From assembly GCA_964634205.1 (NCBI GenBank), contig CAZWKE010000004.1, positions 26,663 to 90,662 of the forward strand: a stretch of 64,000 nucleotides of DNA. The letters run 5' to 3'. Both the position numbers and the translations under genes were made by a program. Source of the stretch: an uncultured Spirochaetaceae bacterium. GTDB taxonomy: Bacteria; Spirochaetota; Spirochaetia; SZUA-6; RPPD01. Positions 1 to 64,000 of this stretch are shown piece after piece (the first letter of the stretch is position 1; each line of letters starts with the position of its first letter). Under the pieces are notes generated by a model. That model did not search any database and had not been told where the DNA came from. It saw only the letters and a list, made by a program, of their open reading frames with translations.

Positions 1-410
1 CCACTTCATAATTGGCAAGGGACCGTCATCAACATGAAGGTTTGATTTCGTTCATCAAATGCCGCTATGCGATCATAAGCTATGCGTAGTGGCATTTTTT
101 TTAGTTAGTCCGGCCGGGAATCAACCTATTGTCTGACTTTCAGTAGTGGCAAGGAAGGTCAAGGATGTTATCGAGTTCATGGGAGACAAACCGTCCTGCA
201 TATGGTTCGTGAAGCCCGAGACCCTGAATATGTGATACAACTTTTTCCGAAAAATAAGCAGGCCGGTTCCCGCGATGACGGGTGTGCTGTAAGCCTAAAG
301 ACGCACATTATAGCGAGCCCATAGAGGGGAAAGCGATCTTGTTGTACGTGCAGCACTGTGGCACTTCTATCGACTGACGTGCGAACAGATTGTTTCAGCG
401 ACATGACATG

Positions 411-1529
411 TCAAAAATGCGCATTGAATTCGATGGCGATCGGGAGCCAGTATCCGCTTCCATCAGCAAGGGGTTGGGATAGAGGAAAAGCTGTATAAAG
501 CGTGAGGCTCGTCCAATTCCAGATATTGAGATAGACGCCGATCCCGGTTGAGAACAAAAAACCATCCTTGGGATAATAGCAAAAATTATAATACCCGGAA
601 TCGAAAAAGACAAAAACGCCCGGGGTGAAAGAGTAGATAATTTTAAACGCCGGTAGGTTCATCCGGTACTCGATATTCAAGACGCTCTTGAACTGTCCAT
701 CGAACCGCGTGTCTTCATAGCCGCGCACTGCGTATCCTAGACCGTAGCGGGGGTGTAATCCGCCGAAGATCTGCTGGATGTTGATTGGGAGATACCGACC
801 CGTACAATAATCGACCGAGAAGAAAAGGCCGATATAGCCGGAGAGGATGTTGAGTTTGGTCTTGGGGTCAATGTCAAAGAGGGGTAGAAAGGCCTTGGCC
901 GTAGCGTTTAACTGGACAAAATCGGCCATGCCGTAGAGATCGTTCCAGAGCCACTCGGGACCCCAATTGACCGTGGCCTCGACGTAAAAACCGCTAAAGA
1001 GCCGGTGGGGTGAGGTCTTGTCGAGATCGTTATAGTCGAGCCCAAAGAGAAAAGAGTTTTCAAAAATGCCGGGCGCATCCGGGAGGGCGCTCGCAATGAT
1101 GAGCTCATTCTTACTCGAGTCCGGGATGATGTAATCGACACGCGTTTTGTAAAACAAAAAGGCCTGCAGGAGATTGATTTGCAGTTTGTTGTTAAAGATA
1201 AACCCTTGGGCGATGCCGAGGTCTAACCGGGCGTTACAACGCCTGTAATAGGGATCCGTGGAAGGATTAAAGCCTTCGTCGCCCGAATAGAGCCGATTTG
1301 AGGGATCGCGGAAATAGTTCAGCCACTCATACCCGCCGCCGACATAGAGCCAGATCACCGTGTCGGGATTGGGGACTTGAGTCAGGCCGCGAAACCCGAG
1401 GCCGATATCGGCGCCGAACAAACGCAAGCCCAAATCAAAAAGGAGCGGGTCGCGTTCGGCAGAGTCATCGGTATAGCCCGATAATGCAATACATAGAAAT
1501 AGAACAGCGGATAAAATATTACGCAGCAT
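411..1529 (-). CDS. Outer-membrane beta-barrel protein (Omp85/surface-antigen-like barrel, no POTRA region evident)
   Basis: 372 aa. N-terminal hydrophobic signal-like segment (LSAVLFLCIALSG). Alternating aromatic/hydrophilic beta-strand pattern throughout. C-terminal residue is Phe (…EFNAHF), typical of OM barrels. Confidence 0.5.
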   Translation of the reverse strand: MLRNILSAVLFLCIALSGYTDDSAERDPLLFDLGLRLFGADIGLGFRGLTQVPNPDTVIWLYVGGGYEWLNYFRDPSNRLYSGDEGFNPSTDPYYRRCNARLDLGIAQGFIFNNKLQINLLQAFLFYKTRVDYIIPDSSKNELIIASALPDAPGIFENSFLFGLDYNDLDKTSPHRLFSGFYVEATVNWGPEWLWNDLYGMADFVQLNATAKAFLPLFDIDPKTKLNILSGYIGLFFSVDYCTGRYLPINIQQIFGGLHPRYGLGYAVRGYEDTRFDGQFKSVLNIEYRMNLPAFKIIYSFTPGVFVFFDSGYYNFCYYPKDGFLFSTGIGVYLNIWNWTSLTLYTAFPLSQPLADGSGYWLPIAIEFNAHF

Positions 1530-1604
1530 GGTGGTTTCCTTTCAAGATTAATAATGGTGAATTATTGTGATATGTCATGCTAAATCCCACTCTATAGTCC
1601 TTTG

Positions 1605-2465
1605 TCAGCCTTGGCGAAGTACAACAACCAGAACAATGAAAAGGGCTAAAGCCAAACGATAGATGGCAAAGCCGAGAAACGAGTGTCGACGTAAGAATCC
1701 TATCAGAAACTTGATACAAAGCAAGCCGCTTACGGCCGCCGCTAAAAAGCCAATGGGAAAGATTATGAGTTCCTTGCCGGAAAGGGTGGTCGTATGTAAT
1801 TGGGTGATAAAATCAAAAGCGCTCTTCAGGCCGGCACCGGCGATAATCGGTGCCGCCAAAAGAAATGAGAACCGGGCCGCTGTTTGACGTTTTAGCCCGC
1901 AGGCCAGCCCCGCCGTTATCGTCACCCCGGAACGCGAGACGCCCGGGAATATCGCTAAGGCCTGGGCCAATCCGATGATCAACGAGGCGCCTAGTCCGGG
2001 ATTGCCGGGTTTTTGATAGCGTTCAGTGAAACGATCGACAATGAGCAAGATTATCGCCGGTGCCCCTACAGCGCCGGCCATCAGAAGCATTGAAATACCC
2101 GGAATGGGGATGATGTGATAGGCTTCCGTGATTTTTCCCTCAAACAAAAGACCCGCGATACCGCCGGGGATACAGGCGAAAAGCAAAAACCAGGATAGTC
2201 TACGATTTTGATCCGAGCCGATCTTACGCTCGGCTATGCTTTTCACCCACGCGCAGAAGAGCGTTGCCACGTCGCGGCGGAAAAAAATGAGAATGGCCAG
2301 CAAAGTGCCCAGGTGGAGGGCCACGTCGAAGGACAAGCTCGCGATCGTGGGATCAGTCCAGCCAAAAAGCCAGGGAATGATGACGAGGTGGGCCGAGCTG
2401 GAGATCGGCAAGAATTCGGTGATGCCCTGGACGATGCCCAGGGTGATGGACTCAAGAATAACCAT
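1605..2465 (-). CDS. uppP: Undecaprenyl-diphosphatase
   Basis: 286 aa polytopic membrane protein with the UppP/BacA signature GITEFLPISSSAHL near the N-terminus and the second conserved PGVSRSG motif. Confidence 0.9.
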   Translation of the reverse strand: MVILESITLGIVQGITEFLPISSSAHLVIIPWLFGWTDPTIASLSFDVALHLGTLLAILIFFRRDVATLFCAWVKSIAERKIGSDQNRRLSWFLLFACIPGGIAGLLFEGKITEAYHIIPIPGISMLLMAGAVGAPAIILLIVDRFTERYQKPGNPGLGASLIIGLAQALAIFPGVSRSGVTITAGLACGLKRQTAARFSFLLAAPIIAGAGLKSAFDFITQLHTTTLSGKELIIFPIGFLAAAVSGLLCIKFLIGFLRRHSFLGFAIYRLALALFIVLVVVLRQG

Positions 2466-2521
2466 AGGATTTTCTCACGCTTTCTTGTTGCTTCAATTCC
2501 GAACACGATCTAGAACTGACT

Positions 2522-3304
2522 TTATCGCGTACGCGCCAGGTTTGCGGAAAACCAGGACCCCAGTGCGGTCATACGGTTGAAGAACGATTTTTGTTTCAAT
2601 TTCTCAATCCCCAGGAATCGCATTGTATCCGCCATCGTGATCGCGTACACGATTATTTTATCCCGCGTCGGCACGATGAAAAACGAAGTGTGCATCTTCT
2701 TCCTGCCCACTATGGTGAAAATGGCGAAATTAATGTTCGTCAGGTTGACGAGATCGACTTGGTACCAGCCTCCTTTCGTGCTGAAGGAGAAATCGTTGTA
2801 CATGTCGCCGGTCTGCTCCTCCTTCTCGTAGACAACGTAGTGTTTCTCCGTGGGCACAGTGGCCACTACCGGGTCGGGGAGCGGCCTCGTGTCGTGGAGC
2901 GAGGCGACACGATAGGAATCATAGATGAAGGTCTCCATCTTCCGGAGCGACTCAGAGAAGACCTGGAGCCCTTTCATGGCAGTGAAGGCGGTGAAACTCT
3001 TGAAGATCTTCAAGCCTATCTTCTTGTCGTCGGAGGCAGGCGGCCGGTCGATGAGAAAGAGGCTTTCGGCGGCGACGGACACGTCGAGACCCTGTGCCAG
3101 CGCGTTCACGTCGGCGGCAAAGGGGCTGTTCTTCCAAATCGGGAGGTCGGCCGGCTTGTCGCCGATATTGTGGAGTTCGCCCTGCCGGAAAAGCTTGGCG
3201 CAATCAGCCGCGGGCAGAAAGGAGAGGTAGTTCCTGGCGCTCTGTTGGGCGAAAGCGGAAACGGAAACTACGGCGAAAATGAGAATCACTACGGGAATTT
3301 TCAT
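2522..3304 (-). CDS. Hypothetical secreted protein
   Basis: 260 aa with a clear signal peptide (MKIPVVILIFAVVSVSAFAQQ). No family recognised. The overlapping plus-strand ORF 2591..3307 has high-GC antisense-type composition and was not chosen. Confidence 0.5.
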   Translation of the reverse strand: MKIPVVILIFAVVSVSAFAQQSARNYLSFLPAADCAKLFRQGELHNIGDKPADLPIWKNSPFAADVNALAQGLDVSVAAESLFLIDRPPASDDKKIGLKIFKSFTAFTAMKGLQVFSESLRKMETFIYDSYRVASLHDTRPLPDPVVATVPTEKHYVVYEKEEQTGDMYNDFSFSTKGGWYQVDLVNLTNINFAIFTIVGRKKMHTSFFIVPTRDKIIVYAITMADTMRFLGIEKLKQKSFFNRMTALGSWFSANLARTR

Positions 3305-4578
3305 TGATCTTTCCTTTCAGTCTTCGGTTTTGGGCCGCCGAGGGAATCGAGCGTTTCCATCAATGACTCCAAGGCCGACCGGCATTGAGACGACACCGGT
3401 CGCGCCGCGCGCATTTGTCGGAGTACATTGTCGATAAAGCCGTCCACAACCTTCCATTTGTCGGGGGCCATTTCCTGTAGCCGGGCCTGGGCGTCGTCCC
3501 ATGCCGATTCGAGGTCGGTAACCCTTGTTTTGGCATCGTTAAAGCGGCTGGCCTTGAGCAGCCGGAGCGTGTCGTCCGTTATGACGCGAAAGCCGGAGAT
3601 GTCTCCGAGCGGCGCCGTCGGAGACGAGGCGGCCGCGGCCTCGGCGTGGAGGTTATGCTGGCGCAAGGCATATCCCGTGCCGGCAACAATAACGAAAACC
3701 GCAGCCGTGGCCAAAACCTGCCGCAAGACTCTCCTCGGTTTCGGATCGTCGGCAACGCTGGCCTTCGGCTTGGGGATGATATCCTTCTTTGTGAAAGAGA
3801 GGAAAACCACGGTAGCAAGGATGGCGACGAGGAAAATTACGCTGGTAAGTGTCGGTCCCAAGCTCAAGCCGCCCTTAGAGACGGATTGCGAGAGAAAATC
3901 CCCAAGCGAGGCGCCGAGCGGTCGGGTCATGATGTACGCCACCCAGAACGAGAGCACGGCGTCCAGACCGATCCGCCAGGCGATGGCCATCGAGGCAATG
4001 GTACCGAGGACAATGAAACCCGTGACCATGTATCCCAGGCCGAGTCGCTCGGCCATAAGGTCTCCCGCGGCGGTGCCCAGGGCGAAGGTGAAGAGGATGG
4101 CCAGCCAATAAAAGGCCTCGCGTCGGCGGGTAAAAATTGAATGGATGGAAAGTGTTTTTTCAAAGGCGAACCAGATGATGAATGTAATCAGCAGGGCGAC
4201 AGTGAACACGAGCGTGCTCACCTCCAATGGGACGCCCAATTTATCCGTAAGGTTGTCCGTAACGAGCGTTCCGAAGACGCTGATCAAGACCACAGTGAGC
4301 CAATAGATCCCCGAGATGTACTTGTCCGCCCTGAATTGGAAGAATAGTATGGCGGCAAGCAGTATTCCCATCGCGACAGACGTGCCGGTGAGGCCCAAAC
4401 CGAGGTCGACGTTCAGGAAGTCGGAGAAGGTCTCGCCGATCGTCGTGCAGAGGACTTTAATGATCCAAAAGTAAATCGTCACCGCCGGGACTTTGCTGAG
4501 GATAATGCGCGATCGTTTCAGATGTTCTATTTCCATCAATTTCTCCTTGGTAGATAATAATAAAAAGTATGACTCCAT
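3301..4578 (-). CDS. Hypothetical polytopic membrane protein with C-terminal soluble domain
   Basis: 425 aa. Multiple hydrophobic helices in the first ~250 residues (two similar halves), then a charged C-terminal ~150 aa. True start may be an internal Met (MEIEHLK…). No family recognised. Confidence 0.5.
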   Translation of the reverse strand: MESYFLLLSTKEKLMEIEHLKRSRIILSKVPAVTIYFWIIKVLCTTIGETFSDFLNVDLGLGLTGTSVAMGILLAAILFFQFRADKYISGIYWLTVVLISVFGTLVTDNLTDKLGVPLEVSTLVFTVALLITFIIWFAFEKTLSIHSIFTRRREAFYWLAILFTFALGTAAGDLMAERLGLGYMVTGFIVLGTIASMAIAWRIGLDAVLSFWVAYIMTRPLGASLGDFLSQSVSKGGLSLGPTLTSVIFLVAILATVVFLSFTKKDIIPKPKASVADDPKPRRVLRQVLATAAVFVIVAGTGYALRQHNLHAEAAAASSPTAPLGDISGFRVITDDTLRLLKASRFNDAKTRVTDLESAWDDAQARLQEMAPDKWKVVDGFIDNVLRQMRAARPVSSQCRSALESLMETLDSLGGPKPKTERKDQ

Positions 4579-4672
4579 AAAATGAAAAAGACATGAAATT
4601 TTACCGGATTTTTTCTCACGGGCGGGGGTTTTTTTTCATGCCGATTTCATCTTTTAACGTTATCTTTAAAAT

Positions 4673-5362
4673 ATGCGCATTTTGATTGTTGAGGACGAAC
4701 GCAAGATTTCCTCATATGTAAAGCGCGGGTTGAAAGAACTGGGTTATGCTGTCGACGCAGCATTCACCGGGCAGGAAGCGTTGGATATGGCCGCCGTCGT
4801 ATCCTATGATCTCATCGTCCTGGATATCCTGCTGCCGGGAATCGACGGACTCAGCGTGTGCCGCCGGCTGCGAAGGCGGGGCTTGCGTGTTCCGATTCTC
4901 ATGCTCACCGCGCGGGACGCCGTCGACGACCGGGTGGCCGGCCTCGACGCCGGGGCGGACGACTATCTGGTAAAGCCGTTCGCCATGAAAGAGCTACAGG
5001 CCCGTTTGAGAGCCCTCTCTCGGCGAGGGTCCGAACGGCCGAAATCGCCGATGTTCCATATTGCCGATTTGAGCATAGATACCACGACGCGTCGCGTTCG
5101 CAGAGGAGACCGCGCCATCGAGCTGACCGCCAAAGAATACGCGGTATTGGAGTGCCTGATGCGCGAACCGGATCGCGTCTTCACGCGGGCCGTGATCGTC
5201 GAGCACGTCTGGGATTACGACATCTACAATGAATCCAATGTCGTTGATGTGTATATTCGCAACCTGAGGCGCAAGATAGACGACGGGTCAGACGTAAAGC
5301 TGATCCATACCGTCCGGGGGACAGGCTACCGCCTTTGCGCCGGGGACAAGGCCGACCAATGA
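4673..5362 (+). CDS. OmpR/PhoB-family two-component response regulator
   Basis: 229 aa. Receiver motifs (MRILIVEDE…, LDILLPGIDG, LMLTARD) plus a C-terminal winged-helix trans-regulatory domain (…YIRNLRRKID…VRGTGYRL). Confidence 0.9.
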   Translation: MRILIVEDERKISSYVKRGLKELGYAVDAAFTGQEALDMAAVVSYDLIVLDILLPGIDGLSVCRRLRRRGLRVPILMLTARDAVDDRVAGLDAGADDYLVKPFAMKELQARLRALSRRGSERPKSPMFHIADLSIDTTTRRVRRGDRAIELTAKEYAVLECLMREPDRVFTRAVIVEHVWDYDIYNESNVVDVYIRNLRRKIDDGSDVKLIHTVRGTGYRLCAGDKADQ

Positions 5363-6735
5363 CGCTGCGCGTCCGCGTGACCTTGTGGGTTTCAGGGCTG
5401 CTGATCGCGGTCATTGTGGGATTGGGAGCTTTCGTCTACGGCAGTCTCCGGCGGGGATTGGAGGCATCGATCGACGATTCTCTGCGCATCAGTGCCTCGC
5501 AGGTCGATGCCTCCCTCGATATTGAAAATGAAACGATCGATTTCAATGACGCGCCTCAGGAAAATGACGCCCGTACCAGCCTGCATGAGCGCGGGTTGAC
5601 GGTGCGGATCCTTAATCCGGCGGGTAGAGTTCTGGAAGCATTTGGTCCATACCGCGCTCTGCCCGTCGAGTCCGTCGACACGGCGGCTGTCCCGGCGGGC
5701 AAGCCTGTATTTTTGACTGTGCGTGATCCGAAAACCTCCGACAATGTACGGATGTATACGACGCCGATACGCAAAAACAACAGAATAATCGGCTTCATCC
5801 AGGTGGCGCAGAGTCGGAAAGGGATGGAAGACTCTCTGCACCGCCTCCTTTCGGCGCTGCTCTTGGGAGGCCCGCTTCTCGTGCTGCTCGCCGCTCTAGG
5901 CGGTTTCCTCCTCGCCGGCCGTACACTCGCCCCTATCGACCACATCACCCGCACCGTGCGGCGCATCTCCGCCGAAGACCTGGGCGCCAGGCTGAATCTG
6001 CCCGCGACCGATGACGAGGTCGGGCGGCTGGCCGCTACTTTCGACGAAATGCTGGAAAGGCTCGAGGGGGCGTTTCGCCGCGAACGCCGGTTCACCGCTG
6101 ACGCTTCCCACGAGCTGCGCACCCCACTTGCCGCCATGCAGATAATTCTCTCGGTGGTACGGGAGCGACCCCGTTCCGCGGCTGATTATGAACAGGCCCT
6201 GGGCGATATCTCCGACGAAGTCGGTCGGTTACGCGCGCTGTCGGAAGATCTATTGCGGCTGGCGCGCGGTGATACGCGCCGGATCGTCGAACGCGAAAAG
6301 GTCAACTTCTCCGAGTTGCTTAGCGACGTGAGCGATTCACTTCGGCCTTTGGCGGAAGCCAAGGGGGTGGCGCTTGCCTGCTCGGTCACCGAAGGCCTCG
6401 TCCTGCAGGGGGACCGGGATACTTTGATCCGGTTGTTCGTCAATCTCCTTGACAATGCGGTGAAGTTCACCGAACGCGGGTCCATCGAGATTTCCGCCCA
6501 AGCAGATAGGGAATGGATTCTGGCGACGGTCTCCGACACCGGAATCGGCATTCCGGCCGAGCACCTCCCGCATGTTTTAGAGCGATTCTACCGCGTGGAC
6601 AAATCGCGATCCGGGCGGGGAACCGGCCTCGGCCTCTCGATCGCACAGGAAATCGCGCTGTCTCATGGGGGAACGCTCAAGCTGACAAGTGCCCCCGGCA
6701 GGGGGACGACGGCCGTCGTACAGCTGCCGCTATAA
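5359..6735 (+). CDS. Sensor histidine kinase (periplasmic sensor, HAMP, HisKA, HATPase_c)
   Basis: The ATG overlaps the response-regulator stop (ATGA). It has two TM helices flanking a ~140 aa extracytoplasmic region. The H-box is ADASHELRTPL. The N, G1 and G2 boxes are NLLDNAVKF, DTGIGI and GTGLGLSIA. Confidence 0.85.
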   Translation: MTLRVRVTLWVSGLLIAVIVGLGAFVYGSLRRGLEASIDDSLRISASQVDASLDIENETIDFNDAPQENDARTSLHERGLTVRILNPAGRVLEAFGPYRALPVESVDTAAVPAGKPVFLTVRDPKTSDNVRMYTTPIRKNNRIIGFIQVAQSRKGMEDSLHRLLSALLLGGPLLVLLAALGGFLLAGRTLAPIDHITRTVRRISAEDLGARLNLPATDDEVGRLAATFDEMLERLEGAFRRERRFTADASHELRTPLAAMQIILSVVRERPRSAADYEQALGDISDEVGRLRALSEDLLRLARGDTRRIVEREKVNFSELLSDVSDSLRPLAEAKGVALACSVTEGLVLQGDRDTLIRLFVNLLDNAVKFTERGSIEISAQADREWILATVSDTGIGIPAEHLPHVLERFYRVDKSRSGRGTGLGLSIAQEIALSHGGTLKLTSAPGRGTTAVVQLPL

Positions 6736-6749
6736 AATAATCGCCGTTT

Positions 6750-6782
6750 TATTTCATCTGTATTTCATCTGTATTTCATCTC
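6750..6782 (+). promoter_or_regulatory. Three tandem 11-bp direct repeats (TATTTCATCTG x3, last copy ...CTC), directly downstream of the histidine-kinase stop and upstream of the lipoprotein/ABC operon
   Basis: Read directly in the sequence. The 11-bp period (one helical turn) is the classic architecture of OmpR/PhoB-family binding sites. Confidence 0.4.
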
Positions 6783-6849
6783 TGGTGGGGATCTTTTTTA
6801 TAGGGACGGCGTTTAGCCGTCCGTCATCCAAGTGCAAGGAGATGCTCAT

Positions 6850-7461
6850 ATGAAAATTTCCATTCTGCCTACAGCCTTTGTCCTGTGCGCGGCGTTTCTG
6901 TTGCCGGCCGGTTGCGGGAAAGCACCCGCGGCCGCCGGAGGGACGACGGCCTCTTCCGCCGCGACACAAGAGCAGCTTCCCGAGCCGAACAGCTTGGTTG
7001 GCGACATCCCGGACACCCAAGTATTCGTCAGGTATATGTCGAAGGTGGGAAAGTATTCGATCGAAGCGCCCGAAGGATGGGCCAGAACGGAAAACGGCGG
7101 CAATGTGAAGTTTACCGACCACTTCGACGGCGAGGAAGTAAGCCTCAGCGTGAGCGACGCTGCTCCGACGATCGACAGCGTGAAACGTGATCAGACGCCC
7201 GCCCTTCTCGCGAACGGCCGCGCGGTTAAGATTGAGTCCATAAAAAAAGCCGTCCTGGCCAACGGTACGGCTGTCGTTCAGATCATTTATAACTCCGATT
7301 CCGATCCGGATCCGGTGACGGACAAGCATGTACGCCTCTCCGACCTCACGATCCTTTTTTATCACCAAGGCCGACTGGCGGCGCTCACCCTCTGGTCCCC
7401 CAGTGGGGCGGACAATGCCGATCAATGGAAGCGCATTGCCGAGAGCTTCAGATGGCGCTGA
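6850..7461 (+). CDS. Lipoprotein (hypothetical), first gene of the ABC transporter operon
   Basis: Signal peptide plus lipobox (MKISILPTAFVLCAAFLLPAGC). AGGAG RBS-like sequence upstream. Stop overlaps the next gene. Confidence 0.6.
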   Translation: MKISILPTAFVLCAAFLLPAGCGKAPAAAGGTTASSAATQEQLPEPNSLVGDIPDTQVFVRYMSKVGKYSIEAPEGWARTENGGNVKFTDHFDGEEVSLSVSDAAPTIDSVKRDQTPALLANGRAVKIESIKKAVLANGTAVVQIIYNSDSDPDPVTDKHVRLSDLTILFYHQGRLAALTLWSPSGADNADQWKRIAESFRWR

Positions 7462-7462
7462 C

Positions 7463-8128
7463 ATGACGGTACTCAATGCCGAAGAACTGTATCGATTCTA
7501 CCACAGCGGAGAGGAAGAAACAATCGCCCTGCGCGGCGTGAGTCTGACCGTTGAAACCGGAGAGATGACGGCGGTTGTTGGCCCGTCGGGAAGCGGAAAA
7601 TCCACGCTGCTGTCCTGCCTGGCAGGGCTGGATGAACCCGACGGGGGCACTGTGCGTCTCCTGGACCGACGCCTGACACGACGTCCCGAATCCGAAAAGG
7701 CTTTGCTCCGGGCGCGCCATATCGGGATCATGATGCAAACGGGGAACCTCTTCGACCAGCTTACGGTGGGACAAAATATACTCGTCTCCATGCGATTGGC
7801 ACGCGCGGTGGACCGCCGACGGATCGAGACGCTGCTCGATCTGGTGGGCCTCTCCGGGCGGGAGCAGACCCTGCCGACGCGCTTGTCCGGCGGGGAGGCG
7901 GCGCGCGCGGCGCTGGCGGTGGCACTGGCGGCCGATCCGGTTCTTCTCCTTGCCGACGAACCCACCAGTCAGGTGGACGACGAGATGGAGCGGCGGCTCC
8001 TGCGGATGATCGCCCGCTATTGTGAATCAGGCGGAGCGGCGGTGCTCGTGACACATAGTGATGCTGTAGCGGGCGCGGCCCAGTTCATCGTGAAGTTGGT
8101 GGACGGAAAGGTGGTGAGCCATGAGTGA
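7463..8128 (+). CDS. ABC transporter ATP-binding protein (MacB/LolD/FtsE-like family)
   Basis: Walker A GPSGSGKST, signature LSGGEAARAA, Walker B LLLADEPT. Start chosen at the ATG immediately after the lipoprotein stop (the track ORF started earlier, inside the lipoprotein). Confidence 0.85.
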   Translation: MTVLNAEELYRFYHSGEEETIALRGVSLTVETGEMTAVVGPSGSGKSTLLSCLAGLDEPDGGTVRLLDRRLTRRPESEKALLRARHIGIMMQTGNLFDQLTVGQNILVSMRLARAVDRRRIETLLDLVGLSGREQTLPTRLSGGEAARAALAVALAADPVLLLADEPTSQVDDEMERRLLRMIARYCESGGAAVLVTHSDAVAGAAQFIVKLVDGKVVSHE

Positions 8129-8780
8129 CGTTTTGGTCGAGGGCCGGCGCTTGGGACGCAGCTATCGCCGCGGCAAAACGGAGGTCGCGGCGCTCGCAGA
8201 TGTCGATGTCACGGTTCACGCGGGAGACCGCATCGCGGTTGTCGGACCTTCGGGCGGGGGCAAGTCCACCCTCCTGCAATTGATGGGGGGCCTGGACGTT
8301 CCTACTTACGGACGTATCGTATGGCCCGCGCTCGGCGAACGTTCGTCTCTTCGTCCCGGAAAGATCGGTTACGTGTTCCAGACAGAAAGCCTCCTCGCTC
8401 CGCTCTCCGTTTTGGAAAACGTGGAGCTGCCCCTCCTCCTGGCGGGCGAATTGCGGACAGCAGCCCGCTTGCGCGCCCGGGAAGTCATGGAACGGCTTGG
8501 CTTGGAGGCGATCCTGGAAAAGCTACCGGAAGAATTGTCGGGGGGACAAGCGCAGCGCGTGGCCATGGCCCGCGCCCTCGCGGCGAGCCCGCGGTTGATC
8601 CTGGCGGACGAGCCCACCGGCCGGCTTGATCACCCGACGGCCCATCGCCTCTTCGACGTCATACTGGGGGCGCTCACCGCGGACGACACTGCGCTAGTAG
8701 TCGCCACCCACGATATGGCGATCGCGGAGCTTCTGCCGGTACAATGGCGCATTTCGCATGGTCGCCTGGAGGAAACATGA
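8121..8780 (+). CDS. ABC transporter ATP-binding protein (second ATPase of the same family)
   Basis: Walker [10 protein letters not shown], signature [10 protein letters not shown], Walker B ILADEPT. Overlaps the upstream ATPase stop by 8 nt. Confidence 0.85.
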
Positions 8781-11440
8781 TGGGACAGATCGCCGCATGG
8801 TTGAAGGGTACCCTACTACATCAATTCGGCCGCGTTATGGGTGCGGCATTGGGGGTAGCATTGACGGTCGCTTTCATCGCCTCCCTGGGCGCGTTTATGA
8901 CGACGAGCGCTGCCCAGCTGACGCGCAGAGCGGTTCACGACGTGCCGGTGGATTGGCAGGTCCAGATCGCCCCGGGCGCCGACGCGGCATCCGTCCGTTC
9001 CCGGATCGAATCGAGGACGACGGTGTGCCGGCTGGAGCGGGTCGACTACGCTTCGGTGGACGGATTTCGCGCCCGGACGGGCGGTACGGTACAGACTACG
9101 GGCGCGGGCAAGGCCGTCGGTATCGGTGATCATTATTTTCATAGTTTCCCGGCGGAATTGCGGCAGCTGGTGGGAGCTACGCACGGACTGCTGGTCGCCC
9201 AGCAATTGGCGGCCAATCTGCACGTGACGGTGGGGGATACGCTCGAAATCCTCCGTGTCGGGTTGCCCCCGGCAAAGGTGCGCGTGAACGGCGTCGTGGA
9301 CCTGCCGTATGCCGATTCCTTCTTCCAGGCCGTCGGTGTGACGGCGGGACTCGCGCCGCAGGCTCCACCGGACAACGTGGTCATTCTGCCCGAAGCCCTC
9401 TGGGATTCCCTGTTCCGGCAGCAGCAACGCATCAGTCCGGATTCAATACAAACCCAATTCCACCTGCGTCTCGGCCTTTCGCTCCCCGGCGATCCGACGG
9501 CCGCCTATGACAAGGTGAATCGGGAAGTGAAAAAAACGGAGGCGAGGATCGCCGGCGCCGCAATCGTCGCCGATAACTTGGGAACCCGGCTGCTCGCCGT
9601 CAGGGCCGACGCATTGTACGCGCAAGTGCTGTTTCTCTTTCTTGGATTGCCGGGCATGATTCTGGCCGTCCTCCTGACGTTGGCCGGCGCCGCCTCCGGC
9701 GGCCAGCGGCGTGCCGCCGAGCAAGCTCTCTTGCGCACGCGAGGCGCTTCGCCCGCCCGTGTACTGCGAATCCAAGCCTCCGAAGCCGTCATCGTGGGCA
9801 TCGGCGGGCTGGTCGTCGGGGCCGCGCTCACGCTGGCCGCCTCGCGCTGGCTGGGAACCGAAGTCTGGGACCTGTTGCGTTACGGGCCGGGTTGGATCGT
9901 CTTCGCTTCCATTGTCGGGCTGGTTCTCTCGCCGGCGGCCGTCGTCATCCCTGCCTGGCGGGAGTCGCGCCGTTCCACGGTGCTATCGGCTCGCCGGATG
10001 GTAAAGCCTTCCTCCGCTCCGCTGTGGCGGCGATTGTGGCTGGATGCGATCGTTCTGGCGATCGGCGCCGTAGAGTTTTGGCGGACGGCGAGTACGGGCT
10101 ACGCGGTAGTGCTGGCCCCGGAAGGAGTAGCCGCAAGCTCAGTGAATTACGAGGCGTTCATTGCCCCCGTCTGCCTGTGGCTCGGCGGCGTGCTGTTGAG
10201 CGCTCGCCTGTTGGGAGTCGGCCTGAGCCGCGGCCGGCGCGCATTGTCGCGCCTGCTGTCGCCCCTCGCCCGATCTTTGTCGGGAGCGGTCGCCGGGTCC
10301 CTCTCGCGCCGGAAAGGCCTGATGACGCGAGGGACCGTCATGGTCGCCCTGGCCGTCGCCTTTGCCGCGTCCACGGCGGTCTTCGACGCGACCTATAACG
10401 CCCAGTCGCGCGTGGACGCCGAGCTCACCAATGGATCCGACGTAACCGTGACCGGAACAACGGCCGCGCCGCCGAGCGCGAAACTGGCCGAGCTACGCTC
10501 GATTCCCGGCGTCGCGGCCGTCCAACCTATGCAGCACCGCTTCGCCTACGTGGGAAACGATTTGCAGGATTTGTTCGGCATTGATCCCCTCACTATCGGG
10601 GAAGCGACGAAAATTTCCAACGCCTTTTTCGCGGGAGGGAACTCGCGGGAGATGCTGGCCGCCCTGACGCGCATGGACGACGGGGTATTGGTATCTGAAG
10701 AGACGCGTGTCACCTACCAGCTCAACCCAGGCAACCCGCTGAACCTGCGCCTGCAGTCGGCGAAAGACCTTCAGTATCACACGGTGAAGTTCCACGTCGT
10801 GGGGGTCGTGCGCGAGTTCCCCACCGCGCCGAAAGACTCTTTTCTGGTCGTCAACTCGTCCTACCTGGCGCGTGAGACGGCCACCGCCGGCGCGGAGACG
10901 GTACTTATGCGCGTGATGGGCGATCGGAACGCCGTGGCCCGGCGGGCGCGCGCTGTCGTGACCGATCTTCCGGGAGTTAAGGTAACGGACCTGGGATCGG
11001 TGCAGCGGGCGATCAGTTCCAGTCTGACGGCGGTCAGCCTTCAGGGACTGACCCGGCTGGAATTGGCATTTGCCGTACTTCTGGCGGCGGGAGCTGCAGG
11101 ACTGATTCTGGGCTTGGGGCTGTTGGAGAGGCAAAAAATGTTCGCCATTCTCAAGGGGCTGGGCGCCAACGCCCGGCAACTCGGTGCATTTCTTTGGAGT
11201 GAAGCGCTGTTCATGCTCGTTCCGGGGATCATCATCGGCGGACTCCTCGGACTAGGCGTTGCGCAGGTGTTGGTAAAAATATTGACGGGTATTTTCGATC
11301 CTCCTCCTGAAACCCTTACAATTCCCTGGCTGTATCTCGCGATCCTCTGTATCGCAGCCTTCGCCTCGACGGTCGCCGCGGTCGTGACGCTGAGAATATA
11401 CTCGCGCTGTCGGGTGCTGGAAACTCTGCGGGGTCTGTAG
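8777..11440 (+). CDS. ABC transporter permease with two FtsX-like modules (fused MacB-type permease, about 888 aa)
   Basis: One TM helix, a large extracytoplasmic domain and three TM helices, repeated twice (residues ~20-410 and ~420-890). ATGATG start overlaps the ATPase stop. Confidence 0.8.
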   Translation: MMGQIAAWLKGTLLHQFGRVMGAALGVALTVAFIASLGAFMTTSAAQLTRRAVHDVPVDWQVQIAPGADAASVRSRIESRTTVCRLERVDYASVDGFRARTGGTVQTTGAGKAVGIGDHYFHSFPAELRQLVGATHGLLVAQQLAANLHVTVGDTLEILRVGLPPAKVRVNGVVDLPYADSFFQAVGVTAGLAPQAPPDNVVILPEALWDSLFRQQQRISPDSIQTQFHLRLGLSLPGDPTAAYDKVNREVKKTEARIAGAAIVADNLGTRLLAVRADALYAQVLFLFLGLPGMILAVLLTLAGAASGGQRRAAEQALLRTRGASPARVLRIQASEAVIVGIGGLVVGAALTLAASRWLGTEVWDLLRYGPGWIVFASIVGLVLSPAAVVIPAWRESRRSTVLSARRMVKPSSAPLWRRLWLDAIVLAIGAVEFWRTASTGYAVVLAPEGVAASSVNYEAFIAPVCLWLGGVLLSARLLGVGLSRGRRALSRLLSPLARSLSGAVAGSLSRRKGLMTRGTVMVALAVAFAASTAVFDATYNAQSRVDAELTNGSDVTVTGTTAAPPSAKLAELRSIPGVAAVQPMQHRFAYVGNDLQDLFGIDPLTIGEATKISNAFFAGGNSREMLAALTRMDDGVLVSEETRVTYQLNPGNPLNLRLQSAKDLQYHTVKFHVVGVVREFPTAPKDSFLVVNSSYLARETATAGAETVLMRVMGDRNAVARRARAVVTDLPGVKVTDLGSVQRAISSSLTAVSLQGLTRLELAFAVLLAAGAAGLILGLGLLERQKMFAILKGLGANARQLGAFLWSEALFMLVPGIIIGGLLGLGVAQVLVKILTGIFDPPPETLTIPWLYLAILCIAAFASTVAAVVTLRIYSRCRVLETLRGL

Positions 11441-11888
11441 TACGGTTCTCGACCGAACGCCGCATTTGCGACGCCGGAAATATCGCCGGAAGCGATAATG
11501 TGATTTTATTGAACTACAAGATTTCACTATTGGAATGCAAGTAGAGTTGGATGAGATGTATCTTCCGTTGGTGGAAAGTGATAATTACAAACGTTGTGCG
11601 CATCAGTGTGCACTCTATTAACACTCGCCTTGCAGTAATTCTAAATCCGGCAAAACGGTACTAATCTGAAAAAGCGAGCTGAGTGAACATTTTAGAATCT
11701 GAGATTGTGATATCAAGAGGCAACGTCGTTTCCATTATTATTTTCACTATTAATAACTCACATGAAATCTAAAAAAGATACGAATTAGGGTTGCCTTAGT
11801 AAAAATGGCTTTTACAGGGAACAAATTTAAAATTGCAGGTAATGCCCTTTGTCTTAGCCTCCGAAGATGTAGATAAGGAGCGTTTTAT

Positions 11889-12380
11889 ATGAAGGAACTG
11901 AAGCTATTTATCAAAGATATGCAGAATGAGGCGGCCCTGCTGAAAGAGTTTGCCGAGCTTGAAGATCAGATGCAGTTGTGTGCGGGTGAGAACAGGTGGG
12001 AGGATATTGAGCGGGTGATCGGTGAGCTGAAAGGAAAGGCGGGGACATTAAACAGTATTGAGGAATGCCGCTGCGCTTCTTTTGATGCCCTGAAGAAAAA
12101 ACTGGGGTTACCTTGCGAGACCGGATTTTTAAAACTGCTGCCCATTGTACCGGTAACCGAACGGGAACGACTGCTTAGCGCGTACAGAAAACTGAAGGTA
12201 GCGGTTTTTTCGGTCAAAGGGGCAACCACGCGTCTGACCTATTATTTCAGGTCCATGGAGGGCTCGTTCAAAAAGGTCCTGGGCGAGTTGTTCCCCCACA
12301 GGAAGGGCAAGATCTATTCCAAGGACGGCAGACCCAAGAAGGTTCCCGACGACGCCCTGTTATTAAATAAGCACTTATAG
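11889..12380 (+). CDS. Putative flagellar export chaperone (FlgN-like) upstream of flgK
   Basis: 163 aa helical, acidic protein immediately 5' of flgK-flgL, which is the conserved position of FlgN. Assignment is by position and size only. Confidence 0.35.
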   Translation: MKELKLFIKDMQNEAALLKEFAELEDQMQLCAGENRWEDIERVIGELKGKAGTLNSIEECRCASFDALKKKLGLPCETGFLKLLPIVPVTERERLLSAYRKLKVAVFSVKGATTRLTYYFRSMEGSFKKVLGELFPHRKGKIYSKDGRPKKVPDDALLLNKHL

Positions 12381-12390
12381 GAGAAATATT

Positions 12391-14271
12391 ATGCTCTCGA
12401 CATTTTCCGGAATTGAAATAGGAAAGAGGGGGGTGATTGCCCATACCCAAGGTCTCATTACGGTGGGTCACAACCTGAATAATGCCGGTGTTGATGGCTA
12501 TTCGCGGCAGCGGATTGAGTTTTCTGCCGCCGATCCCATCTACCTTCCCGGTTTAAACAGGGAGCAGACCCCGGGACAGATCGGCCAGGGCATGCAGGTG
12601 GAACGCATAGAGCGTATCCGCGATATGCTTTTGGAAGGAGAAATAGTCAAGGAAACCGGGAACCAGGGGTATTGGGAGTCCCAGGATAAATATCTGAAGA
12701 TGCTTGAGCAGGTGTATAATGAGCCGACCGAGCATTCCGTCAGGGCCCTGATGGACAAGTTCTGGGAGTCGTGGCAGGAGCTTTCGGTCAACCCGTCCCA
12801 GATGGCGGCCAGGCAGGCGGTACTGGAACGGGGCCGGACCCTGCTTGACGGTATCCACCATGCCTATCAGAAATTCAGGGGAATTCGCGACATGCTTGAA
12901 GGGGACGTGGTCGGTACGGTGGACAGGGTGAATTCATTGGTGCGTGAGATTGCCGCCTTAAACGAGCAGATCCAGAAGGCGCGTGCCCTGGGAGACAACC
13001 CGAACGATATGATGGACAAACGGGACAAGAATATTGAGGAGTTGTCCAAGCTGATCGATATTACGGTCAATTACAACCAGGACCCGGACGAGTTGATTAT
13101 TTATACGAACGGCCGGCACATTGTGCAGGGCAAGCAGTTCCTGCAGTTTGCCACGCAAAAGACCGAGGCCAACGAGGGATACTCCACCGTCATCTGGAAG
13201 GACACCGGGGAGGCGGAGCAGTTCCGCGGGGGCAAACTGGCGGGATTTCTCCACCTTCGTGATGTTGAGACCAGGGGGGAGATACAAAAACTGGACCTCA
13301 TGACCATGAACTTCATCGACGCGGTCAACGCGGTACACCGCAGGGGATACGGGCTGAATGAAAAAACCGGTCTGGAGTTTTTTAAGGAGTACCCGTATGT
13401 GTTAAACGCAAACGGGAACTATGACCGAAATGGTGACGGCGCTTTTGATTCTTCTTATATCTTTCGAATGGCGGGCAAGAATACCCTTGATCCGCAGGCC
13501 CTGATCGGTATCCGCGGAACAATTACCCTCTCCGGTCCGACCGGGAACGTGACGGTGGATTATTTCCCCACCGATACGGTAAAGGACGTGGTGGCGCGCA
13601 TAAACTTGAGCGGCGCGGAAGTATCCGCGCGCCTGGACGAGGAGGGGAAACTCTCGCTCAAGGGAATGCCCGCCCAGGATACCGACAATCCTGATTTTGT
13701 CATCCGGCATGTTGAGGATTCCGGTGAGTTTCTGGCAGGCTATGCCGGCCTGCTGCAGGCACCCGGCGCGGCCGGGGCCTATAACTGGGCACAGCAGGAC
13801 GCGGTGGCCGCCCTGCGGAACGACGGGGCCACCTTTGCCGTAGCGCCCCTGGCACACCCTTCGGCCTGGATCGAGGTGAACAAGGACCTCGTGAACGAAC
13901 CGGCCTCTATTGCGGCGGCATCCGGGGTAAACGGCAGGTCCCAGGGGCCTGAAGACGGTTCGATGGCGCTGACCATCTCCGACCTGCGCTATAAAAATGT
14001 GATGATCGGCGATACACTTACCTTTGACGGGTATTTTGCCGAACTGGTGGCGTCCATCGGGTTGCGCGGCGAGCAAGCGGGAAAGGTGCTTTCAACGGAG
14101 AATCTTATCCTGAAAAATCATAAAGACCTGCGTGAATCCATTTCAGGGGTAAATATAGATGAGGAACTGACGACAATGTTGAAGTTTCAACACGGATACG
14201 CGGCCTCGGCGCGTTTTATCACCGAGTTCGATAAAATGCTTGACATTATCATTAATAGAATGGGGGTCTAA
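12391..14271 (+). CDS. flgK: Flagellar hook-associated protein 1
   Basis: 626 aa. N-terminal flagellar rod/hook family motif (…GLITVGHNLNNAGVDGYSRQRIEF…) and a conserved C-terminal helical region (…QHGYAASARFITEFDKMLDIIINRM). Confidence 0.9.
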   Translation: MLSTFSGIEIGKRGVIAHTQGLITVGHNLNNAGVDGYSRQRIEFSAADPIYLPGLNREQTPGQIGQGMQVERIERIRDMLLEGEIVKETGNQGYWESQDKYLKMLEQVYNEPTEHSVRALMDKFWESWQELSVNPSQMAARQAVLERGRTLLDGIHHAYQKFRGIRDMLEGDVVGTVDRVNSLVREIAALNEQIQKARALGDNPNDMMDKRDKNIEELSKLIDITVNYNQDPDELIIYTNGRHIVQGKQFLQFATQKTEANEGYSTVIWKDTGEAEQFRGGKLAGFLHLRDVETRGEIQKLDLMTMNFIDAVNAVHRRGYGLNEKTGLEFFKEYPYVLNANGNYDRNGDGAFDSSYIFRMAGKNTLDPQALIGIRGTITLSGPTGNVTVDYFPTDTVKDVVARINLSGAEVSARLDEEGKLSLKGMPAQDTDNPDFVIRHVEDSGEFLAGYAGLLQAPGAAGAYNWAQQDAVAALRNDGATFAVAPLAHPSAWIEVNKDLVNEPASIAAASGVNGRSQGPEDGSMALTISDLRYKNVMIGDTLTFDGYFAELVASIGLRGEQAGKVLSTENLILKNHKDLRESISGVNIDEELTTMLKFQHGYAASARFITEFDKMLDIIINRMGV

Positions 14272-14278
14272 CTGAATT

Positions 14279-15523
14279 ATGAACAGGGTCAGCAGTAATA
14301 TGGCAAGTATGGACGCGCAGTATAATATGATGCTGCGTGAATGGAAGATGAACCAGATGCAGAATAAAATGGGCGCCCAGACAAGAATCAAGGATCTGCG
14401 TGATGATCCCCTGGCCGCGGCACGTTCAACACGCCTGCAGTCGCAGCTTTTTCGCATGGGTAGATATAAAAAGAACATCGAACTGACCCAGGGTAACCTT
14501 AACTATAGTGAGTCGCGCCTGACCAATGCCCTGGAGGTGCTGCAGCGGGTGCGTGAGCTTTCGGTACAGGGGGCCAACGGCGTATACAGCAAGGACCAGA
14601 TGCGAGACATGGCGGTAGAGGTCAACCAGCTGCTGGAACAGCTGGTCTCACTGGCCAACTCGCGGAACGGCATGGGGAACACGGTGTTTTCCGGGTTTGA
14701 GTCGCACCTGGAACCCTTTCTGGTGATGCGCGGCAGGGTGGAAGGCAGCGCGAGTGATTTTATTACCGCCCTGCATTACCGCGGGGACATCGGGAAAAAC
14801 ATGGCCGAGGTATCCGAGAACACCTATGTGCAGATGAACATCCCCGGCAACCAGGCGTTTTGGGCGGAGAACTCCCATGTCTATGCCAATATAGATGCCA
14901 CCACCTACCAGGTCCAGGCCGATTCCACTATTCGCATTGACGGCGTGGCCATAGACCTGGAAGCGGGAGACAATATTTCCGCGATCATCCATAAGATAAA
15001 CGAGGCCCCGCTGGCGGTGCGGGCGCGGCTTGACCCGGTAAAGGATTCTCTGGTGCTGGAAACCACCACCCCCCACGGACTCTGGATGGAGGATGTGGGA
15101 ACGGGTACGGTCCTGCAGGACCTGGGAATACTGCAGAGAGGACGGTCCACCCCTCCGTATAATATCGCCGATACGGCCAATGTATTCGGCGGTTCTATCT
15201 TTGATATGGTGATGGCGGTACGTGACAGCCTCTACAAAGGTGATTCCGAAGGGGTAAACAAGGCCCTGGGAGGGATGGACCTTTCCATCGAGAGTGTTAC
15301 CTCTTCCTTGGCCAAAATCGGTTCACTGGATTCGCGGCTCCGGGTTACGGCCAAACGGCTTGATTATGAAGAGCCTGAAGTGGTAAAATTGAATGCGGAA
15401 GATGTTGATCTGGATGTAACCCAGGCTATTACCGAATTAAAAATGCTGGAATATACGCACCAGGCGGCCCTGGCTACATCCGCACGGGTTTTACGACCCA
15501 CATTATTAGACTTTTTGAGGTAA
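14279..15523 (+). CDS. flgL: Flagellar hook-associated protein 3 (flagellin-like N/C termini)
   Basis: 414 aa immediately after flgK. Flagellin-like N-terminal helix (…MASMDAQYNMMLREWKMNQMQNKM…) and C-terminal helix. Confidence 0.85.
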   Translation: MNRVSSNMASMDAQYNMMLREWKMNQMQNKMGAQTRIKDLRDDPLAAARSTRLQSQLFRMGRYKKNIELTQGNLNYSESRLTNALEVLQRVRELSVQGANGVYSKDQMRDMAVEVNQLLEQLVSLANSRNGMGNTVFSGFESHLEPFLVMRGRVEGSASDFITALHYRGDIGKNMAEVSENTYVQMNIPGNQAFWAENSHVYANIDATTYQVQADSTIRIDGVAIDLEAGDNISAIIHKINEAPLAVRARLDPVKDSLVLETTTPHGLWMEDVGTGTVLQDLGILQRGRSTPPYNIADTANVFGGSIFDMVMAVRDSLYKGDSEGVNKALGGMDLSIESVTSSLAKIGSLDSRLRVTAKRLDYEEPEVVKLNAEDVDLDVTQAITELKMLEYTHQAALATSARVLRPTLLDFLR

Positions 15524-15528
15524 CATCT

Positions 15529-15978
15529 ATGAGAGTGAATACCAAGGCATACGGTCACATCGAAGTGGATGAAAGGCAAAAGATATATTTTCCTTTCGGG
15601 ATTTTGGGATTTGAAAACCTGAAATATTATGTGCTTCTGGATGCCAAGCAGCAGCCTTTTTACTGGCTGCAGTCCATGGACGTGGTTGAGATCGCGTTTG
15701 TGCTTATCGACCCTTCGGTGTTCAGACCCGACTATGTGTTGGATGTCAGTAAAGAAGAACTGGAGGAGATCGGGATAAAAAACAAGGAAGATATTTTGTG
15801 TTTTGCCATTGTGACCATCCCCGACAACCTTTCCTCCATGACTGCCAATCTGCAGGGGCCCATTATCATCGACCGAAGCACACGTGTCGGCAGGCAGTCC
15901 ATTAGTACCGATTCGAGATGGAAGGTTCGCCATCCCATTATGGAAGAACTTGCTTCATTAAGGCAGGAGACATGTTAG
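15529..15978 (+). CDS. fliW: Flagellar assembly factor FliW
   Basis: 149 aa. The FliW signature region (…[19 protein letters not shown]…FYWLQSMD…) precedes csrA. Confidence 0.9.
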
Positions 15979-16235
15979 TACTGGCCAGAAAATTAGATGA
16001 AAGTATTATGATCGGAGACCAGATCGAGGTATCGATTGTTGATATCAAAGGTGACCAGGTTAAAATCGGTATTGCGGCCCCCAAAAATGTCAAGGTATAC
16101 CGAAAAGAGGTGTATCTGGCAATCCAGAAAGAAAATATCGAAGCGGTGAAAGCCAAGCCTGATATTATCCCCGCCCTCAGTAATCTTTTCAAAGAATCCG
16201 CCCAAAAGGGTGAGAAAGATACGAAAAAAGACTGA
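15972..16235 (+). CDS. csrA: Carbon storage regulator CsrA
   Basis: 87 aa from an internal ATG ([48 protein letters not shown]), the canonical CsrA fold sequence. Overlaps the fliW stop. Confidence 0.9.
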
Positions 16236-16352
16236 AACAATAAAATCAGCCGCTACAAAATCTGCGTAATCCGTGTTTCCTGTGTTCCTGTCTTTTTTAT
16301 CCGTGGAGGCCGGACTTCCGGAGCGGCCGTACGCTTTCACTGACAGGTTTAC

Positions 16353-17036
16353 TTATTTTCCCTTATCTTCACCGGCGTTAAGCTCTGCCTCGCTTTTGCG
16401 AAGGTAAAGCGGGCCGATAGCGGGTGAAGCGGCCCCTTGTTGTTCGAATATAAGTTTTCCCAGCTCCAGCAGGGTCCCGCTTTCAACGGGTGTTGCAAAC
16501 AACTGCGGTTCGGTGGTAAGGGGCAGGCCTGCGTCACGGATTTTCTCCAGCGCCGTGCCCGCGTGCGGTCCGGTAAGCAGGACCCCCGGCCGCTCATTGA
16601 TAAGCGACGCCAGTTCCCCGGGGCGGGCGTCACAATAATCTCCCCGGCGTTCTCCGCCTTCGTAAAGAGCACAATAAAAACGGTTTTTTCTGGCATCGAT
16701 CACCGGCAGAACCGGCTGCCCCCACAGGCGGAACCGGTACCCCAGGGCATCCAGACCGGAAATCGCCACCAGCGGACAACCCGTTCCGCTACGGATACCC
16801 TTGGCGGTGGACAACCCGATACGCAGCCCGGTAAAAGAACCCGGTCCCCGGTTGCAGACCACAAGGTCCAATGCCTCCGGTGCAATACCCAACTGATTGA
16901 ACAGAAACTCTATATATGGTATCAAGTTCTCACCATGGCGATACCCCACCTGCGCGGAAACGTTGATGCTGTGCTCTCCGCTTTCCAGTGTTACCGCCAG
17001 ACTTTCCGTTGCCGTATCAATCGCCAGTGTGTTCAT
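16353..17036 (-). CDS. tsaB: tRNA threonylcarbamoyladenosine biosynthesis protein TsaB (YeaZ)
   Basis: 227 aa. N-terminal MNTLAIDTATE… (the inactive Kae1 paralogue signature) and GPGSFTGLRIG. Confidence 0.85.
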   Translation of the reverse strand: MNTLAIDTATESLAVTLESGEHSINVSAQVGYRHGENLIPYIEFLFNQLGIAPEALDLVVCNRGPGSFTGLRIGLSTAKGIRSGTGCPLVAISGLDALGYRFRLWGQPVLPVIDARKNRFYCALYEGGERRGDYCDARPGELASLINERPGVLLTGPHAGTALEKIRDAGLPLTTEPQLFATPVESGTLLELGKLIFEQQGAASPAIGPLYLRKSEAELNAGEDKGK

Positions 17037-17451
17037 GCTTCATTCCTTCTATTTGTATTATACGATCGCCGTTCTGTCGGATTCCGATCCGAATGTTTAT
17101 CGTATCAGCGGGCAGTAACGAACCCGCCTTTTCAGGCCATTCAATTACCGTTATCCCGTTACCATAGAAAAGCTCATCAAGCCCCAACTCATCAAGCTCG
17201 CTTTCGCGGTTGATGCGATAGAGGTCAACATGATGCAGCGGGGGGCTGCTTTCATACTCACTGATAAGGGTAAAGGTGGGACTGGTAACATCCTCAGCGA
17301 TACCCAGTCCCCGGGCAAGGCCTTTTACCAGGGTGGTTTTCCCGGCACCCAGCGGACCCTGCAGGGCAACCACCGCGCCCGGTGTCAGTTGTTGTACCAA
17401 CTGTCTGCCGATCTCGAGTGTTTCTGCTGTTGATGTGCTTGTCTTTGTCAT
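17017..17451 (-). CDS. tsaE: tRNA threonylcarbamoyladenosine biosynthesis ATPase TsaE (YjeE)
   Basis: 144 aa. P-loop GPLGAGKTTLVKGLARGLG plus the TsaE motif SPTFTLISEY. Overlaps tsaB by 20 nt. Confidence 0.85.
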   Translation of the reverse strand: MTKTSTSTAETLEIGRQLVQQLTPGAVVALQGPLGAGKTTLVKGLARGLGIAEDVTSPTFTLISEYESSPPLHHVDLYRINRESELDELGLDELFYGNGITVIEWPEKAGSLLPADTINIRIGIRQNGDRIIQIEGMKHEHTGD

Positions 17452-17566
17452 CAGGATAATTTTTAGAATTTATAGAAAAATGAAATCCGGGTCAATGTAT
17501 AATTGTATAATAGTAAAAATAAACTTGACAAGCAAAGTTTGGAAAAACTACAGTGTAAGAAGAAGT

Positions 17567-19243
17567 ATGAAAACAAACAATACCGCCGGCCTGGGAAAGC
17601 CGATCCCCGGTTTGGAAAGCCAATTGGCAAAGATTACCAATCGTTTAAAGACCGACCGCAAGCTGGGCGTGATTCTGATAGATATGACACCGCACTTCGA
17701 TCTTAACACGTATTATAATACCGGTATGTATCGGACCGTTACCACGGCAATAGAAAACTGTATCTGCGGCTTGCAAGGCAAAGAGATACGTCAGGATGAT
17801 GTGCTGGTTGTCAATTATACCGGGGGCAGTAAATATTATATTTTCCTAAGTAAAGCACGGGAGAAGCATTACGTTGAGATAGACGATTACGAACACCTCT
17901 GTCTGCGTATCTATTACACGATCTACAACATTCTGTTTCCGATAATGTATCCCCTAAAAGGTATGGAGCCCCAGGTCAAGATCGGATATGCATTTACTTT
18001 CTATAATCCGTTTGTGGAAGAGATGAAGTTCCTGCAGCAGTTGCTGGATGAGGCGGAAATTACGGCCGGGTACGTAGGCATGAAAATGGAAATGATGAAG
18101 AGAAAACTGCTGTACAACATCATCATGGATGAGGCGATAACAACCAGGTATCAGCCCGTCATCACCCTGGAGAAGAAAAGTATCATCGGTTATGAAGCTT
18201 TTGTCCGGGGCCCCAAAGATTCCTTTTTTGATAATGCCCACAGCCTCTTTAATTTTGCGCGTATCGCGGGGCTGGAATTTGAGCTGGACTGGGTTTGCAA
18301 GCGGTTGATCATTAAAAATGCGCGGGGGCTTGCCGCGGATAAAAAATTGTTTATCAAGATTGTACCGTGTGAGCTCTATAAACACGAAGCATTTGCCCAG
18401 CAGTTTAAATGGATTTTAGAGCAGAACCATATCTCACTCGCGAACATTGTATTTGAGGTCTGCGGACAGACTACGGCGGAGTGCCTCTCGTTTATCCGTA
18501 AACTGGGGGGAGTATATGGGGATATCCGTTACGCGCTTGTGCTGCAGGATATAATTGAAGCTGAAGAGTTGGCACTCTTACAGGAAGACGATGTAACCTA
18601 TCTCAAACTGGGGATGAATATCACCAGATGCATTGAGAGTAAACCCCTGGCAAAGGAATTTCTGGCAAAGGTGATAAAAGCAGCCGGAACCGCGAATTGT
18701 ATTGTTATTGCGGAAGGTATCCATACGCATACGGAGATGAAGGCCCTGCATGGTTTGGGTGTCGGATACGGCCAGGGATATTTCTTTGCCGGACCGGAGG
18801 CGGTATTCTTGGAAATGGTGAATATTGAAGACCATATCGGCAACAAAGAGCTTGAGCGAAATCTTCTTTCCCATATTTATTTTAAGCGCGGAAAAAGTTA
18901 TTTTAATGAAGGGGATTTTGATAAGGCGATTCTGGAGTTTACCAAGGTATTGGAAGTGGATAATAAGAATATTGACGCATTTTACCATCGCGCATTTGCC
19001 TTCTGTGAGGAAGGGGCAACCGTTGTGGCCTTACAGGATCTGCAGGCTATTCTCCGGATAAATCCCGCCTTTTCGGGAGAGCATTTTTTAAGGGGGGCAA
19101 TCCTTGAGAAAAAGGGTGATCTTGGGGCCGCACTTACCGCCTACGAACGCTATATGGAGACCATGCCCCAAGACCCGGATTTTGCGGCGGATATGGCATC
19201 GCAGCGCATCCAAAACATCCGCCGGAACATGAAAAAAACATAG
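17567..19243 (+). CDS. Degenerate GGDEF-EAL protein with C-terminal TPR repeats (likely non-catalytic c-di-GMP-related signalling protein)
   Basis: Start set at the first ATG downstream of divergent tsaE (a TTGACA/TACAGT promoter-like pair precedes it). N-terminal GGDEF-like fold with degenerate signature (…NYTGGSKYYIF…). EAL fold (YQPVITLEKKSIIGYEAFVRGP … IVIAEGIHTHTEMKALHGLGVGYGQGYFFAGP) lacks the DDFGTGYS metal-binding loop. TPR-like repeats in the last ~130 aa. Confidence 0.7.
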   Translation: MKTNNTAGLGKPIPGLESQLAKITNRLKTDRKLGVILIDMTPHFDLNTYYNTGMYRTVTTAIENCICGLQGKEIRQDDVLVVNYTGGSKYYIFLSKAREKHYVEIDDYEHLCLRIYYTIYNILFPIMYPLKGMEPQVKIGYAFTFYNPFVEEMKFLQQLLDEAEITAGYVGMKMEMMKRKLLYNIIMDEAITTRYQPVITLEKKSIIGYEAFVRGPKDSFFDNAHSLFNFARIAGLEFELDWVCKRLIIKNARGLAADKKLFIKIVPCELYKHEAFAQQFKWILEQNHISLANIVFEVCGQTTAECLSFIRKLGGVYGDIRYALVLQDIIEAEELALLQEDDVTYLKLGMNITRCIESKPLAKEFLAKVIKAAGTANCIVIAEGIHTHTEMKALHGLGVGYGQGYFFAGPEAVFLEMVNIEDHIGNKELERNLLSHIYFKRGKSYFNEGDFDKAILEFTKVLEVDNKNIDAFYHRAFAFCEEGATVVALQDLQAILRINPAFSGEHFLRGAILEKKGDLGAALTAYERYMETMPQDPDFAADMASQRIQNIRRNMKKT

Positions 19244-19246
19244 GAA

Positions 19247-20596
19247 TCACGTAACAATATTATATTCATTCAGCTTTCGGTGCAGGGTTTTTCTTCCGAT
19301 GCCCAGAATTTCGGCGGTCTTGCTTTTGTTTCCGCCGTAACGGTTCAAGGTAAGGGTGATGATCTGTTTTTCAGCGTCCGCCAGACTGATGCCGGTGTTT
19401 AGTTTTATGTAATCCTTCTCATTTGACTCTCGCAGGTACGGCGGCAGGTCGTCAACATTGATGATGGTACCCTTACACAATACCACGGCACTTTCAATAC
19501 AGTTACGCAGCTCCCGTACGTTCCCGGGCCAAGAATACTGGCTCAAGATCAGGCGGGCCTTGGGATCGATGCCTTCAATCTTCTTTTTATTCTCTTCGGT
19601 AAACTCTTTTAAAAATGTTGTCATAAGCAGGGGAATATCGTCCTTGCGTTCTCTTAGGGGAGGCACATGCAGGTTTACCACGTTTAATCGGTAATAGAGG
19701 TCTTCGCGGAAATTACCGTTCTTGATCTCCTGTTTCAGATCTTTGTTTGTAGCGGAGAGGATACGGACATCGACGTCGATGGTTTCTTCCCCGCCAACGC
19801 GCTCGAATTTTTTTTCATGGAGCACCCGTAATATCTTTATCTGTACGCTTTGATTGATTTCACCGATTTCATCCAGGAAGATGGTGCCGCCGTTTGCCAG
19901 CTCGAACCGTCCGCGGCGCCGAGCTATGGCACCGGTAAAGGCGCCTTTCTCATGACCGAACAGTTCGCTTTCCAACAGGGTTTCGGTGAGTGCCGCGCAG
20001 TGTACTTTGATGTAGGGTCTGTCCTTGCGCGGTGAGTTGAAATGAATGGCGTCGGCGATTATCTCCTTGCCCACCCCGCTTTCGCCGGTTATCAGTACGG
20101 ATGCCTTGGTGGGCGCCACCTGGCTGATCACGTCGAAGATCTTCTGCATGCGCTCACTTTTTCCGATTATTTGGGGGAACTTGGTCCTGCGGCCCAGTTC
20201 TTCCTGCAGGGCGCGGTGCTGCAGGAACAGTTCGCGGTTGGACAGCGCCCTTTTTACCAGGAGGGAAAGGCGTTCCAGGTTAAGCGGTTTGGTCAGGAAA
20301 TCGTACGCACCGTCCCGCATGGCCTTTACCGCGGACTCAATTGTACCGTGACCGGTAAGGATAATTACGGGAACGGTCGGGTAGGCTGAGACCACTTTTT
20401 TCAACAGCTCTTGACCGGACAGTCCGGGCATTTTCAAGTCCGCGATAATGAGATCGACCTCTTCTTTTTCGACCATCTCCATGGCCTGCTCACCGTCGGG
20501 GGCCAGTAACGTCCGGTATCCCTCCAGTTCCAGGGCCCTCCCCAGACCTTCCCGGATATTTTTCTCATCATCCACAATCAGAATATTAAATTTCAT
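19247..20596 (-). CDS. Sigma-54-dependent response regulator (NtrC family)
   Basis: Receiver (MKFNILIVDDE…), AAA+ sigma-54 activator domain (GESGVGKE, GAFTGA, ESELFGHEKGAFTG, arginine fingers) and a C-terminal Fis-type HTH. Start set at MKFNIL (the track ORF extended further). Confidence 0.9.
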   Translation of the reverse strand: MKFNILIVDDEKNIREGLGRALELEGYRTLLAPDGEQAMEMVEKEEVDLIIADLKMPGLSGQELLKKVVSAYPTVPVIILTGHGTIESAVKAMRDGAYDFLTKPLNLERLSLLVKRALSNRELFLQHRALQEELGRRTKFPQIIGKSERMQKIFDVISQVAPTKASVLITGESGVGKEIIADAIHFNSPRKDRPYIKVHCAALTETLLESELFGHEKGAFTGAIARRRGRFELANGGTIFLDEIGEINQSVQIKILRVLHEKKFERVGGEETIDVDVRILSATNKDLKQEIKNGNFREDLYYRLNVVNLHVPPLRERKDDIPLLMTTFLKEFTEENKKKIEGIDPKARLILSQYSWPGNVRELRNCIESAVVLCKGTIINVDDLPPYLRESNEKDYIKLNTGISLADAEKQIITLTLNRYGGNKSKTAEILGIGRKTLHRKLNEYNIVT

Positions 20597-21758
20597 CCTC
20601 TTCTCCCTCGTACTCAAGCAGTCTTTTTTCTTTCTGGGGAATGGAAAAGGTGAGGATGAAGGTGGTGCCCTCACCCTGTTTTGAGGTCAGCGACACCTCT
20701 CCCAAATGCTCTTTGATTATTTTATACACCAAAGTCAGTCCCAATCCTGAACCGAACTCTTTGGTGGTAAAGTAGGGCTCAAAGATCTTGTCCATGATGG
20801 CATCAGGGATCCCGCATCCATTGTCGATTAACCGCAAAACAACATCAGGGCCGCGCCGGACGGTTTCGATACGCAGAATCCCGCCTTTGGGCATGGCCGA
20901 CAGAGAGTTTTTTATCAGGTTAAGCAGTGCCTGTTTCATGTATTTATCGTCCATTAATATCTTGGGCAGGTTCCGGGCCAGTTCGGTTTCAATTTTTACA
21001 TGTGCCTGTTCCAGCTCGAATTTAAGGAAATCCAGCAGTTCCCGTACAAGCTGGTTCAGATCTCCCTCCTCCAGTTTCATATCCATTGGTCGAACCGCGA
21101 ACAGAAAATCCACGACAATCCGGTTAAGCCGGTCCACCTCCTCGTTTATCACATCAAGGTAGTGTCTGATGCTTTTTGTTTTGATAGTTTGTTTCTTGTT
21201 CATCTCCTTCTGGGCAAGCTGAAGATGGATCCCAATGGAACCGAGGGGATTTTTGATCTCGTGAGCCACGCCGGCCGCCAGGGTGGTCAGTGCCGCCAGA
21301 CTCTCCGCTCTGCGCAGCCGGGCCTGGTTGAGTTTTTTTTCCGTAATATCCTCGATATGGATAAGGTTGCCCTGAATCTTCCCCTCTTTTACCAGCGGCA
21401 TTATGCTTATCGATATGGTCCTGGCGATTCCCCCGCCGAGGACAAAATTTTTATCTCTTATTGTTTCCTGGTTGGTAAGTTTTTCCCTGAAAAATCCGGC
21501 GAGCTCATCGTCATCCAATGCTTCCCAGATTTTTTTTTCCATGATATCGGCGGCCACAAGCGGAATCAAACGCTCGGAGGCCTTGTTGAACAGGAGGATA
21601 TTATTGTCCCTGTCCGTTACCATAACGCCGTCGGTCATGGAATGCAGTACCATCTCCAAAAGCTCATTGTCCGCGCCGATATGCGCAAACAGTCTGCGGA
21701 TGCTTTCCCGGTCAAGTTTTTCCCATTTTTGTAAAGCTTTTTCCAGGAATTTTCTCAT
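20586..21758 (-). CDS. PAS-domain sensor histidine kinase (cytoplasmic)
   Basis: 390 aa. PAS-like N-terminal half, H-box AHEIKNPLGSI, N box NLIKNSLSAM, G box GSGLGLTLVYKII. Its stop overlaps the NtrC-type regulator start, so the two form a cognate pair. Confidence 0.85.
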   Translation of the reverse strand: MRKFLEKALQKWEKLDRESIRRLFAHIGADNELLEMVLHSMTDGVMVTDRDNNILLFNKASERLIPLVAADIMEKKIWEALDDDELAGFFREKLTNQETIRDKNFVLGGGIARTISISIMPLVKEGKIQGNLIHIEDITEKKLNQARLRRAESLAALTTLAAGVAHEIKNPLGSIGIHLQLAQKEMNKKQTIKTKSIRHYLDVINEEVDRLNRIVVDFLFAVRPMDMKLEEGDLNQLVRELLDFLKFELEQAHVKIETELARNLPKILMDDKYMKQALLNLIKNSLSAMPKGGILRIETVRRGPDVVLRLIDNGCGIPDAIMDKIFEPYFTTKEFGSGLGLTLVYKIIKEHLGEVSLTSKQGEGTTFILTFSIPQKEKRLLEYEGEEDEI

Positions 21759-22975
21759 AGAACGGCTTTCATCTGGTAAAAGAGGTTTTGAATAAAAAGT
21801 TTGGACTGCAGGTTCAGGGTTTTTTGTTCCCGGTAACGCCTGCCGATTATTTTTATCCAGTTTTCCAGGTGGGTAATACTGGGGACCTGTTGTTGTGTCT
21901 GCAGCGAATCCATATGGTTCCGGAAATATTCATTCAACACCCGCAGCAGTTCCTGAATAAAAAGGGTGATAAGGTTTTTCTGGGATTCATATGAAAATAG
22001 TTCCTGCATCTCATTCAAAATATCAACACTCGGATCATTTCTGTCCAGTACCTTTTGAAAGAAGGTATTCGCCATGTTGGCAAGCGAAGCGGCATTAATA
22101 TCCTGCCAAGCTAAAAAATAACTCTTTAAGGAGGAAAAGTCTAATGATTCCTCGTGGAATATTCGGGTCAATATCTCTTTTACCTGCTCCGCGTTTCTTT
22201 CTATAAACCTGTAGTGCCGCAACCGTGAACGAATCGTCGGGATGATTTGCGTGAGCCGCGTGGCGGTCAGCATAATATATACTCCCGGCGGCGGTTCTTC
22301 GAGGAGTTTAAGCAGGGAATTACGGGAGGATTCCAGCATGTTATCGGCGTTTTCTATGATAATGATTTTGGGTGAATTGGGGGTGGAAAGATGCGTCCAT
22401 TGAATGAGTTTGCGAACCTGCCCTATGGGGATATTGTCCGCACTGACATAGGATGACAGTTTTGCGGTCAGATCGATTATCGAAGAGATAATGCCGGCCA
22501 GCTCTTTTTCCGCGGGCAGCGCATTCTGTGGTGCCAGATTGCCGAGCAGCTCTTCAACCTCAAAAACAAGGTCGCTGACCTTCTTTTTTGTGCTCTCGTC
22601 CGCTTCCCAGATTGAGGGATCAAACCTTCTGGTAAGTTTCCTTGCCGCCCGTAAAAGCAGATAGCGGGATGCCTGCTTGCGGGTACGGTACAGTACGTCC
22701 GCCGAAGCGGCGATCTCGATGGTAAAATACCTTGAGCCCAGCAGGGTGACATAGGGATGCAACAACTCCCTGTTCAGATTACACTGGTAGCAGCCGCAGT
22801 TCCAGGCTGCTTTTTTATGTTCGCATACCAGTACCCGTGCCATTTCCAGGGCCGTGCTCAGTTTACCCGTATACGGAGACCCGTAAAAAAGTGAGGCCCT
22901 GGGGAAGATCCCCCGTTTCAGTTCCTGTTTGAGAATGGAGATGGTTGTTTTATTTCCGATTATATTTTCAAACAT
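21755..22975 (-). CDS. holB: DNA polymerase III delta-prime subunit
   Basis: 406 aa. Degenerate AAA+ clamp-loader fold: P-loop-like GSPYTGK, zinc-module cysteines (CEHKKAAWNCGCYQC) and SRC-like TIRSRLRHYRF. Confidence 0.8.
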   Translation of the reverse strand: MFENIIGNKTTISILKQELKRGIFPRASLFYGSPYTGKLSTALEMARVLVCEHKKAAWNCGCYQCNLNRELLHPYVTLLGSRYFTIEIAASADVLYRTRKQASRYLLLRAARKLTRRFDPSIWEADESTKKKVSDLVFEVEELLGNLAPQNALPAEKELAGIISSIIDLTAKLSSYVSADNIPIGQVRKLIQWTHLSTPNSPKIIIIENADNMLESSRNSLLKLLEEPPPGVYIMLTATRLTQIIPTIRSRLRHYRFIERNAEQVKEILTRIFHEESLDFSSLKSYFLAWQDINAASLANMANTFFQKVLDRNDPSVDILNEMQELFSYESQKNLITLFIQELLRVLNEYFRNHMDSLQTQQQVPSITHLENWIKIIGRRYREQKTLNLQSKLFIQNLFYQMKAVL

Positions 22976-23475
22976 GCTTCTCTTAATGGTATCAGGTTGA
23001 ATATATCCGGCATGGACGGTAAAAAAGGCGTAAAGATACTGTTAAAGATACTGCGCTGTAATAATTGTTGCAGTCCCTCCCAGGGCAGCCAGTGGGCAAT
23101 GATCAGGAGAATGGCAACCACCAAGACTCCCTCCACCAATCCCAGGATCACTCCCAGCGCCCGGTCCAGGTTTTCCAGGTTCAGCCTGCCTATGAGGTTC
23201 AGAAAGAACCCCTGGATCAGGTAGACCAGCAGGTACACCAGTAAAAATATGATGAGAAAAGAGATGATGTGATTCCAGATTGAATCTTTCGCACCAGTGA
23301 GCATAGCCGTTACATCGGACAACATGTTGGAAAAAAGCACGGCGCAAAGGATTCCCAAAATGGGTGCGGCCATCAGGGAAATTTCGGTGACAAATCCGCG
23401 AAACCCGCCCCTGATAATGAGAATAAGAAGAATTAATAAAAAGACAATATCCAGTATCGATATGCCGTCAGGCAT
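22960..23475 (-). CDS. cvpA: CvpA-family membrane protein (colicin V production protein family)
   Basis: 171 aa with four hydrophobic helices. N-terminal DIVFLLILLILIIRGGFRGFV matches the CvpA family start. Confidence 0.75.
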   Translation of the reverse strand: MPDGISILDIVFLLILLILIIRGGFRGFVTEISLMAAPILGILCAVLFSNMLSDVTAMLTGAKDSIWNHIISFLIIFLLVYLLVYLIQGFFLNLIGRLNLENLDRALGVILGLVEGVLVVAILLIIAHWLPWEGLQQLLQRSIFNSIFTPFLPSMPDIFNLIPLREACLKI

Positions 23476-24565
23476 TGTGATTCTCCCCGATCATCTCTAT
23501 AAGTATCCGGGCAATCCTTTCCGTAGCGTGGGGTACACCAAGGTTCGCGGCCGCCCGTGCCATATTTTTAAGATCCGTACCATTATCTAACAGATTTTTG
23601 ATGGTTTCAAGGAGTTTTCGGCCGGTTATGGTTTCCTGCCGCAGCACCACCGCCGCACCGGCCTTCTTGAATATTTCCGCGTTGCGCAACTGGTCTCCGC
23701 GGCTGCCCGACGTTCCCAAAGGGACAAGAACAGCCGGGGTACCGGTGACCGCCAGTTCCCAGAGAGTGTTGGCCCCGGCACGGCTTATTACCAGATCCGC
23801 CGCGGCCAGAAAATGGGGAAGCTCAGGCCCGATAAAGGGAAACGCCCGGTAGTGCGGATACGAATGCCGCGGCAGGGGATGCCTGCGGCCCACCTGGTGA
23901 ACCACAAACCAGTCTTTTTCAAGCTCCCCGATTATCTGTTTAATGAGCGTGTTGATTTCGGCGGCCCCCAGGCTGCCGCCCAGGACCAGGATGATTTTTT
24001 TTTCGGCCGGACAGCCCAACAGCGATCTCCCCGTTTGGGCGTCACCCTGTTCGATCTCAGGACGCACGGGATTGCCGCTGTATATCAGTTTTTTTTGGGC
24101 CGATCCGGAGAAATAACGCCCGGAATCCCTGAAAGAGGTCAGTACGCGATTGCAAAACTTTGCGTTGATTTTTGTAGCCAGACCCGGATCATAATCGGAC
24201 TCATGGGTAACACTCGGGATCCCGAGTATGCGCGCGGCAAGCACCGGCGGCACACTGACAAACCCACCCTTGGAAAAAAGCAGTTTGGGCCGCAGCAAAA
24301 ATAGATAAACCAATGAATAGATGATTCCGCCCACGAATGTAAAAAGGTCTACTATGTTCCAAAGGGAAAAATATCTGCGCAGCTTTCCCGCGGGAATGCA
24401 GAGAAACCGGATGCCCTCTGAGCGTATAATCGAACGTTCCAAACCGTAGCGGGTACCGAGCCAATATATGGTACAGGGAACGGATTGCTGCAGCCGGCGT
24501 GCCACGGCCAGTCCGGGAAATACATGCCCGGCCGTGCCGCCGCCGGTAAAAATTATATTTCTCAT
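23468..24565 (-). CDS. murG: UDP-N-acetylglucosamine--N-acetylmuramyl-(pentapeptide) pyrophosphoryl-undecaprenol N-acetylglucosamine transferase
   Basis: 365 aa. N-terminal GGGTAGHVFPGLAV and C-terminal glycosyltransferase-B motifs (…LVLGGSLGA…, …AGANTLWELA…). Confidence 0.9.
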   Translation of the reverse strand: MRNIIFTGGGTAGHVFPGLAVARRLQQSVPCTIYWLGTRYGLERSIIRSEGIRFLCIPAGKLRRYFSLWNIVDLFTFVGGIIYSLVYLFLLRPKLLFSKGGFVSVPPVLAARILGIPSVTHESDYDPGLATKINAKFCNRVLTSFRDSGRYFSGSAQKKLIYSGNPVRPEIEQGDAQTGRSLLGCPAEKKIILVLGGSLGAAEINTLIKQIIGELEKDWFVVHQVGRRHPLPRHSYPHYRAFPFIGPELPHFLAAADLVISRAGANTLWELAVTGTPAVLVPLGTSGSRGDQLRNAEIFKKAGAAVVLRQETITGRKLLETIKNLLDNGTDLKNMARAAANLGVPHATERIARILIEMIGENHNA

Positions 24566-24631
24566 ACACTCCTTACTTTAAACATCATCAGTTTTGCGTT
24601 ATATTTATCTATCGAAGGAGTTTAGCATAAC

Positions 24632-25405
24632 ATGAAAAAGAAAACTGTTGCAATTATCATGCTGATTTTATCGGGTTATTTTTTGTACGCGGACGGTCTT
24701 AAAAATTTTGAAGATGTGTTGAGTGCCCAGATTCTGCAAAACCTTTCCCAATATGGGGAGTTAAAGAATACATTTGATGATAAGGTACACCTGCGCTATT
24801 TTCCGGATGTGAAGCTGCGGGAAGTGATTAAGAAGCAGATCAGGCAACTTAAGCCCATCTTTGGGATCGAGGTCCTGCTGACCTATAAAATGAAAGGAAA
24901 GGATTTTTCCGCTGAAAAGCAGCGCCTGGCCCTGTATAATATTCTGCGTTCCATCAGTACCTTGAAGGGAATTCAATACTATTCCCAAAGTCGCGGTCGT
25001 ATGCGCATAATGTTCCACGACGCCTACATCGTTGATTCCCCGGACACAAAGAAAAAACTGCCGGACCGCCTGGTGGATATAATCCCGGCCTACAGTACGC
25101 TGTATATCTACCAGGACGATTCCTCGTTCGGACAGAATATCTTTGAGACCGTCTATTACGCAGAGGACGGGTATTTCTTAATGAAAATGGAAAATCTCAC
25201 CAAGATCTGGTACGGGATCATCCCCCTGATAGATCCCCATCACCTGAATTATATCATTTTTATCTATCCCAAAGGAGATACCATTCTGTTTTACTCGGTG
25301 GTGTGTGTGAATGCCTTTAATCTTTTCGGCATCGCGGAAAGCAGAACGGCTTCTTTTTACAACAGGATAAAGGCCCTCTATGCCTGGTTTCTTTCCCAAC
25401 TGTAA
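24632..25405 (+). CDS. Hypothetical secreted protein
   Basis: 257 aa, signal peptide MKKKTVAIIMLILSGYFLYADG. No family recognised. Confidence 0.5.
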   Translation: MKKKTVAIIMLILSGYFLYADGLKNFEDVLSAQILQNLSQYGELKNTFDDKVHLRYFPDVKLREVIKKQIRQLKPIFGIEVLLTYKMKGKDFSAEKQRLALYNILRSISTLKGIQYYSQSRGRMRIMFHDAYIVDSPDTKKKLPDRLVDIIPAYSTLYIYQDDSSFGQNIFETVYYAEDGYFLMKMENLTKIWYGIIPLIDPHHLNYIIFIYPKGDTILFYSVVCVNAFNLFGIAESRTASFYNRIKALYAWFLSQL

Positions 25406-25485
25406 GAGAAGCATATGTCTGTATGAAAAAGTCGCCCGGCGGCGCGGTACACGCGGACCCTTTGGCGGCGGTTGAGGGAGGTTGT

Positions 25486-26517
25486 CTACTCCAGGCAGAC
25501 CCTGTTTCTGCCCTGTTGCTTGGCCAGGTACATGGCCTTGTCCGCGCGTTCTATCCATTTCTCACGGGACTCGTTTGAGCGGTACTGGGATATGCCCAGC
25601 GAGATGGTGATCTTGATCTCTTCGTCGGCGCATTCCATGATTGAGTTTTCAATTTCTTTGCGAAACCGCTCCCCGATGGTGTATGCCTGCATCAGGTTGG
25701 TGTTGGGCAGGATGATAAAAAACTCCTCCCCGCCGTAGCGACCGGCATAATCATATTTTCGCAGCTGGTTTCGGAGTCTTTTGCCGATTTCACGGATTAC
25801 CCCGTCTCCGCATTGGTGCCCGAAATTGTCGTTTATCTCTTTAAAATGATCGATATCAAGCATTATACCGGTCAGTGGGATAAGCGCCCTGATGGCCCGT
25901 TCAATCTCTATATCGATGCGGTTGAACAAACTCATTCTGTTTAACAAGCCGGAGAGGGTATCGTACATGGCGATTTTCTCCAACTCTTTTTTCTTGCGTT
26001 TCAGTTCCTTGTTCTGCCGGGTGATGTTTTTAAAGGCTTTTTTCAAATACAGGTTCTGGTCAAGAATTTTAGACGAAAGCTGCTCTTCCTGAAAAACCGC
26101 GTTTTTCAGGAAATCGCGTTCCTCATAGACACTGATCTGCTTGTTCAACCGGATAATGGCGGCCTTGACGCGGGCCTTTATCTCCAGACTGTTTACGGGA
26201 CGTTTGATAAAATCATCCCCGCCCCATTCCATGAGATGCTGCATCACCTTTTTGTTTTTAGAGTCTGAAATAAACAGAAGCTGTAACGGTTTGTTGTAGT
26301 ACCGTTTATGGATATCCTTGCAAAGCTGTTCCACCTGTTTGGGTTCAACATTGATATTAATGAGAATAATCTGGATATCCTTTTTATCGATAATTGTCAG
26401 CGCGTCTTTCGTGGAATCGCTTAAAAACAACTCATACCCGTTTTGTGAGAGATGCTTTGATAATAACTCACCGTCTGCTTGCTCGTGTTCCACAAGCAAT
26501 ATGTTTACCTTTTGCAT
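25486..26517 (-). CDS. Diguanylate cyclase (GGDEF) with N-terminal pseudo-receiver domain
   Basis: 343 aa. Intact GGEEF active site with an RxxD I-site just upstream (RKYD…GRYGGEEF). The CheY-like N-terminal domain has Asn (LININVEP) where the phospho-Asp is expected and EHE in place of the acidic pair. Confidence 0.85.
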   Translation of the reverse strand: MQKVNILLVEHEQADGELLSKHLSQNGYELFLSDSTKDALTIIDKKDIQIILININVEPKQVEQLCKDIHKRYYNKPLQLLFISDSKNKKVMQHLMEWGGDDFIKRPVNSLEIKARVKAAIIRLNKQISVYEERDFLKNAVFQEEQLSSKILDQNLYLKKAFKNITRQNKELKRKKKELEKIAMYDTLSGLLNRMSLFNRIDIEIERAIRALIPLTGIMLDIDHFKEINDNFGHQCGDGVIREIGKRLRNQLRKYDYAGRYGGEEFFIILPNTNLMQAYTIGERFRKEIENSIMECADEEIKITISLGISQYRSNESREKWIERADKAMYLAKQQGRNRVCLE

Positions 26518-26643
26518 TTCCTTCCCAAAACCTTATCAATAATTCGCCGGGTCAACGTTTGAGGATTGTATTTTATAATAGTCGTTTTTTATCTACCTAT
26601 AGTATACTATGTTTCTTATAATTAATCTCATTTTTTTTAAAAC

Positions 26644-26680
26644 TTGACAAGTAGGTAGGCATATATTATGTTCATTTTAT
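26644..26680 (+). promoter_or_regulatory. Sigma-70-like promoter candidate for the M48 peptidase gene (TTGACA, 17 nt, TATGTT / overlapping TATATT)
   Basis: TTGACA at 26644 with an AT-rich -10 region 17 nt downstream. Sits ~35-65 nt upstream of the ATG at 26714. Confidence 0.35.
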
Positions 26681-26713
26681 TAATGCGTTTTTTTCGGCAA
26701 AAAAGGACATAAA

Positions 26714-27748
26714 ATGGGAAAAGATCTTACACCTGCCATAAAATATCTGACGGATATCAGTCCCAAGGCCTGGGAGCACCCTGCAGACCGGGCGGCGCTG
26801 CTGGCCCTGAAACAGATACCGGTTATCGACGAGATAATAAAGAAGCTGTTCGGAACAACATTCGAACGCGCCATACGAATGCTGTTTCTGGCCTCTTCCG
26901 TGCGGGTAACCCCCCGGCAGTTTTCCAAAATACACACCCTCTATGTGGAGGCCTGTGCCCGGCTGGATGTAAAGCAGGTCCCGGAACTCTATATAACCCA
27001 GAATCCGGACTGGAATGCCATGGCCGTGGGAGTGGATACCCCGATAATTGTGTTTCATTCGGCGTTTTTAAAGGACCTTTCGGATAATGAGATAATAGCG
27101 GTATTGGGACACGAGCTGAGCCACTGTTTAAGCGGGCATGTGCTGTATAAAACACTGCTCTGGCTGCTGCTGTCGATTCCGCTGCAGCTCATGGGGATGT
27201 TCGGCCTGGATGCCGCCATCCGGCTGGTGATCATGGCCCTGATGGAATGGGACCGTAAAAGTGAACTGAGTGCGGACAGGGCCGGACTGTTGGCCGCCCA
27301 GAACGCGGACGCATGTTTTACCCTGGAGATGAAACTGGCGGGCGGCCCGGATACGGACAAAATGAATATTAATGAGTTTTTTCTGCAGGCCGAGGAGTAC
27401 GATAAAGGCGGTGATGTCCTGGACAGCCTCTATAAAATGTTCAACATTCTGAACAGAACCCATCCATTTCCGGTGATGCGCCTGGCCGAGTTGAAAACAT
27501 GGATCGACAGGGGAGAGTACAGCAAGATCATGGACGGGCAGTACCCGCGGCGCGGTGCCGAGGGGCCGGAGGATCTGTTCAAGCAGGCTCAAGAGGCGGC
27601 CGATCAGTACAAGGAAGACCTTAAACATTCAAAAGATCCTCTTGCCGGTATCGTTTCCGAACTGGTAAAGGACGCCGAACCGATTGCCAACCAGGTGAAG
27701 GATTTTTTTGATAATCTCTTGGGTGGTAAAAGCGGGGAGAAACAATAA
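26714..27748 (+). CDS. M48-family zinc metallopeptidase (HtpX-like)
   Basis: 344 aa. HEXXH (HELSHCLSGH) followed by hydrophobic helices. M48 fold order. Confidence 0.8.
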   Translation: MGKDLTPAIKYLTDISPKAWEHPADRAALLALKQIPVIDEIIKKLFGTTFERAIRMLFLASSVRVTPRQFSKIHTLYVEACARLDVKQVPELYITQNPDWNAMAVGVDTPIIVFHSAFLKDLSDNEIIAVLGHELSHCLSGHVLYKTLLWLLLSIPLQLMGMFGLDAAIRLVIMALMEWDRKSELSADRAGLLAAQNADACFTLEMKLAGGPDTDKMNINEFFLQAEEYDKGGDVLDSLYKMFNILNRTHPFPVMRLAELKTWIDRGEYSKIMDGQYPRRGAEGPEDLFKQAQEAADQYKEDLKHSKDPLAGIVSELVKDAEPIANQVKDFFDNLLGGKSGEKQ

Positions 27749-27771
27749 ACGCTTCGGGGAGACGCCTCCGC

Positions 27772-28776
27772 TTAAAGCATATCCCCCAGAACGGCATGCG
27801 CCTCTTTAAGATGTGCCTTGGCCGCCTGGTGCCATTTATACCAGTGCGATTCGCTAAATCCGGGCCGCGGCCGCAGCACGGGTTTTTCCATGACCTTGGT
27901 TTTATACAGTAATTGATCGCGCAGCCAGGAGAACTTGTCGTAATTCTTGAATGAGTCTTCCAGCATGGACTCATTCTCGTTATAGAAGGTAGCCTGCCTG
28001 ATCCATTCGTATTTGTTGTATTCCAGCAGGTATTCGTCAACGATATAATTAAGAATCCGTTCCTTCATCCGCTCATTGCGTTCATCAAAAGGCCCGATCA
28101 GCTGCTTTAAGCGTGCGCGCAGCCACTCCCAGCCGTCGGCGGACTTCCCGCTTAAGGCGCACAGGTGAGTATAAATATGCTGTGCCGCCTTTAAAAAGCG
28201 CTGCTCATTATCGATGTACCGGTATTCACCGTCGATCCGGGGATCGATCCATTTTCCCGTGATAATATCCGGTTGACTGATGGCCTCGGCGTGCCCCACC
28301 TTGGGGATCAGGGCCTCGGCACCCGTGCCGTCAACACTCAGGCTGTTCCATTCCTCGTTCATTCCGCTGAAGTTCTGGTGGGCCCATGAGTCCGCGTAGG
28401 TATGCAGGGCAATCCCGATGCGATACAGGTTTTTGCTGGCCATGGCCCGCTGCAGTAGCCGGGTTACCGGCGCGGAACCCGGTGTACAATTATAGGGATT
28501 GGTTTTCTTGTCTTTTCTTTTACAGCCCGGGTAGGTGGTGTCTCCGGGGAAGAAATGGAAGGGAATATAAACGTGTTTGGGGAACCAGTCACCCCACCAG
28601 CCGTAGTTCTGGGTGGCGATGGTTTCGTATACCAGGCCGTCATCCTTTACCACATGGGCTACCAGGTTGTTGTCCACGTACTGGGAGGAGTAGGAGATGG
28701 TGATGCAGTCCTGCTCATCCAACCCCGCGTCCTTACAGAGCACATACAGGATGTAATAATGGAACTCAATATTCAT
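27772..28776 (-). CDS. Hypothetical protein with an H-x3-D-x3-H motif (possible zinc-dependent phospholipase C / P1-nuclease-like fold)
   Basis: 334 aa, no signal peptide. Motif ALHTYADSWAHQNFSG and a Trp-rich N-terminus. Family assignment is tentative. Confidence 0.45.
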   Translation of the reverse strand: MNIEFHYYILYVLCKDAGLDEQDCITISYSSQYVDNNLVAHVVKDDGLVYETIATQNYGWWGDWFPKHVYIPFHFFPGDTTYPGCKRKDKKTNPYNCTPGSAPVTRLLQRAMASKNLYRIGIALHTYADSWAHQNFSGMNEEWNSLSVDGTGAEALIPKVGHAEAISQPDIITGKWIDPRIDGEYRYIDNEQRFLKAAQHIYTHLCALSGKSADGWEWLRARLKQLIGPFDERNERMKERILNYIVDEYLLEYNKYEWIRQATFYNENESMLEDSFKNYDKFSWLRDQLLYKTKVMEKPVLRPRPGFSESHWYKWHQAAKAHLKEAHAVLGDML

Positions 28777-28816
28777 ATTAATAATGTATTCAGTCCCGCT
28801 ACGATAATCAATCCAA

Positions 28817-30379
28817 TTATCCCACCAGCCTGGTGATCATCTGGCTGAAGCCGATGATGGCGCCGAGCAGCGCGCCGAAGACGTTTATCCACTTCAACTG
28901 GCGGGCAATGACCATTAAAAGCAGCCCTTCCACATCGGCAACGTCGAGCTCATTGATTTTATTTTCCACCAACTCCCGGATATTGAGACCTTGAATCATC
29001 TCCGGCACTTTTGCCTGCAGCATGGAATTAATGGTATTGACCAGGTATTCGTCTATTTCCTTCCGGCGTGTATTGTCTATGCCCACAAACTCTCCCAGGG
29101 TGACATCGGGCTTGTCATCCGCAAAACCGAACAGCAGGGAACCGATTTTTTCCGCCGTATTCCCGGCAAACTCGCGTCTTTCTATTATGCGCAGAAAAAA
29201 ATCCACGATTTTCTCCGGAGTAAGCCCCAGATAATCACCGGTAAGCTCACCCAGGGTAAGGGAACCGTTTTTTTCCAGAAAATCTTTGATCCTGCCGTAC
29301 AGTTTTTTTTCCGCGTCCTGTTTACGCAGGTATTCCCAGATTTTTTTTACCAGGGACCCGGCCTTGGCGGATAGTTCCTCCGGACTCTGTTTAAACAATG
29401 ATCCTATCTCTTTTTTCCTCCAGTTTAAAATGGCCTTTTTCACCACGGTTACCACCTGGGCCTGCTGTTGTTCATCATTCAGCAGTTCTTCAAAATATTT
29501 CAGTACCTCTTCAACAATCTCGGGCATTTTTTCCTGGATGGTCACATCATACTGGGCCACGGAAACAATAAAGCGCTGGAATATATTGAGTTTTTCCAGG
29601 ATGTTGCTGACCAGACGTTTACCCCTGGTTTCAAGCTCCCTTCTGATATGGGCCCGGCGCAGCCAGGCGATCAGTGAGCCGCTTAAGGAGGGCAGGGCCG
29701 ATTGGAAAAGCCGGGTGATGATCTCAACGAGCTCTTCGGGAATCACCGCGGCAAGGGTTTTCTTTTGCCCGGTCAAAGTGCCGAGCCAGGTCTGAACTCT
29801 TTTTATCAGCCGGTCCCTGGCGTCATCCCCGGCGAGAAACGAGTGCAGTTTCTCGGACAGGTACCGCTCCAGGTTCAATTCATTCACAAGCGCAGTAAGT
29901 TGTTTTTCCGCCAGTCCGGAAAAAAGGTGTGTCAGCAATTTATTTGCAATCGTATAAAAGCTGTCGGAGCTTAAGAATGTCCTCAGGGTCCCTACAATGA
30001 ACTCCTCAAAACGGCCTCCGATCACCGGAACGGTACTTTGTTTCAGGGCGGACAGCGGGGTGTCAAGCAGGGTGCCGGTGGCGTCCGCCACGGTCTTCTC
30101 CAGGGTCTGCTGGAACTGAAGCGAACCGAGCTGCTTCTTTACCGCGTCTTTGGTAATCAGCTGTTCGGAAACCATACGGCCGATACTTTCCGCGAGTTTG
30201 TAGCGTTGGCGGGGAATGATACCGGGGGTAAAGGGGATCCGTATGCCCAGAATCCGTTTTTCGGTCAGGGGCCGAAAGAGCATTTTTATGGCGATGGCAT
30301 TGGTAATATAGCCGATAGCAGCCCCGACAATCGGGGGGAGCAGCCAGGGGATGAGAGAAAGCAGGGTCTGGGTCGTCAT
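28817..30379 (-). CDS. DUF445-family membrane protein
   Basis: Start set at MTTQTLLSLIPWLLPPIVGAAIGYITNAIAIKMLFRP (DUF445 N-terminal signature). C-terminal TM helix. Confidence 0.65.
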   Translation of the reverse strand: MTTQTLLSLIPWLLPPIVGAAIGYITNAIAIKMLFRPLTEKRILGIRIPFTPGIIPRQRYKLAESIGRMVSEQLITKDAVKKQLGSLQFQQTLEKTVADATGTLLDTPLSALKQSTVPVIGGRFEEFIVGTLRTFLSSDSFYTIANKLLTHLFSGLAEKQLTALVNELNLERYLSEKLHSFLAGDDARDRLIKRVQTWLGTLTGQKKTLAAVIPEELVEIITRLFQSALPSLSGSLIAWLRRAHIRRELETRGKRLVSNILEKLNIFQRFIVSVAQYDVTIQEKMPEIVEEVLKYFEELLNDEQQQAQVVTVVKKAILNWRKKEIGSLFKQSPEELSAKAGSLVKKIWEYLRKQDAEKKLYGRIKDFLEKNGSLTLGELTGDYLGLTPEKIVDFFLRIIERREFAGNTAEKIGSLLFGFADDKPDVTLGEFVGIDNTRRKEIDEYLVNTINSMLQAKVPEMIQGLNIRELVENKINELDVADVEGLLLMVIARQLKWINVFGALLGAIIGFSQMITRLVG

Positions 30380-30762
30380 CGCAGCTCTTCGGCGTAGTCG
30401 AGGGCCTCGGATTCGGAGTTGAAAAATACCAGGTCCCGGCCTACCACCCAACCCCTTATTCCCTTTACTTCAATCTCGTACCAGGTGTTGTTCTGTTCGG
30501 TTGATTCATCTTTGGGTTCGGTCTGTGACAGAATCCTCACCACCGCGCCCATGCCGGTTGAACCGAGCATCTCCGCATCCTTTATGGGTCTGGCCCTGAT
30601 CCGCAGGTAATCGATCTTGATTACCGCCCATTTGGAATATGAGGAGATGATGGGAGTGGTGGGGAGGGCAATCCGTCCGGCCTTTTTATCCTGGCCACAG
30701 CAAAAAAACAGTGTCGTAAGCAGCATGAGTGTCGATAACATAAATAATAAGCGTCCGGGCAT
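30376..30762 (-). CDS. Small exported protein with SH3b-like domain
   Basis: Start at MPGRLLFMLSTLMLLTTLFFCCGQ (signal/lipobox-like). C-terminal WAVIKIDYLRIRARP…WYEIEVKGIRGWVVGRDL resembles a bacterial SH3 domain. Confidence 0.5.
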   Translation of the reverse strand: MPGRLLFMLSTLMLLTTLFFCCGQDKKAGRIALPTTPIISSYSKWAVIKIDYLRIRARPIKDAEMLGSTGMGAVVRILSQTEPKDESTEQNNTWYEIEVKGIRGWVVGRDLVFFNSESEALDYAEELR

Positions 30763-30834
30763 TGTAACCTTTCCGATTCCGGTAATACTCTCCGTTATAG
30801 TATTAAAAAATAGCACATTTGTCCATTATTGATA

Positions 30835-32823
30835 TTATTGAAACATTTCCTTGACCCGCGTAATTTCATCACGAATCACGGCCGCCCTTTCGAACTCAAG
30901 GTCCTTGGCCAGCTGCAGCATCTCGTTTTCCAAAATCTTTAAGTACGCGTTTCTCTGTTTGGGAACGAGCACATTATAGTTGTTTTTAATCAGATCCAAA
31001 GTAAACTTTTCGGACTCCTGTTTTTCCTGCTGCTTGCGCACAAGGATGTCCTGGATGGCCTTGCTGATGGTTTTCGGGGTAATGCCGTGGATCTTGTTGT
31101 ACTCGGCCTGAATCTGCCGGCGGCGGTTGGTTTCATCCAGTGCCTCGCGCATGGCCGTACTGACGCGGTCGGCGTACATAATCACCTTGCCGTTTACATT
31201 CCGCGCGGCCCTCCCGATGATCTGGATCAGGGAGGTGGTGGAACGCAGGAACCCGATTTTGTCCGCGTCCAGAATGGCGATAAACGATACCTCGGGCAGG
31301 TCAAGCCCCTCGCGCAGCAGGTTGATACCGACCAGCACGTCACACTCACCCGTGCGCAGAGATTTGAGGATCTCCACCCGCTCGATCGTCTCTATCTCCG
31401 AATGCAGGTAGCGTACTTTCAGGCCGAGCTCCAGCAGATAATCGGTGAGGTCCTCCGCCATTTTTTTGGTGAGGGTGGTGATCAGACTTCTTTCACCATT
31501 GGTTATCCGCCGGGTCACCTCACTGAAGATGTCCTCGAGCTGCCCTTTGGAGGGACGGATTTCAACCTCGGGGTCCAACAGCCCGGTCGGCCGGATAAGC
31601 TGTTCCACCACTTGTGAGGATTTTTCCAGTTCATATTTCTGGGGGGTGGCGGTAACAAAGATACTCCGGCACATCAGGTCCTCAAACTCCTTATAATACA
31701 GGGGCCGGTTGTCCAGGGCCGAGGGCAGCCTGAACCCGTAATCCACCAGCGACTGCTTGCGCGAACGATCGCCCTCATACATCCCCCCGATCTGGGGAAC
31801 GGTCACATGCGCTTCATCAATGAAGGTCAGGAACGGGTCGGGAAAGAAATCGATCAGTACGGCCGGGCGTTCCCCCGCTTCTCTCCCGCTTAAATGACGG
31901 GAGTAGTTTTCTATGCCCGCGCAGTAGCCCATCTCCTGCAGCATCTCCAAATCGTATTCGGTCCGTGTTTTCAGGCGTTCGGCTTCCAGCAGCTTGCCCG
32001 CGTCATGAAGCTCCCGGTAGCGCTGCTTCAGCTCCTCGGTTATTTGTGCAATAGCCCGTTTTACCCGCTCTTCCGGCATAACAAAGTATTTGGCCGGGTA
32101 GATGATACAGGAATCGAGTTCTTCCAGGGTCTCGCCTGACAGCGGATTAATTGAACGGATGCGTTCCACCTCATTCCCGAAAAACTCGAGACGCAGGGCG
32201 TTTTTGGAATAAGAAAGAAATACCTCTATGACATCGCCGCGGACCCTGAAGTTCCCCCGCTCCAGCACGGCGTCGTTCCGCTCATACTGCAGGGAGATGA
32301 GTTTTTTCAAAATTTCGCGGTAGTTGTAATGTGAACCGCGGGAGAGCTCGATGCGCATGTTGCGATAGTCACTGGGATTGCCGATCCCGTAAATACAGGA
32401 AACCGAGGCCACAACAATGACGTCTTTACGGCTTAAAAGCGAGGTGGTGGCCGCCAGCCGCATGCGGTCGATCTCCTGGTTTATGGAAGAGTCCTTTTCG
32501 ATATACAGGTCCTGTTTGGCCACGTATGCTTCGGGTTGATAATAATCATAGTACGAGACAAAGTATTCCACGGCGTTGTTGGGAAAAAATCCGCTGAACT
32601 CCCGGTACAGCTGCGCCGCCAGGGTTTTGTTATGCGATATTATCAGCGTGGGCAGCTGCACCTGTTCGATGATCTTGGCCATGGTGTAGGTTTTGCCCGA
32701 GCCGGTTACGCCTTTCAGGGTTTGAAAAGTCAACTTGTCCGTCACCCCCCTGCTTAAGGCGCGGATCGCCTGCTCCTGGTCTCCGGCCGGTGAAAATGAC
32801 GATACTACTTGGAAACGAATCAT
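30835..32823 (-). CDS. uvrB: Excinuclease ABC subunit B
   Basis: 662 aa. Walker A GVTGSGKT, UvrB beta-hairpin region (YYDYYQPEAY), helicase motifs and a C-terminal UVR domain (…EFERAAVIRDEI…). Confidence 0.95.
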   Translation of the reverse strand: MIRFQVVSSFSPAGDQEQAIRALSRGVTDKLTFQTLKGVTGSGKTYTMAKIIEQVQLPTLIISHNKTLAAQLYREFSGFFPNNAVEYFVSYYDYYQPEAYVAKQDLYIEKDSSINQEIDRMRLAATTSLLSRKDVIVVASVSCIYGIGNPSDYRNMRIELSRGSHYNYREILKKLISLQYERNDAVLERGNFRVRGDVIEVFLSYSKNALRLEFFGNEVERIRSINPLSGETLEELDSCIIYPAKYFVMPEERVKRAIAQITEELKQRYRELHDAGKLLEAERLKTRTEYDLEMLQEMGYCAGIENYSRHLSGREAGERPAVLIDFFPDPFLTFIDEAHVTVPQIGGMYEGDRSRKQSLVDYGFRLPSALDNRPLYYKEFEDLMCRSIFVTATPQKYELEKSSQVVEQLIRPTGLLDPEVEIRPSKGQLEDIFSEVTRRITNGERSLITTLTKKMAEDLTDYLLELGLKVRYLHSEIETIERVEILKSLRTGECDVLVGINLLREGLDLPEVSFIAILDADKIGFLRSTTSLIQIIGRAARNVNGKVIMYADRVSTAMREALDETNRRRQIQAEYNKIHGITPKTISKAIQDILVRKQQEKQESEKFTLDLIKNNYNVLVPKQRNAYLKILENEMLQLAKDLEFERAAVIRDEITRVKEMFQ

Positions 32824-32854
32824 TTTACTCCTTAAGGGTATTCTAAATTATTTA

Positions 32855-34066
32855 TCAGGATTGGGAAACCAGTTGTACCGAAAAGACCATGAGACCGCCG
32901 TTCCTGTTGACCTTCACGTTGACAATCTCCCCGGGCTTGTTGTCTTCCAACGCCGCGTACAGGTCCGCCAGTGAGGTAACCCTGTCGTTATCAACCTCGA
33001 TAATAATATCACCACCGAGGTAGATGACGTTTCTGCGGTAACGCACGGCTTTGTTCTTGTCTCCCCCCCTTAGTCCGGCGCGTTCGGCCATTCCCCCCGG
33101 TGTGACCTCGGAAATAAGAATCCCTTCCTTTACAGGAAGTTTGGCATAGTCCACCAGGGCGGGGAACAGCTGCACCGGTACGATATCAAGGACACCCCGA
33201 CTCACCTTTCCGTGTTGGATGAGCTCAGGGATGACCCGCCTGGCAATATCGATGGGGACCGCAAAGCCGATTCCTACCGATCCCCCGGACGGGGTATAAA
33301 TGATCGTGTTGATACCGATCATCTGTCCTTTGGAATTAAGCAGGGGACCGCCCGAGTTGCCCGGGTTTATGGAGGCATCCGTCTGAATCATCTCCCGTAC
33401 CACATAACTGGAGCTGAGTTTGATCGGCCTGCCCAGGCCGGAGACAATACCGGTGGTCAGCGTACGTTCCAGACCGAAGGGGTTCCCGATGGCCAGGACC
33501 TTCTGGCCCACCAGAAGATCGGCCGAGGTGCCCAAGGGAATGGGGGTAAGATGTTTACCTCGCGGATCGAATTTGATGATCGCCAGATCGTTCTCCGGAT
33601 CAATCCCGACAACGGTGCCTTTGTGTTCCGTGCCGTCGGCCAGGGTGATATACAGTTTTTCCGCGTCCTTTACCACATGGTAATTGGTTAGGATATGGCC
33701 CTGTTGATCGAGGATGGACCCCGAACCCGTGCCTTCCTGGGGCACCGGCTCAAGAAAATAGTTGTATCCGTATGTCACGGAGGTGATGTTTACCACGCCT
33801 TGGTTTAACAGCTTATAAATCTGGATGTTTTCTTTTTCATCCTGGGAAACGTCCGCAATGTCGAGAAGGGTGTTCCCCGTGGATTGGGCAAGCGGATTGG
33901 CGTCCGTCCGGTCATTTATCAGTCCGTTTGCCTCCTGACCCGCGGCCCGGTTGTCCGTGCCGGCAAAGGGCAGGCGGATGAAACCGAAGAGGATCCCCAG
34001 TAAAATAAATCCCGCCAGACTTATACCCGCGGTAATGGCCAGGTGTTTTCTGCTGTAGAGTTTCAT
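32855..34066 (-). CDS. htrA: HtrA/DegP-family serine protease with PDZ domain
   Basis: 403 aa. N-terminal TM/signal. Catalytic triad contexts (TNYHVV, DLAIIK, GNSGGPL). C-terminal PDZ. Confidence 0.85.
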   Translation of the reverse strand: MKLYSRKHLAITAGISLAGFILLGILFGFIRLPFAGTDNRAAGQEANGLINDRTDANPLAQSTGNTLLDIADVSQDEKENIQIYKLLNQGVVNITSVTYGYNYFLEPVPQEGTGSGSILDQQGHILTNYHVVKDAEKLYITLADGTEHKGTVVGIDPENDLAIIKFDPRGKHLTPIPLGTSADLLVGQKVLAIGNPFGLERTLTTGIVSGLGRPIKLSSSYVVREMIQTDASINPGNSGGPLLNSKGQMIGINTIIYTPSGGSVGIGFAVPIDIARRVIPELIQHGKVSRGVLDIVPVQLFPALVDYAKLPVKEGILISEVTPGGMAERAGLRGGDKNKAVRYRRNVIYLGGDIIIEVDNDRVTSLADLYAALEDNKPGEIVNVKVNRNGGLMVFSVQLVSQS

Positions 34067-34140
34067 GTGTATACTCCCGCTGTTTGTATAGAATGAATAT
34101 ACTAAGAAGCGGTTTTTATTTCCACTAGTAATCGGTTTTC

Positions 34141-34167
34141 GACGGTGATTTTATAAAAATCACCGTC
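34141..34167 (+). promoter_or_regulatory. Perfect 12-bp inverted repeat with 3-nt spacer (GACGGTGATTTT-ATA-AAAATCACCGTC) in the divergent htrA / secreted-protein intergenic region
   Basis: Read directly. Candidate dimeric-regulator operator. Not a terminator context, because both flanking genes diverge from it. Confidence 0.4.
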
Positions 34168-34368
34168 CATACCATTCCGATCAGACCGATTATGCCGCCG
34201 ATCGGAAACGCCGGTGGGATAGCATATATTTTTAAAATCCGTGATTACGCACATGGCCGGCATCTCCCCGGATTAAAGACAGTAATAAAAAACGGCTTGA
34301 TTCACGGGTACGCTTGACAGTGCGTTCGGGCACGGCATATGATGAAAAAAAGTATTGAGGAGGAAAAA

Positions 34369-34878
34369 ATGAAAGTAATAATTGGACTGCTTCAGCTTGT
34401 ACTCTTTGCGGCCGTTTTTATCGCCCTCGGGGGAAGCGCGCTGCCCGCCGGGGGTTCGCCCGCGAACGTGGGAGTCAATGCGGCCGGGATTTCCGCACAG
34501 AGTACACTGCCCTGTGAATGGCAGGGCGACGTGTCAAAGCTTCCGGTCATCGGCACATGGATAAACAAGGATTATAATAACGACGGACGGTCGGGAATGG
34601 TGGAATATATCGCCGACTCCGACGGCACGATCAGTTATCGCGCGTGTGATAACGCCGATGGTTCGGGCAATGTCTATAAGGGGAAGGTGAGTTACCGTAA
34701 GCGTTGGACCGATGAGCAGGGCAGGCAGTGCGGTAGATGCACGGTGACCCTTGATTTCGGTATGTCATGGGAAACCCTGGACCGGGTGAGCAAAGACGGA
34801 AAAACACTTGAGGTGCAGTCCGGCGTAAAAACCATCGATCCGAAAGGCCCCCGGTATTCGATTTATTATCGAAAATAA
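34369..34878 (+). CDS. Hypothetical secreted protein
   Basis: Start at MKVIIGLLQLVLFAAVFIALG (signal peptide). ~170 aa, Cys-containing. No family recognised. Confidence 0.5.
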   Translation: MKVIIGLLQLVLFAAVFIALGGSALPAGGSPANVGVNAAGISAQSTLPCEWQGDVSKLPVIGTWINKDYNNDGRSGMVEYIADSDGTISYRACDNADGSGNVYKGKVSYRKRWTDEQGRQCGRCTVTLDFGMSWETLDRVSKDGKTLEVQSGVKTIDPKGPRYSIYYRK

Positions 34879-34918
34879 ACCGGGCGGTCGCGCCGATCAT
34901 GACGGCCGGACGCGTTCA

Positions 34919-36475
34919 TTATCCGCATTCCCAGAAGAAGTTATCATCACCGTAACGCCGGTGCTGGACCGCCTCCAGGACATGTTCCTTGCCGATGGTA
35001 TCCTTTTCTTCAAAATCCGCGATGGTGCGGGCTATCTTTACAATCGAGTGATAGGCCCGTGAAGACAGGCCGAGTTTGTCTACGGCTTTGCTTAACAGGG
35101 CGGCACTGTTGTCGTTCAAGGAACAAAACCGGTCTATAAGCCCCGGCGGAATTTGCGAGTTCCGGGAAAACCCGCAGCCGGCAAAACGTTCGCGCTGCAG
35201 GACGATAACGCGTTCCACCCGTGATTTTATCTGCTTACTGGTTTCCTTCTCCCTGCCCGCGATTTGCATGCCGGTTACCGGTTTTACCGGGATGCGGATA
35301 TCGATCCTGTCCAGGAGCGCGCCCCCGATTTTTTTCCAGTAACGGGACACCTCGCGCATCCCGCAGAGGCATACCTTGTCCTGCCTGCCGAGGTTGCCGC
35401 ACGCACAGGGATTGCAGGCCAATACAAGCTGAAAGGATGACGGGAACCAGACACTGAAACCGGCCCTGGCGATTATGACCTTTTCCTGTTCAATCGGTTC
35501 GCGCAGGCCCTGCAGAATATTCTTTTTAAACTCCGGGGCCTCATCCAGAAACAGTATACCGTGATGCGCCAGTGATACCTCTCCGGGTTTTAATAATTTT
35601 CCACCGCCCAGTATCCCTTCATTGGAGGCGCTGTGGTGGGGCATGCGCAGGGGCGTGTAGCTGATGAGGTCTGACTGGGGGGGAAGAAGCCCCGCTACCG
35701 AATGAATACGTGTAACCTCAACGGACTCTTGCCTGGAGAGCGCGGGAATAATGGTGGAAAGCCTCCTGGCACTCATGGTTTTTCCGCTTCCGGGCGGACC
35801 GAACATCAACAGGTGATGCCTGCCCGCCGCGGCGATTTCCAGGGCGCGTTTGAGCACCCACTGCCCCTTGATATCACAAAAGTCGCCGAGTTCGGCGGGG
35901 TCATAGAGCCGGGGAAGAGCCGGGGGGGAGTGGGGCGCCGCGGGTATGCCGGGTTCCGCTGTACGGGGATTCGCAAGAATGGCTGCGGCCGCACGCAAAT
36001 CCTGGATTGCGTAAACCGTTCCCTTTCCCAGTACTTTGGCTTCACGAAGATTGTGATGCGGTACAAAAAAACAGCGGAAGCCCTCTTTAAGACCGGTCAC
36101 CACTGCGGAAAGCACTCCACGGACCGGTTTTACCTTGCCCGCCAGGTTCAATTCACCGATGATGAGGATTTTCCCTTTGAATTGAAACCTTATCTGTGAC
36201 GAAGCCGCAAGAATACCCAGGGCGATGGGGAGATCGAAACTTGCGCCTTCCTTTTTTATATCCGCCGGGGCAAGATTCACCAGAATTCTGTCCGCCGGAA
36301 AGCGAAAACCGCTGTTTCTGATGGCCACCCTGACCCGTTCTTTGGCCTCTCTGACCGCACTGTCCGGCAGGCCGACAATATCGATACCGGGAAGGCCCCG
36401 CCGGATATCTATTTCAACCGAAACAATTCTGCCCTCAATTCCAAGGGGGGTAAAGCTGGAAACTTCAGCGAACAT
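34919..36475 (-). CDS. comM: YifB/ComM-family Mg-chelatase-like AAA+ ATPase
   Basis: 518 aa. N-terminal Lon-protease-like domain (…GLPGIDIVGLPD…). Walker A GPPGSGKT, Walker B ILFLDE. C-terminal Mg-chelatase subunit ChlI region. Confidence 0.9.
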   Translation of the reverse strand: MFAEVSSFTPLGIEGRIVSVEIDIRRGLPGIDIVGLPDSAVREAKERVRVAIRNSGFRFPADRILVNLAPADIKKEGASFDLPIALGILAASSQIRFQFKGKILIIGELNLAGKVKPVRGVLSAVVTGLKEGFRCFFVPHHNLREAKVLGKGTVYAIQDLRAAAAILANPRTAEPGIPAAPHSPPALPRLYDPAELGDFCDIKGQWVLKRALEIAAAGRHHLLMFGPPGSGKTMSARRLSTIIPALSRQESVEVTRIHSVAGLLPPQSDLISYTPLRMPHHSASNEGILGGGKLLKPGEVSLAHHGILFLDEAPEFKKNILQGLREPIEQEKVIIARAGFSVWFPSSFQLVLACNPCACGNLGRQDKVCLCGMREVSRYWKKIGGALLDRIDIRIPVKPVTGMQIAGREKETSKQIKSRVERVIVLQRERFAGCGFSRNSQIPPGLIDRFCSLNDNSAALLSKAVDKLGLSSRAYHSIVKIARTIADFEEKDTIGKEHVLEAVQHRRYGDDNFFWECG

Positions 36476-36559
36476 ATTCTCTCCTTATCTAATAGTACGC
36501 GGAAATTGTGCGGATTGATTTTTGGGGGAGGCAAAAAAGTAGGGATTTTATCGGCTTCG

Positions 36560-36589
36560 GCGATTCTAAATGTTTACATTTAGAATCGC
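36560..36589 (+). promoter_or_regulatory. Perfect 14-bp inverted repeat with 2-nt loop (GCGATTCTAAATGT-TT-ACATTTAGAATCGC) in the divergent comM / TM2-protein intergenic region
   Basis: Read directly. Followed ~10 nt later by GCGGTTTTTTGATTTTTT. Candidate operator or RNA hairpin. Confidence 0.4.
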
Positions 36590-36653
36590 TGTATCGGCTT
36601 GCGGTTTTTTGATTTTTTACATACAATAGTGCTGATGATTAAGGGGGCGGTGG

Positions 36654-37139
36654 TTGTATACCTTGGATAAAACCTATTTAATGTGGGCCCTTTCTTTTTT
36701 CTTTCCCGGCCTGCACCGTTTCTATCTTGGGAAAATAGGCAGCGGACTGCTGTACCTGTTTACCGGGGGGATGTTTTTTTTCGGTACTATTGTGGATTTT
36801 TTCAAACTGCCGCAGATGGTACGGGAAGCAAACCTGAAATATGAATACCGTAAGGCGCTTAATTCGGGGGCGGTGAACTTTTCCCCGCGCCGCGGCGTAA
36901 AGCCGAAGGAAACCATTGAAAAAGTGATTTTGAAGACCGCCAAAAAAAATATGGGGCTGGCCACCCCCAGTCAGGTGGCCCTGGAAGGCGATATTCCTAT
37001 TCAGGAAGCCAAGGATTATCTGGAGAAACTGGTAACCAAAGGTTTTGCTGAAATGAAGGTCAGAAAATCGGGCACGATCGTCTATTACTTCCCCGATCTT
37101 GCCGAACCGGCCGCAGACCATGATTTTGAGGATTTTTAA
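36654..37139 (+). CDS. TM2-domain membrane protein with C-terminal soluble domain
   Basis: 161 aa. N-terminal KTYLMWALSFFFPGLHRFYLGKIGSGLLYLFTGG is typical of the TM2 domain. Confidence 0.65.
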   Translation: MYTLDKTYLMWALSFFFPGLHRFYLGKIGSGLLYLFTGGMFFFGTIVDFFKLPQMVREANLKYEYRKALNSGAVNFSPRRGVKPKETIEKVILKTAKKNMGLATPSQVALEGDIPIQEAKDYLEKLVTKGFAEMKVRKSGTIVYYFPDLAEPAADHDFEDF

Positions 37140-37214
37140 GGAATGAGCGGTCCCGGTTTTTTCCATCATTCATATACGGCTTCTCCGAAGGGGCAGCCTG
37201 TCCGCTTGCGGCAG

Positions 37215-37484
37215 TCAACTGAAACGGTAATGCTTGCGCACAGCCTTCTTTATATCCCAAACGCAATCCAGTCCCTGCCGAAAAGTGACAAAATCCCCGG
37301 GCTTAATGGAATAGGTTTTCCCTTCGGCCAGAACCTCAATCTCTCCTTCAAGGATATAACACTCTTCCGTTGAGTCATAATGCCAATCAAACCGTGAGAC
37401 CTCCTTGGTCCAGACGGGCCAGCTTTTTATACCGCGAGATTCAACCTCTTCCGTCCCCGGTTTTTCAATAGTAACAGCTGCCAT
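37215..37484 (-). CDS. Small cupin-fold protein (cupin_3/DUF861-like)
   Basis: 89 aa. …WHYDSTEECYILEGEIEV…GDFVTFRQGLDCVWDI… is the cupin beta-barrel signature. Confidence 0.6.
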   Translation of the reverse strand: MAAVTIEKPGTEEVESRGIKSWPVWTKEVSRFDWHYDSTEECYILEGEIEVLAEGKTYSIKPGDFVTFRQGLDCVWDIKKAVRKHYRFS

Positions 37485-37615
37485 ATGTTCCTCCTTTTAT
37501 ATAAAACCACAGGTTGTCCGGTATGGTCAAGCATCCCTGTGAGAATGAACGCTTCTTGCAAATAATAGGATATGAATATATAATAATCAAAAAGACTTTA
37601 GAAAAAGGCAGGAAG

Positions 37616-37885
37616 ATGTCGGCAAATGTAGATCTGATTCAAATACTTTTGAACTGGAAGCTGGTGCTGATCGTCATCGTCGTTATCGTGGTGCTGCCCA
37701 TTATTTTTTATTTTGCGTCACTTGACAAAAAGGCGGTAAAAGTCAAAAAAATAAGATACAAATCACATAAAGGGGAAACACCCACAGAACCGGGACAACA
37801 GCCAACGCCTGAAGAGACAAAGGAAGGGAAAAGGAGATCCTCATCTGATGAGGAACGTTCTGTTCGGTTTAAGGAGGAGAGATGA
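37616..37885 (+). CDS. Small membrane protein (hypothetical)
   Basis: Internal start MSANVDLIQ…. One TM helix (LVLIVIVVIVVLPIIFYF) then a Lys/Glu/Pro-rich tail. Weak support. Confidence 0.35.
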   Translation: MSANVDLIQILLNWKLVLIVIVVIVVLPIIFYFASLDKKAVKVKKIRYKSHKGETPTEPGQQPTPEETKEGKRRSSSDEERSVRFKEER

Positions 37886-38496
37886 GAAAAATAGTTCTTA
37901 TTGGTATTGTATGTATTATATTTCTGTTTAGCGGTTGTATCGGAGTAGAGAGTACACTGAGGATTAATGGAAACGGATCAGGGACCCTGCAATTACAATA
38001 TAGAGTTTCGCAGTTGTTGGTCAGTATGGGGCAGACGGAAGAAGGGGGAACACAGCAGCCTCCATTGCCGCTGACCGAAGATGATTTCCGCCGGGCCATA
38101 AGGAGATCGCCGGGATTGACCCTGCGTTCCGTAAGCAGAGAGGAAACGGAAACCGATATCATTATCAAGGCCGAGATTTCCTTTAACAGTATGGCGAACC
38201 TGGCCGGAAGCAACCTGTTTACGGATATGCCGATCAGTGTGCGGCGCAGCGGAGATACCATCATTTTCACCCAGGTGCTTACCCAGGGCGGGGAAGAGAT
38301 GAGTGAAGAACAACTGCAGGCCATGGAAAGCTTTTTCCAGGGATACGATCTTGCGTTTGTTATCACCGCACCGCGTAAGGTTGTCAGTCATAACCGTGGT
38401 AAACTTTCTTCCGACGGGCGTACCGTAAGCTTCCATATTACGATGATGGATCTGCTTAAGCTGAAACAAAAAACAGAGCTTACCGTATCATGGTAA
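37882..38496 (+). CDS. Hypothetical lipoprotein
   Basis: Signal plus lipobox (MRKIVLIGIVCIIFLFSGC). ATGA overlap with the upstream ORF. Confidence 0.55.
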   Translation: MRKIVLIGIVCIIFLFSGCIGVESTLRINGNGSGTLQLQYRVSQLLVSMGQTEEGGTQQPPLPLTEDDFRRAIRRSPGLTLRSVSREETETDIIIKAEISFNSMANLAGSNLFTDMPISVRRSGDTIIFTQVLTQGGEEMSEEQLQAMESFFQGYDLAFVITAPRKVVSHNRGKLSSDGRTVSFHITMMDLLKLKQKTELTVSW

Positions 38497-38507
38497 AGAG
38501 AGGTGAT

Positions 38508-39668
38508 ATGAAAAAAATTATTCTGTATGTATTTTTAGGTCTGGTTTTAATTACCGGCTGCAAAAGTACGGGTAACGGAACAGCGGCCGACGGTTCGGAT
38601 AATACGAACGTCTCTCCCCAAAACGAAAAGGCTTCCGATGTTGCCGAGATGCAGACTTATCTTGACAATGCCCGTAAAAAAATCGATCAACTTGCCGTTT
38701 CCGAAGGAATCAGCCAGTATGTTGCCGTGCTTGCCATTGAGAACAAGCTGAAAAATCCCTCCGCCAAGGCCCGTGAGCTGGCCAAGGCCGCCGAAACCGA
38801 GTTGACCAAAATCGCTTCCGCCCTGCGTCTTACCCCCGGTCCCGACTGGCTGGATGAGAATGACAACCAGATTACCGGCAGCACGATGAGTTTGGGTAAG
38901 GACAAAGCGTTGAACCCGGAGGTGTTGTTAACATACAACATGGGCGGGAGTATTGTTGTCAGCGGGGCACCGGTGGAGTTCGAGTTTACCAAGGGAACCG
39001 GGTTGATCGATAAAACCATAAAAACCAATGAGTACGGCCAGGCACTCAGCCCCATCGCCAGGGTCGGCAATGTGAAACAGGAAGTAGTGGTACGGGCAAC
39101 CTTGGTATTTTACGTTAAGGGTTTTCGCTACCGGTTTGAGTCGGTCAGCTGCAGTTTCATTTATGTGCCGCCGTCCAAACGCGCCACCATTATTGTTTAT
39201 GAAAGCGCACCCGATTATGTTTCCGACCATCCATTTGTTTTTGACGCGGCCTATAATTCTTTAAAGAAGATCGACTTCGATTTTACGCAGTATAACGGTG
39301 TACTGCTCGGTAAAAAATTCTTAAAGGTGTTCGGCGGCGATATCAATGCCATTAAGAAACTGGCCCTGGAACAGTCTGTGCCTTATCTGGTGATGGTATA
39401 CAACGATTGTTACCGGGTCAATAAAGCGCATCCTGATTTTGAAATCTATATTTCCGAGGTAAAGGCGACACTGCGCATCATACGAGTGGCGGACGGAAAG
39501 ATATTGTATGAAGCCGTAGCCTACGCGGACAAGGCCCACAATACCAACGGCCAGGGAGGTTCTCTGGAAAAGGCCAGGAACAACGGTTTCAGAAAGGCCG
39601 CGGCATTGCTTGAGAAGGAGTTGAAGGGACAGTTTCAGCAGATCAATACGGCGCTCCTGGGGGAGTAG
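38508..39668 (+). CDS. Hypothetical lipoprotein
   Basis: Start MKKIILYVFLGLVLITGC (lipobox). ~386 aa. No family recognised. Confidence 0.55.
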   Translation: MKKIILYVFLGLVLITGCKSTGNGTAADGSDNTNVSPQNEKASDVAEMQTYLDNARKKIDQLAVSEGISQYVAVLAIENKLKNPSAKARELAKAAETELTKIASALRLTPGPDWLDENDNQITGSTMSLGKDKALNPEVLLTYNMGGSIVVSGAPVEFEFTKGTGLIDKTIKTNEYGQALSPIARVGNVKQEVVVRATLVFYVKGFRYRFESVSCSFIYVPPSKRATIIVYESAPDYVSDHPFVFDAAYNSLKKIDFDFTQYNGVLLGKKFLKVFGGDINAIKKLALEQSVPYLVMVYNDCYRVNKAHPDFEIYISEVKATLRIIRVADGKILYEAVAYADKAHNTNGQGGSLEKARNNGFRKAAALLEKELKGQFQQINTALLGE

Positions 39669-39766
39669 CAGTTCAAAATCTCCAGTTTTTCTACTAAATT
39701 TGTAACTCTGAAAAAAAACATTTTCCCTCTTGCTATTAATGTAAATTTGTATTATCTATATTTTAT

Positions 39767-39786
39767 AATGTGAATTAAATCACATT
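39767..39786 (+). promoter_or_regulatory. Rex-box-like operator (aaTGTGAAttaaaTCACAtt), with a second TGTGAA half-site at 39828-39837 overlapping the rex start
   Basis: Close match to the Rex operator consensus TTGTGAA-N4-6-TTCACAA, immediately upstream of the rex gene. TATAAT at 39764-39769 overlaps the site. Confidence 0.6.
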
Positions 39787-39831
39787 AAATCTAAGAAAGG
39801 TTTTAAACAAAAAAATTATTCTTAATTTAAT

Positions 39832-40464
39832 GTGAAATGGGGGGATATTATTAACAAAAACAGTGTGGCCCGGCTGTCACAGTATAAAAACGCCCTGATA
39901 CGCCTGAAAAATCTGGGTTTTGTGAAGGTGTTTTCGGACAACCTTGCCGATGCGCTTGACATCCGTCCAACCCAGGTACGGAAGGATTTTTCGCTGTTTC
40001 AAATATCGGGAAACAAGCGCGGCGGGTACAACATTAATGAACTGCTCGCGAGTATCCTGAAATTGTTGGGGAAAACCGAGCTGCAGAATGTCGTTTTGAT
40101 CGGTTTGGGGCATATGGGAACGGCCCTGGCGAATTACACGGGGTTTAAAAAAGAGGGCATCCGGGTATATGCCTGTTTTGATATTGATCCGGCCAAGCAC
40201 AATGAAGCGGCCGCCCCCCCGGTATACCCGATGGAGCGGCTGCGGGAGATTGTGAAAAAGGGAGATATTAAAATCGCGATTATCGCTGTCCCGGATATCG
40301 CCGCACAGCATGTGGCGGATTTGCTGGTTGCTGCTGACATTAAAGGGGTGCTGAATTTCACCTCCATTCAGCTGCGAACGCCCGCGGACGTCCCGGTGCG
40401 TACGGTAAATCTCGTGCATGAGCTTGAGAATTTGTTTTATTTTGTGCATACGGAGGAGGAGTAG
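39832..40464 (+). CDS. rex: Redox-sensing transcriptional repressor Rex
   Basis: GTG start. N-terminal winged helix (…ARLSQYKNALIRLKNLGF…), Rossmann NADH-binding GLGHMGTAL, C-terminal …IKGVLNFT…. Confidence 0.85.
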   Translation: MKWGDIINKNSVARLSQYKNALIRLKNLGFVKVFSDNLADALDIRPTQVRKDFSLFQISGNKRGGYNINELLASILKLLGKTELQNVVLIGLGHMGTALANYTGFKKEGIRVYACFDIDPAKHNEAAAPPVYPMERLREIVKKGDIKIAIIAVPDIAAQHVADLLVAADIKGVLNFTSIQLRTPADVPVRTVNLVHELENLFYFVHTEEE

Positions 40465-40472
40465 AGAGAACA

Positions 40473-42332
40473 TTGAAAATACTGAAGATTCGCAGCTTGC
40501 GTGCAAGGCTTTTTATTTCATTTGTAATAATAATCATTATTATCAGCGGGGCCAGCTGCGGTCTGATATTTTATCTTGTGCAACACGATATAATCCTCCG
40601 GTCACAGGAACAGGCCAGGACCTATCTTGAAACGGTGGATCAGTTTTTCAGGGATGAGATCAATAAACTGCGCACGGTTTTTTTGATGTTGAAACTTCCT
40701 GTTGATACCCCGGAATTGAAACAAAATCTGGGTCTGGACTATTTTTTTGTCAAAACGGATGAGACATACAGCCCGAGTCCTTTTGTCAGGCTGGCAATGG
40801 CCGGTACCCCGGCCGGTGGATTCCGGATTATGAAAAGGGACGAGTTGTTGAGTTACGGAGAGGGGCTTTTACGTAAATCAGCCATTGAAATAAAGGATCC
40901 GCCGGGCGGGGATACGGCGGCACAAACAAAACTGGAATCCGCTATGGTGCTGGAATACGCGGTTCCGCTTCCCGGTGGTAAACCGCACCAAAGGAAGGTT
41001 CTGTACGGCGGGTATATCATCAACAGGGATTTTTCACTTATCGACCAATTGCATAAACTGGTCTTTGAAAACAAACTTTATGATGGAAAGCCGATCGGTA
41101 CCATAACGGTGTTTCTTCATGATATCCGGATTGCCACCAATGTGCTGACCGACAGCGGCCGGCGGGCAATCGGTACAAGGGTCTCCGGGGTGGTAAACGA
41201 CACCGTCCTGGTGAAAGGACAGACATGGATAGACAGGGCGTTTGTGGTGACCGACTGGTATCGTACGGCATACAAGCCCATAAAGGACTATAACGGCAAT
41301 ACTATCGGAATCCTTTATGTGGGCATTCTGGAAAGACCGTTCGTGGATATGATCATCCGGGTGTACGCGTTCGCGCTTGTAATTTTTGCCGGGGTAATCG
41401 GGATCGGTATGGTCCTTACCATTGTATTGTCCAGAATGATTTTTAAACCGCTTAAGGCAATGCTCGACGCCACAAGCGGAATCGCCAGGGGTGATTATAC
41501 CGAGACGGTCAGGCTCCATTCACCTATGAAGGAGTTTGATGTTTTTAATTCAGCGTTCAAGCGTATGGCCCGTGAACTGAACAAGCGGGAGCAGCGTCTG
41601 AAGTTTTCCGGAGAGAAACTGGTTTCATTAAACAAGAGTTACCTTGACCTGATTGGGTTTGTTTCCCATGAGCTTAAGGGGATTCTTGCTTCAACCATCT
41701 TGAATGCCTATACGGTACGGGACGGATTTTTGGGGATGGTAAATTTCAAACAACGCCGGGCCCTGGATTCCATCACCAGGAACCTGGACTACCTGGCGGA
41801 GACGGTAAAGAATTTTCTCAGCCTGAGTAGAATTGAAAAAGGCGAGCTTATTTTTCAGAAAACCGAGTGCCGTCTGAAAGAGGATGTTTTTGATCCGGTG
41901 GTTGAAACATATGAGAAGGCGGCTGCGGAAAAAGGCATTCATTTTGTCAACGGGATCACCCCCGAAACAGCGCTGTGCTCGGACCGCGACCTGCTGTTTA
42001 TTGTGGTCAATAACCTCATCGGGAACGCGGTTAAATACGGTCGTGACAACGGGACGATTATGCTTTCCTCGTATGAAACAAACGGGAAGATTACCGCTGA
42101 AATATTCAACGAAGGTGACCCGCTGTCGCCGGATGATATCGGGCGCTTGTTCGGCAAGTTCATCCGCCTGGAATCGGCCCGGAAGCGTCATATTAAAGGC
42201 ACGGGTCTGGGGCTTTTTATCACCAAGGAGATCGTGGAAAAACATGGTGGAAAAATCTGGTGTGAAAGCAGGGAAAACGGAAATTCATTTATTTTTACAT
42301 TGGAAAGGGGGGAGTATGCTCACTCCGCTTGA
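40473..42332 (+). CDS. Sensor histidine kinase with large extracytoplasmic (Cache-like) domain, HAMP, HisKA, HATPase_c
   Basis: 619 aa. TM1 at residues ~13-35, a ~250 aa periplasmic region, TM2 ~292-318, HAMP, H-box FVSHELKGILAS, N box NLIGNAVKYG, G box GTGLGLFITKEIVEKHGG. Confidence 0.85.
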   Translation: MKILKIRSLRARLFISFVIIIIIISGASCGLIFYLVQHDIILRSQEQARTYLETVDQFFRDEINKLRTVFLMLKLPVDTPELKQNLGLDYFFVKTDETYSPSPFVRLAMAGTPAGGFRIMKRDELLSYGEGLLRKSAIEIKDPPGGDTAAQTKLESAMVLEYAVPLPGGKPHQRKVLYGGYIINRDFSLIDQLHKLVFENKLYDGKPIGTITVFLHDIRIATNVLTDSGRRAIGTRVSGVVNDTVLVKGQTWIDRAFVVTDWYRTAYKPIKDYNGNTIGILYVGILERPFVDMIIRVYAFALVIFAGVIGIGMVLTIVLSRMIFKPLKAMLDATSGIARGDYTETVRLHSPMKEFDVFNSAFKRMARELNKREQRLKFSGEKLVSLNKSYLDLIGFVSHELKGILASTILNAYTVRDGFLGMVNFKQRRALDSITRNLDYLAETVKNFLSLSRIEKGELIFQKTECRLKEDVFDPVVETYEKAAAEKGIHFVNGITPETALCSDRDLLFIVVNNLIGNAVKYGRDNGTIMLSSYETNGKITAEIFNEGDPLSPDDIGRLFGKFIRLESARKRHIKGTGLGLFITKEIVEKHGGKIWCESRENGNSFIFTLERGEYAHSA

Positions 42333-42672
42333 ACAAATCAAAAAAATGCGGGCTTTGGCCATCAACCGCATCATCGGCAGCGGGTACCTGTCTACGAAGC
42401 GCGTTTATGTGGGTATGGCAACCTGTGAAATCGCCGCCGGTTCCAAGGAGGTGATGCAGGTGTTTCAAGAGGCAAAAAAGCAGGGGCTGGCTGATGTGTA
42501 CGTCAGTCAAAAAGGCTGCGCGGGCAGGTGCAACCTGGAGCCGACCGTGGAAATTGTGGAAGAAGGCAAGATCCCGGTCAAGTATGGTCTGATCGACAAA
42601 GAAAAGGCGCAGCAGATTATTGAGCGTCATCTTAAAAAAGGAGAAGTGATTACAGAATGGCTGATCAAGTAG
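42316..42672 (+). CDS. Small thioredoxin-like ferredoxin-fold protein (HndB-like hydrogenase subunit)
   Basis: 118 aa from an internal ATG overlapping the histidine-kinase stop. Cys residues at MATC…KGCAGRC. Position and size match HndB of Hnd-type [FeFe] hydrogenases. Confidence 0.6.
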   Translation: MLTPLEQIKKMRALAINRIIGSGYLSTKRVYVGMATCEIAAGSKEVMQVFQEAKKQGLADVYVSQKGCAGRCNLEPTVEIVEEGKIPVKYGLIDKEKAQQIIERHLKKGEVITEWLIK

Positions 42673-44483
42673 AAACTCGGACAATTAAAAACAGTACCGC
42701 GCAATACAATGTTATCCTCTGTTCCGGTCCCAGCTGCCTGCACCGGAAATCCAAAGAACTGCTGCAGGCGGTCAGGCGTGAGCTGGTACGTCACGGGTTG
42801 GAGCGGAAAACCGAGGTAATCCTTTCGGGCTGCCTGGGAATGTGTAAAAAGGGCCCGATAATGATTATCAATCCCGGGTATACGATTTACGGGGGAATCC
42901 ATGAGGAGCATATCGCGGAGATCATCGAGGCGCACCTGGTAAAGAACAACCCGGTGAGTGAAAAAATAATTAATGAGGACCATCTGTTTAATCGGTTCTA
43001 TCGCATTTTCGGTGATGTGGCGTTCTTCGGCAAGCAGATGCGCATCGCACTACGGAACTGCGGTATTCTCGATCCTGAAAAGATCGACGATTATCTTTCG
43101 GTAAGGGGGTATGAGGCGCTGGCCAAGGTGCTGACCTCTTATACACCGGGTCAGGTAATAGAGGAAATCGGAATCTCCGGTCTTAGGGGCCGGGGCGGCG
43201 CCGGATTCCCCACGGGATTAAAGTGGAAGCTGACCGCCGAAACCGACTCCGCTGAAAAATATGTAATCTGCAACGCCGACGAGGGGGACCCCGGCGCGTT
43301 TATGGACCGGAGTGCCATTGAAGGCGATCCGCATACGGTACTGGAAGGGATGCTTATCGGCGGATACGCGGTGGGGGCCGTAAAGGGCTTTATCTATATC
43401 CGGGCGGAGTATCCGCTTGCCATTCGCCGGCTGGAAAAGGCGATCGCCGAGGCGCGCAAGCATAATCTGCTGGGCAAAAACATCCTGGGAAGTGACTTCA
43501 GTTTTGATATTGAAATCCGTCTGGGTGCCGGTGCCTTTGTGTGCGGTGAGGAAACCGCGCTCATCCAATCGATTGAGGGCGGACGCGGAATGCCGCGACC
43601 ACGGCCCCCGTACCCGTCGGTAAGCGGGGTGTTCGGCAAGCCCACTTTAATCAATAATGTCGAGACCTGGGCCAATATTCCGGTGATCGTGCTCGACGGC
43701 GCGGACTGGTTTGCTTCCATCGGTACCGAAAAAAGTAAAGGTACCAAGGTGTTTGCCCTGGCCGGGAACGTGGTCAACACCGGGCTGATAGAGGTTCCCA
43801 TGGGGACAACCCTGCGGGAGATAATATTCGATATCGGCGGCGGTATCCCCGACGGAAAGAAGTTTAAAGCCGTACAGACCGGCGGGCCTTCAGGGGGGTG
43901 TCTGACCGAGGATTACCTGGATACACAAATCGATTATGATTCTTTGGCCAAGGCCGGTTCGATCATGGGCTCTGGTGGAATGATTGTCATGGATGAAGGC
44001 ACCTGCATGGTGAATGTCGCCAAGTTTTTCCTTGAGTTCACCCAAAACGAGTCCTGCGGAAAATGTACGCCGTGCCGTGAAGGAACCAAACGCATGCTGG
44101 AGATACTGACCCGTATCACCGCGGGAAAGGGCAGGCAGGGGGATATCGAACAACTGGAGCGCCTGGGAAATATGATACGCAAGGCCTCACTGTGCGGTTT
44201 GGGGCAGTCTGCGCCCAATCCGGTCTTAAGCACCATAAAAAACTTCAGGCATGAATATGAAGAGCATATCAACCGGAAGCACTGCCGGGCCACGGTTTGT
44301 CCGGCCATGGTGGTCTACGGTATTACCGATGACTGTATCGGCTGCGGCGCTTGTGTGCGCGTCTGTCCGGTCGGCGCTGTTTCCGGAATAAAAAAGAACA
44401 AACATACCATCGATCAGGAAGCATGCATTAAATGCGGAGAATGCTACTCGACCTGCCGCTTTAAGGCAATTACCCGTACTTAG
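42657..44483 (+). CDS. NADH-binding flavoprotein subunit of multimeric [FeFe] hydrogenase (NuoF-like; HndC/HydB type)
   Basis: 608 aa. N-terminal Trx-like 2Fe-2S (CSGPSC…GCLGMC). NuoF core (GRGGAGFPTGLKW; FMN and NAD(H) glycine-rich loops). Two C-terminal 4Fe-4S ferredoxin motifs (CIGCGACVRVCP, CIKCGECYSTC). Confidence 0.9.
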   Translation: MADQVETRTIKNSTAQYNVILCSGPSCLHRKSKELLQAVRRELVRHGLERKTEVILSGCLGMCKKGPIMIINPGYTIYGGIHEEHIAEIIEAHLVKNNPVSEKIINEDHLFNRFYRIFGDVAFFGKQMRIALRNCGILDPEKIDDYLSVRGYEALAKVLTSYTPGQVIEEIGISGLRGRGGAGFPTGLKWKLTAETDSAEKYVICNADEGDPGAFMDRSAIEGDPHTVLEGMLIGGYAVGAVKGFIYIRAEYPLAIRRLEKAIAEARKHNLLGKNILGSDFSFDIEIRLGAGAFVCGEETALIQSIEGGRGMPRPRPPYPSVSGVFGKPTLINNVETWANIPVIVLDGADWFASIGTEKSKGTKVFALAGNVVNTGLIEVPMGTTLREIIFDIGGGIPDGKKFKAVQTGGPSGGCLTEDYLDTQIDYDSLAKAGSIMGSGGMIVMDEGTCMVNVAKFFLEFTQNESCGKCTPCREGTKRMLEILTRITAGKGRQGDIEQLERLGNMIRKASLCGLGQSAPNPVLSTIKNFRHEYEEHINRKHCRATVCPAMVVYGITDDCIGCGACVRVCPVGAVSGIKKNKHTIDQEACIKCGECYSTCRFKAITRT

Positions 44484-44491
44484 GAGAGAAT

Positions 44492-46279
44492 ATGAAAGCA
44501 AAAAAAATGATTTCCATCTATATTAACGATGTCCAATACAAGGTGGCAGACGGCCAGACCATAATGCAGGCCGCGGACGCGCTTGGTTTTAAAATCCCAC
44601 GGCTCTGCTATCACCCCAAACTTTCGATCGAAGGCGCGTGTCGTGTATGTATCGTACAGGTGGAGGGCCAAAAAAATTATACGGCCTCCTGCTCCTTCCC
44701 GGTCTTTGAAAATATGCGGGTGCATACCAATACCAAGGAGCTTCGCCGTGCCCGCCGGGACATCGTTGAGCTGATCCTGGACAATCATCCCCGGGACTGT
44801 CATACCTGTGAGCGGGACGGTGTCTGTGAATTGCAGCGCCTGGCCTACGCCATGGGCATAAGAAACCGCCATTTCGAAGGAGAGCGCAAACACTATGAAA
44901 AGGACCTGTCCTCTCCGTCGGTTATCCGCGACCCGGATAAATGCATTCTGTGCGGAAGATGCGTGCGCCTCTGCTCGGAAATACAGAAGGTAAATGCGTT
45001 GGGGTATGCGCACCGCGGTTTTAAAACAGTGGTTATGCCCGCGTTTAACAAGCCCTTTTCCGAGAGTGTCTGTACCACCTGCGGTCAATGCATTAATGTC
45101 TGTCCCACGGCCTCTTTTGTGGAAAAGAATAATACGCAGGAACTCTTTGAAAAACTTGACGACCCGTCTTTGACAAAGATCGTACAGGTAGCGCCGTCCG
45201 TACGGGCCGCCATTGGTGAGGCCTTCGGCCTTGAGGCGGGAAAGGCGATGCACAAAGAGCTGGTGTCCGCCTTGAAAAAATTGGGATTCGATTATATCTT
45301 CGATACGCAGTTTGCCGCGGACCTGACCATTATGGAGGAGGCCAGTGAGCTGCTTGATCGTATACAGGGAAACGGCCGCCTGCCCATGATTACCTCATGT
45401 TCGAGCGCCTGGATAAAGTACCTGGAGCACTTCTATCCGCAGTTCCTCCCCAACCTGTCAACCTGTAAGTCGCCCATGTCCATGCTCGGGGCCCTGATAA
45501 AAAGCTATTTTGCCAAGAAGTTGGGATGTGATCCTTCTAGGCTGCTGAGTGTGGCGGTTATGTGCTGTACGGCAAAAAAGCATGAGGCAAACCGGCCGGA
45601 ACTGGCCGTGGAAGGGCTGCCCGCGGTTGATATGGTGGTCACCACCAGGGAGATCGCCTGGATGATCAAGTCTGCCGGCATCGATATGATAAGTGCCAAA
45701 GGCAGTGATTTTGACGCCCCATTAGGGCTCTCCTCGGGCGCGGGGGCGATCTTCGGGGCTACCGGAGGAGTAATGGAAGCGGCCATCAGGACCGCATATG
45801 AGCTTTATACCGGTGAGACGCTGCTTGACATCGAGCTGCAGTCCCTGCGCGGTTTTTCCGGGATAAAGGAAGCGTGTTTTACCATGGAAGACAAGGAGAT
45901 CCGTGTGGCGGTGGCCCACGGCCTGGGAAACGCGGGGAAACTGATGGAGATCATAAAAAAAGAACCCGACCGTTACCATTTTGTGGAGGTAATGGGCTGC
46001 CCGGGCGGTTGTATCGGCGGCGGCGGTCAACCCTATGCCACGGCCAATTCCATTCCATTGGATGAAGATTTCTTAAAAAAACGTGCCGAAGCCTTGTACG
46101 GCATCGACAGGGATAAAACCATCCGCAGAAGCCATGAGAACCCCGACGTGCAGCGGTTGTACAAGGAGTTTTTGGGAAGGCCCTTAAGTACGGTGTCGCA
46201 CGGCTTACTGCATACGTCATACAGTAAAAAACAGCCACAAGGTATTATTGCCGGGGGAGGAAATAATGAACAGCAATGA
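44492..46279 (+). CDS. hydA: [FeFe]-hydrogenase large subunit (HydA/HndD type, M3 architecture) with atypical H-cluster motifs
   Basis: 595 aa. Plant-type 2Fe-2S, a His-ligated 4Fe-4S (HPRDCHTCERDGVC), two 4Fe-4S ferredoxin motifs, then the H-domain. L3 is canonical (EVMGCPGGCIGGGGQP). L1 reads TSCSSAW (expected TSCCPxW) and L2 reads MCCTAKKHE (expected MPCxxKxxE). Confidence 0.85.
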   Translation: MKAKKMISIYINDVQYKVADGQTIMQAADALGFKIPRLCYHPKLSIEGACRVCIVQVEGQKNYTASCSFPVFENMRVHTNTKELRRARRDIVELILDNHPRDCHTCERDGVCELQRLAYAMGIRNRHFEGERKHYEKDLSSPSVIRDPDKCILCGRCVRLCSEIQKVNALGYAHRGFKTVVMPAFNKPFSESVCTTCGQCINVCPTASFVEKNNTQELFEKLDDPSLTKIVQVAPSVRAAIGEAFGLEAGKAMHKELVSALKKLGFDYIFDTQFAADLTIMEEASELLDRIQGNGRLPMITSCSSAWIKYLEHFYPQFLPNLSTCKSPMSMLGALIKSYFAKKLGCDPSRLLSVAVMCCTAKKHEANRPELAVEGLPAVDMVVTTREIAWMIKSAGIDMISAKGSDFDAPLGLSSGAGAIFGATGGVMEAAIRTAYELYTGETLLDIELQSLRGFSGIKEACFTMEDKEIRVAVAHGLGNAGKLMEIIKKEPDRYHFVEVMGCPGGCIGGGGQPYATANSIPLDEDFLKKRAEALYGIDRDKTIRRSHENPDVQRLYKEFLGRPLSTVSHGLLHTSYSKKQPQGIIAGGGNNEQQ

Positions 46280-46790
46280 TGATATCAAATTACAGCAGTT
46301 GAAAGAGTACATGCAGGGTTTTACCAAAGACCCACATGCGCAGTCAAATCTGATTACCGTATTGCACCGGGCCCAGGAACTTTACGGCTATCTGAAACAG
46401 GAGGTCATGGAAGAGATCGCGTATAGTCTTGCGGTCCCGACCGCCAAGATCTGGGGGGTGGCCAGTTTTTACCATTACTTTAACCTGTCACCGGTGGGTC
46501 GTCATGTTATTTCCGTCTGCATGGGCACCGCGTGTTATGTCAAAGGAGCGGGGCTTTTATTGGAACGGGTACGGCAGAAACTCAACATCGATGTCGGCGC
46601 GACCTCCGCAGACGGGCTTTTTACCCTGCAGGAAGCGCGTTGCCTGGGTGCCTGTGGACTGGCACCGGTGGTGATGATTGACGATCGTATTTACGGCAAA
46701 CTTTCAGCCGAAGGGGTTGCCGCGGTTCTGGATTCGTATGCAAACCGGTATAAAAATAATAAACAACAATCAGTAGTAAGGAGTAAATAG
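46266..46790 (+). CDS. NuoE-like 2Fe-2S subunit of [FeFe] hydrogenase (HndA/HydC type)
   Basis: Start at MNSNDD with a GGAGG RBS. Trx-like 2Fe-2S motifs CMGTACYVKG and CLGACGLAPV. Confidence 0.85.
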   Translation: MNSNDDIKLQQLKEYMQGFTKDPHAQSNLITVLHRAQELYGYLKQEVMEEIAYSLAVPTAKIWGVASFYHYFNLSPVGRHVISVCMGTACYVKGAGLLLERVRQKLNIDVGATSADGLFTLQEARCLGACGLAPVVMIDDRIYGKLSAEGVAAVLDSYANRYKNNKQQSVVRSK

Positions 46791-46796
46791 CTTAGT

Positions 46797-47192
46797 ATGG
46801 AAAAGAAAATACTAATAATCGACGATGATCCTGATTTTGCCGAGGCAATCATTACATTACTGGAAGCAAACGGTTATTCGGTGGTATACGCGGATAACGG
46901 AAGATCGGGCTTTGAACAGGCAAAAAGCAATCAGCCGGGGCTGATTCTGCTTGATGTCATGATGAGTGAGAAGACCGAAGGGTTTGACATCTCGCGAAAA
47001 CTGGCGGAGGAAAAGATTACTGCCGTAATCCCGGTAGTGCTGGTTACCGGAATCAGGAAGGAAATGAACCTTCCGTATACCCTTGAACCGGATAACGAAT
47101 GGCTGCCGGTAAAGGCGGTAATTGAAAAACCTGTAAAACCTACTGAGCTTTTGCGGGTGGTACAGGAACATATCGTGGTGGGAGAAAAGTAG
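46797..47192 (+). CDS. Stand-alone CheY-like response-regulator receiver protein
   Basis: 131 aa. ILIIDDD, phospho-Asp context LILLDVMM, conserved T (VVLVTG) and K (EKPVKP). No output domain. Confidence 0.85.
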   Translation: MEKKILIIDDDPDFAEAIITLLEANGYSVVYADNGRSGFEQAKSNQPGLILLDVMMSEKTEGFDISRKLAEEKITAVIPVVLVTGIRKEMNLPYTLEPDNEWLPVKAVIEKPVKPTELLRVVQEHIVVGEK

Positions 47193-47223
47193 TGGTGCGA
47201 ACCGTGGACCCGGAAAAGCAGTA

Positions 47224-48852
47224 TTATCCCGATCTTGCGGGATTCTCTTCATCAAGGAGTTCGCGCAGTTGTTCTTTCTCTATGTGGGGGCGGATAATCG
47301 TAAAGTTTTTCATAATGCCGGTAAATGTCTGCATATTCTTAAAGGAATCAAGCAGGTTGCCGCTAAACTCCTGATTTCTGTCCCCACCGATCACTTTAAT
47401 ATTACTGATAAGAAGCGGAGAATGCTGTTTGGCATCGTTTATAATCTCTGCAATGACCCCCTGAAATGAATAAAAGATATTGGTATAATCCTCTATTATT
47501 TTCATTGCCATGTTGTTGATGGTTTCGATTAGTTTATTCAGTGAATAGCCTACGGATTTTCCGCTTTTATAATCAACCAGGTATTTTCTAATTTTACTGA
47601 TACTTACCTCGCCGGGGGTGGTGAGGGTGTGTTCGAATTGAGAAATAGCTTCACGCGTTCCCTGGCATGAATGGAACAGGCGTATAAAACGCTCTTTAAA
47701 CTCCTTCTGCTCAAAAAAACCGTTTATCACTATTTTTTTTATAGTCTCCTGTATCTTTTTTTCAAAATGAAGCACGGTAAAACTCTTTACGATACTGAGG
47801 GGTTTAATATGATTAAAGGAATTGAACGACTCAGTCTGCAGCATTTTTGCCAGTTCATCTTCATATCCGTCGATTTCCAGTAGTTCCTTGCCGCTGAAAA
47901 GCTGATTTAAATCAGACAGGATTTCACGCTCGCTGCATTCACGTGTTACCTTCTCCACATCCATCTGGTAGCGTGATGAGAGCTTGCTTTTATAGACATC
48001 AAGAAATGTTTTATCGGCTTTATCGGTTTTGATGGTAAGGGCGGGATCCGCATTAATGGCCCGCAGTAACGCAAGCACAATATCGGGAGAGAGATAGGTT
48101 TTAAAAATGTTGTCCATAGAGGTTACAAGTTTGTTTATTTTTACCGCATCATTGGAGCTGATTTTCTTTTTCAGTCTTTTCAGCAGGAAGACCAGGTTTT
48201 TTTCTATACCGAGACTGAGGTTCAGATCGGCAAATACAAAATATAAATCCATGAGTTCCTGGTTTGCATGGTGTCCGATGCAGGCTGAAAAATTCGGTTT
48301 GTAACTGTTAGAGATTGTGACGTCCGGGTCAAAAAACATCAGCAGGCGGATAAAGTCATGCCGGCAAAGTGCGACAAACCGTTCCAGGGAACCGAATTCC
48401 GCATCGAAGTTGGCGAACTCGCTGCCGGAAAAGAGTTTCTGAAATTCGATAAACTCTTCATTCAGGATTTCGGTCTCGGTTTTCAGGGAAGCCGAATTAT
48501 ACAGGCGTTCCCTGATTTTATCATAACTGAAGTTTTGTTTTTGTAATTGTGTTTCTTCTTCCAGCCGTACTTCAATCAGGTAATCCTTGTACATTTCGGA
48601 AAGCCTGTCGTTCTCATTTAAGATTGTTTTATAGATCAGTTCCTTAAGGGGACGCAGATACTGTAAAAAGCTGAATAATGTGCGGGCGAACTGGGGCAAC
48701 AACTGCCCGGTAGATTGTTTGTAGAATATAAGTTTGTGCTGTTTGATAAGCTTATAAATTTGTTTTAAATCCCTTTTTCTATTATATTCCCGGCTGTTTC
48801 CCGCCAATAGTAATGAAAAGAACTCTTTAATGCGTTTAAGGATTTTAATCAT
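47224..48852 (-). CDS. Large hypothetical protein (542 aa), no recognisable domains, low GC
   Basis: Long uninterrupted ORF with protein-like composition and no antisense competitor. GC ~38-40% versus ~50-60% in neighbours. Confidence 0.5.
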   Translation of the reverse strand: MIKILKRIKEFFSLLLAGNSREYNRKRDLKQIYKLIKQHKLIFYKQSTGQLLPQFARTLFSFLQYLRPLKELIYKTILNENDRLSEMYKDYLIEVRLEEETQLQKQNFSYDKIRERLYNSASLKTETEILNEEFIEFQKLFSGSEFANFDAEFGSLERFVALCRHDFIRLLMFFDPDVTISNSYKPNFSACIGHHANQELMDLYFVFADLNLSLGIEKNLVFLLKRLKKKISSNDAVKINKLVTSMDNIFKTYLSPDIVLALLRAINADPALTIKTDKADKTFLDVYKSKLSSRYQMDVEKVTRECSEREILSDLNQLFSGKELLEIDGYEDELAKMLQTESFNSFNHIKPLSIVKSFTVLHFEKKIQETIKKIVINGFFEQKEFKERFIRLFHSCQGTREAISQFEHTLTTPGEVSISKIRKYLVDYKSGKSVGYSLNKLIETINNMAMKIIEDYTNIFYSFQGVIAEIINDAKQHSPLLISNIKVIGGDRNQEFSGNLLDSFKNMQTFTGIMKNFTIIRPHIEKEQLRELLDEENPARSG

Positions 48853-48889
48853 GCTGCTGCTTTCATTTTAACTCTCGCCCGATGATAAT

Positions 48890-49942
48890 TCAAATGTTTC
48901 TTACCGGCCCGGACTGTTCGCCAAGGCTCTCCAGGTATGCCGTGATATATCTCCGGTAGCGGGTCATGGTTTCCGCTTTGTTGCAGGCTTCGCGCAGGGG
49001 CTTCGCGTTTTTCATTCCCTTGGTGTAAGCCGCGAGCTGTTTTCTCATTTCCCGACAGGCCGTCTGTTCCCCCTTGATGCGGGCAAGGTGTTCCAGCTGC
49101 ATCAGGAAGACCTCAAGCTTTTGTGCGGGAGAAATCGTAAACTCTTCTCCCGGATGGGTGATGCAGTGTTTGGTGCGGGCAAAAATAAAGGGATTGCCGA
49201 TTGCCCCGCGCGCGAACATCACTCCATCGCAGCTTGTCTCACTCAGCATGCGCAGGGCATCATCCGCGGAGAAAAGATCTCCCGAACCGATGACCGGGAG
49301 CGGACATTCAGCCTTCAATTTTTTTATCTGTTCCCAGTCGGCATTGCCGAAAAACCGCCCCGCCCGCGTGCGTGGATGCAGGGTAATCAGAGAGGCGCCA
49401 GCGTCCCCGGCCACAGCGGCGATTTCCAAAAAGTTGATTGAGGATTCGTCCCAACCCGATCGAATTTTCAGGGTGACGGGGATCGGTGCCGCCTGAACCA
49501 GGGCCTTGATGATATCATGGATTTTTTGCGGATGTTGCAGCAGCATGGCCCCCGAACCGGTTTTTAACACTTTAGGCACGGAGCAGCCGCAGTTGATGTC
49601 AATCAGGGTCGGACCGAAGGTGAGGATGCGGGGGAGTGCCCGCAGGAACGTCTTGTATTCGGGCCCGAAGACCTGAACACCCAACAGAGCTTCGTTTTCC
49701 GCCGGTCTTAAAAGCTCTATGGTTTTTTTGTTGTTCCTGGCCAGCGCTTCCGCTGAAACCATCTCCGTGTAGGTAAAATCCGCCCCGTTCTCAAGGCACA
49801 CGGATCTGAATGCGGCTTCCGAATACCCTGCCAGGGGTGCCAGAAACAGGTTCCCCGGCAGGAGTGTATTGCCGATCGCTATGGGTTTTAATAAGCCCGG
49901 TGAATCCGTTTTCGAGTTTAGATGATCATATTTGATTTTCAT
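48890..49942 (-). CDS. dusB: tRNA-dihydrouridine synthase (DusB-like)
   Basis: 350 aa. TIM-barrel Dus signatures (LAPLAGYSE, INCGCSVPKV with the catalytic Cys, and a flavin-binding lysine context). Confidence 0.85.
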   Translation of the reverse strand: MKIKYDHLNSKTDSPGLLKPIAIGNTLLPGNLFLAPLAGYSEAAFRSVCLENGADFTYTEMVSAEALARNNKKTIELLRPAENEALLGVQVFGPEYKTFLRALPRILTFGPTLIDINCGCSVPKVLKTGSGAMLLQHPQKIHDIIKALVQAAPIPVTLKIRSGWDESSINFLEIAAVAGDAGASLITLHPRTRAGRFFGNADWEQIKKLKAECPLPVIGSGDLFSADDALRMLSETSCDGVMFARGAIGNPFIFARTKHCITHPGEEFTISPAQKLEVFLMQLEHLARIKGEQTACREMRKQLAAYTKGMKNAKPLREACNKAETMTRYRRYITAYLESLGEQSGPVRNI

Positions 49943-50708
49943 CTAAGTTAAAGATGCTGAGACTGTTCGCGAGCAGGTTTTGGGTAAGCTCCTCCAATGG
50001 AATATCCCGGATTTCGGCAATGAACTTGGCTGTTTCGATGAGATAAGACGGTTTGTTTCGTTTGCCCCGATACAGTGCGGGTACCATGAAGGGTGCCTCG
50101 GATTCAATCAGAATTCTATCAATAGGAATACGTTTGGCGGTGTCGTGCAGATTTTTGGCGTTGCGGTACGTTACATTTCCCGCAAAGGAAACATAGAGGT
50201 TGAGTTCCAAAGCCTTTTCCGCATATTCGTAATCTTCCGAATAACAATGGAGGATGCCGCCTTTGGACGGCAGTTTCTCTCGTAATATATTCAGCACATC
50301 TTCGCCGGCTTCCCTGTTATGAATAACTACCGGGAGATCAAGCCTGTCGGCAAGTTCCAACTGCCTGATAAACAGCTCAATCTGTGAGTCTTTATCTCCG
50401 AATTTTCTGTAATAGTCCAGACCTATTTCACCAATGGCCAACACCCGCTTCAGTTTTGCTCCCTGCCTGATTTGTTCCTCCCAATCATAACCGGGGTTGG
50501 CAACCTCCGAAGGTGAGACACCGATGCTGTGGAAAATGTGCGTCTCTGTTTTCAGATTTTCATAGATCTGAAAAAAATCTCTCAGGTTATTCGAGATACT
50601 CACAATACCGACGACATTTTCCTGTTTTGCCTCCTGGACAATAATGAGTTGCTCTATAGGATCTTCATTTATAAGCCCAATATGGGCATGAGTGTCAAAT
50701 AGTTGCAT
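49926..50708 (-). CDS. tatD: TatD-family metal-dependent DNase/hydrolase
   Basis: 260 aa. N-terminal FDTHAHI, internal GEIGLDY, C-terminal ILIESEAP. Overlaps dusB by 17 nt. Confidence 0.9.
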   Translation of the reverse strand: MQLFDTHAHIGLINEDPIEQLIIVQEAKQENVVGIVSISNNLRDFFQIYENLKTETHIFHSIGVSPSEVANPGYDWEEQIRQGAKLKRVLAIGEIGLDYYRKFGDKDSQIELFIRQLELADRLDLPVVIHNREAGEDVLNILREKLPSKGGILHCYSEDYEYAEKALELNLYVSFAGNVTYRNAKNLHDTAKRIPIDRILIESEAPFMVPALYRGKRNKPSYLIETAKFIAEIRDIPLEELTQNLLANSLSIFNLDENQI

Positions 50709-50889
50709 ATTTCTCCATCATTTATTATTGGAAAGTATTTAGTGAATACTTTATTATTGTATACAATACCATGAAAAATGGAAAAGAGTCAACACGGCAG
50801 TTTTAAAATTGTATTACTATTTGACAAATTATATGTTTAATGTTAGTGTTATGAAAAGTTTTAGTTTCCTTTAGAACGAGGTCGGAATA

Positions 50890-51942
50890 GTGTCACCTGT
50901 CAATAATTATAAGAAATTCGAACATGAAGTTGTCGATGCGGTTGAAAAAAAAATGAGGGGAGTCAGCGGCTCGCTTGTCGGACTGGTAAAGCGTATCCAT
51001 CATATGGGGAAACAGCGTTTTACCGTCATGTTTATTCCACATTCCGAAAAGAAGATTTTCAATTTTCAAATCTCCGTGTACTCACTTACCTTTTTTCTGT
51101 TTTTAATCGGTTTGTTGCTTGTTGTTTTCTTTGTGCTTTCCACCCATGTCACCAGTTCCGATAAGCTGATGGCGGAGATGAATAAAAATCTCTCGGGAAA
51201 AGAAAAGGGGTATAACGAGCTTCGTGAGGAAATAAGGACATTTTCCCGGGCCACCCAGAAGTTCTTTCCCTCATTGCAAAAACTGGTGGCGGCAATCAAT
51301 CCTGAAATGGCAAAAATGCTTACCAGTTCCAATGCAGGCGGCGCACGCTCACCATTGTTTCTTTCGGAGGATTATGGTGAACAGGAAGGCGCCAAAGAAA
51401 TACATGAACTAAAACAACTCTCTCTTTTCCTTGAAAATTCGATCGAACCGCTGGAGTCGATCTATTCAAGGATCGCTGAGCAGAACAAGATCTTTGTGGA
51501 TATTCCCACCTTATGGCCGTTAAAAAACTATAGGGGATTCATTACCTTCGGATTCGGACCGCAGATCCATCCGTTCACGTATACGTGGTATATTCACCGC
51601 GGCATTGATATTACCTTTCGGCGGGGATCCGAGATTCAGGCCACCGCATCAGGCAAGGTCATTCGTGCCGATTTTGACCCGGCAGGTTACGGAAAATACG
51701 TGGAGATAAGTCATAAATTCGGATTCAGTACGCTTTATGCGCATATGGACACTGTCTACGTTGAAAAGGGCCAGTGGGTTGAGCGTGGTGATGTCATCGG
51801 AACCCTGGGCGGTACCGGCAGGGTAACGGGTCCGCACGTGCATTACGAGGTAAAGCTGGGAAACCAGAATATCGATCCGAAACTGTTTTTGGATTTGGAG
51901 AATACAACGAAATTTATTTCACAATCAAATAGTTTAAGGTGA
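50890..51942 (+). CDS. M23-family (LytM-type) peptidase with N-terminal membrane anchor and coiled coil
   Basis: GTG start. TM helix, coiled-coil region, M23 catalytic motifs HRGIDI and GPHVHYEV. Confidence 0.85.
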   Translation: MSPVNNYKKFEHEVVDAVEKKMRGVSGSLVGLVKRIHHMGKQRFTVMFIPHSEKKIFNFQISVYSLTFFLFLIGLLLVVFFVLSTHVTSSDKLMAEMNKNLSGKEKGYNELREEIRTFSRATQKFFPSLQKLVAAINPEMAKMLTSSNAGGARSPLFLSEDYGEQEGAKEIHELKQLSLFLENSIEPLESIYSRIAEQNKIFVDIPTLWPLKNYRGFITFGFGPQIHPFTYTWYIHRGIDITFRRGSEIQATASGKVIRADFDPAGYGKYVEISHKFGFSTLYAHMDTVYVEKGQWVERGDVIGTLGGTGRVTGPHVHYEVKLGNQNIDPKLFLDLENTTKFISQSNSLR

Positions 51943-51945
51943 TTG

Positions 51946-52401
51946 ATGAGTGAACAACTAATCCCAAATGAAGTAACCGTCCATTCCATTATCGGGGAGG
52001 GTACCCGCTTTCGCGGGGAATTCGATCTGAAGGGGCTGCTGCGTATTGACGGGGATTTTTCAGGAGTCATCCGTACCCAGGATAAAGTTTTGATCAGCAG
52101 AAACGGCAGGGCGGAATGCAGCATTTACGCCCGTGTGGTGGTTATCGGAGGTTTGGTAAAGGGCGATATCTTTGCGGAAGAGAGGGTGGAAATACTTTCT
52201 ACCGGCGTGGTTATGGGGAATATTGAAACACCGCGCTTGATTGTACAGGATGATGTTATTTTTCATGGGAAATGCAGGGTAATCAAAGTAATAGGAAAAA
52301 AACAGAGTCAACATAACGAACATGAGGATGATGTTACAGCTTCGCCTGTCGCGGAACAGGAACCCCTTTCTGTCGCGGCATCGCATGCCCAGACACATTA
52401 G
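51946..52401 (+). CDS. Bactofilin-family cytoskeletal protein
   Basis: Beta-helical repeat pattern (…FRGEFDLKGLLRIDGDFSGVIRTQDKVLISRNGRAECSIYARVVVIGGLVKGDIFAEERVEILSTGVVMGNIE…) typical of DUF583/bactofilin. Immediately follows the M23 peptidase. Confidence 0.8.
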   Translation: MSEQLIPNEVTVHSIIGEGTRFRGEFDLKGLLRIDGDFSGVIRTQDKVLISRNGRAECSIYARVVVIGGLVKGDIFAEERVEILSTGVVMGNIETPRLIVQDDVIFHGKCRVIKVIGKKQSQHNEHEDDVTASPVAEQEPLSVAASHAQTH

Positions 52402-52418
52402 ATATATGGATCAGGTTT

Positions 52419-52904
52419 ATGGACAAGATTGATTCCCTCGGTGAAACCTTTCCAAGAAAATCACGGAAAAAAAGCAAGACGAAAAGTAAGCAACCGCTGA
52501 AATACCGTAGAATTTTCGAAAGAGTGGAAGCCGGAAACGAATCCTCCTTTTTAGCAGGCGATGAAGGGTATAACGGTCCACACTATGAAAAACTGGAAGA
52601 ACTTTTGGAAGAAATCTACGGTCTGGGCGACCGGTTGAAGGGGCTTCCTACCATGGAAAATATCAAAAACTACAAAAACGCGGTAAAAGAATTTTTAAAG
52701 GTGGTGTCACAGAAAATGGTCGGGGTGGAATCCAGGACCTCCGGCACCCACGTTCTGAAACGAAAACACTTTACATTACTCAAGATAATTGATACAAAGC
52801 TTGAACAACTTACCCTGCATTTTTTAAAGGATCAGGAATCTCAGCTTGATATTTTAAGCAGGGTTGACGAGATAAACGGTCTGTTGATAAATATTTTAAA
52901 ATGA
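52419..52904 (+). CDS. DUF327/YaaR-like protein
   Basis: 161 aa, helical. C-terminal …KRKHFTLLKIIDTKLEQLTLHFLKDQ… resembles the YaaR/DUF327 family. Confidence 0.5.
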   Translation: MDKIDSLGETFPRKSRKKSKTKSKQPLKYRRIFERVEAGNESSFLAGDEGYNGPHYEKLEELLEEIYGLGDRLKGLPTMENIKNYKNAVKEFLKVVSQKMVGVESRTSGTHVLKRKHFTLLKIIDTKLEQLTLHFLKDQESQLDILSRVDEINGLLINILK

Positions 52905-52918
52905 GGAGAGAGGGGACA

Positions 52919-53860
52919 ATGGAAACAACGGGCAAAGAAAACGCGGAAATACAGGAAGAAGATCTGCAAAGCCGCGATACAGCGACCATAACAGAAGAAA
53001 AAAATAAGAACCCGGTGTTTCGGGTTAAGGTAGCCCATTCCAATGAGACCATGCTTTGTGTGAGCGACGGACAGGAATCTTTCCATTGTGGTGATTATGT
53101 GGTTATTCCGACAAAATACGGTAAGGATTTGGGGAGGGTCCAGGGCTGTATGAAGCAAACGGTACAGGAAACAACCGAGGAGATATTTACCATCAGCCGC
53201 CCGGCAAATGACGAGGATTTGACCAGGTATGAAAATCACCAAAAAAACAGTGAAAAAGCCTTCGCGATATGCAAAGAAAAAATTGAACAGCACAATTTAG
53301 AGATGAAACTGGTGTCCGCGCATTATCTGCTGGAAGAGCCGAAGATTCTATTCTTTTTTACCGCGGAAAACCGGGTCGATTTTCGAGAGTTGGTAAAGGA
53401 TCTGGTATCCGTATTCAAGATGCGTATAGAACTCAGGCAGATTGGGGTCCGGGACGAGTCGCGGGTGATCGGGGGAATCGGAATCTGCGGCAGGTATCTT
53501 TGCTGTCATTCAGTCTCCGATAAATTAAATCCGGTTTCCATAAAAATGGCAAAAGAACAAAACATGTCCCTCAACTCATTGAAAATATCCGGGCCGTGCG
53601 GCCGGCTTTTGTGTTGCCTCGGTTATGAGTATGATTTTTATCAGAGTGAAAAGGAGAAACTACCGCACCCCGGTACAAGGTTCACAATTCATAATGAGGA
53701 ATATGTGGTTACCGAGGTGAATATCCTGGCCGGGCAAATCAGGGTATCGAACAGTTCCGGACGGACTCTGCTGTTGGGATTGGATGATTTTTCACTACAC
53801 AAACAGACAAAACGCTGGATTATCAATCAAAACAAACTTGATGTCTTAAACGGTTCATAA
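52919..53860 (+). CDS. PSP1-domain protein (RicT/YaaT-like)
   Basis: Start ATG with a strong RBS (AGGAGAGAGGGG). PSP1 C-terminal signature with paired cysteines (GICGRYLCCHS…GPCGRLLCCLGYEYDFY). Confidence 0.75.
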   Translation: METTGKENAEIQEEDLQSRDTATITEEKNKNPVFRVKVAHSNETMLCVSDGQESFHCGDYVVIPTKYGKDLGRVQGCMKQTVQETTEEIFTISRPANDEDLTRYENHQKNSEKAFAICKEKIEQHNLEMKLVSAHYLLEEPKILFFFTAENRVDFRELVKDLVSVFKMRIELRQIGVRDESRVIGGIGICGRYLCCHSVSDKLNPVSIKMAKEQNMSLNSLKISGPCGRLLCCLGYEYDFYQSEKEKLPHPGTRFTIHNEEYVVTEVNILAGQIRVSNSSGRTLLLGLDDFSLHKQTKRWIINQNKLDVLNGS

Positions 53861-53900
53861 TTATATTGCCATAATCAACCAAAATAATTATTATCTATCT

Positions 53901-54968
53901 ATGATTGTTAAAGGAAAACACTATAAGACGGTATGGCTTGAGGGAACTACCGTCTATATTATTAATCAGCCCCTCCTGCCGCATAAATTTGAAATAATGG
54001 AATGTCCCGATCACCAGCGGACCGCCCGGGCGATTTCAAATATGGTTATCCGCGGGGCGGGGGCCATCGGCTCGGCGGCCGGGTACGGGCTGGCCCAGGC
54101 GGTATTGGAAGCTCCTGAAAATGATTTTGATGCCTACATCGAAACTGCTTTCGCGAACATAAAAAATACCCGCCCCACCGCCCAGAATTTATTTTACAGT
54201 ATCGAAAGAGTGTATCGGAAAGTAAAGGAAGCGGCCGATCCGCAACAGGCCAGAATTGCGGCGGTAAAAGAGGCTGAAGCCATTGCCCTGGAAGATATAA
54301 ATGCCTGTAAGCGAATCGGGGAGATAGGCGCGGAGCTTATTCGCGACGATGCAAAAATACTTACCCACTGCAATGCGGGGTGGCTGGCGTTTACCGATTG
54401 GGGAACCGCCCTCTCACCGATATATGTGGCGAAAAGGGCGAACAAAAAACTGTTTGTCTGGGTGGATGAAACACGTCCCCGTTTCCAGGGTGCCCGGCTG
54501 ACCGCGTGGGAGTTGAAAGAAGAAGGCGTCCCGTTTGCCGTTATTGCCGATAATGCGGCGGGTTTTTACATGCAAAGGGGTGAGGTGGACATGGTAATTG
54601 TGGGAAGCGATCGGATTGCCAAAAACGGTGATGTGGCCAATAAGATCGGCACTTATGAAAAGGCGGTTATGGCCCGGGAGAACAACATCCCCTTTTATGT
54701 GGCCGCACCAACCGCCACCATCGATTGGCACTGCGGTCATGGAGATGATATTCCCATCGAAGAAAGGAGCCAGGACGAGGTAACCTCCATTACCGGGCGG
54801 GATGAGGTAAACAGTCTGCATAGTGTTACCATCATTCCGGAAGGCGCCATCGCCAGAAATCCTGCTTTTGATGTAACTCCGGCAAAATATATTACGGGTA
54901 TCATAACCGAAAGAGGTATTGTAAAACCGCAGGAGCTTGAGAAATTAAAGACGTATGCCGAGGTGTGA
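53901..54968 (+). CDS. mtnA: S-methyl-5-thioribose-1-phosphate isomerase (eIF-2B alpha/beta/delta family)
   Basis: 355 aa. …RGAGAIGSAAGYG…, …HCNAGWLA…, …ARLTAWEL… and …VIVGSDRIAKNGDVANKIGTY… match the MtnA/eIF2B family. Confidence 0.75.
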   Translation: MIVKGKHYKTVWLEGTTVYIINQPLLPHKFEIMECPDHQRTARAISNMVIRGAGAIGSAAGYGLAQAVLEAPENDFDAYIETAFANIKNTRPTAQNLFYSIERVYRKVKEAADPQQARIAAVKEAEAIALEDINACKRIGEIGAELIRDDAKILTHCNAGWLAFTDWGTALSPIYVAKRANKKLFVWVDETRPRFQGARLTAWELKEEGVPFAVIADNAAGFYMQRGEVDMVIVGSDRIAKNGDVANKIGTYEKAVMARENNIPFYVAAPTATIDWHCGHGDDIPIEERSQDEVTSITGRDEVNSLHSVTIIPEGAIARNPAFDVTPAKYITGIITERGIVKPQELEKLKTYAEV

Positions 54969-55048
54969 TTTTCTTCACGGATAGACAACCTCCGAACCGC
55001 CATCGGGAAGTGAGTGCGGCGTTTAAATTTTTTGTTTGATTTGGATAT

Positions 55049-55450
55049 ATGAGACTGTCGTCAAAATGTGAATATGCATGTCTTGCGTTATTATATCTCT
55101 CCGAAAACTTCGGAAGCGGTGTGTCAAAAATAAGCGACATCGCCGAGAGTAAATCAATTCCCAGGAAATTTTTAGAGCAAATCCTGATTATCCTTAAACA
55201 AAGCGGTTACGTAAAAAGTAAAAAGGGTGCGTTGGGCGGGTACAAGCTTGCCAAAACCCCGGAAGAGATAAACCTTGCCGAGATTATCCGGCTGATGGAC
55301 GGTGCCCTGGCGCCTGTTGATTCGGTAAGTACGTATTTTTATGAACCTACTCCTATTGAACAGGAAAAAAAATTATTAAGCGTGTTTAAAAAAATCCGGG
55401 ATTATGTGTCGGATACATTGGAACATATACATTTTTCCGATCTGATTTAA
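55049..55450 (+). CDS. Rrf2-family transcriptional regulator
   Basis: 133 aa. N-terminal MRLSSKCEYACLALLYL plus a winged HTH. Lacks the 3-Cys Fe-S cluster ligands of IscR/NsrR. Confidence 0.8.
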   Translation: MRLSSKCEYACLALLYLSENFGSGVSKISDIAESKSIPRKFLEQILIILKQSGYVKSKKGALGGYKLAKTPEEINLAEIIRLMDGALAPVDSVSTYFYEPTPIEQEKKLLSVFKKIRDYVSDTLEHIHFSDLI

Positions 55451-55524
55451 AAGGTATATTTTTTCTTGTAATATCTACTAAATTGATATATATTATCGAA
55501 AAAATAGGCATAAGGAGAAGAATA

Positions 55525-56481
55525 ATGAAAATCCTTTACAGAGTATATGTGATTATATGCCTTGCGATTATTATCGCCGGCTGCAGCGGGAACCGGGATA
55601 CCGCGGAATCAGGACAGACCGGTACCATTACGATTTCCGGCGCCTGGGCCTTGTACCCCCTGGCGGTAAAATGGGCGGAAGAGTATATGAAGATTAATCC
55701 CGGTATTCGGCTGGAGGTAAGTGCCGGCGGGGCGGGGAAGGGCATGTCGGACGTGCTGGCAAATATGGTTGATATCGGAATGATTTCCCGGGAAATTAAC
55801 CAGGCTGAAATAGCCAAAGGTGTATGGTGGATACCGGTTGCCAAGGACGCGGTGGTGGTCACAATCAATGCGGAAAATCCGTATCTCGCTGAGCTCCTAA
55901 GCGGGGGGATGACCCGCGAATTATTGCGGGAGATCTGGATTAAAAACAGCATGCCGACATGGGAGTTTCTCTTGCACAAACAAGGCAATTCACCCCTGCA
56001 TGTGTATACCCGTTCCGACGCCTGCGGAGCGGCCCAGACCTGGGCCGCATATATGGGAGGAAAGCAGGAGGACCTGGCCGGTGTCGGTGTCTACGGTGAT
56101 CCCGGATTGGCCGAGGCCGTAAAGCAGGACAGGTTCGGTATCGGGTTCAATAATATTAATTATGCCTATGATCCGGCCGGCGGAACCGTTATCCGGGGGC
56201 TGGCTGTTTTGCCTTTGGATCTTGATAATAACGGTCGCATAGAACAAGCCGAGGATTTTTATTCATTAAAAACCACGCTGCTTGGGGCGATACGTCGCGG
56301 TGATTATCCGTCACCGCCCGCCCGTGAGTTATATTTCTCCAGTAACGGTAAACCGGCAAAACCGCCGGTTATCGCCTTTATTCGCTGGATATTAACCGAA
56401 GGGCAACGGTATATCCCTGAAGCAGGGTATATTCCTGTGTCCCCGTCCGGACTCAAACAGGCGCTTTCAACATTGGAATGA
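55525..56481 (+). CDS. pstS: Phosphate ABC transporter substrate-binding lipoprotein
   Basis: Start MKILYRVYVIICLAIIIAGC (lipobox) with an AGGAGAAG RBS. PBP superfamily PstS signature ISGAWALYPL…EVSAGGAGKG. Confidence 0.85.
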   Translation: MKILYRVYVIICLAIIIAGCSGNRDTAESGQTGTITISGAWALYPLAVKWAEEYMKINPGIRLEVSAGGAGKGMSDVLANMVDIGMISREINQAEIAKGVWWIPVAKDAVVVTINAENPYLAELLSGGMTRELLREIWIKNSMPTWEFLLHKQGNSPLHVYTRSDACGAAQTWAAYMGGKQEDLAGVGVYGDPGLAEAVKQDRFGIGFNNINYAYDPAGGTVIRGLAVLPLDLDNNGRIEQAEDFYSLKTTLLGAIRRGDYPSPPARELYFSSNGKPAKPPVIAFIRWILTEGQRYIPEAGYIPVSPSGLKQALSTLE

Positions 56482-57368
56482 GAAATATACGACTGATAAA
56501 AAACGAAATCGGTGTTCTTATAATGAAAACATTGGCGGGAGGTATTGTGCTGCTGCTGGTGGTGATGGGCATCGGGCTGTTCCTTCGTTCCCGGGGACTG
56601 GTTTCCTCACGATCGATCGGGGAGCTGCTTTTTGCCACCCAATGGCGTCCTTCACGGGGTGAGTTTGCGTATTTCGCGTTTATTGTCGGCACCCTTGAGG
56701 TGACTGTTTATGCCCTGATACCGGCCGTCCCCTTTGCGCTGTGTACGGCAATATATCTCTCGGAATACGCAAACAAAAGGACATTGGCGTTTTTTAAATC
56801 AATTATTGATATTCTTGCCTCAATCCCTTCGGTTATTTTTGGTTTGTGGGGGGTACTGGTGATTGTGCCGTTGGTAAAACAGAGTGAGGCTTTTTTTACC
56901 GGCGGCATGGGTACCGGATATTCACTGCTTTCCGCGGCGCTTGTACTGGCTGTTATGATTCTCCCTTTTATTATTCATATTATACTTGCGGTACTGCAGT
57001 CAATTTCACTTTCGTTGAGGGAGGCCGCCCTGTCTTTGGGGGCCACCCAATGGCAGACAATCAAAAAAGTTGTCCTGCGCCGGGCCCTGCCCGGTATAAT
57101 CGCCGCCTGTGGGCTGGGGTTGGCCAGGGCGTTCGGTGAAACCATGGCCGTAATGATGGTGGCGGGGAATATCGCGCAGCTGCCGCTTTCACCGTTCGAA
57201 CCGGTATATACGCTTCCGGCCTTGATCGCCAACAATTATGGCGAGATGTTTTCGATCCCCCTGTATGATTCCGCGCTGATGTTTGCCGCGTTCATTCTTT
57301 TTGTGGTGGTCCTGTTTTTCAACGTCATATCATGGCTTGTGTTAAACAGGGTGAAGAGGAGAGTCTGA
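56478..57368 (+). CDS. pstC: Phosphate ABC transporter permease PstC
   Basis: Six TM helices and the EAA-like loop (…LREAALSLGATQWQT…). True start may be the internal Met at ~56523. Confidence 0.85.
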   Translation: MRNIRLIKNEIGVLIMKTLAGGIVLLLVVMGIGLFLRSRGLVSSRSIGELLFATQWRPSRGEFAYFAFIVGTLEVTVYALIPAVPFALCTAIYLSEYANKRTLAFFKSIIDILASIPSVIFGLWGVLVIVPLVKQSEAFFTGGMGTGYSLLSAALVLAVMILPFIIHIILAVLQSISLSLREAALSLGATQWQTIKKVVLRRALPGIIAACGLGLARAFGETMAVMMVAGNIAQLPLSPFEPVYTLPALIANNYGEMFSIPLYDSALMFAAFILFVVVLFFNVISWLVLNRVKRRV

Positions 57369-57369
57369 G

Positions 57370-58239
57370 ATGGATTCGCGTAAAAAAACTATGCTTCTGA
57401 AAGAAAAGATAATCAAAAACTGTATGTGTTTTTGTGCGTTTTTTTTGGCCGGACTGCTTGTTTTTATTATTGTTGTCATTTTGGCAAAGGGTTTGCCTGC
57501 CCTGCAGCTTTCCATGCTTGTCCAGACACCCAAAGGCGGTTTTTATACCGGCGGTGAAGGAGGCATCCTGAACGCGATTGCCGGCTCGCTGTGTATTGCT
57601 GTCGGGGCCACGGTTATTGCGTTTTTTATTGGAATACCGATTGTTCTTTTTATTAATGTGCATGCAAAAAAACATTCCATACTAGCCGGCGGCATTCGCT
57701 TTACCTTCAATGTACTTTGGGGTATTCCTTCGATTGTGTATGGGGCGTTCGGGTTCACCTGTATGGTATTCCTGGGATTGAAGGCCTCGCTGCTGGCCGG
57801 AATAATGGTGATCGCTTTGATAGAAATTCCCATTTTAGCCAGGGCGGTGGATGAGGTATTACAGCATGTACCCGCGGAACTGAGCTCCGCTGCCGCCGGC
57901 CTGGGGGCGACCAATGGTGAGGTTGCCTGGAAAGTTATCATCCGGCAGGTGACGCCGGGGATTATTACGGCGGTGCTGCTGGCCTTCTCCCGGGGAATTG
58001 GGGACGCGGCCGCGGTACTGTTTACCGCAGGTTTTTCGGATTATCTGCCGGAATCGCTTCTGCAGCCGGTGGCTACCCTGCCGCTGGCGATTTTCTTTCA
58101 ATTAGGTTCACCGTTTCCAAGGGTGCAAAACAGGGCGTATGCCTCGGCGTTGGTCCTGACAATAATGGTCCTGTTGATTTCCGTTGCGGCGCGTTATTTT
58201 TCCAAAAAGCTGTCGCGTCATCGTATTGAGAATATTTAG
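57370..58239 (+). CDS. pstA: Phosphate ABC transporter permease PstA
   Basis: 289 aa polytopic protein with the EAA motif region (…ELSSAAAGLGATNGEV…). Follows pstC with a 1-nt gap. Confidence 0.85.
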   Translation: MDSRKKTMLLKEKIIKNCMCFCAFFLAGLLVFIIVVILAKGLPALQLSMLVQTPKGGFYTGGEGGILNAIAGSLCIAVGATVIAFFIGIPIVLFINVHAKKHSILAGGIRFTFNVLWGIPSIVYGAFGFTCMVFLGLKASLLAGIMVIALIEIPILARAVDEVLQHVPAELSSAAAGLGATNGEVAWKVIIRQVTPGIITAVLLAFSRGIGDAAAVLFTAGFSDYLPESLLQPVATLPLAIFFQLGSPFPRVQNRAYASALVLTIMVLLISVAARYFSKKLSRHRIENI

Positions 58240-58247
58240 GGGGAAAA

Positions 58248-59009
58248 ATGACGAATTCATCACATATCAACGTACGAAATTTAAGTGTATTTTATAACAA
58301 CACACCCGCATTGGAAAATATCTCGGTTACCGTTCCGGATAAAAAAATTACGGTTATTATCGGTCCGTCCGGCTGCGGGAAGTCCACATTGTTGAGATCA
58401 TTCAACCGCCTGCTGGAAACGGACGCGGGCGTGCGTCTGACCGGTGAGGTTTTTGTCGATACGGAAGATATCTATCGGCCGGGAGTTGAACCGACCCATA
58501 TTCGGAAAAAAATGGGGTTGTTGGCGCAAAAACCGTGCCCGCTTCCCATGTCCATTTTCGACAATGTCGCGTTCGGCCCCAGGATACACGGGAAGCGAAA
58601 CAGAACACATCTGCAGGCGATTGTTCGCTATTATCTCAAACAGGCCAGCCTCTGGGAGGAGGTCAAAAACCGGCTGCATGAACCCGCATCATCACTTTCC
58701 ATCGGGCAACAACAACGTCTTTGCCTTGCCAGGGGATTGGCCGTTCGGCCTGAAATAATACTGGGTGATGAACCCACCTCCGCGCTGGACCCGCATTCGA
58801 GCCGGCGTATTGAGGAGAAATTTCTTCAGCTGAAAAACAAGTATACAATTATCCTTGTAACCCACATTCTGCGCCAGGCACGGCGTCTTGCCGATTATGT
58901 GGTGTTCCTCTACTGCGGCAAACTTATTGAGCACGGCCCGGTGGATGAAGTATTCAATCATCCGCGGCAGAAACTTACCAAGGAATATATAAGCGGGACG
59001 GTAAGTTAG
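58248..59009 (+). CDS. pstB: Phosphate ABC transporter ATP-binding protein PstB
   Basis: Walker A GPSGCGKST. Signature LSIGQQQRLCLAR (the PstB-type LSGGQQQRL variant). Walker B ILGDEPTSALD. Confidence 0.9.
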   Translation: MTNSSHINVRNLSVFYNNTPALENISVTVPDKKITVIIGPSGCGKSTLLRSFNRLLETDAGVRLTGEVFVDTEDIYRPGVEPTHIRKKMGLLAQKPCPLPMSIFDNVAFGPRIHGKRNRTHLQAIVRYYLKQASLWEEVKNRLHEPASSLSIGQQQRLCLARGLAVRPEIILGDEPTSALDPHSSRRIEEKFLQLKNKYTIILVTHILRQARRLADYVVFLYCGKLIEHGPVDEVFNHPRQKLTKEYISGTVS

Positions 59010-59205
59010 GACTGTCTCGGGCTTGAATACCACCGGTCATGAAAGCAATAGATGCTGTGGGAATGTTTGAAATGAGAATTGCCGTGATCATGAAAAAAAG
59101 CTTGACAAATAGCCCGTAATTCTATATGTTTTTTCTAATTCAATAAACTTGGTTCATTAAAAAATAATCAGCAATATATGATATTCCATTATACAGGAGG
59201 GAAAC

Positions 59206-59379
59206 ATGGCTGAAATTAGTAAAAACGCACGTACCGGTATCGGAACCCAGAAATTTTTTTGCGGCTGCGGTGGCGAGGTAAAAATGAAATCCGTATTCAA
59301 CAACGGCAGACTTAGGAACCTGGCTGAATGTGAAAAATGCAACCGCAGAGAAAGACGTCCAAGCGATTTTAATGCGTAA
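59206..59379 (+). CDS. Small zinc-ribbon protein (57 aa), not in the supplied ORF track
   Basis: ATG preceded by an AGGAGGGA RBS. MAEISKNARTGIGTQKFFCGCGGEVKMKSVFNNGRLRNLAECEKCNRRERRPSDFNA has CGCGG…CEKC (4 Cys). A strong intrinsic terminator follows. Confidence 0.45.
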   Translation: MAEISKNARTGIGTQKFFCGCGGEVKMKSVFNNGRLRNLAECEKCNRRERRPSDFNA

Positions 59380-59387
59380 AAAAAAGG

Positions 59388-59418
59388 GAGCCAACTGTAT
59401 AAGGCTCCTTTTTTTTAT
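59388..59418 (+). terminator. Rho-independent terminator (GGGAGCC-loop-GGCTCCC stem followed by a T8 run)
   Basis: Hairpin with T-run read directly. The A-run on the 5' side makes it potentially bidirectional for convergent plsC. Confidence 0.6.
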
Positions 59419-59464
59419 ATATATAGTGGTGCGAATCCAGCACCTAAAATCATCACTATTTTGA

Positions 59465-60316
59465 CTATTGTTCTTCTTCTGTCCGCCATTTTTTAAGTTG
59501 AAGTTCAATATCGTTGTGAATTGAATCCAAAACACCCTGGATCTCATTTTTCCCGTTTACGTGAGGATAAAGCTTAAGTGCTTTTACCCTGTAGACAAGT
59601 CCCTTTAATTTAGAAAACAGGTCTTTTGCGGTGGCAATTTTATATCCCCCATCCACTGCCACCCCCAGGACCGGAAGGTTACTGTGTTCCAGGAGCATTC
59701 GCAGTCCGGCACTATGAAATTTCTTCAGTTCGCCGGTGCGTGAGCGGGATCCTTCGGCAAAAATCACAGGGCAGTCATATTTCCCCTTATTTGCGGCAAG
59801 TCGTTTCAATTGGTTATAGGTCCTTTGAAAACCGCCGCTTCTTTCCAAAAAAGCATGCTGTCCACGACGCAGACCCACGGATACGGCCGGAATCCCGTAT
59901 TTTAATTCTTTTTTTGCGGTATATTTAAGATCATGATCGGGAAAAGCCTCCACTATAGTGACAATGTCCGCCAGGCTTTGATGATTGCTGATGATGATAA
60001 ACCTGTCCGGTAAGGGGGTATGAAGATCCGATGTTATCTCCAGCTTCAATCCGGCATATACATGGGCAAAGAAAACCGATTTATGACTCATCATTTTAAA
60101 GAAATTATTCCAGAACTCCACATGATGCTTACGGCTGAAGAGAAAATAAATTTTTAAGGTTATATCCCAGGCAATAGTTGAAAAGAAAAAACAGAGTATG
60201 GCAAGTAGTGCTCCCATGATAAATCTCCCGGTGGACAGTGTAGTCTGAATCTGTTTTTTTGAAAAGCATTTTTCAAAAATAAAATTTAGTGGCTCTAATC
60301 TTGTACCTAAAATCAA
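59465..60316 (-). CDS. plsC: 1-acyl-sn-glycerol-3-phosphate acyltransferase family protein (PlsC/LPLAT)
   Basis: HX4D motif (ISNHQSLADIV) and FAEGSRSRTG (block III). N-terminal TM helix. TTG start in the track frame; the real start may be the internal MGALLAIL. Confidence 0.8.
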   Translation of the reverse strand: MILGTRLEPLNFIFEKCFSKKQIQTTLSTGRFIMGALLAILCFFFSTIAWDITLKIYFLFSRKHHVEFWNNFFKMMSHKSVFFAHVYAGLKLEITSDLHTPLPDRFIIISNHQSLADIVTIVEAFPDHDLKYTAKKELKYGIPAVSVGLRRGQHAFLERSGGFQRTYNQLKRLAANKGKYDCPVIFAEGSRSRTGELKKFHSAGLRMLLEHSNLPVLGVAVDGGYKIATAKDLFSKLKGLVYRVKALKLYPHVNGKNEIQGVLDSIHNDIELQLKKWRTEEEQ

Positions 60317-60459
60317 TATACCGATAGCTATACGGGAAATCCTTTACCGAGTGCAGGATTTGTTCTACTATATAATATAATTAGAGCTTGACATAGAAAT
60401 TTATTTTTGTTATTTTTATTCTTCTTAACAAATAAATAAGCTTATAAGGAGTTATAGCT

Positions 60460-60723
60460 TTGGGAGCAAAAGGTTCTGCAGCAAAACGGCAAAGACAAAA
60501 TGAAACACAGAGGCTAAGAAATAAAGCCATTAAAACCAGAATCAAACATACTACGAGAACTCTGTTGGAGATTATCAAAGAAAATAAAAAGCAGGAGGCT
60601 GCGGGGCTTTATAAAGAATTCGCAACCGATGTGGATAAGGCAACAACAAAGGGTGTGTATCATAAAAGAAATGCCGCGCGTAAAAAATCAAGAATGATGA
60701 AAAAATTGAACGCAATTAAGTAA
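60460..60723 (+). CDS. rpsT: 30S ribosomal protein S20
   Basis: TTG start with an AAGGA RBS. Basic helical protein (…AAKRQRQNETQRLRNKAIKTRIK…ARKKSRMMKKLNAIK). Confidence 0.85.
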   Translation: MGAKGSAAKRQRQNETQRLRNKAIKTRIKHTTRTLLEIIKENKKQEAAGLYKEFATDVDKATTKGVYHKRNAARKKSRMMKKLNAIK

Positions 60724-60744
60724 CCTTAATACGAGGGTTATACA

Positions 60745-61047
60745 TTGCAGCAAAAATTAACAAAAGCAGATATTGTCGAAAATATTTTCCAGAAACTAAA
60801 TATTAATAAACGGGATATTTATAAATTAATCGATTTCATTTTTGAAGAACTTAAAGGTGCTTTGGCGGAAGATAAGATAATTGAATTGCGGGGGTTTGGT
60901 ACCTTCGAGGTAAGAATCCGAAAGGGCAAGAAAGCGCGTAATCCAAAAACCGGGGAAACCGTTATTACGGAACAACATGGAGTAGTCTTTTTTAAACCCG
61001 GTAAAGAGTTGAAGCAACTGACCCAGCAAATTAAAAAACGAGTTTAG
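60745..61047 (+). CDS. hup: HU/IHF-family DNA-binding protein
   Basis: TTG start. …IELRGFGTFEVRIRKGKKARNPKTGETVITEQHGVVFFKPGKELK… is the DNA-binding arm signature (RNPxTGE). Confidence 0.85.
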   Translation: MQQKLTKADIVENIFQKLNINKRDIYKLIDFIFEELKGALAEDKIIELRGFGTFEVRIRKGKKARNPKTGETVITEQHGVVFFKPGKELKQLTQQIKKRV

Positions 61048-61263
61048 CGGCTCCAATGCTGCACCTGCCAATATACGGTGGCTGCTCCATATACTCCCTC
61101 CTTTCTTTCCACCTTTTATCCTACTATATAAACCTAAAATCGTCTTTTTGCTTTACCCAGGTCCACGGTTTGGACCACTAATAAAGTTTTTCAAACTAAA
61201 GGTAAAAACCAATTGACAAAAACCGCTTTATCCACAACAATATAACCAAAATTCAAGGAGCAA

Positions 61264-62013
61264 GTGATGAAAACTAAGGCCAAAATACTTATAGTAGATG
61301 ATGAACCGATAAATCTTGAATTTTTTGACGTTATGTTAAGTCGGCTTGGTTTTATCGTTGAGAAGGCTGAGAATGGGGAAGAAGCGCTTGACAAAGTTCA
61401 GGATGTAGATCCGGATTTAATCATCCTTGATAATATTATGCCGAAATTGAGTGGGTGGGAATTCACCAAACTCATAAAAAACGACGAGCGTTATAAAAAA
61501 TTTAAGAACATACCCATAATCATGTTTTCGGCCATGGACGAGGTAAAAGACAAAATTGAAGGTTTGGAGTTGGGAGTTGACGACTATATCACCAAACCCT
61601 TTAATTTTTCAGAAGTACTGGCAAGGATCCGCGCGGTATTGCGGAACCGAGAACTGGCACAGCAGCTGTCACGGCGTGAAATGCGAATAGGGGTTATTGA
61701 GTCGTTAAATAAATCACTGCTGTATTTTACCAAGCATATTAAAACGCCGATTCAAAAACTTATAGACAAATCCATGAATATCGATAAATCGAATCAAAAA
61801 GCGGTAAATGAACTGATCGCGCTTGTTAAAGAGGAAAGTGAAGAGATACTGGCCACAATCAGCGGTTTGGAAGATGAAGTGAAGGAACTGCAGAGTAAAG
61901 GTGATAAATTAAAGAAAGGCGATCTTACGCTGGAAGATTTGGAAGTGAAATTTCAGAAGAATCTCAAGAATTGGAAGGCGCGTGAGTTGAACTACGAAGG
62001 GGTCACTACTTGA
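61264..62013 (+). CDS. Response regulator: receiver domain plus C-terminal coiled-coil region, no recognisable DNA-binding output
   Basis: ILIVDDEP, phospho-Asp context LIILDNIMP, conserved K (YITKPF), then a ~120 aa helical/coiled-coil tail. Confidence 0.75.
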   Translation: MMKTKAKILIVDDEPINLEFFDVMLSRLGFIVEKAENGEEALDKVQDVDPDLIILDNIMPKLSGWEFTKLIKNDERYKKFKNIPIIMFSAMDEVKDKIEGLELGVDDYITKPFNFSEVLARIRAVLRNRELAQQLSRREMRIGVIESLNKSLLYFTKHIKTPIQKLIDKSMNIDKSNQKAVNELIALVKEESEEILATISGLEDEVKELQSKGDKLKKGDLTLEDLEVKFQKNLKNWKARELNYEGVTT

Positions 62014-62231
62014 TTTCGCAAGAAATGAAGCAGGTGCTGCAGCTTTTCGATGAGGGGCGAAAGCTTTATAAATTAATGAAGTTTGCGGAAGCAAAAGAAT
62101 ATTTTCAAAAAGCATTACAGATAAATCAAAATGACGGTCCCTCCAAGGTATATCTGGAGCGATGTGAGCATTATATCGACAATCCTCCTCCCGAAGACTG
62201 GGACGGAGTATTTGTAATGAAAACAAAGTAA
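62010..62231 (+). CDS. Small hypothetical protein (73 aa)
   Basis: TTG-start ORF between the response regulator and the bactofilin, overlapping the response-regulator stop by 4 nt. No family recognised. Confidence 0.3.
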   Translation: MISQEMKQVLQLFDEGRKLYKLMKFAEAKEYFQKALQINQNDGPSKVYLERCEHYIDNPPPEDWDGVFVMKTK

Positions 62232-62259
62232 ATTGCACTACTAGAGAACGGGATACAAT

Positions 62260-62685
62260 ATGGCAAAGGTGAATGATCATAAGGGGAACGAAAGAATTCG
62301 TACTACATTGGGAAAAGAAACTGATTTCAACGGAACGATGAAATTCAAGGATTCACTGAAAATTATCGGAAAATTTAAGGGTGAAATTGTTTCCCCCGGG
62401 TTTCTGTATATCGAAAACGGTGCGGAAGTGAAAGCAAATATCAAAGTCGGTTCGGTGATCATCGGCGGTGTAGTAAAGGGCAATGTTATTGCAAAAGAAA
62501 AACTCGAGATGCTGGAAACCGGCAAGGTTTTTGGTAATATAAAAACCGCGAAACTGAAAATCGCCGACGGTGTAGTGTTTGAGGGTAAGTGTGAGATGAT
62601 TAAAAACCCGGAAAAAATTGATATTTTTTCGGAAAATGTCGATGAAATTAAAAAGAACATTGAGTATGTCTCGAGTACCGAATAA
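62260..62685 (+). CDS. Bactofilin-family cytoskeletal protein (second copy)
   Basis: 141 aa. Repeating beta-helix pattern (…FKGEIVSPGFLYIENGAEVKANIKVGSVIIGGVVKGNVIAKEKLEMLETGKVFGNIK…). Confidence 0.8.
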   Translation: MAKVNDHKGNERIRTTLGKETDFNGTMKFKDSLKIIGKFKGEIVSPGFLYIENGAEVKANIKVGSVIIGGVVKGNVIAKEKLEMLETGKVFGNIKTAKLKIADGVVFEGKCEMIKNPEKIDIFSENVDEIKKNIEYVSSTE

Positions 62686-62723
62686 AATAAGAAAAATATA
62701 AGAAAAACTCACTGATTAAAATC

Positions 62724-63464
62724 GTGAAAGCACAAAAAATGACTAGGACAGGTGCCTTAACAGGAACTGCATTTTGTATTTCAGCAGAGGATTTACAAGC
62801 TGTTTTTAAGAAATATCAAAAACCGGGTATCGAATTACATGTTACAAACGATCATGAAAGACTTTTATTCAGGTTGGAAGGTCAGGATACCATCACGAGA
62901 CAGGCTGCCTTCCAATATCTGGTCGATGCGGTGGGCCCTGCGCTCATCCGGGAAGGTATTGCCGTACCTGCCCGGATGGCTTTTGAGTCATTACGGCAGG
63001 TAGGGGCTACCGTGACGATAGCCGAGTCATGTACCGGGGGGCTTTTGGCAAAGCAACTCACTGATATCCCCGGCAGTTCACAGGTTTTTTGGGGTGGATT
63101 TATCGTTTATTCGGATGATGCAAAACACAAGCTTCTGGGTATCGGGGAGGACGTATTGGCAACCGAGGGTGCGGTATCTGAACCCGTGGTTAAAGGACTT
63201 GCCTCTTCCGCGTTGCACAAAACCGGCACTGATTTCAGTATGGCGGTTTCGGGGATCGCCGGTCCCGGAGGAGGAAGTGCTGAAAAACCGGTCGGTACGG
63301 TGTGGCTGAGTATTATAAGCAGAAAAGGCAAAATCGTTTGTTTGCGCTACCGCTTTACCGGTTCACGACAAGAGATACGTTATAAAACCACCGTGTGCGC
63401 GTTTTTAATTCTACAAGCACTGATATTAGGAGGAGATTATCTTGACTATTACCGGAATTGGTAA
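62724..63464 (+). CDS. cinA: CinA-family protein (C-terminal PncC-like nicotinamide-nucleotide amidohydrolase domain)
   Basis: CinA_C signatures …TVTIAESCTGGLLAKQLTDIPGSS…FVTYS…, …VSGIAGPGG. The N-terminal ~85 aa of the track ORF may not be translated. Confidence 0.75.
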   Translation: MKAQKMTRTGALTGTAFCISAEDLQAVFKKYQKPGIELHVTNDHERLLFRLEGQDTITRQAAFQYLVDAVGPALIREGIAVPARMAFESLRQVGATVTIAESCTGGLLAKQLTDIPGSSQVFWGGFIVYSDDAKHKLLGIGEDVLATEGAVSEPVVKGLASSALHKTGTDFSMAVSGIAGPGGGSAEKPVGTVWLSIISRKGKIVCLRYRFTGSRQEIRYKTTVCAFLILQALILGGDYLDYYRNW

Positions 63465-63551
63465 TATAATTAAGGAAAGCATCAACAATTCGTATAGTCT
63501 CCTGAACTATATATTTACTTAAATTAATGGAAAATCAGCAGAATAAAAAAT

Positions 63552-64000
63552 AATGGAGCAAAACATGGAGATATTTCACCGAAAACCTTCCGTGGCTGAA
63601 AGTGATATTGATTCAAAACCTGAAAATAATGTGAAGCAAAATCAAGAGAATGTTAAAAAGGAGAATCAAATGAGAACTGCCAAAGATGAGAGTTCTAAAC
63701 ACGGGAAACCGAAAAGAGTGGTAAGAAAGAAAAGATTAAAAGTCGAACTGATAAAAGATTCGGAAAATGGTGTAATGGATGAGGAATCCGTGAGCCAGGA
63801 AGAGTCGAATAATAACGGCAAAAATAATCATGTCGAAACAGCTGCAAACAATACTCCCCCCAAAGAGCCGATTCCCGCAAACGGTGTCCCGAATGGAATA
63901 AATCACCAGCAGCGCGATAGAGTGGGAGATGCCGGTATGTTATTTAATGATAATGATAGTGATAGTGAAAGATTCAATATCAATGATCTCTCCAAGAAGG
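63552..64000 (+). CDS. Hypothetical low-complexity (Lys/Glu/Asn/Ser-rich) protein, 5' partial view (runs off the window end)
   Basis: Open frame from the ATG at 63552 (or 63564) to the window end with no stop. Not in the track because it is unterminated. Contains an NDNDSDS repeat. Confidence 0.4.

Follow-up and report, generated by a model that had tools for sequence, protein, structure and literature searches.

Two divergent operons beside the flagellar genes

The window, i.e., the whole 64-kb stretch of DNA from an uncultured sediment spirochaete that we analyzed here, carries at positions 411–11440 an envelope module of ten genes in two operons (Table 1). The sequence-only reading had described an OmpR-type response regulator, a HAMP/HisKA sensor kinase, a lipoprotein, two ABC ATPases, and a double-FtsX permease next to flagellar genes, and our annotation recovered all of these together with the adjoining FlgK, FlgL, and FliW. 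That these genes form a module of sensing plus ABC transport is supported as well, but the module is not self-contained as had been thought, being apparently co-regulated and co-conserved with the DUF347, DUF6675, UppP, and Omp85-like genes on its left.

Table 1. Features of the envelope module and its right-hand junction (window coordinates)
Position	Strand	Feature	Basis or remark
411..1529	-	Secreted protein of 372 aa, candidate beta-barrel of the outer membrane; closes the leftward string	Weak Omp85-family match
1605..2465	-	BacA/UppP undecaprenyl-pyrophosphate phosphatase, mosaic allele	Pfam BacA 1.1e-74
2522..3304	-	DUF6675 secreted protein	Pfam DUF6675 4.8e-41; GC3 0.75; block-like codon usage
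3301..4536	-	Polytopic membrane protein with DUF347 (COG4705); opens the leftward operon	Pfam DUF347 3.6e-58, four repeats; start taken from L001
4537..4672	.	Divergent control region, 136 bp, 31% GC	Two mirrored TTTCAT-N5-TTTCAT direct-repeat boxes
4673..5362	+	OmpR/PhoB-family response regulator	Pfam Response_reg + Trans_reg_C
5359..6735	+	Sensor histidine kinase; 2 TM, ca. 140-aa periplasmic domain, HAMP, HisKA, HATPase	Pfam; start set at 5359
6752..6779	+	Three tandem TTTCAT hexamers, 11-bp spacing, in the kinase-lipoprotein gap	Candidate regulator box for the ABC genes
6850..7461	+	203-aa PsbP/Mog1-fold lipoprotein, candidate periplasmic transporter partner	Signal peptide, then ...LLPAGC
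7463..8128	+	ABC ATPase 1, 221 aa	Pfam ABC_tran; start set at 7463
8121..8780	+	ABC ATPase 2, 219 aa, paralogue of ATPase 1 (38% identical)	Pfam; intact motifs
8777..11440	+	887-aa fused double-FtsX permease, 10 TM	Pfam FtsX 3e-17, two stretches; start set at 8777
11441..11822	.	Orphan junction DNA, AT-rich, 382 bp	Holds the right-hand synteny breakpoint

The six genes from the regulator to the permease make up the rightward operon. In the leftward string, DUF6675 overlaps the DUF347 stop by 4 bp, which places the two genes in one operon. The DUF6675 protein is 93% identical in the sister species (locus L171) and is also encoded in the cluster of a distant contig, L156. The BacA allele is a mosaic, with its first 50 residues 90% identical to the sister-species copy but the remainder only ca. 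55%, and its GC content is 0.537 compared to 0.613 in that copy. The last gene of the string encodes a protein with a signal-like N-terminal segment that matches the NCBIfam model Omp85_fam at E 4e-9, far under its cut-off, while Pfam and PDB sequence searches returned no match; its codon usage is borderline block-like, and a 31%-identical homologue closes the L156 cluster. There, all ten genes are kept together in the order PepSY-RR-HK-BacA-DUF6675-lipoprotein-ATPase-ATPase-permease-DedA-DUF347-Omp85-like. On the Chroococcidiopsis plasmid pCHRO.01, a BamA/TamA gene adjoins the cassette.

A YbbP-like transporter core with a candidate lipoprotein partner

The lipoprotein, the two ATPases, and the permease form a fixed four-gene core. 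For the lipoprotein (AF2 model, pLDDT 80.6), Foldseek placed PsbP/CyanoP first (E 3e-7, TMt 0.68), followed by SciW/EagT6, DcrB, and LpqN, and the Pfam PsbP model scored a sub-threshold 21 bits. In 29 of the 30 loci with long flanks, its gene immediately precedes those of the ATPases. Both ATPases have intact Walker A, LSGGE, Walker B-Glu, and H-loop motifs, and the order of the two paralogues is fixed, with ATPase 1 orthologous to the distal ATPase in all 30 testable loci. The permease model is only moderately confident (pLDDT 69, pTM 0.53) and shows two large alpha/beta periplasmic domains between TM1-2 and TM7-8 (residues 60–266 and 556–750), which are set between long helices. A PDB sequence search with the permease gave no match at E ≤ 1, while its top Foldseek match is E. 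coli YbbP (9ge6/9ge7; E 1.6e-21, TM ca. 0.5 over a full-length alignment), with BceB, LolE/C, and MacB as further matches and exclusively type VII permeases at E ≤ 1e-7. A YbbP-like type VII ABC architecture is thus very likely.

Type VII ABC systems work together with a partner protein in the periplasm, and what they extract is often lipid-like (PMC12646458). The closest structural relative, the YbbAP-TesA system of E. coli (9GE6-9GE8; PMC12646458), shares the fused 10-TM permease with periplasmic domains at TM1-2 and TM7-8 and likewise encodes its periplasmic partner, here a candidate, beside the transporter. However, sequence identity is 15%, and the YbbP equivalog NF041854 gives 25.8 bits where 999 are required. 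YbbAP has a single YbbA gene instead of two paralogous ATPase genes, TesA is an SGNH hydrolase where we find a PsbP-fold lipoprotein and no hydrolase in the cluster, and the cassette studied here is usually coupled to a two-component system.

The permease had previously been called MacB-like, which applies at the level of the superfamily but not to its architecture, which is that of YbbP. MacAB-TolC and LolCDE share with the cassette the FtsX domain, Porter/Sabre-like periplasmic domains, and LolD/MacB-like ATPases, but their permease units have 4 TM and form homo- or heterodimers; moreover, MacB has an N-terminally fused ATPase and needs MacA and TolC, whereas the ATPases here are separate genes. 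Could the system nevertheless work in trans-envelope efflux or trafficking of the MacAB-TolC or LolCDE kind, with the lipoprotein relaying a peptide, a drug, or a cargo lipoprotein to the Omp85-like protein? The ATPases do score best against LolD, FtsE, DevA, and MacB, in the window, in L156, and on pCHRO.01 the cassette has an Omp85-like or BamA/TamA gene nearby, and OEP and RND genes adjoin the block of the sister species. We nonetheless consider this very unlikely: no gene of window 1–16 kb encodes an HlyD/adaptor domain and no MacA/HlyD-type adaptor was found in the window or the contexts examined, monoderm members of the Firmicutes and Actinobacteria, which have no outer membrane, commonly carry the cassette, and an Omp85-like partner is encoded near it in only 1 of 73 survey loci. 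The equivalog models are also far under threshold, i.e., 18.4 bits against 362 for LolC/E (TIGR02212), 151–195 against 308 for LolD (TIGR02211), and 140–145 against 966 for MacB, the latter matching the ATPases only.

Viewed as a whole, the core family comprises compact, uncharacterized type VII (MacB-superfamily) ABC systems in many phyla. Its permeases are conserved in length (ca. 885 aa) and form 376 clusters at 50% identity with E ≤ 1e-30, with carriers including Agrobacterium, Rhizobium, Paraburkholderia, Paenibacillus, Chroococcidiopsis, Deinococcus, and Streptomyces. The cassette is horizontally mobile, being encoded on 34 plasmids, 13 of them conjugative, from at least 10 genera, and homologues at 55–65% identity are found in Armatimonadota, Chloroflexota, and Firmicutes.

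Composition and history of the GC-rich block

The GC-rich block and its genes are real. The segment 4673–11440 has 62.1% GC compared to 48.8 ± 2.3% and a maximum of 53.6% in equal-sized host windows (n = 454), and the rest of the window (11889–64000) has 48.5%. The figure is 60.8% for 3300–11460 and 63.4% for 6850–11440, so that the block is GC-rich as first described, but the range of 62–65% given for it only holds from ca. 7.3 to 11 kb. Its right edge is indeed sharp, with GC falling from ca. 0.60 to 0.36–0.39 within the gap 11441–11888 (0.388 over the entire gap), and many long antisense ORFs are present. Other compositional statements need revision: GC3 in the block (0.69–0.75 compared to a host range of 0.42–0.70) is elevated, not extreme, with GC1 and GC2 raised equally, and downstream DNA described as 40–52% GC reaches 0.57 in 1-kb windows. 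The proteins of the block are rich in Ala, Val, Arg, Leu, and Gly and poor in Lys, Ile, and Asn. Tetranucleotide z-score profiles of the block and the rest of the window correlate at 0.45, compared to 0.70 ± 0.05 (minimum 0.59) for same-size host chunks (n = 16), so that the signature is not uniform across the break. With leave-one-out synonymous-codon models, the block model fits 6 of 6 block genes as well as DUF347 and DUF6675, while the host model fits 42 of 42 host genes. Atypical codon usage therefore begins at 2522 with DUF6675 and not at 3300 as proposed, and the compositionally foreign part of the module is about 2522–11440.

A sharp GC step at an AT-rich gap with no homologue elsewhere is also what a chimera of assembly or binning would leave, i.e., the contig of a GC-rich organism joined to a spirochaete contig at 11.4–11.9 kb. 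This is practically excluded because three further assemblies, which derive from at least two sequencing runs (L001 covering window 2251–11657, L002 5602–11973, and L003 5602–11761), together span 2251–11973 and cross both junctions at 99.9–100% identity. In addition, a sister-species MAG connects the block with DUF6675, BacA, and a stretch that is homologous to window 1–122, and a spirochaete-type DUF6675 is located inside the block.

This sister MAG (L171; same assembly as L005, FlgK 89%) has the block too, identically arranged and with 90.6% nucleotide identity, which argues against a recent insertion. Its block proteins are 86–97% identical, i.e., as conserved as flagellar genes, and its copy is equally anomalous in its own genome (0.59 compared to 0.49–0.50), so that the block does not look native in this relative either. 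Further copies are present in L172 and, at 94%, in L173. As the closest relative has the block, presence and absence give no direct support for transfer at that depth, and acquisition very likely predates the species split. In the sister species, OEP and RND genes adjoin the block.

The edges look reshuffled. Upstream of flgK, L005 and the FlgK-81% relatives L006 and L007 carry other, mutually syntenic genes, and homology to L005 resumes at window 11823 (L005 9433). The orphan DNA at the junction matches neither a relative nor a module locus and holds a terminator-like hairpin at 11481–11497. We found no tRNA, no repeats that bound or flank the block, and no integrase or transposase among the annotated genes in the window. 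Among the hallmarks of genomic islands, the block thus shows atypical composition, oligonucleotide signature, and codon usage along with patchy distribution, carriage on mobile elements, and varied contexts, while it is present in the closest relatives and has no mobility genes, tRNA target, or flanking direct repeats.

How much of the composition is a property of the genes themselves? A native region would owe its high GC to membrane proteins rich in Ala, Gly, Arg, Val, and Leu and to codon preferences, without any transfer, and this would fit the equally conserved block of the same composition in the sister species, the missing mobility signatures, and the joint rise of GC1 and GC2 with GC3. 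Moreover, in 36 of 41 loci the GC content of the cassette core is above that of the flanks (median +0.040); part of the GC signal is consequently no evidence for transfer, and about 4 of the ca. 15 extra GC points are an intrinsic property of the gene family. However, a regression over the 41 loci (core GC = 0.80 x flank GC + 0.147) predicts a core of ca. 0.54, whereas we observe 0.634, i.e., ca. 0.10 more, and none of the 41 loci has an excess as large as the ca. +0.15 seen here. Nor does the cassette require high GC, as L103, L111, and L133 have cores of 0.46–0.47. Synonymous-codon usage and the tetranucleotide signature, which are independent of amino-acid content, deviate as well, a DUF6675 paralogue elsewhere in the window has host composition, and the nearest homologues are found on plasmids and in contexts that are GC-rich or unrelated. 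A purely native origin is therefore unlikely.

A foreign, GC-rich origin of the block is likely, in line with the horizontal acquisition that had been proposed for it, though this was neither recent nor cleanly bounded. The six-gene module recurs at ca. 64% GC in unrelated contexts, and the nearest modules outside the close relatives (L176 with 73%, L004 with 71%, L177 with 70%, and L092 with 67% identity) are all at ca. 0.64 GC and non-syntenic. L004 is flanked by DNA of 53% GC with IS200-type transposases nearby, and the flanks of L176, L177, and L092 have 56–64% GC. A cassette of ca. 64% GC was probably acquired from a putative GC-rich donor by an ancestor of this lineage of ca. 49% GC, prior to the divergence of the sister species, and inherited vertically since then, with later reshuffling leaving the mosaic BacA on the left and the orphan junction beside the flgK operon on the right. 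Overall, an old, horizontally acquired, and vertically retained envelope-stress module seems to be the best explanation, and one that we favor by a modest degree. As an event, the transfer of this old, presumably ameliorating island is ordinary.

Regulation and candidate function

Within the 64-kb window, all four exact TTTCAT-N5-TTTCAT matches fall into the two intergenic regions of the module. The two in the control region, at 4582–4598 (-) and 4634–4650 (+), are invariant in L171 and L173. Relative to the regulator start, the boxes lie 39–58 bp (+) and 91–112 bp (-) upstream in the window, L004, L176, and L177, and in the same four loci the second set is found 71–98 bp upstream of the lipoprotein gene. 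When up to one mismatch is allowed over 1.18 Mb of loci, 18 of 37 matches lie within 260 bp upstream of regulator or lipoprotein genes. Operators of the OmpR/PhoB family usually are paired direct repeats with 11-bp periodicity, and the TTTCAT boxes are probably the binding sites of the regulator, judging from their sequence and placement. The kinase would sense a periplasmic or envelope cue, and the phosphorylated regulator would then bind these repeats to activate the operon that encodes it, together with the lipoprotein-ABC genes and the divergent DUF347-DUF6675-UppP operon.

At the family level, both proteins match the CusRS/CopRS/RppAB/HprSR clade best, albeit under the curated cut-offs: the regulator scores 254.1 bits (cut-off 279.2) with cztR_silR_copR (TIGR01387), followed by RppA, and the kinase, with TM segments at 7–25 and 167–185, scores 269.2 bits (cut-off 292.55) with TIGR01386. 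The periplasmic domain differs from that clade in having no conserved metal ligands, and the TTTCAT-N5-TTTCAT box sets the system apart as well. Residues conserved at ≥80% in this domain are Y27, D39, L42, A46, G79, G89, R131, Q148, and L160, with no conserved His, Cys, or Met across 30 orthologues.

These matches raise the question of a metal-stress module in which the two-component system senses Cu, Ag, Ni, or Pb and the ABC system, DUF347, and UppP export or precipitate the metal. Heavy-metal models, one for a sensor kinase and one for a regulator, indeed give the best NCBIfam matches, ahead of RppAB and HprR, and PbrB is known for phosphate precipitation of metal, with which PAP2 and PepSY neighbors would be compatible. 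In Frankia, operons of UppP and DUF347 are induced by lead, and DUF347 has been proposed as a metal exporter (PMC4531530). However, both scores are sub-threshold, the sensor domain offers no conserved metal ligand, and no P-type ATPase, CusCBA/Czc, CopA/B/C/D, or metallochaperone is found among the annotated genes near the cassette in the window and the contexts examined. Furthermore, type VII ABC systems characterized to date handle lipids, lipoproteins, peptides, and partner proteins, not ions, and we regard a role in metal stress as improbable.

The recurrent neighbors suggest a different link, namely to stress on the undecaprenyl-phosphate carrier. Among 30 long-flank loci, a two-component system is encoded within 7 kb of the cassette in 21, DUF347 in 7 (14 of 73 unique loci), and BacA or PAP2 nearby in 5; BacA is found next to the cassette in L102, L151, L156, and L167, and further neighbors are PAP2, DedA, and about 20 PepSY genes. 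UppP, PAP2, or DedA are neighbors at only about 15–20% of loci. DedA proteins are C55-P flippases (PMC12893004). Together with DUF347 and PepSY, these genes may point to the undecaprenyl-(pyro)phosphate carrier cycle, a link that we propose tentatively. A heterodimeric ATPase would drive mechanotransmission in the permease, which together with its lipoprotein partner might pull out or release, on the outer side of the cytoplasmic membrane, a molecule that is hydrophobic or linked to a lipid. The system could then be a functional analogue of Bce and bcrABD modules that protects against carrier-lipid-sequestering antibiotics. The antimicrobial-peptide reading made from the sequence is plausible as a hypothesis.

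Bce modules (BceAB-BceRS; PMC11009047, PMC9169098) also couple an FtsX-type 10-TM permease to an OmpR-type two-component system. In structure, BceB ranks second among the matches to our permease, and the link of Bce modules to undecaprenyl-pyrophosphate may be shared, here through the UppP, PAP2, and DedA neighbors. However, BceB lacks the first periplasmic domain and has a single TM7-TM8 domain where two are modeled here, Bce modules have one ATPase gene and no lipoprotein partner, and BceS is an intramembrane-sensing kinase without a periplasmic domain, unlike the ca. 140 periplasmic residues plus HAMP of this kinase. Bce modules are also systems of Firmicutes, to which the present family is not confined. 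Acquired bacitracin-resistance operons of the bcrABD(R) kind likewise are, by description, mobile units that combine an ABC transporter with a UppP homologue and a regulator, though the latter is not a two-component system (e.g., PMC3435297).

It is conceivable, if more speculative than the carrier link itself, that the cassette represents a fifth functional class of type VII ABC machine, pan-bacterial and plasmid-spread, that combines a PsbP-fold lipoprotein, an obligate heterodimeric ATPase, and a YbbP-like permease under the control of a CopRS-like two-component system via TTTCAT repeats and serves the undecaprenyl-(pyro)phosphate cycle with UppP/PAP2, DedA, and DUF347. BcrAB belongs to a different, non-FtsX type of ABC transporter. 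If the carrier link is true, Bce-like sensing and protection would extend beyond Firmicutes and a mobile resistance determinant would be marked; if the fifth-class reading is true, the family would be the counterpart, outside Firmicutes, of the Bce-type target protection that acts against antibiotics binding to carrier lipids, and DUF347 and DUF6675 would for the first time be placed in a functional context. The new part of this locus is the transporter family only, which makes it moderately interesting: it exposes the fixed four-gene core, a candidate new kind of periplasmic partner, and a recognizable putative operator. In culturable carriers, the annotation of its members goes no further than "FtsX-like permease family protein" or "hypothetical".

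Base composition and gene content of the block

In sliding windows, GC forms a plateau of 0.58-0.71 at ~4.65-11.25 kb that ends abruptly in an AT-rich gap (GC 0.36-0.39 at 11441-11888). The interval flagged by the sequence-only reading (3300-11460) has a GC of 0.608, with 0.621 for 4673-11440 and 0.634 for 6850-11440, and the rest of the window (11889-64000) has 0.485. The claim of a GC-rich block was borne out, given that 0.621 at 4673-11440 compares with a maximum of 0.536 among 454 equal-sized windows of this remainder (mean 0.488, sd 0.023). The tetranucleotide comparison proposed by the same reading also sets the block apart: its z-score profile correlates with that of the remainder at 0.45, while 16 host chunks of the same length reach 0.70 ± 0.05 (minimum 0.59). 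In a leave-one-out synonymous-codon likelihood test, which is independent of amino-acid content, the genes for the response regulator (RR), histidine kinase (HK), lipoprotein, both ATPases, permease, DUF347 and DUF6675 proteins followed the "block" model and 42/42 other genes the "host" model, with BacA neutral and the Omp85-like gene weakly block-like. Judged by codon usage, the atypical DNA extends from 2522 to 11440. GC3, previously called extreme, is raised but not extreme (0.69-0.75 versus a host range of 0.42-0.70), and GC1 and GC2 are up as much as GC3 because Ala, Val, Arg, Leu and Gly abound in the block proteins while Lys, Ile and Asn are scarce.

The gene map was drawn from Pfam, NCBIfam and the gene calls on L001, an identical contig of another assembly; the true start of the permease lies 11 codons downstream of the start of an 898-aa ORF. 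Downstream of the block follow a FlgN-like gene, FlgK, FlgL, FliW and TsaB and, further on, UvrB, MurG, HtrA and an FeFe hydrogenase, i.e., ordinary chromosomal genes of an anaerobic spirochaete. A chimeric assembly joining a GC-rich contig to a spirochaete contig had been a worry at the junctions, but two Logan runs and a JGI assembly yielded contigs that span window 2251-11657, 5602-11973 and 5602-11761 at 99.9-100% identity, which reduces the chance of such an artefact to practically nil.

Genes and TTTCAT repeats at the GC-rich block (window coordinates)
Feature	Position	Strand
Omp85-like secreted protein	411-1529	-
BacA/UppP	1605-2465	-
DUF6675	2522-3304	-
DUF347	3301-4536	-
TTTCAT-N5-TTTCAT (ATGAAA-N5-ATGAAA on the plus strand)	4582-4598	-
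TTTCAT-N5-TTTCAT	4634-4650	+
OmpR-type regulator (RR)	4673-5362	+
HAMP/HisKA kinase (HK)	5359-6735	+
Three TTTCAT hexamers, 11-bp spacing, HK-lipoprotein gap	6752-6779	
Lipoprotein	6850-7461	+
ATPase 1	7463-8128	+
ATPase 2	8121-8780	+
Permease, 887 aa, two FtsX stretches	8777-11440	+

Across the whole window, Rfam gave no match at gathering thresholds, and no tRNA or tmRNA was found. A role in anti-phage defence was rejected, the PADLOC matches being generic ATPase and receiver-domain hits only. An opposite deviation marks the window end (59000-64000; 0.35-0.43 GC per kb, GC3 0.42-0.44), where an acyltransferase, a receiver-domain protein and CinA are encoded. A second DUF6675 gene (24632-25405, plus strand; Pfam 1e-65) lies between murG and a GGDEF response regulator and is host-like (GC 0.435, GC3 0.57), unlike the block copy (GC 0.547, GC3 0.75); the two are paralogues with different histories.

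Origin and age of the block

We consider a foreign origin of the block likely. By permease identity, the nearest modules outside the clade are those on contigs L176 (73%), L004 (71%), L177 (70%) and L091/L092 (67%), all at ~0.64 GC; the closest of them (70-74%) were not among the metagenome-scan matches listed and were added individually. Their flanks have a GC of 0.56-0.64 (L176, L177, L092) or 0.53 (L004), and in L004 GC steps sharply at both module ends with IS200-type transposase genes nearby. Homologues with a named source, 55-61% identical, belong to Armatimonadota, Chloroflexota (Ktedonobacteraceae) and Desulfosporosinus, and a search with the lipoprotein extended the list to Paenibacillus, Cohnella, Clostridiales and Chroococcidiopsis. 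The permease also occurs at 52-57% identity on 34 PLSDB plasmids (13 conjugative, 6 mobilizable), with hosts including Chroococcidiopsis, Paraburkholderia, Rhizobium, Mesorhizobium, Bradyrhizobium, Agrobacterium, Deinococcus, Rhodococcus, Mycolicibacterium and Streptomyces.

Part of the high GC belongs to the family itself. The comparison used 41 unique loci that have 4 kb or more of distant flank; in 36 of them, the core cassette of lipoprotein, two ATPases and permease has a higher GC than its flank (median +0.040, Wilcoxon p = 5e-9). Regression (core = 0.80 x flank + 0.147, r = 0.89) predicts a core of 0.54 for a flank of 0.485, and 0.634 is observed, so that ~4-5 of the ~15 extra GC points are a family property and ~10 are left unexplained by it; cassettes of low GC are known (0.46-0.47 in contigs L103, L111 and L133). 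That the block was always part of this lineage's chromosome is improbable, as codon usage, tetranucleotide signature and distribution all agree poorly with a native origin.

On the conjugative Chroococcidiopsis plasmid pCHRO.01 (L175; 2647-9646 and 10979-12773), a BamA/TamA-family gene is followed by the cassette, two transposase genes and an rppB kinase gene that looks truncated, a region that may represent a disrupted two-component system beside the cassette.

The acquisition is not recent. Matches to the DUF347 protein have 94, 87 and 83% identity and then fall to ~62% (Acidobacteriota, Myxococcota, Paenibacillus); the 87% match is on contig CAZWYY010000048 of assembly GCA_964638895.1, the MAG of a sister species that also yielded the flgK locus L005. 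L171, the block-bearing contig of the sister MAG, has the order ATPase1-lipoprotein-HK-RR / DUF347-DUF6675-BacA, stops within ATPase 2 and is 90.6% identical in DNA to window 1819-8263; another close copy, L173, is 94% identical to window 2349-9162. Between window and L171, the proteins (HK 97, lipoprotein 95, ATPase 1 93, DUF6675 93, RR 88, DUF347 86%) are as conserved as, or more conserved than, those of the flagellar locus (FlgK 89, FlgL 85, FliW 91%), which makes the block older than the species split; on these identities, it was very probably acquired before the split from the sister species. A native region in relatives had been named as evidence against acquisition. The block is indeed present in the sister but does not look native there, being equally anomalous (0.59 GC versus 0.49 in the remainder of L171 and 0.50 in L005). 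When the window, L173 and L171 were aligned (pairwise identities 95.2, 93.1 and 95.9%), the three copies did not yield a resolved tree; they have equal GC (0.58-0.59), and polarised substitutions, counted without a host control, show a GC-to-AT excess (45:8) on the short L173 branch only. The feature that the sequence-only reading flagged as a horizontally acquired island is real and, as to foreignness, broadly as described, but it is neither discrete nor recent: the block is an old, vertically retained acquisition, and the transfer event an ordinary one.

FlgK relatives are Spirochaetales or Spirochaetaceae MAGs throughout, with L005 89% and the loci L006 and L007 81% identical. All three conserve the order flgN-flgK-flgL-fliW-tsaB-EAL-ntrC, and 5' of flgN the relatives carry eight different genes, syntenic between L005 and L007, of which 0/8 are found anywhere in the window. 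A clean insertion was rejected, since this eight-gene neighbourhood is missing from the whole window. Homology with L005 restarts at 11823, and the AT-rich 382 bp at 11441-11822 have no homologue in relatives or other module loci. Because of this orphan segment and the missing genes, the right edge is, by sequence comparison, a lineage-specific rearrangement junction rather than the flank of a clean insertion. The block has no bordering direct or inverted repeats, the pairs reported being all short and chance-like. The orphan segment contains a terminator-like hairpin (11481-11497) and, on the minus strand, a promoter-like site (11716-11689).

The left flank differs between the sister species. 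BacA is a mosaic relative to L171 5789-6643, with the first 50 aa 90% identical and the remainder ~55% (GC 0.537 in the window versus 0.613 in the sister copy), which suggests that a putative recombination junction near ~2316 replaced most of the island's original uppP. Window 1-122 matches L171 11808-11928 at 92.6%; between this match and BacA, the sister carries genes for OEP and ACR_tran (RND), each split in two by the gene calls and possibly pseudogenes, and the corresponding window position holds the Omp85-like gene, marking the left flank as a variable region. The GC of close relatives diverges as well (0.50 in L005, as in the window; 0.41-0.42 in L006 and L007). Within the clade, genome GC is thus changing fast, and arguments from amelioration become harder to make.

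The transporter family and its gene neighbourhood

The lipoprotein has a PsbP/Mog1 fold (model from 28 homologues, pLDDT 80.6). Foldseek ranks cyanobacterial and plant PsbP first (E 3e-7, TMt 0.68), followed by SciW and EagT6, Eag chaperones that hold transmembrane helices, and then by DcrB and mycobacterial LpqN. Pfam PsbP is marginally sub-threshold, and some sources already label homologues "PsbP-related". The permease model (pLDDT 69) comprises 10 TM helices, and alpha/beta domains on the periplasmic side are inserted between TM1-2 and between TM7-8. It aligns end to end with its best structural match, E. coli YbbP (E 1.6e-21), ahead of BceB, LolE/C, MacB, YtrF and HrtB; by sequence, neither the permease nor the Omp85-like protein has a match in the PDB, and the lipoprotein matches there were noise. 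The earlier label "MacB-like" thus gives way to a predicted YbbP-like type VII architecture, in which we have good confidence.

Both ATPases are intact (Walker A, LSGGE/Q, Walker B with catalytic Glu, H-loop). The order of the two genes is the same at 30/30 testable loci, with the ATPase-1 orthologue in distal and the ATPase-2 orthologue in proximal position (57-58% identity between orthologues, 36% between paralogues). Together with the intact motifs, this fixed order makes an obligate heterodimer with two competent sites a predicted trait of the family.

The permease family is a compact one: out of 1.84 billion representatives, it accounts for 376 clusters at 50% identity (E<=1e-30), full-length members having 880-920 aa. 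Literature searches for "COG4705" gave nothing, those for "MacB+PsbP" and "PepSY+FtsX+two-component+ABC transporter" nothing relevant, and the family appears uncharacterised in the openly accessible literature searched. Its new points are the partner class, the obligate heterodimeric ATPase, a recognisable operator and recurring neighbours from the undecaprenyl-phosphate (Und-P) cycle, and it is testable in culturable carriers.

Neighbours were surveyed by tblastn with a panel of neighbour proteins at 73 unique homologous loci and counted within 7 kb of the permease at the 30 loci with at least 6 kb upstream and at least 4 kb downstream. The lipoprotein gene is present at 29/30, an OmpR-type RR plus HK at 21/30, DUF347 at 7/30, and BacA or a PAP2 phosphatase at 5/30. 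Extra queries found further PAP2 genes (L106, L127, L163, L177), DedA/VTT genes (L101, L149, L156) and PepSY proteins in ~20 loci. L089, an Armatimonadota contig, reads DUF347-DUF347-lipoprotein-ATPase-ATPase-permease-PepSY-RR-HK-PAP2. The block had been taken for a self-contained unit; however, the cluster is larger and regulon-like. In the distant contig L156, a cluster of 0.54-0.62 GC inside flanks of 0.36-0.48 GC strings PepSY, RR, HK, BacA, DUF6675, lipoprotein, ATPase, ATPase, permease, DedA, DUF347 and an Omp85-like gene (31% identical to the window protein) on a single strand, and the presence of all ten window genes (411-11440) in changed order argues for functional linkage. Its DedA/VTT-domain gene (10765-11382; PF09335, 2.5e-22) lies between permease and DUF347.

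Candidate operator and possible function

Operators of OmpR/PhoB regulators are usually direct repeats with ~11-bp periodicity. Exact TTTCAT-N5-TTTCAT occurs in the 64-kb window only in the 136-bp divergent region 4537-4672 and in the HK-lipoprotein gap; with at most one mismatch, there are 5 matches versus 0.9 ± 0.9 expected. The arrangement recurs in related modules: a plus-strand box lies 56-58 bp upstream of the RR start in L004, L176 and L177 (39 bp in the window), a minus-strand box 111-112 bp upstream in L004 and L176 (91 bp), and boxes 71-89 bp upstream of the lipoprotein gene in L004, L176 and L177 (87 and 98 bp). L171 and L173 carry the boxes without change, and across 1.18 Mb of module loci 18/37 matches with at most one mismatch have an RR or lipoprotein gene starting no more than 260 bp downstream. 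These repeats are probably the sites of the regulator, which would then autoregulate and also control both the divergent operon and the ABC genes. The gene on the divergent side in L004 and L177 encodes a PepSY protein in DUF347's place, making accessory genes exchangeable behind the same operator. A one-mismatch TTTCAT-N5-TTTCCT (3299-3315, plus strand) sits exactly on the DUF347/DUF6675 junction and could be chance or an internal regulatory site.

A metal-response module seems unlikely: the two-component system is closest to CusRS/CopRS-type sensors, yet under curated cut-offs, and a search for metal ligands found no conserved His, Cys or Met in the kinase sensor domain. In Frankia, lead induces UppP+DUF347 operons (PMC4531530), and PepSY and PAP2 neighbours are compatible with such a role, but none of the contexts examined has a canonical metal-export gene beside the cassette.

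A link to Und-P stress is a tentative but somewhat better candidate. Type VII ABC systems typically have a periplasmic partner that sets function, and many draw lipid-like substrates out of the outer leaflet (YbbAP-TesA paper, PMC12646458). UppP and PAP2 enzymes dephosphorylate Und-PP (PMC5861054), and DedA proteins flip Und-P (PMC12893004). Starting from the observed anatomy, conservation and motif, we infer each step of the following scheme, with transport modelled on YbbAP-TesA and type VII ABC systems and the substrate placed in the Und-P cycle because UppP, PAP2 and DedA recur beside the cassette. The kinase would sense an envelope cue and the phosphorylated regulator bind the TTTCAT repeats; the heterodimeric ATPase would drive the permease, on whose periplasmic domains the PsbP-fold lipoprotein would dock while a lipid-linked or hydrophobic molecule is extracted or released; and the co-induced DUF347-DUF6675-UppP genes would restore the lipid-carrier pool. 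Bce modules and bcrABD operons are likewise tied to the Und-P cycle.

Follow-up and report, generated by a model that had tools for sequence, protein, structure and literature searches.

Three tandem 11-bp repeats, found in an uncultured Spirochaetaceae bacterium between the genes of a two-component system and a lipoprotein/ABC transporter operon, are very probably the docking site of the neighbouring response regulator, which would activate the operon from there. Judged by its sequence, this site is conceptually a standard pho-box-type activator site and an ordinary kind of bacterial switch, though one for which comparison with related genomes gives good support. The explanation as a whole, in which an operator with a pho-box layout mediates activation, a third copy of the half-site has been added and the induced mRNA begins with a hairpin, is likely to be correct. 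The window referred to below is the whole stretch of DNA that was analysed (64 kb).

The Repeats and Their Copy Number

The triple 11-bp repeat claimed in the earlier note is borne out by direct reading and by Tandem Repeats Finder. Positions 6750-6782 consist of TATTTCATCTG (6750-6760), TATTTCATCTG again (6761-6771) and TATTTCATCTC (6772-6782), and the program reports a period of 11, 2.9 copies, 100% matches and a score of 64, which is the top score among its 27 rows for the window. The half-sites are direct rather than inverted repeats, with a period of 11 bp; their odd number, three, sits awkwardly with a dimer-forming regulator.

6750-6782, plus strand: proposed operator of the lipoprotein/ABC promoter, with TTTCAT half-site cores at 6752-6757, 6763-6768 and 6774-6779

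The pair TTTCAT-N5-TTTCAT occurs four times in the 64 kb versus 0.04 expected, and all four occurrences are confined to the two intergenic regions that border the regulator and kinase genes, where they precede three promoters: those of the lipoprotein operon, of the regulator gene and, in inverted orientation, of a divergent DUF347 gene. The 11-mer TATTTCATCTG itself, with up to two mismatches allowed, is not enriched in the window (21 matches, its own three copies counted, versus 18.8 expected). A dispersed REP/MITE-like repeat is ruled out by this lack of enrichment of the 11-mer in the window and by the restriction of the pair motif to this module. A 21-mer scan of the viral collection IMG/VR returned five matches, all from phage contigs that are homologous to one another and have common flanks, and these are irrelevant here; the finding that the earlier note had named as fatal to its reading, a repeat dispersed over unrelated loci, was thus made neither in the window nor in IMG/VR.

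The three-copy intergenic region is identical in 10 independent metagenome assemblies, as is the lipoprotein, and the sister lineage (two assemblies, 91-93% nucleotide identity) has two copies. An assembly artefact or a hypervariable repeat is ruled out by the 10 identical assemblies, and so is a phase-variable (contingency) tandem repeat, since there are exactly three copies in 10/10 assemblies and two only in the sister lineage. Because two copies are the norm, the third is, on this comparison of sequences, a lineage-specific 11-bp duplication that has become fixed.

Another possibility is that the triple repeat is a neutral product of slippage, in which function is limited to the ancestral pair or lacking altogether. 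The identity of units one and two, expected of a recent duplication, and the two copies of the sister lineage fit this idea, but the ancestral pair, with its fixed geometry, is shared between phyla, further loci have three-copy operators whose spacers differ (L003/L004, L008 and L016; 10 of 63 sites in all), the three-copy state does not vary among the 10 assemblies, and a third in-phase motif raised the affinity of Mycobacterium tuberculosis PhoP (PMC4832192). Neutrality therefore seems unlikely. In the preferred reading, the distal copy arose as a slippage duplication and would most likely seat an extra, cooperatively bound subunit, giving the operator a higher affinity.

The Genes and Promoters of the Module

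The genes concerned are the following.

3301-4536, minus strand: DUF347 membrane protein, 411 aa, predicted member of the regulon (Pfam DUF347, E = 4e-58)
4673-5362, plus strand: OmpR/PhoB-family response regulator, 229 aa, the proposed binder (Response_reg, E = 2e-30; Trans_reg_C, E = 4e-28)
5359-6735, plus strand: sensor histidine kinase, 458 aa (ArlS_N-like sensor, HAMP, HisKA and HATPase_c)
6850-7461, plus strand: probable lipoprotein, 203 aa, first gene of the operon (signal peptide ending in LLPAGC)
7463-8128, plus strand: ABC ATPase 1, 221 aa, from the public gene call (Pfam ABC_tran, E = 1e-31)
8121-8780, plus strand: ABC ATPase 2, 219 aa, from the public gene call (Pfam ABC_tran, E = 7e-29)
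8777-11440, plus strand: FtsX-type permease, 887 aa by the public gene call (Pfam FtsX in two stretches; the longest open reading frame starts at 8744)

The regulator and the kinase each carry the full canonical set of domains. The lipoprotein, for which a Pfam search gave just a weak, sub-threshold match to PsbP, belongs to a widespread family always found upstream of two ATPases and an FtsX permease. The DUF347 gene starts at ATG 4536, with AAGGAGA before the ATG, and an analogous divergent arrangement with DUF347 exists in the Chloroflexota locus L008.

The elements that would control these genes are, beside the triple repeat, the following.

4566-4571, minus strand: predicted -10 CATACT of the DUF347 promoter, 10 nt past the proximal half-site
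4582-4598, minus strand: proposed third operator TTTCATgtcttTTTCAT, facing the DUF347 gene
4634-4650, plus strand: proposed second operator TTTCATgccgaTTTCAT, facing the regulator gene (autoregulation)
4661-4666, plus strand: predicted -10 TATCTT of the regulator promoter, 10 nt past the half-site
6790-6795, plus strand: predicted -10 GATCTT of the lipoprotein promoter, 10 nt past the proximal half-site
6836-6842, plus strand: Shine-Dalgarno sequence AAGGAGA, read directly, 7 nt ahead of ATG 6850

At the lipoprotein promoter, no -35 consensus is present (6767-6772 reads ATCTGT), and a simple sigma-70 scan of the lipoprotein upstream region found no promoter. GATCTT, which matches TATAAT at only 3/6 positions, was placed by the geometry of the family, as was TATCTT; the lipoprotein mRNA is predicted to start at about 6802. 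An alternative -10, TATAGG at 6799-6804, would have the start fall inside the hairpin described below. The predicted start of the regulator transcript falls at about the A of ATG 4673; the mRNA is therefore predicted to be leaderless, with no Shine-Dalgarno sequence.

The Motif in Orthologous Loci

Orthologous regulators were found in 36 loci, one from Spirochaetaceae and the rest almost all from Chloroflexota. In these loci, the motif [CT]TTCAT-N5-[CT]TTCAT occurs 71 times versus 0.28 expected from local-composition shuffles; around more distant regulators, it occurs not once in 656 kb. The enrichment of the pair in the window and in the orthologue loci rules out a chance origin of the repeats. 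A site lies upstream of the regulator gene in 24/36 loci; in the other 12/36 the exact site is missing at this position, and some of these have a version with one mismatch. Further sites lie directly 3' of the kinase gene and upstream of envelope genes in the neighbourhood, namely those for PepSY, lipoprotein plus ABC, DUF347 and PAP2/DedA proteins. The closest relative is the Spirochaetaceae locus, L001, where the regulator is 88% identical, the module is syntenic and the same three sites are kept, including those that face the regulator and DUF347 genes; its lipoprotein site has two copies. Outside the spirochaete lineage, the nearest relatives of the regulator and kinase are almost all from Chloroflexota. 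The window also resembles loci L002 and L025 at 31.1-32.7 kb, where the likeness is just that of the conserved excinuclease gene uvrB, recognised from its translation.

The distance between the site and the -10 is fixed as well. Exactly 10 nt separate TAnnnT from the proximal hexamer upstream of it in 56 of 63 unique sites, as against a count that never rises above 6 at any other offset from 4 to 19; in the hexamer at +10, position 2 is A in 62 of the 63 sites and position 6 is T in 61.

An important question is whether the motif belongs to the regulator or to the transporter. Firstly, the recognition helix of the regulator, (F/Y)N(Q/E)SNVVDVYIRNLRRK, is nearly invariant in the motif-bearing loci and different elsewhere. 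Secondly, among 75 metagenome loci that have the lipoprotein/ABC cassette, the motif with the -10 geometry is found in L081 and L087 only: L081 encodes an orthologue of the regulator, and in L087 no regulator is visible because the locus breaks off about 250 nt before the site is reached. One more of these loci, L096, has a further match to the motif, without a -10, and many soil versions of the cassette have ATGACAAATTTGTCAT upstream instead, which in our view resembles the CusR box. With two of 75 cassette loci carrying the motif and its -10 geometry, the motif is ruled out as a property of the transporter cassette; on the sequences compared, it follows the regulator and its recognition helix.

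Recurrence, conservation, spacing to the -10 and this tracking of the regulator all support the proposal of the earlier note that an OmpR/PhoB-family site for the product of 4673-5362 would control the adjacent transporter.

Activation or Repression

The following mechanism is proposed. The phosphorylated regulator would bind the TTTCAT half-sites head-to-tail, one helical turn apart, and the promoter-proximal half-sites, which lie at about -39/-34 and -28/-23 when counted from GATCTT, would take the place of the -35 element. From there, as in the pho-box layout, the regulator would recruit RNA polymerase and turn on the operon of the lipoprotein, the two ATPases and the FtsX permease. The same regulator may also activate its own, probably leaderless, gene via the two-copy site at 4634-4650 and the divergent DUF347 gene via the two-copy site at 4582-4598.

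Alternatively, the cognate regulator might use the site for repression or as an autoregulatory brake, keeping RNA polymerase off the lipoprotein promoter. The site overlaps the core promoter (about -50 to -23), and OmpR/PhoB regulators can repress depending on where their site is (PMC10294691, PMC11825685), so the position by itself is compatible with repression too. However, no -35 consensus lies under or between the half-sites (the sequence at 6767-6772 given above), the spacers vary across the 63 sites and the -10 of the lipoprotein promoter is weak. Moreover, the strict gap of 10 nt to the -10 is typical of activator-dependent pho-box promoters and would be needless for a repressor. Repression is thus decidedly unlikely, and it is activation that we infer from the layout.

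The Hairpin in the Lipoprotein Leader

Downstream of the predicted -10, the leader contains a stem-loop that the earlier note had recognised correctly; its coordinates (6803-6821) were 1 nt off.

6804-6822, plus strand: stem-loop GGACGGC-gttta-GCCGTCC with a 7-bp GC stem (arms at 6804-6810 and 6816-6822), 1-2 nt from the predicted 5' end of the mRNA

Its formation in RNA is predicted, with a fold of -23 kcal/mol for the 69-nt leader (z = -3.1). Downstream of the stem comes GTCATCCAAG rather than a U-tract, so that the hairpin does not qualify as an intrinsic terminator.

The leaders of L012 and L017 have the same layout, namely a hairpin, 12-13 nt, AAGGAGA, 7 nt and the ATG. Homologous hairpins with compensatory changes exist in L017 and L006, and one stem position is C-G, U-A or A-U among the homologous hairpins. 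The covariation is positive but weak, with five sequences and one covarying pair, and the observed score was reached by 17 of 500 shuffles. More generally, stable 5' hairpins (z < -2) are present in 13/38 leaders of targets other than the regulator versus 0/24 regulator leaders (Mann-Whitney p = 0.0014). A specific conserved RNA motif is rejected: the covariance model of the GGAYGGC hairpin finds just its five training sequences and L001, and whatever else it matches is weak (E of at least 0.04): one match is a training hairpin read on the opposite strand, and the others lie off operator sites. A search of Rfam 15 gave just three sub-threshold matches (E of at least 2.4), none of them at the hairpin.

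The hairpins of the orthologous leaders are instead diverse in sequence, with loops of 3 to about 20 nt, and this variation in sequence and loop length points to an RNA structure rather than to a fixed protein operator. Might the hairpin, with or without the repeats, nevertheless be a terminator or attenuator of the regulator-kinase transcript, or a palindrome that some other dimeric protein binds as its operator? The idea is suggested by the stability of the 7-bp GC stem, by its place between two operons and by a run of six Ts ahead of it (6794-6799), but it is at odds with the lack of a T/U tract 3' of the stem on either strand, with the negative terminator scan of 6700-6900, with the location of the hairpin downstream of the predicted -10 and with the variation just described. 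An intrinsic terminator is ruled out on the first two grounds, and the idea in its wider form is very improbable. The hairpin is best read as the 5'-terminal stem-loop of the regulated mRNA, forming no part of the operator and no terminator; at the very start of the induced message, it would most likely guard against decay that depends on the 5' end.

Wider Meaning

With these results, an uncharacterised and widespread two-component family, which is common in Anaerolineae and has probably passed from elsewhere into a Spirochaetaceae lineage, gains a predicted operator: [CT]TTCAT-N5-[CT]TTCAT, followed after 10 nt by TAnnnT. A literature search revealed no CTTCAT or TTTCAT box described for a regulator of Chloroflexota or spirochaetes, and a literature search on YclJ found nothing. 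The predicted regulon, which comprises a PepSY protein, the lipoprotein with its FtsX-type ABC system, and DUF347 and PAP2/DedA proteins, has the look of a response to envelope stress or of a resistance response. The sister promoters with two and three copies offer a natural experiment on the effect that one more half-site has on the output of a response regulator.

A bolder reading, to which we give only a small chance, is that the spirochaete acquired the sensor-operator-transporter module from another phylum, that the third half-site is an adaptive retuning of the operator and that the 5' hairpin is a post-transcriptional control element shared by the envelope regulon and not a generic stabiliser. 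If this were true, the extra half-site would offset weak -10 hexamers (GATCTT, CATACT) or a foreign RNA polymerase.

Comparison with Known Systems

The operator resembles the E. coli pho box bound by PhoB in its 11-bp direct repeats, in ending 10 bp upstream of the -10 and in replacing the -35 element. The pho-box half-site, reportedly given by Makino et al. in 1986 as the consensus CTGTCAT at a distance of 10 bp from the -10, is nearly the same as the (C/T)TTCAT(C) found here. Strict spacing and direct repetition are both features of the pho box (PMC10294691). However, the regulator is not an orthologue of PhoB (TIGR02154 score of 220.8, below the cut-off of 296.2); the kinase, unlike PhoR, has an ArlS_N-like extracytoplasmic sensor and scores far below the cut-offs of the PhoR models; no pst or pho genes are present, the targets being envelope proteins and an FtsX-type ABC system; and the operator here has three half-sites. 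The sub-cut-off scores and the lipoprotein/ABC/DUF347 targets rule out the Pho regulon (PhoB/PhoR proper).

Regulators of the OmpR/PhoB family occupy direct repeats as tandem dimers, and M. tuberculosis PhoP, which is among the closest solved structures to the regulator (E = 8e-51), has a higher affinity for three or four repeats than for two (PMC4832192). Its operators consist of a 7-bp motif and a 4-bp spacer, on which it binds as a tandem head-to-tail dimer, and PhoP dimers that overlap the -35 element displace sigma region 4 (PMC11825685). In Streptomyces, PhoP operators have two to six units of 11 nt and are extended cooperatively from core units (PMC2275107). The comparison with these two PhoP systems concerns the layout of the operator and does not include orthology: their half-sites are TCACAGC or GTTCACC, as opposed to TTTCAT here, and both regulon and signal differ.

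The best NCBIfam matches are to the CusR/CopR subfamily for the regulator (TIGR01387, 254.1 bits, below the cut-off of 279.2) and to the CusS type for the kinase (TIGR01386, 269.2 bits, below the cut-off of 292.55). A CusRS/CopRS heavy-metal system is ruled out by these two sub-cut-off scores and by the absence of metal-resistance genes from the module. In contrast to CusR, there are no copper/silver efflux genes nearby, and the operator is a TTTCAT direct repeat.

Stabilising stem-loops at the 5' ends of bacterial mRNAs are known, for example, from the leaders of E. coli ompA and B. subtilis aprE. As in these leaders, the GC-rich hairpin here lies a few nucleotides from the 5' end, which is a predicted one in this case, and upstream of a free Shine-Dalgarno sequence; unlike in them, the stabilising role is suggested just by its position and by its recurrence in orthologous leaders.

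Finally, the HssRS-HrtAB and HitRS-HitPQ systems of S. aureus and B. anthracis are likewise two-component systems beside an ABC operon, and a direct repeat in the promoter is needed for induction (PMC3968170). The likeness to HrtAB and HitPQ is drawn without a claim of orthology, the transporter here combining a lipoprotein with two ATPases that are separate proteins and a double-FtsX permease of 887 aa. It extends to the operator, in that the HssR repeat, which we take to be GTTCATATT-N2-GTTCATATT, has the same TTCAT core and the same 11-bp period as the site described here.

The Module and Its Repeat

The gene map was built from Pfam and NCBIfam scans and from public gene calls on identical contigs, and the repeat and hairpin were read directly from 6500-7100.

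Genes, sites, and predicted elements of the module
3301-4536, reverse strand, DUF347 membrane protein
4566-4571, reverse strand, predicted -10 CATACT of the DUF347 gene
4582-4598, reverse strand, core pair facing the divergent DUF347 gene
4634-4650, forward strand, core pair upstream of the regulator gene
4661-4666, predicted -10 TATCTT of the regulator gene
4673-5362, forward strand, OmpR/PhoB-type response regulator
5359-6735, forward strand, histidine kinase (ArlS_N-like sensor, HAMP, HisKA, HATPase_c)
6750-6760, repeat unit 1, TATTTCATCTG
6761-6771, repeat unit 2, TATTTCATCTG
6772-6782, repeat unit 3, TATTTCATCTC (units 1-3, 6750-6782, hold two overlapping core pairs)
6790-6795, predicted -10 GATCTT of the lipoprotein operon
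6804-6810 and 6816-6822, hairpin stem GGACGGC / GCCGTCC, loop gttta
6836-6842, AAGGAGA, 3' of the hairpin
6850-7461, forward strand, probable lipoprotein (ATG at 6850)
7463-8128, forward strand, ABC ATPase 1
8121-8780, forward strand, ABC ATPase 2
8777-11440, forward strand, FtsX-type permease

The top subfamily for the regulator and kinase is the CusR/CusS heavy-metal one, yet both score under its curated cut-offs (254.1 versus 279.2 and 269.2 versus 292.55, respectively), and they fall far under those for PhoB and PhoR. DUF347 genes repeatedly adjoin an OmpR-type two-component system and the cassette (lipoprotein, two ATPases, and permease) at other loci (L124, L127, L128, L134, L141, L142, L144, and L008), even where the regulators are merely 36-48% identical; the three appear to form a conserved functional neighbourhood.

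The three tandem 11-bp repeats described in the earlier note were confirmed both by reading and by Tandem Repeats Finder (period 11, 2.9 copies, 100% matches), whose score of 64 is the highest of its 27 rows for the window. The hairpin has the stem and loop then reported but had been placed 1 nt too far left. Another explanation of the repeat would be a dispersed element. The search for further copies that the note called for, run on the window with up to two mismatches, gave 21 matches to the full 11-mer, the three copies included, against 18.8 expected; there is no enrichment elsewhere, and the repeat is therefore not such an element. A perfect 14-nt palindrome, ACGACGGCCGTCGT, occupies 6706-6719 at the 3' end of the kinase gene, and the 34 nt of 6704-6737 are 71% complementary to 6796-6829. 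Imperfect inverted repeats thus bracket the operator; these may be due to chance in GC-rich coding sequence.

Recurrence of the Proposed Operator

In the 64-kb window, where 0.04 occurrences would be expected, the core pair TTTCAT-N5-TTTCAT is found four times; none of the shuffles reached that number, and the looser YTTCAT-N5-YTTCAT returns the same four occurrences. Their positions therefore place one direct repeat at three module promoters, one of which would be autoregulatory.

Relatives of the regulator, sought in one genome per species, were found at 80 loci, 36 with orthologues and 44 more distant. The closest, a Spirochaetaceae MAG (L001), has a regulator with 88% protein identity, carries all three sites, and is 91% identical in DNA to 1819-8263, left flank included; the regulators that follow (63-76% identity) are almost all from Chloroflexota, chiefly Anaerolineae. 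The motif [CT]TTCAT-N5-[CT]TTCAT was found 71 times in the 542 kb of the 36 orthologue loci, where shuffles that keep local composition averaged 0.28 and never exceeded 2; the loci of the other 44 regulators, 656 kb in all, contained none. In 24 of the 36 orthologue loci it precedes the regulator gene, and a further position is immediately 3' of the kinase gene. Other sites precede lipoproteins heading two ATPases and an FtsX permease (four Chloroflexota loci), DUF347 (three), PAP2 or DedA-PAP2 proteins (three), another ABC ATPase (three), a family-2 glycosyltransferase, and a phosphoesterase. The 21-mer TATTTCATCTGTATTTCATCT is also present in five homologous phage contigs (L166-L170, IMG/VR) with common flanking sequence and no two-component link, apparently a single, independent, and coincidental occurrence.

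Using the lipoprotein as the query, a metagenome scan gave 75 loci, nearly all of which keep the order lipoprotein-ATPase-ATPase-permease. Only two have the motif with the -10 geometry. One, L081, is from a sister lineage shared with L001 and encodes a regulator orthologue. The other, L087, has CTTCAT-N5-CTTCAT, 10 nt, and TAGACT directly upstream of a lipoprotein gene whose product is 46% identical to that of the window; its sequence breaks off some 250 nt before the site, short of any regulator gene. One more locus, L096, has a motif match with no -10. The motif is absent from cassette loci whose neighbouring regulators are merely 36-52% identical, and many soil loci have ATGACAAATTTGTCAT upstream instead. 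Motif-bearing orthologues share an almost invariant recognition helix, (F/Y)N(Q/E)SNVVDVYIRNLRRK, which differs in loci that lack the motif, and the regulator is the sole DNA-binding protein consistently linked to the motif. Judged by this distribution, the motif tracks the regulator rather than the transporter cassette.

In soil-metagenome cassettes (L089, L090, L093, L096, L106, L107, L119, L122, L123, and L125), a conserved ATGACAA(A/T)TTTGT(C/A)A(T/C), followed by (C/T)ATGTCAT, precedes the lipoprotein gene by about 100-150 nt. This resembles the CusR/CopR box; if it is one, different OmpR-family regulators would control the cassette in different lineages.

Geometry of the Predicted Promoters

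In 56 of 63 unique sites, TAnnnT begins exactly 10 nt past the promoter-proximal hexamer; any other offset from 4 to 19 accounts for at most six. Position 2 of the -10 hexamer is A in 62 sites and position 6 is T in 61, as in all three hexamers of the window, whose weakness is what one would expect of activator-dependent promoters. The half-site spacer, at the expected -35 place, has no consensus across these sites, and a generic sigma-70 scan found no promoter at the lipoprotein operon. The -10 predicted for the regulator gene would put the start on the A of its ATG (4673), and the mRNA is probably leaderless, which is consistent with the missing Shine-Dalgarno (4651-4675). Several Chloroflexota orthologues have similarly short leaders.

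The Third Copy

L001 and L081 have only two copies (TATTTCATTTG and TATTTCATCTC), the rest of the intergenic region being 93% identical. All 10 independent assemblies that encode the identical lipoprotein have three copies and an intergenic region identical to that of the window, which rules out an artefact or a hypervariable tract. Together, these observations indicate a real 11-bp duplication fixed in the lineage. Among the 63 unique sites, 53 have two copies and 10 have three; since three-copy operators recur, with non-identical spacers in L003/L004, L008, and L016, the third in-phase half-site would be a maintained variant.

The Hairpin Leader

The hairpin most likely belongs to the 5' end of the mRNA and lies outside the operator. 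Nor is it an intrinsic terminator: the stem has no T-tract after it on either strand, and a terminator scan was negative. From the predicted -10, transcription would start at about 6802 and the stem would open 1-2 nt from the 5' end; leader stems in the orthologue loci open 8-11 nt past the -10 hexamer. There, the first 40 nt of leaders of non-regulator targets folded better than shuffles, at z < -2, in 13 of 38 cases, against 0 of 24 regulator leaders (Mann-Whitney p = 0.0014). Recognisably homologous hairpins occur in the L012 and L017 leaders, directly 3' of the kinase gene, and in the leader at position 9214 of L006, 5' of the regulator gene there.

Stems of the homologous hairpins
Window, GGACGGC / GCCGTCC
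L017, GGATGGC / GCCATCC
L006, GGAAGGC / GCCTTCC
L012, GGACGGC / GCCCTCC, one mismatch

L012 and L017 have the same layout as the window: hairpin, 12-13 nt, AAGGAGA, 7 nt, ATG. In the alignment, 91% of cells are paired and one position has three pair types; the covariation score, matched by 17 of 500 shuffles, is positive but weak. The hairpin has no Rfam match, and its covariance model finds only its own training set and L001; the hairpin thus does not define a sequence-specific RNA family of wide distribution. A 5'-terminal stabilising stem-loop is the best reading, which we hold tentatively, at slightly less than even chances.

In the Bellilinea contig L006, 16641-16760 holds a second, degraded copy of the operator, hairpin, and PepSY gene start (-10 shifted 1 nt, hairpin mismatch, reading frame disrupted), apparently a duplicate of the target in decay.

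Origin of the Module

GC content rises from about 51% in the flanks to 57-64.5% in the module genes; both intergenic regions are AT-rich (31% and 42% GC). Outside one Spirochaetaceae lineage, relatives of the regulator and kinase are almost only from Chloroflexota (Anaerolineae). The spirochaete flank includes genes at 12391-15523 that, from their translations, we take to be FlgK- and FlgL-like. The higher GC of 3301-11440, the flanks, and these relatives suggest that the Spirochaetaceae lineage gained the module horizontally. It may also be mosaic, since the nearest relatives of the cassette (L082-L086, 66-69% protein identity) are on unassigned metagenome contigs that lack the motif.

In Chloroflexota, the commonest target after the regulator gene itself is a small secreted PepSY-domain protein (12 sites), often directly 3' of the kinase gene behind a hairpin leader (L012:12084-12700, L017:4169-4260, L022:12085, L006:9214, L008:9322, and others). 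The window has no PepSY gene, and its lipoprotein gene stands behind a PepSY-type hairpin leader, which suggests deletion or promoter capture. In Vibrio cholerae DbfQRS, a small PepSY protein that is encoded beside a two-component system modulates the kinase (PMC12714742).

Comparison with Known Operators

The earlier note's proposal that the triple repeat is the operator of the neighbouring OmpR/PhoB-type regulator is thus supported, at the level of sequence, by recurrence, cross-phylum conservation, and fixed geometry. Beyond it, the analysis predicts three promoters with autoregulation, finds the site and its pho-box geometry conserved across phyla, and identifies the third half-site as a lineage-specific duplication. 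A regulator family that is still uncharacterised thereby gains a ready prediction of its operator and regulon, which is useful rather than surprising; the operator type is itself well known.

The E. coli pho box is CTGTCAT-N4-CTGTCAT, 10 bp upstream of the -10. The operator here matches this arrangement, with a nearly identical half-site. The spacing of the pho box to core promoter elements is strict (PMC10294691). For PhoP, binding is tandem and head-to-tail on 7-bp motifs with a 4-bp spacer (PMC4832192), and the promoter-proximal dimer displaces the sigma region 4 contact with the -35 element (PMC11825685). M. tuberculosis PhoP, which is among the closest solved structures to the window's regulator (E = 8e-51), has a higher affinity for tri- and tetra-repeats than for a pair (PMC4832192), and Streptomyces PhoP operators comprise two to six 11-nt units and are extended cooperatively (PMC2275107); the multi-unit operators of both agree with the third half-site here.

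Follow-up and report, generated by a model that had tools for sequence, protein, structure and literature searches.

A four-gene operon and its surroundings

The 64-kb window (the whole stretch of DNA that was analysed, from an uncultured Spirochaetaceae bacterium) contains a real and intact four-gene operon that encodes a MacB/FtsX-type ABC machine, with the order lipoprotein, ATPase 1, ATPase 2, permease from 5' to 3' (Table 1). Positions 7463-11440 run exactly from the ATG of ATPase 1, through ATPase 2, to the final nucleotide of the permease's stop codon, and the lipoprotein gene lies directly upstream of ATPase 1. A 1-nt gap separates the lipoprotein and ATPase 1 genes, the two ATPase genes overlap by 8 nt, and ATPase 2 and the permease share a 4-nt ATGA overlap. 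The longest open reading frame for the permease, from 8744, would encode 898 aa; the ATG at 8777, which gives 887 aa, is the start that agrees with all homologues. Hairpin matches in the consensus scan of the downstream region (11481..11506) were not above shuffle expectation, and blastn likeness to a related Spirochaetaceae contig (L007) stops at 11508.

Two-component system genes precede the operon. The nearest NCBIfam model for the response regulator is the heavy-metal regulator TIGR01387 (254.1 bits, cut-off 279.2), and for the kinase it is the heavy-metal sensor kinase TIGR01386, which matches over its full length (267.6 bits, cut-off 292.55). The kinase consists of a TM helix, a ~130-aa periplasmic domain, a second TM helix, and HAMP, HisKA and HATPase_c domains. 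An array of TATTTCATCTG ends 68 nt before the lipoprotein ATG and accounts for all three exact copies of this unit in the window; it is a candidate binding site for the OmpR-type regulator. The single near-copy, GATTTCATCT, falls inside the 94-nt divergent intergenic region and is at most a putative regulator site. On the other side of that region, and divergent from the regulator gene, is the row DUF347-DUF6675-UppP. The DUF347 protein has four 2-TM repeats and a C-terminal soluble tail, and the stop of its gene is overlapped by 4 nt by the start of the DUF6675 gene. UppP, the last gene of the row, scores at most 235 bits against the NCBIfam undecaprenyl-diphosphate phosphatase models, under their cut-offs, and is possibly an accessory gene outside the core.

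Table 1. Features of the operon and its surroundings (window coordinates; parts of the permease in residues)
Feature	Position	Strand	Basis or remark
UppP/BacA undecaprenyl-diphosphate phosphatase	1605..2465	-	Pfam BacA E 1e-74
DUF6675 protein with signal peptide	2522..3304	-	Pfam PF20380 E 5e-41
DUF347 membrane protein	3301..4578	-	Pfam PF03988 E 4e-58, 4 stretches
Single 9/10 copy of array repeat unit, GATTTCATCT	4643..4652	+	21 nt before regulator ATG
OmpR-family response regulator	4673..5362	+	Pfam Response_reg and Trans_reg_C
Sensor histidine kinase, 458 aa	5359..6735	+	Pfam; start from gene call on identical contig L004
Three perfect tandem copies of TATTTCATCTG, 11-bp period	6750..6781	+	TRF score 64, 100% matches
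Exported PsbP-fold protein, 203 aa, probable lipoprotein	6850..7461	+	First gene of four-gene core
ABC ATPase 1, 221 aa	7463..8128	+	Pfam ABC_tran E 1e-31
ABC ATPase 2, 219 aa	8121..8780	+	Pfam ABC_tran E 7e-29
Fused permease, 887 aa, 10 TM	8777..11440	+	Pfam FtsX twice, topology, fold matches
Permease module 1: TM1, outside domain 1 (~54-266), TM2-4			Residues of permease
Permease linker: TM5-6	~416-485		Residues of permease
Permease module 2: TM7, outside domain 2 (~553-755), TM8-10			Residues of permease
Permease coupling segments	~306-326 and ~786-806		Residues of permease
Weak terminator-like hairpin, then T-rich tail	11481..11506	+	40 nt past permease stop; consensus scan only

The permease

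The preliminary description read the permease as one polypeptide with two FtsX modules, and both parts of this reading stand. The gene is colinear with its 120 best homologues at 95-100% coverage, with no frameshift, and the homologues are 859-898 aa long, nearly all of them 882-890. Pfam FtsX (PF02687) matches the whole permease twice, and the isolated halves score 29.3 and 44.2 bits, each above the gathering score of 25.5. In hhalign, the N module aligns with the C module across 300 columns (94.6% probability, E 7e-8), running from TM1 through the outside domain, TM2 and the coupling helix to TM3, and the two outside domains are ~26% identical to each other. The alignment marks the two modules as an internal duplication. 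Their coupling segments, RRxEQALLRTRGAS and ERRRxFAILxALGAK, are different, and each is conserved. Hydropathy, AF2 secondary structure and the positive-inside rule predict 10 TM helices with the N terminus inside, with 27 K+R among 135 residues of short inside loops and 2 among 57 of short outside loops. The earlier proposal of TM, periplasmic domain and three TM, repeated twice, was therefore right about two modules with outside domains but missed two linker helices, TM5 and TM6. It had also suggested a search for MacB_PCD (PF12704), which Pfam did not detect in the window permease; this domain is recorded for many of the homologues, and weakly on both outside domains in Desulfosporosinus.

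The AF2 model of the permease is of moderate confidence (mean pLDDT 72.8, pTM 0.67), and its best Foldseek matches are E. coli YbbP structures, over the full length (9ge6 and 9ge7, E 1e-18 and 4e-17), followed by LolE/LolC and then BceB (E 2e-10 to 8e-8). For each half of the permease, LolE and LolC rank directly after YbbP. On this model, the permease is a YbbP-like fusion of two FtsX modules. Such a fusion, which had been called unusual, has precedents: a 2018 review of MacB describes fused modules in YbbP, with two periplasmic domains, and in BceB, with one (PMC5985334), and the cryo-EM structure of YbbAP-TesA has the same topology, with 10 TM helices, two domains and a TM5-6 linker (PMC12646458).

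The two ATPases and the PsbP-fold partner

In a motif census both ATPases are complete (Walker A, Q-loop, signature, Walker B with catalytic Glu, and H-loop), and they can be assigned from their sequences as NBDs of the LolD/YbbA/MacB type. PDB relatives of ATPase 1 include LolD, MacB and YbbA. ATPase 2 is the more LolD/YbbA-like of the two (151.7 bits with LolD and 146.7 with YbbA in the PDB), and it scores 194.6 bits against the NCBIfam LolD model, which has a cut-off of 307.75. The two are 40% identical in the window. Across homologous loci they form two clean orthologue groups, with identities of 61% and 55% within groups, 33% between them (maximum 41%), and nearest-neighbour mismatches in 0/153 cases. 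Each group retains every catalytic motif; ATPase 1 orthologues have the signature LSGGEAAR and the D-loop GEVD, ATPase 2 orthologues LSGGQAQR and GQLD. Both genes are present in 71 of the 72 loci with enough upstream DNA, in keeping with the original view of them as distinct genes. The obligate asymmetric heterodimer of the preliminary description is an inference from this co-conservation. Since both ATP sites look catalytically competent, the asymmetry would not be of the kind in which one site is degenerate.

The protein encoded first in the operon has the PsbP/Mog1 fold. In the window its signal peptide ends LLPAG-C22. All cassette partners have a signal peptide, a plain one in proteobacteria and one with a lipobox Cys in many taxa. 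The family has the invariant surface-type motifs NPxGDIPDxQVF and GADNxDQW and the invariant Asp/Asn clusters GDIPD, SDPDP and GADNxDQW. The envelope proteins CyanoP (the cyanobacterial PsbP), LpqN and Mtc28 of mycobacteria, and DcrB of Salmonella have the fold in common with the partner, but sequence identity is only 9-17% and the NPxGDIPDxQVF and GADNxDQW motifs are the partner's own. As far as we searched, no FtsX-type ABC system shares an operon with any of these four proteins.

Conservation of the cassette

The order lipoprotein-ATPase1-ATPase2-permease is kept in 70/72 loci with enough upstream DNA, and the lipoprotein, described earlier as co-encoded, is a constant operon member. One locus has a permease without adjacent ATPases (L049), and another lacks the PsbP-like gene (L050). 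A relative is present in at least 550 species genomes, across about a dozen phyla, and the cassette is also on 31 plasmids or chromids. The 80 kept loci come from Spirochaetota, Chloroflexota, Firmicutes, Armatimonadota, Cyanobacteria, Deinococcota, Actinomycetota, Gemmatimonadota, Acidobacteriota, Planctomycetota, and alpha-, beta-, gamma- and deltaproteobacteria. Relatives are at least 44% identical; lower than this, no plasmid match reaches E 1e-6. Together with scores far under the cut-offs of the YbbP, ADOP, LolCE and LolD models, this bears out the suggestion of a distinct subfamily, and the two ATPase orthologue groups and fixed gene order mark the cassette as distinctive and conserved. 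No study or experimental data on the family were found in the literature searched.

Other neighbours are less constant. A related two-component system is a frequent neighbour, lying no more than 8 kb from the cassette in 37/72 loci. DUF347 is within the same distance in 19/72 loci, often abutting a PAP2 phosphatase, and PAP2 or BacA is within 8 kb in 15 of ~81, often directly abutting the cassette; BacA adjoins it in L031, L035 and L045. The PAP2 family is broad and has no specificity for undecaprenyl diphosphate. Each of these kinds of neighbour is missing at many loci, so all of them are accessory.

Discussion

The cassette is most readily compared with E. coli YbbAP-TesA (PDB 9GE6, 9GE7, 9GE8), a type VII ABC transporter whose complex performs mechanotransmission with a periplasmic partner (PMC12646458). 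Both have one 10-TM permease in which two FtsX/MacB modules are joined by TM5-6, separately encoded LolD-type NBDs and a dedicated extracytoplasmic partner, and YbbP too has large periplasmic domains at TM1-2 and TM7-8 that are ~26% identical to each other. However, YbbA is one gene and forms a homodimer, whereas the cassette has two diverged ATPase genes (33-40% identical), and the partner is a lipase/thioesterase, TesA, in E. coli but a PsbP-fold protein in the cassette. The permeases are also remote (15% identity, HMM E 7e-5, and 25.8 bits against an NCBIfam YbbP cut-off of 999), and the cassette stands apart in its frequent genomic neighbours, namely two-component systems, DUF347 genes and phosphatases of lipid phosphates. 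LolCDE, the lipoprotein extraction complex, whose LolD is the protein most similar to ATPase 2, likewise has an asymmetric pair of FtsX modules, with periplasmic Porter/Sabre domains in LolC and LolE, and passes its substrate on to LolA, a soluble partner in the periplasm. LolC and LolE are not fused, however, and LolD forms a homodimer; asymmetry is confined to the membrane subunits in Lol and extends to both layers in the cassette. The partner folds differ (LolA and PsbP), the cassette scores far below the LolD and LolCE cut-offs, and its family is found in monoderms, which have no outer membrane.

We think it fairly probable that the products of the four genes, which are translationally coupled, make up a single type VII (MacB/FtsX-fold) ABC mechanotransmission complex, with the exported PsbP-fold protein as a partner on the outer side of the membrane, most likely with an ATPase 1:ATPase 2:permease stoichiometry of 1:1:1. 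The permease would be a YbbP-like pseudo-dimer in which the coupling helix of each diverged FtsX module meets one ATPase, though which ATPase docks on which module is a tentative pairing. ATP-driven closure of the ATPase heterodimer would zip the stalk helices and move the two outside domains, and this motion would do work beyond the cytoplasm, in a direction we can only suggest. The likeliest work may be to pull a molecule that is amphipathic or linked to a lipid out of the outer leaflet, or to release one from an inhibitor; the molecule might then be handed to the PsbP-fold partner, or the work might act via the partner. In the window, the adjacent CusRS-like two-component system probably controls expression through the 11-bp direct repeats.

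The cassette could instead be a Bce-type module with which the cell senses and resists antimicrobial peptides, a reading we regard as rather unlikely. Its permease would release undecaprenyl-PP or lipid II bound by a peptide antibiotic and would signal to the adjacent two-component system, and UppP or PAP2 would add resistance in the way of BcrC and UppP in Firmicutes. The cassette has the fused 10-TM FtsX-type permease of BceAB-BceRS, the Firmicutes system for bacitracin/lantibiotic sensing and resistance, and the BceB structural matches noted above. It also has a genomically coupled two-component system in about half of the loci, and an undecaprenyl-PP phosphatase context from recurrent UppP/BacA and PAP2 genes. 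The Bce logic itself is set out in PMC5985334. But the only outside domain of BceB lies between TM7 and TM8, and the cassette permease has two such domains; BceS lacks a sensor domain and relies on BceB, whereas the cassette kinase has its own periplasmic domain and a full-length CusS-type match; and Bce systems have one ATPase gene, BceA, and no PsbP-like partner. The cassette family is, moreover, common in diderm proteobacteria.

The nearest models of the regulator and kinase, the latter matching through its sensor domain, bring to mind a metal-stress module, in which a CusRS/CopRS-like system would sense a metal, and DUF347 and the ABC complex, together with the acidic PsbP-like protein, would remove or sequester it or mend the harm it does to the envelope. 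According to a Frankia genome paper, lead induces DUF347-UppP operons; its authors speculate that DUF347 is a metal transporter (PMC4531530). The invariant Asp/Asn clusters of the PsbP-like protein and the presence of the cassette on plasmids of soil bacteria would suit such a role, but the regulator and kinase scores are both under the curated cut-offs, the sensor domain reads without an obvious His, Met or Cys cluster, and the neighbour census found no canonical metal-resistance genes. Ion movement is also not known from type VII ABC systems, and we consider this explanation improbable.

Least likely of all is that the ATPases do not form a heterodimer but are homodimers used under different conditions, or that one serves another transporter or a regulatory role: their complete motifs would in principle allow each to homodimerise actively, and the two ATPases of the B. 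subtilis ytr operon serve separate transporters, YtrB2CD and YtrE2F2 (PMC11466899), but this operon has no second permease, both ATPases keep a fixed order across about a dozen phyla, their groups have been separate since before the family spread, their overlapping genes favour equimolar synthesis, and the permease bears two different conserved coupling segments.

A single heterodimeric mechanotransmission complex remains our preferred reading. We read the cassette as a variant of the type VII ABC mechanotransmitters that probably acts as an envelope-stress module, and its recurrent DUF347 and PAP2/UppP neighbours point to an envelope-stress response that, from a minority of neighbourhoods, may involve the polyprenyl-phosphate carrier cycle.

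Gene organization of the cassette

Four genes on the plus strand of the window encode an exported PsbP-like protein, two ABC ATPases and a permease, and we refer to them as the cassette. Only 1 nt separates the first gene from the second, the second and third overlap by 8 nt and the third and fourth by 4 nt (ATGA), so that the four form a single translationally coupled operon. The preliminary description had located the exporter genes precisely: its interval opens with the first base of ATPase 1 and closes with the stop codon of the permease. The permease start consistent with all relatives is the ATG at 8777, giving a protein of 887 aa; an 898-aa version begins at an in-frame ATG further upstream.

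Both sides of the cassette carry other genes (see table). The 372-aa ORF next to UppP has a signal peptide, belongs to no Pfam family and has only a weak Omp85-family match (36 bits; cut-off 200). Directly 3′ of the cassette is a flagellar row comprising an unassigned 163-aa ORF, FlgK, a flagellin-N (FlgL-like) protein and FliW, which fits a motile spirochaete host, and an EAL-TPR protein is encoded beyond it.

Features of the window in and around the cassette
Feature	Position	Strand	Basis or context
372-aa ORF	411-1529	-	adjoins UppP
DUF347, DUF6675 and UppP genes	1605-4578	-	divergent from response regulator
Approximate high-GC region with the cassette	~2500-11508		
9/10 copy of TATTTCATCTG repeat	4643-4652		21 nt 5′ of regulator gene
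OmpR-type response regulator	4673-5362	+	gene order and Pfam
Sensor kinase	5359-6735	+	gene order and Pfam
Three perfect 11-bp tandem repeats TATTTCATCTG	6750-6781		end 68 nt 5′ of lipoprotein gene
Exported PsbP-like protein	6850-7461	+	first of four core genes
ATPase 1	7463-8128	+	core operon gene 2
ATPase 2	8121-8780	+	core operon gene 3
Permease	8777-11440	+	core operon gene 4
Flagellar row	11889-15978		directly 3′ of cassette
EAL-TPR protein	17276-19243		beyond flagellar row

A two-module permease with a known topology

The 120 best database relatives of the permease are 859-898 aa long (nearly all 882-890 aa), share 55-100% identity with it and are colinear with it over 95-100% of the query, which rules out a frameshift or a permease that is really two genes. 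The FtsX family (Pfam PF02687) is matched twice in the whole protein, and each half searched alone scores above the gathering cut-off of 25.5 bits (29.3 and 44.2 bits), so the two FtsX modules of the preliminary description are real. Profile-profile comparison aligns the N- and C-terminal modules across 300 columns that begin at TM1, take in the outside domain and end at TM3 (94.6% probability, E-value 7e-8), and BLASTP of the two halves gives 26% identity between the outside domains.

Hydropathy, the AF2 model (mean pLDDT 72.8) and the positive-inside rule agree on ten transmembrane helices with both termini inside, the short inside loops having 27 Lys and Arg in 135 residues versus 2 in 57 residues for the short outside loops. 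One outside domain of ~200 aa separates TM1 from TM2 and another of that size TM7 from TM8, and TM5-6 serve as a linker. The topology first read from the sequence (one helix, a domain and three helices, repeated) therefore captured the two modules and their outside domains but missed the linker helices. In the predicted model the outside domains are two alpha/beta domains of this size at the expected positions, both with low-confidence stretches, and fold matches over them are to YbbP at full length and to LolE/LolC at half length. MacB_PCD (PF12704), the domain with Porter and Sabre subdomains, is recorded for many homologues of the permease; an HMM search of the window permease detected no match to it. 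On the cytoplasmic side there are two different coupling segments, each conserved: TM2 is followed by RRxEQALLRTRGAS and TM8 by ERRRxFAILxALGAK. The segments lie at about residues 306-326 and 786-806.

This topology is identical to that of Escherichia coli YbbP, a single polypeptide with ten transmembrane helices in which TM5-6 are the linker, a coupling helix follows each of TM2 and TM8, and the two periplasmic domains share ~26% identity (PMC12646458). YbbP is also the best Foldseek match to the permease model, over the full length (E-values 1e-18 and 4e-17), followed by LolE/LolC per half and then BceB. By sequence the relation is remote, with HMM comparison to the PDB giving E-values of 7e-5 for YbbP and 2e-3 for YtrF. 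The fusion of two modules had been singled out as unusual; since the topology is already known from YbbP, fusion by itself is ordinary. Membership in the known families can nevertheless be rejected: the permease is not a YbbP orthologue (NCBIfam NF041854, 25.8 bits against a cut-off of 999; 15% identity in structural alignment), not an ADOP duplicated permease (TIGR03434, 46 bits against 622.3) and not LolC/E (TIGR02212, 18.4 bits against 362.45), being fused whereas LolC and LolE are separate genes.

Two conserved and distinct ATPases

The feature that distinguishes the cassette is not the permease fusion but its conserved pair of distinct ATPases. ATPases 1 and 2 of the window are 40% identical. 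Genome loci supplied 75 orthologues for ATPase 1 and 76 for ATPase 2; identity is 61% within group 1, 55% within group 2 and 33% between the groups, with a maximum of 41%, and the nearest neighbour falls in the same group for all 153 sequences. This clean separation indicates that the duplication is older than the spread of the family and that both copies have been retained since. Both groups have a complete set of catalytic motifs, namely Walker A, Q-loop, signature, Walker B with its Glu, and H-loop. The cassette is thus not of the ‘one dead site’ type seen in many heterodimeric ABC exporters, where one ATP site is degenerate. The signature and the D-loop do differ between the groups, reading LSGGEAAR and GEVD in group 1, and LSGGQAQR and GQLD in group 2.

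The closest matches of both ATPases are LolD, MacB, YbbA and FtsE, ATPase 2 being the less diverged. Neither reaches the LolD cut-off (TIGR02211, 307.75 bits; ATPase 2 scores 194.6 and ATPase 1 151.5 bits), and the similarity that PADLOC reports is generic to ABC ATPases, so we reject an anti-phage defence system.

All characterised type VII ABC systems that we checked have a homodimeric ATPase. YbbAP has one ATPase gene, and its solved E. coli complex contains two copies of YbbA (PMC12646458), whereas the cassette has two ATPase genes in two conserved orthologue groups. The solved LolCDE entries in the PDB have a single LolD sequence with two chains per complex, a table of the eight type VII systems of Bacillus subtilis gives NBD1 = NBD2 for each of them (PMC11466899), and a 2018 review of architectures mentions two different NBD genes in no case (PMC5985334). 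A rival reading is that the cassette’s two ATPases are used in some way other than as a heterodimer. With two retained ATPases and two conserved coupling segments, each ATPase may reasonably be supposed to dock on one segment, and we have moderate confidence in the heterodimer.

A PsbP-fold protein as the probable partner

The product of the first operon gene is 203 aa long; it has a signal peptide and a cysteine at position 22 (LLPAG-C) and is therefore probably a lipoprotein in this organism. Among its orthologues at 80 loci a lipobox cysteine is present in many taxa and a plain signal peptide in proteobacteria, so the protein is always extracytoplasmic, in a lipid-anchored form or, in proteobacteria, as a soluble periplasmic one. 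A fold search assigns it the PsbP/Mog1 alpha/beta sandwich. By sequence the assignment is borderline (Pfam PF01789, PsbP, 20.9 bits against a cut-off of 23.5), and a sequence search against the PDB gave no matches, leaving the fold search as the informative one. Database names are ‘hypothetical’, ‘lipoprotein’ and ‘PsbP-related’. Three motifs are invariant: NPxGDIPDxQVF opens the mature domain, and SDPDPVTGK and PxGADNxDQW follow further on. The first precedes the folded domain and might be a docking peptide for the permease. The partner is another point of difference from YbbAP, whose periplasmic partner is a TesA-type hydrolase; no TesA-like gene was seen in the census of cassette neighbours.

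Spread and possible mobility of the cassette

Scanning one genome per species found relatives of the permease in at least 550 genomes. The 80 loci that we kept encode permeases 49-64% identical to that of the window, plus one at 91%, and come from Spirochaetota, Chloroflexota, Firmicutes, Armatimonadota, Cyanobacteria, Deinococcota, Actinomycetota, Gemmatimonadota, Acidobacteriota, Planctomycetota and four classes of proteobacteria. Gene order could be assessed at the 72 loci with at least 2.15 kb of sequence 5′ of the permease, and 70 of these have the order PsbP-like protein, ATPase 1, ATPase 2, permease. One exception, in an Acidobacteriota MAG (L049, 7491-10661), has no ATPases adjacent to the permease, and its permease ORF is joined in frame to a fragment similar to the N-terminal part of the PsbP-like protein. 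The other, in a Smithella MAG (L050), has both ATPases and no PsbP-like gene in its 1.1 kb of upstream DNA. Either rearrangement or assembly error may account for these exceptions.

The cassette is also present on 31 plasmids or chromids, of Rhizobium, Mesorhizobium, Agrobacterium, Paraburkholderia, Deinococcus, Rhodococcus and Chroococcidiopsis, where RefSeq gives it generic names only. Carriers include an Agrobacterium fabrum pAt plasmid, Rhizobium tropici CIAT 899, Rhodococcus jostii RHA1 and Paenibacillus alginolyticus. A tblastn search of plasmids to an E-value of 1e-6 returned family members of at least 44% identity or fragments, with nothing between them, and no intermediate or one-ATPase architecture was seen among distant relatives in that search. 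The family is therefore discrete, in support of the earlier suggestion of a distinct subfamily. An exhaustive profile search at E-values up to 1e-30 gave 623 clusters at 50% identity; among the matches listed, the full-length ones are mostly ~840-920 aa and many others are fragments. Members from rhizobia, Agrobacterium, Paraburkholderia, Rhodococcus, cyanobacteria and Firmicutes carry no annotation beyond ‘hypothetical protein’, ‘ABC transporter ATP-binding protein’ or ‘FtsX-like permease’, and searches of the literature for a two-ATPase FtsX system, for a PsbP-like protein with FtsX, and for DUF347/COG4705/PF03988 found no published study of the cassette.

A related Spirochaetaceae MAG contig (L007, 1-3107) is 92% identical in DNA to window positions 8402-11508 only. 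The similarity ends 68 nt past the permease stop codon, and the flanks are unlike. On both contigs the cassette has a GC content of 0.62-0.64 against 0.48-0.49 in the flanks. Within the window the cassette has 0.62, against 0.48 for all the rest. As proof of horizontal transfer the GC island is only partly convincing, because the GC3 of the cassette (0.69-0.75) overlaps that of host genes (0.53-0.70). Taken with the L007 boundary, copies on plasmids and an identity of 50-60% between phyla, however, it suggests that the cassette is a module that moves between genomes.

Regulation and recurrent neighbours

A regulator-kinase pair related to that of the window lies within 8 kb of the cassette at 37 of the 72 loci. 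Binding sites of OmpR-family regulators usually take the form of direct repeats one helical turn apart. The three tandem TATTTCATCTG repeats preceding the lipoprotein gene have exact copies nowhere else in the 64 kb, and a 9/10 copy precedes the regulator gene. These repeats are candidate OmpR-family sites that may link the two-component system to the ABC operon.

The nearest models of the window’s two-component system are the heavy-metal systems CusRS/CopRS/SilRS/CzcRS, and the kinase match is full-length, including the sensor domain. A metal-stress module is accordingly one rival explanation, yet both proteins score slightly under the curated cut-offs of the heavy-metal subfamilies (kinase, 267.6 bits against 292.55 for TIGR01386; regulator, 254.1 bits against 279.2 for TIGR01387), and we do not assign them there. 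A further rival is a Bce-like antibiotic-resistance module. BceB is among the fold matches of the permease, but BceAB has just one extracellular domain, which sits between TM7 and TM8, whereas the cassette permease has two outside domains. The BceRS kinase lacks an extracellular sensor domain; the window kinase is unlike it in having its own periplasmic domain, with ArlS_N and 2CSK_N matches at residues 24-169 of the 466-aa ORF.

The DUF347 membrane protein is encoded within 8 kb of the cassette at 19 of the 72 loci, and a Pfam census of ~200 neighbouring ORFs yielded further recurrent families: PepSY (5), VTT/DedA (4), PAP2 (4), BacA (3) and YfhO (2). A targeted search placed PAP2 or BacA within 8 kb of the cassette at 15 of ~81 loci. 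They directly adjoin the permease, the PsbP-like gene or DUF347 at L031, L043, L045, L053, L064 and L073, from Deinococcota, Firmicutes, Chloroflexota, beta-proteobacteria and alpha-proteobacteria, and PAP2 is directly 5′ of the cassette on a Rhodococcus plasmid. This adjacency is confined to a minority of loci but recurs, and it points to envelope stress and to the metabolism of lipid phosphates or polyprenyl phosphates.

DUF347 itself is repeatedly found beside lipid-phosphate phosphatases, UppP/BacA in the window and PAP2/BacA at those six loci and at L035 and L088, and some of these gene pairs overlap by a few bases. DUF347-UppP operons have been reported in Frankia, with a speculative link to lead stress that is the sole lead to DUF347 from our literature searches (PMC4531530). 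The association with lipid-phosphate phosphatases may be a lead to DUF347 function.

Discussion

The unusual exporter noticed in the preliminary description is confirmed as an observation, and its interpretation is partly supported. We propose, as the most likely reading, that the cassette encodes a YbbAP-like mechanotransmission complex that would be driven by a heterodimeric ATPase motor, would have the PsbP-fold protein as its partner on the outside and would be induced by an envelope-stress two-component system. Mechanotransmission in type VII ABC systems means that the machine performs its work beyond the cytoplasm and moves no substrate through the membrane. Our confidence is high for the architecture of genes and modules, moderate for the partner role of the PsbP-fold protein, and low for any particular substrate. 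A much bolder reading, which we offer as speculation that is probably wrong in at least some of its parts, is that this would be the first fully asymmetric type VII ABC machine, with two different ATPases on two different FtsX modules, a separate outside domain for each ATP site to couple to, and a PsbP-fold partner. Together with DUF347, PAP2/UppP and the CusS-like two-component system it would make up an unrecognised envelope-stress module across bacteria whose targets would be polyprenyl-(pyro)phosphate carriers or the agents binding to them. Such a module would match BceAB-BceRS/BcrC in function but not in components, in monoderms and diderms.

The conserved ATPase pair and the PsbP-fold partner define a widespread variant of type VII ABC systems, and the family is large, with members in at least 550 species genomes and 623 clusters at 50% identity, fragments making up many of those listed. 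The recurrent neighbours of the cassette offer a lead that can be tested, both on what DUF347 does and on a new envelope-stress response. Asymmetry in both the motor and the membrane layer would help to ask how each ATP site couples to each outside domain, a question that can be put to this family because its two sites are separately mutable.
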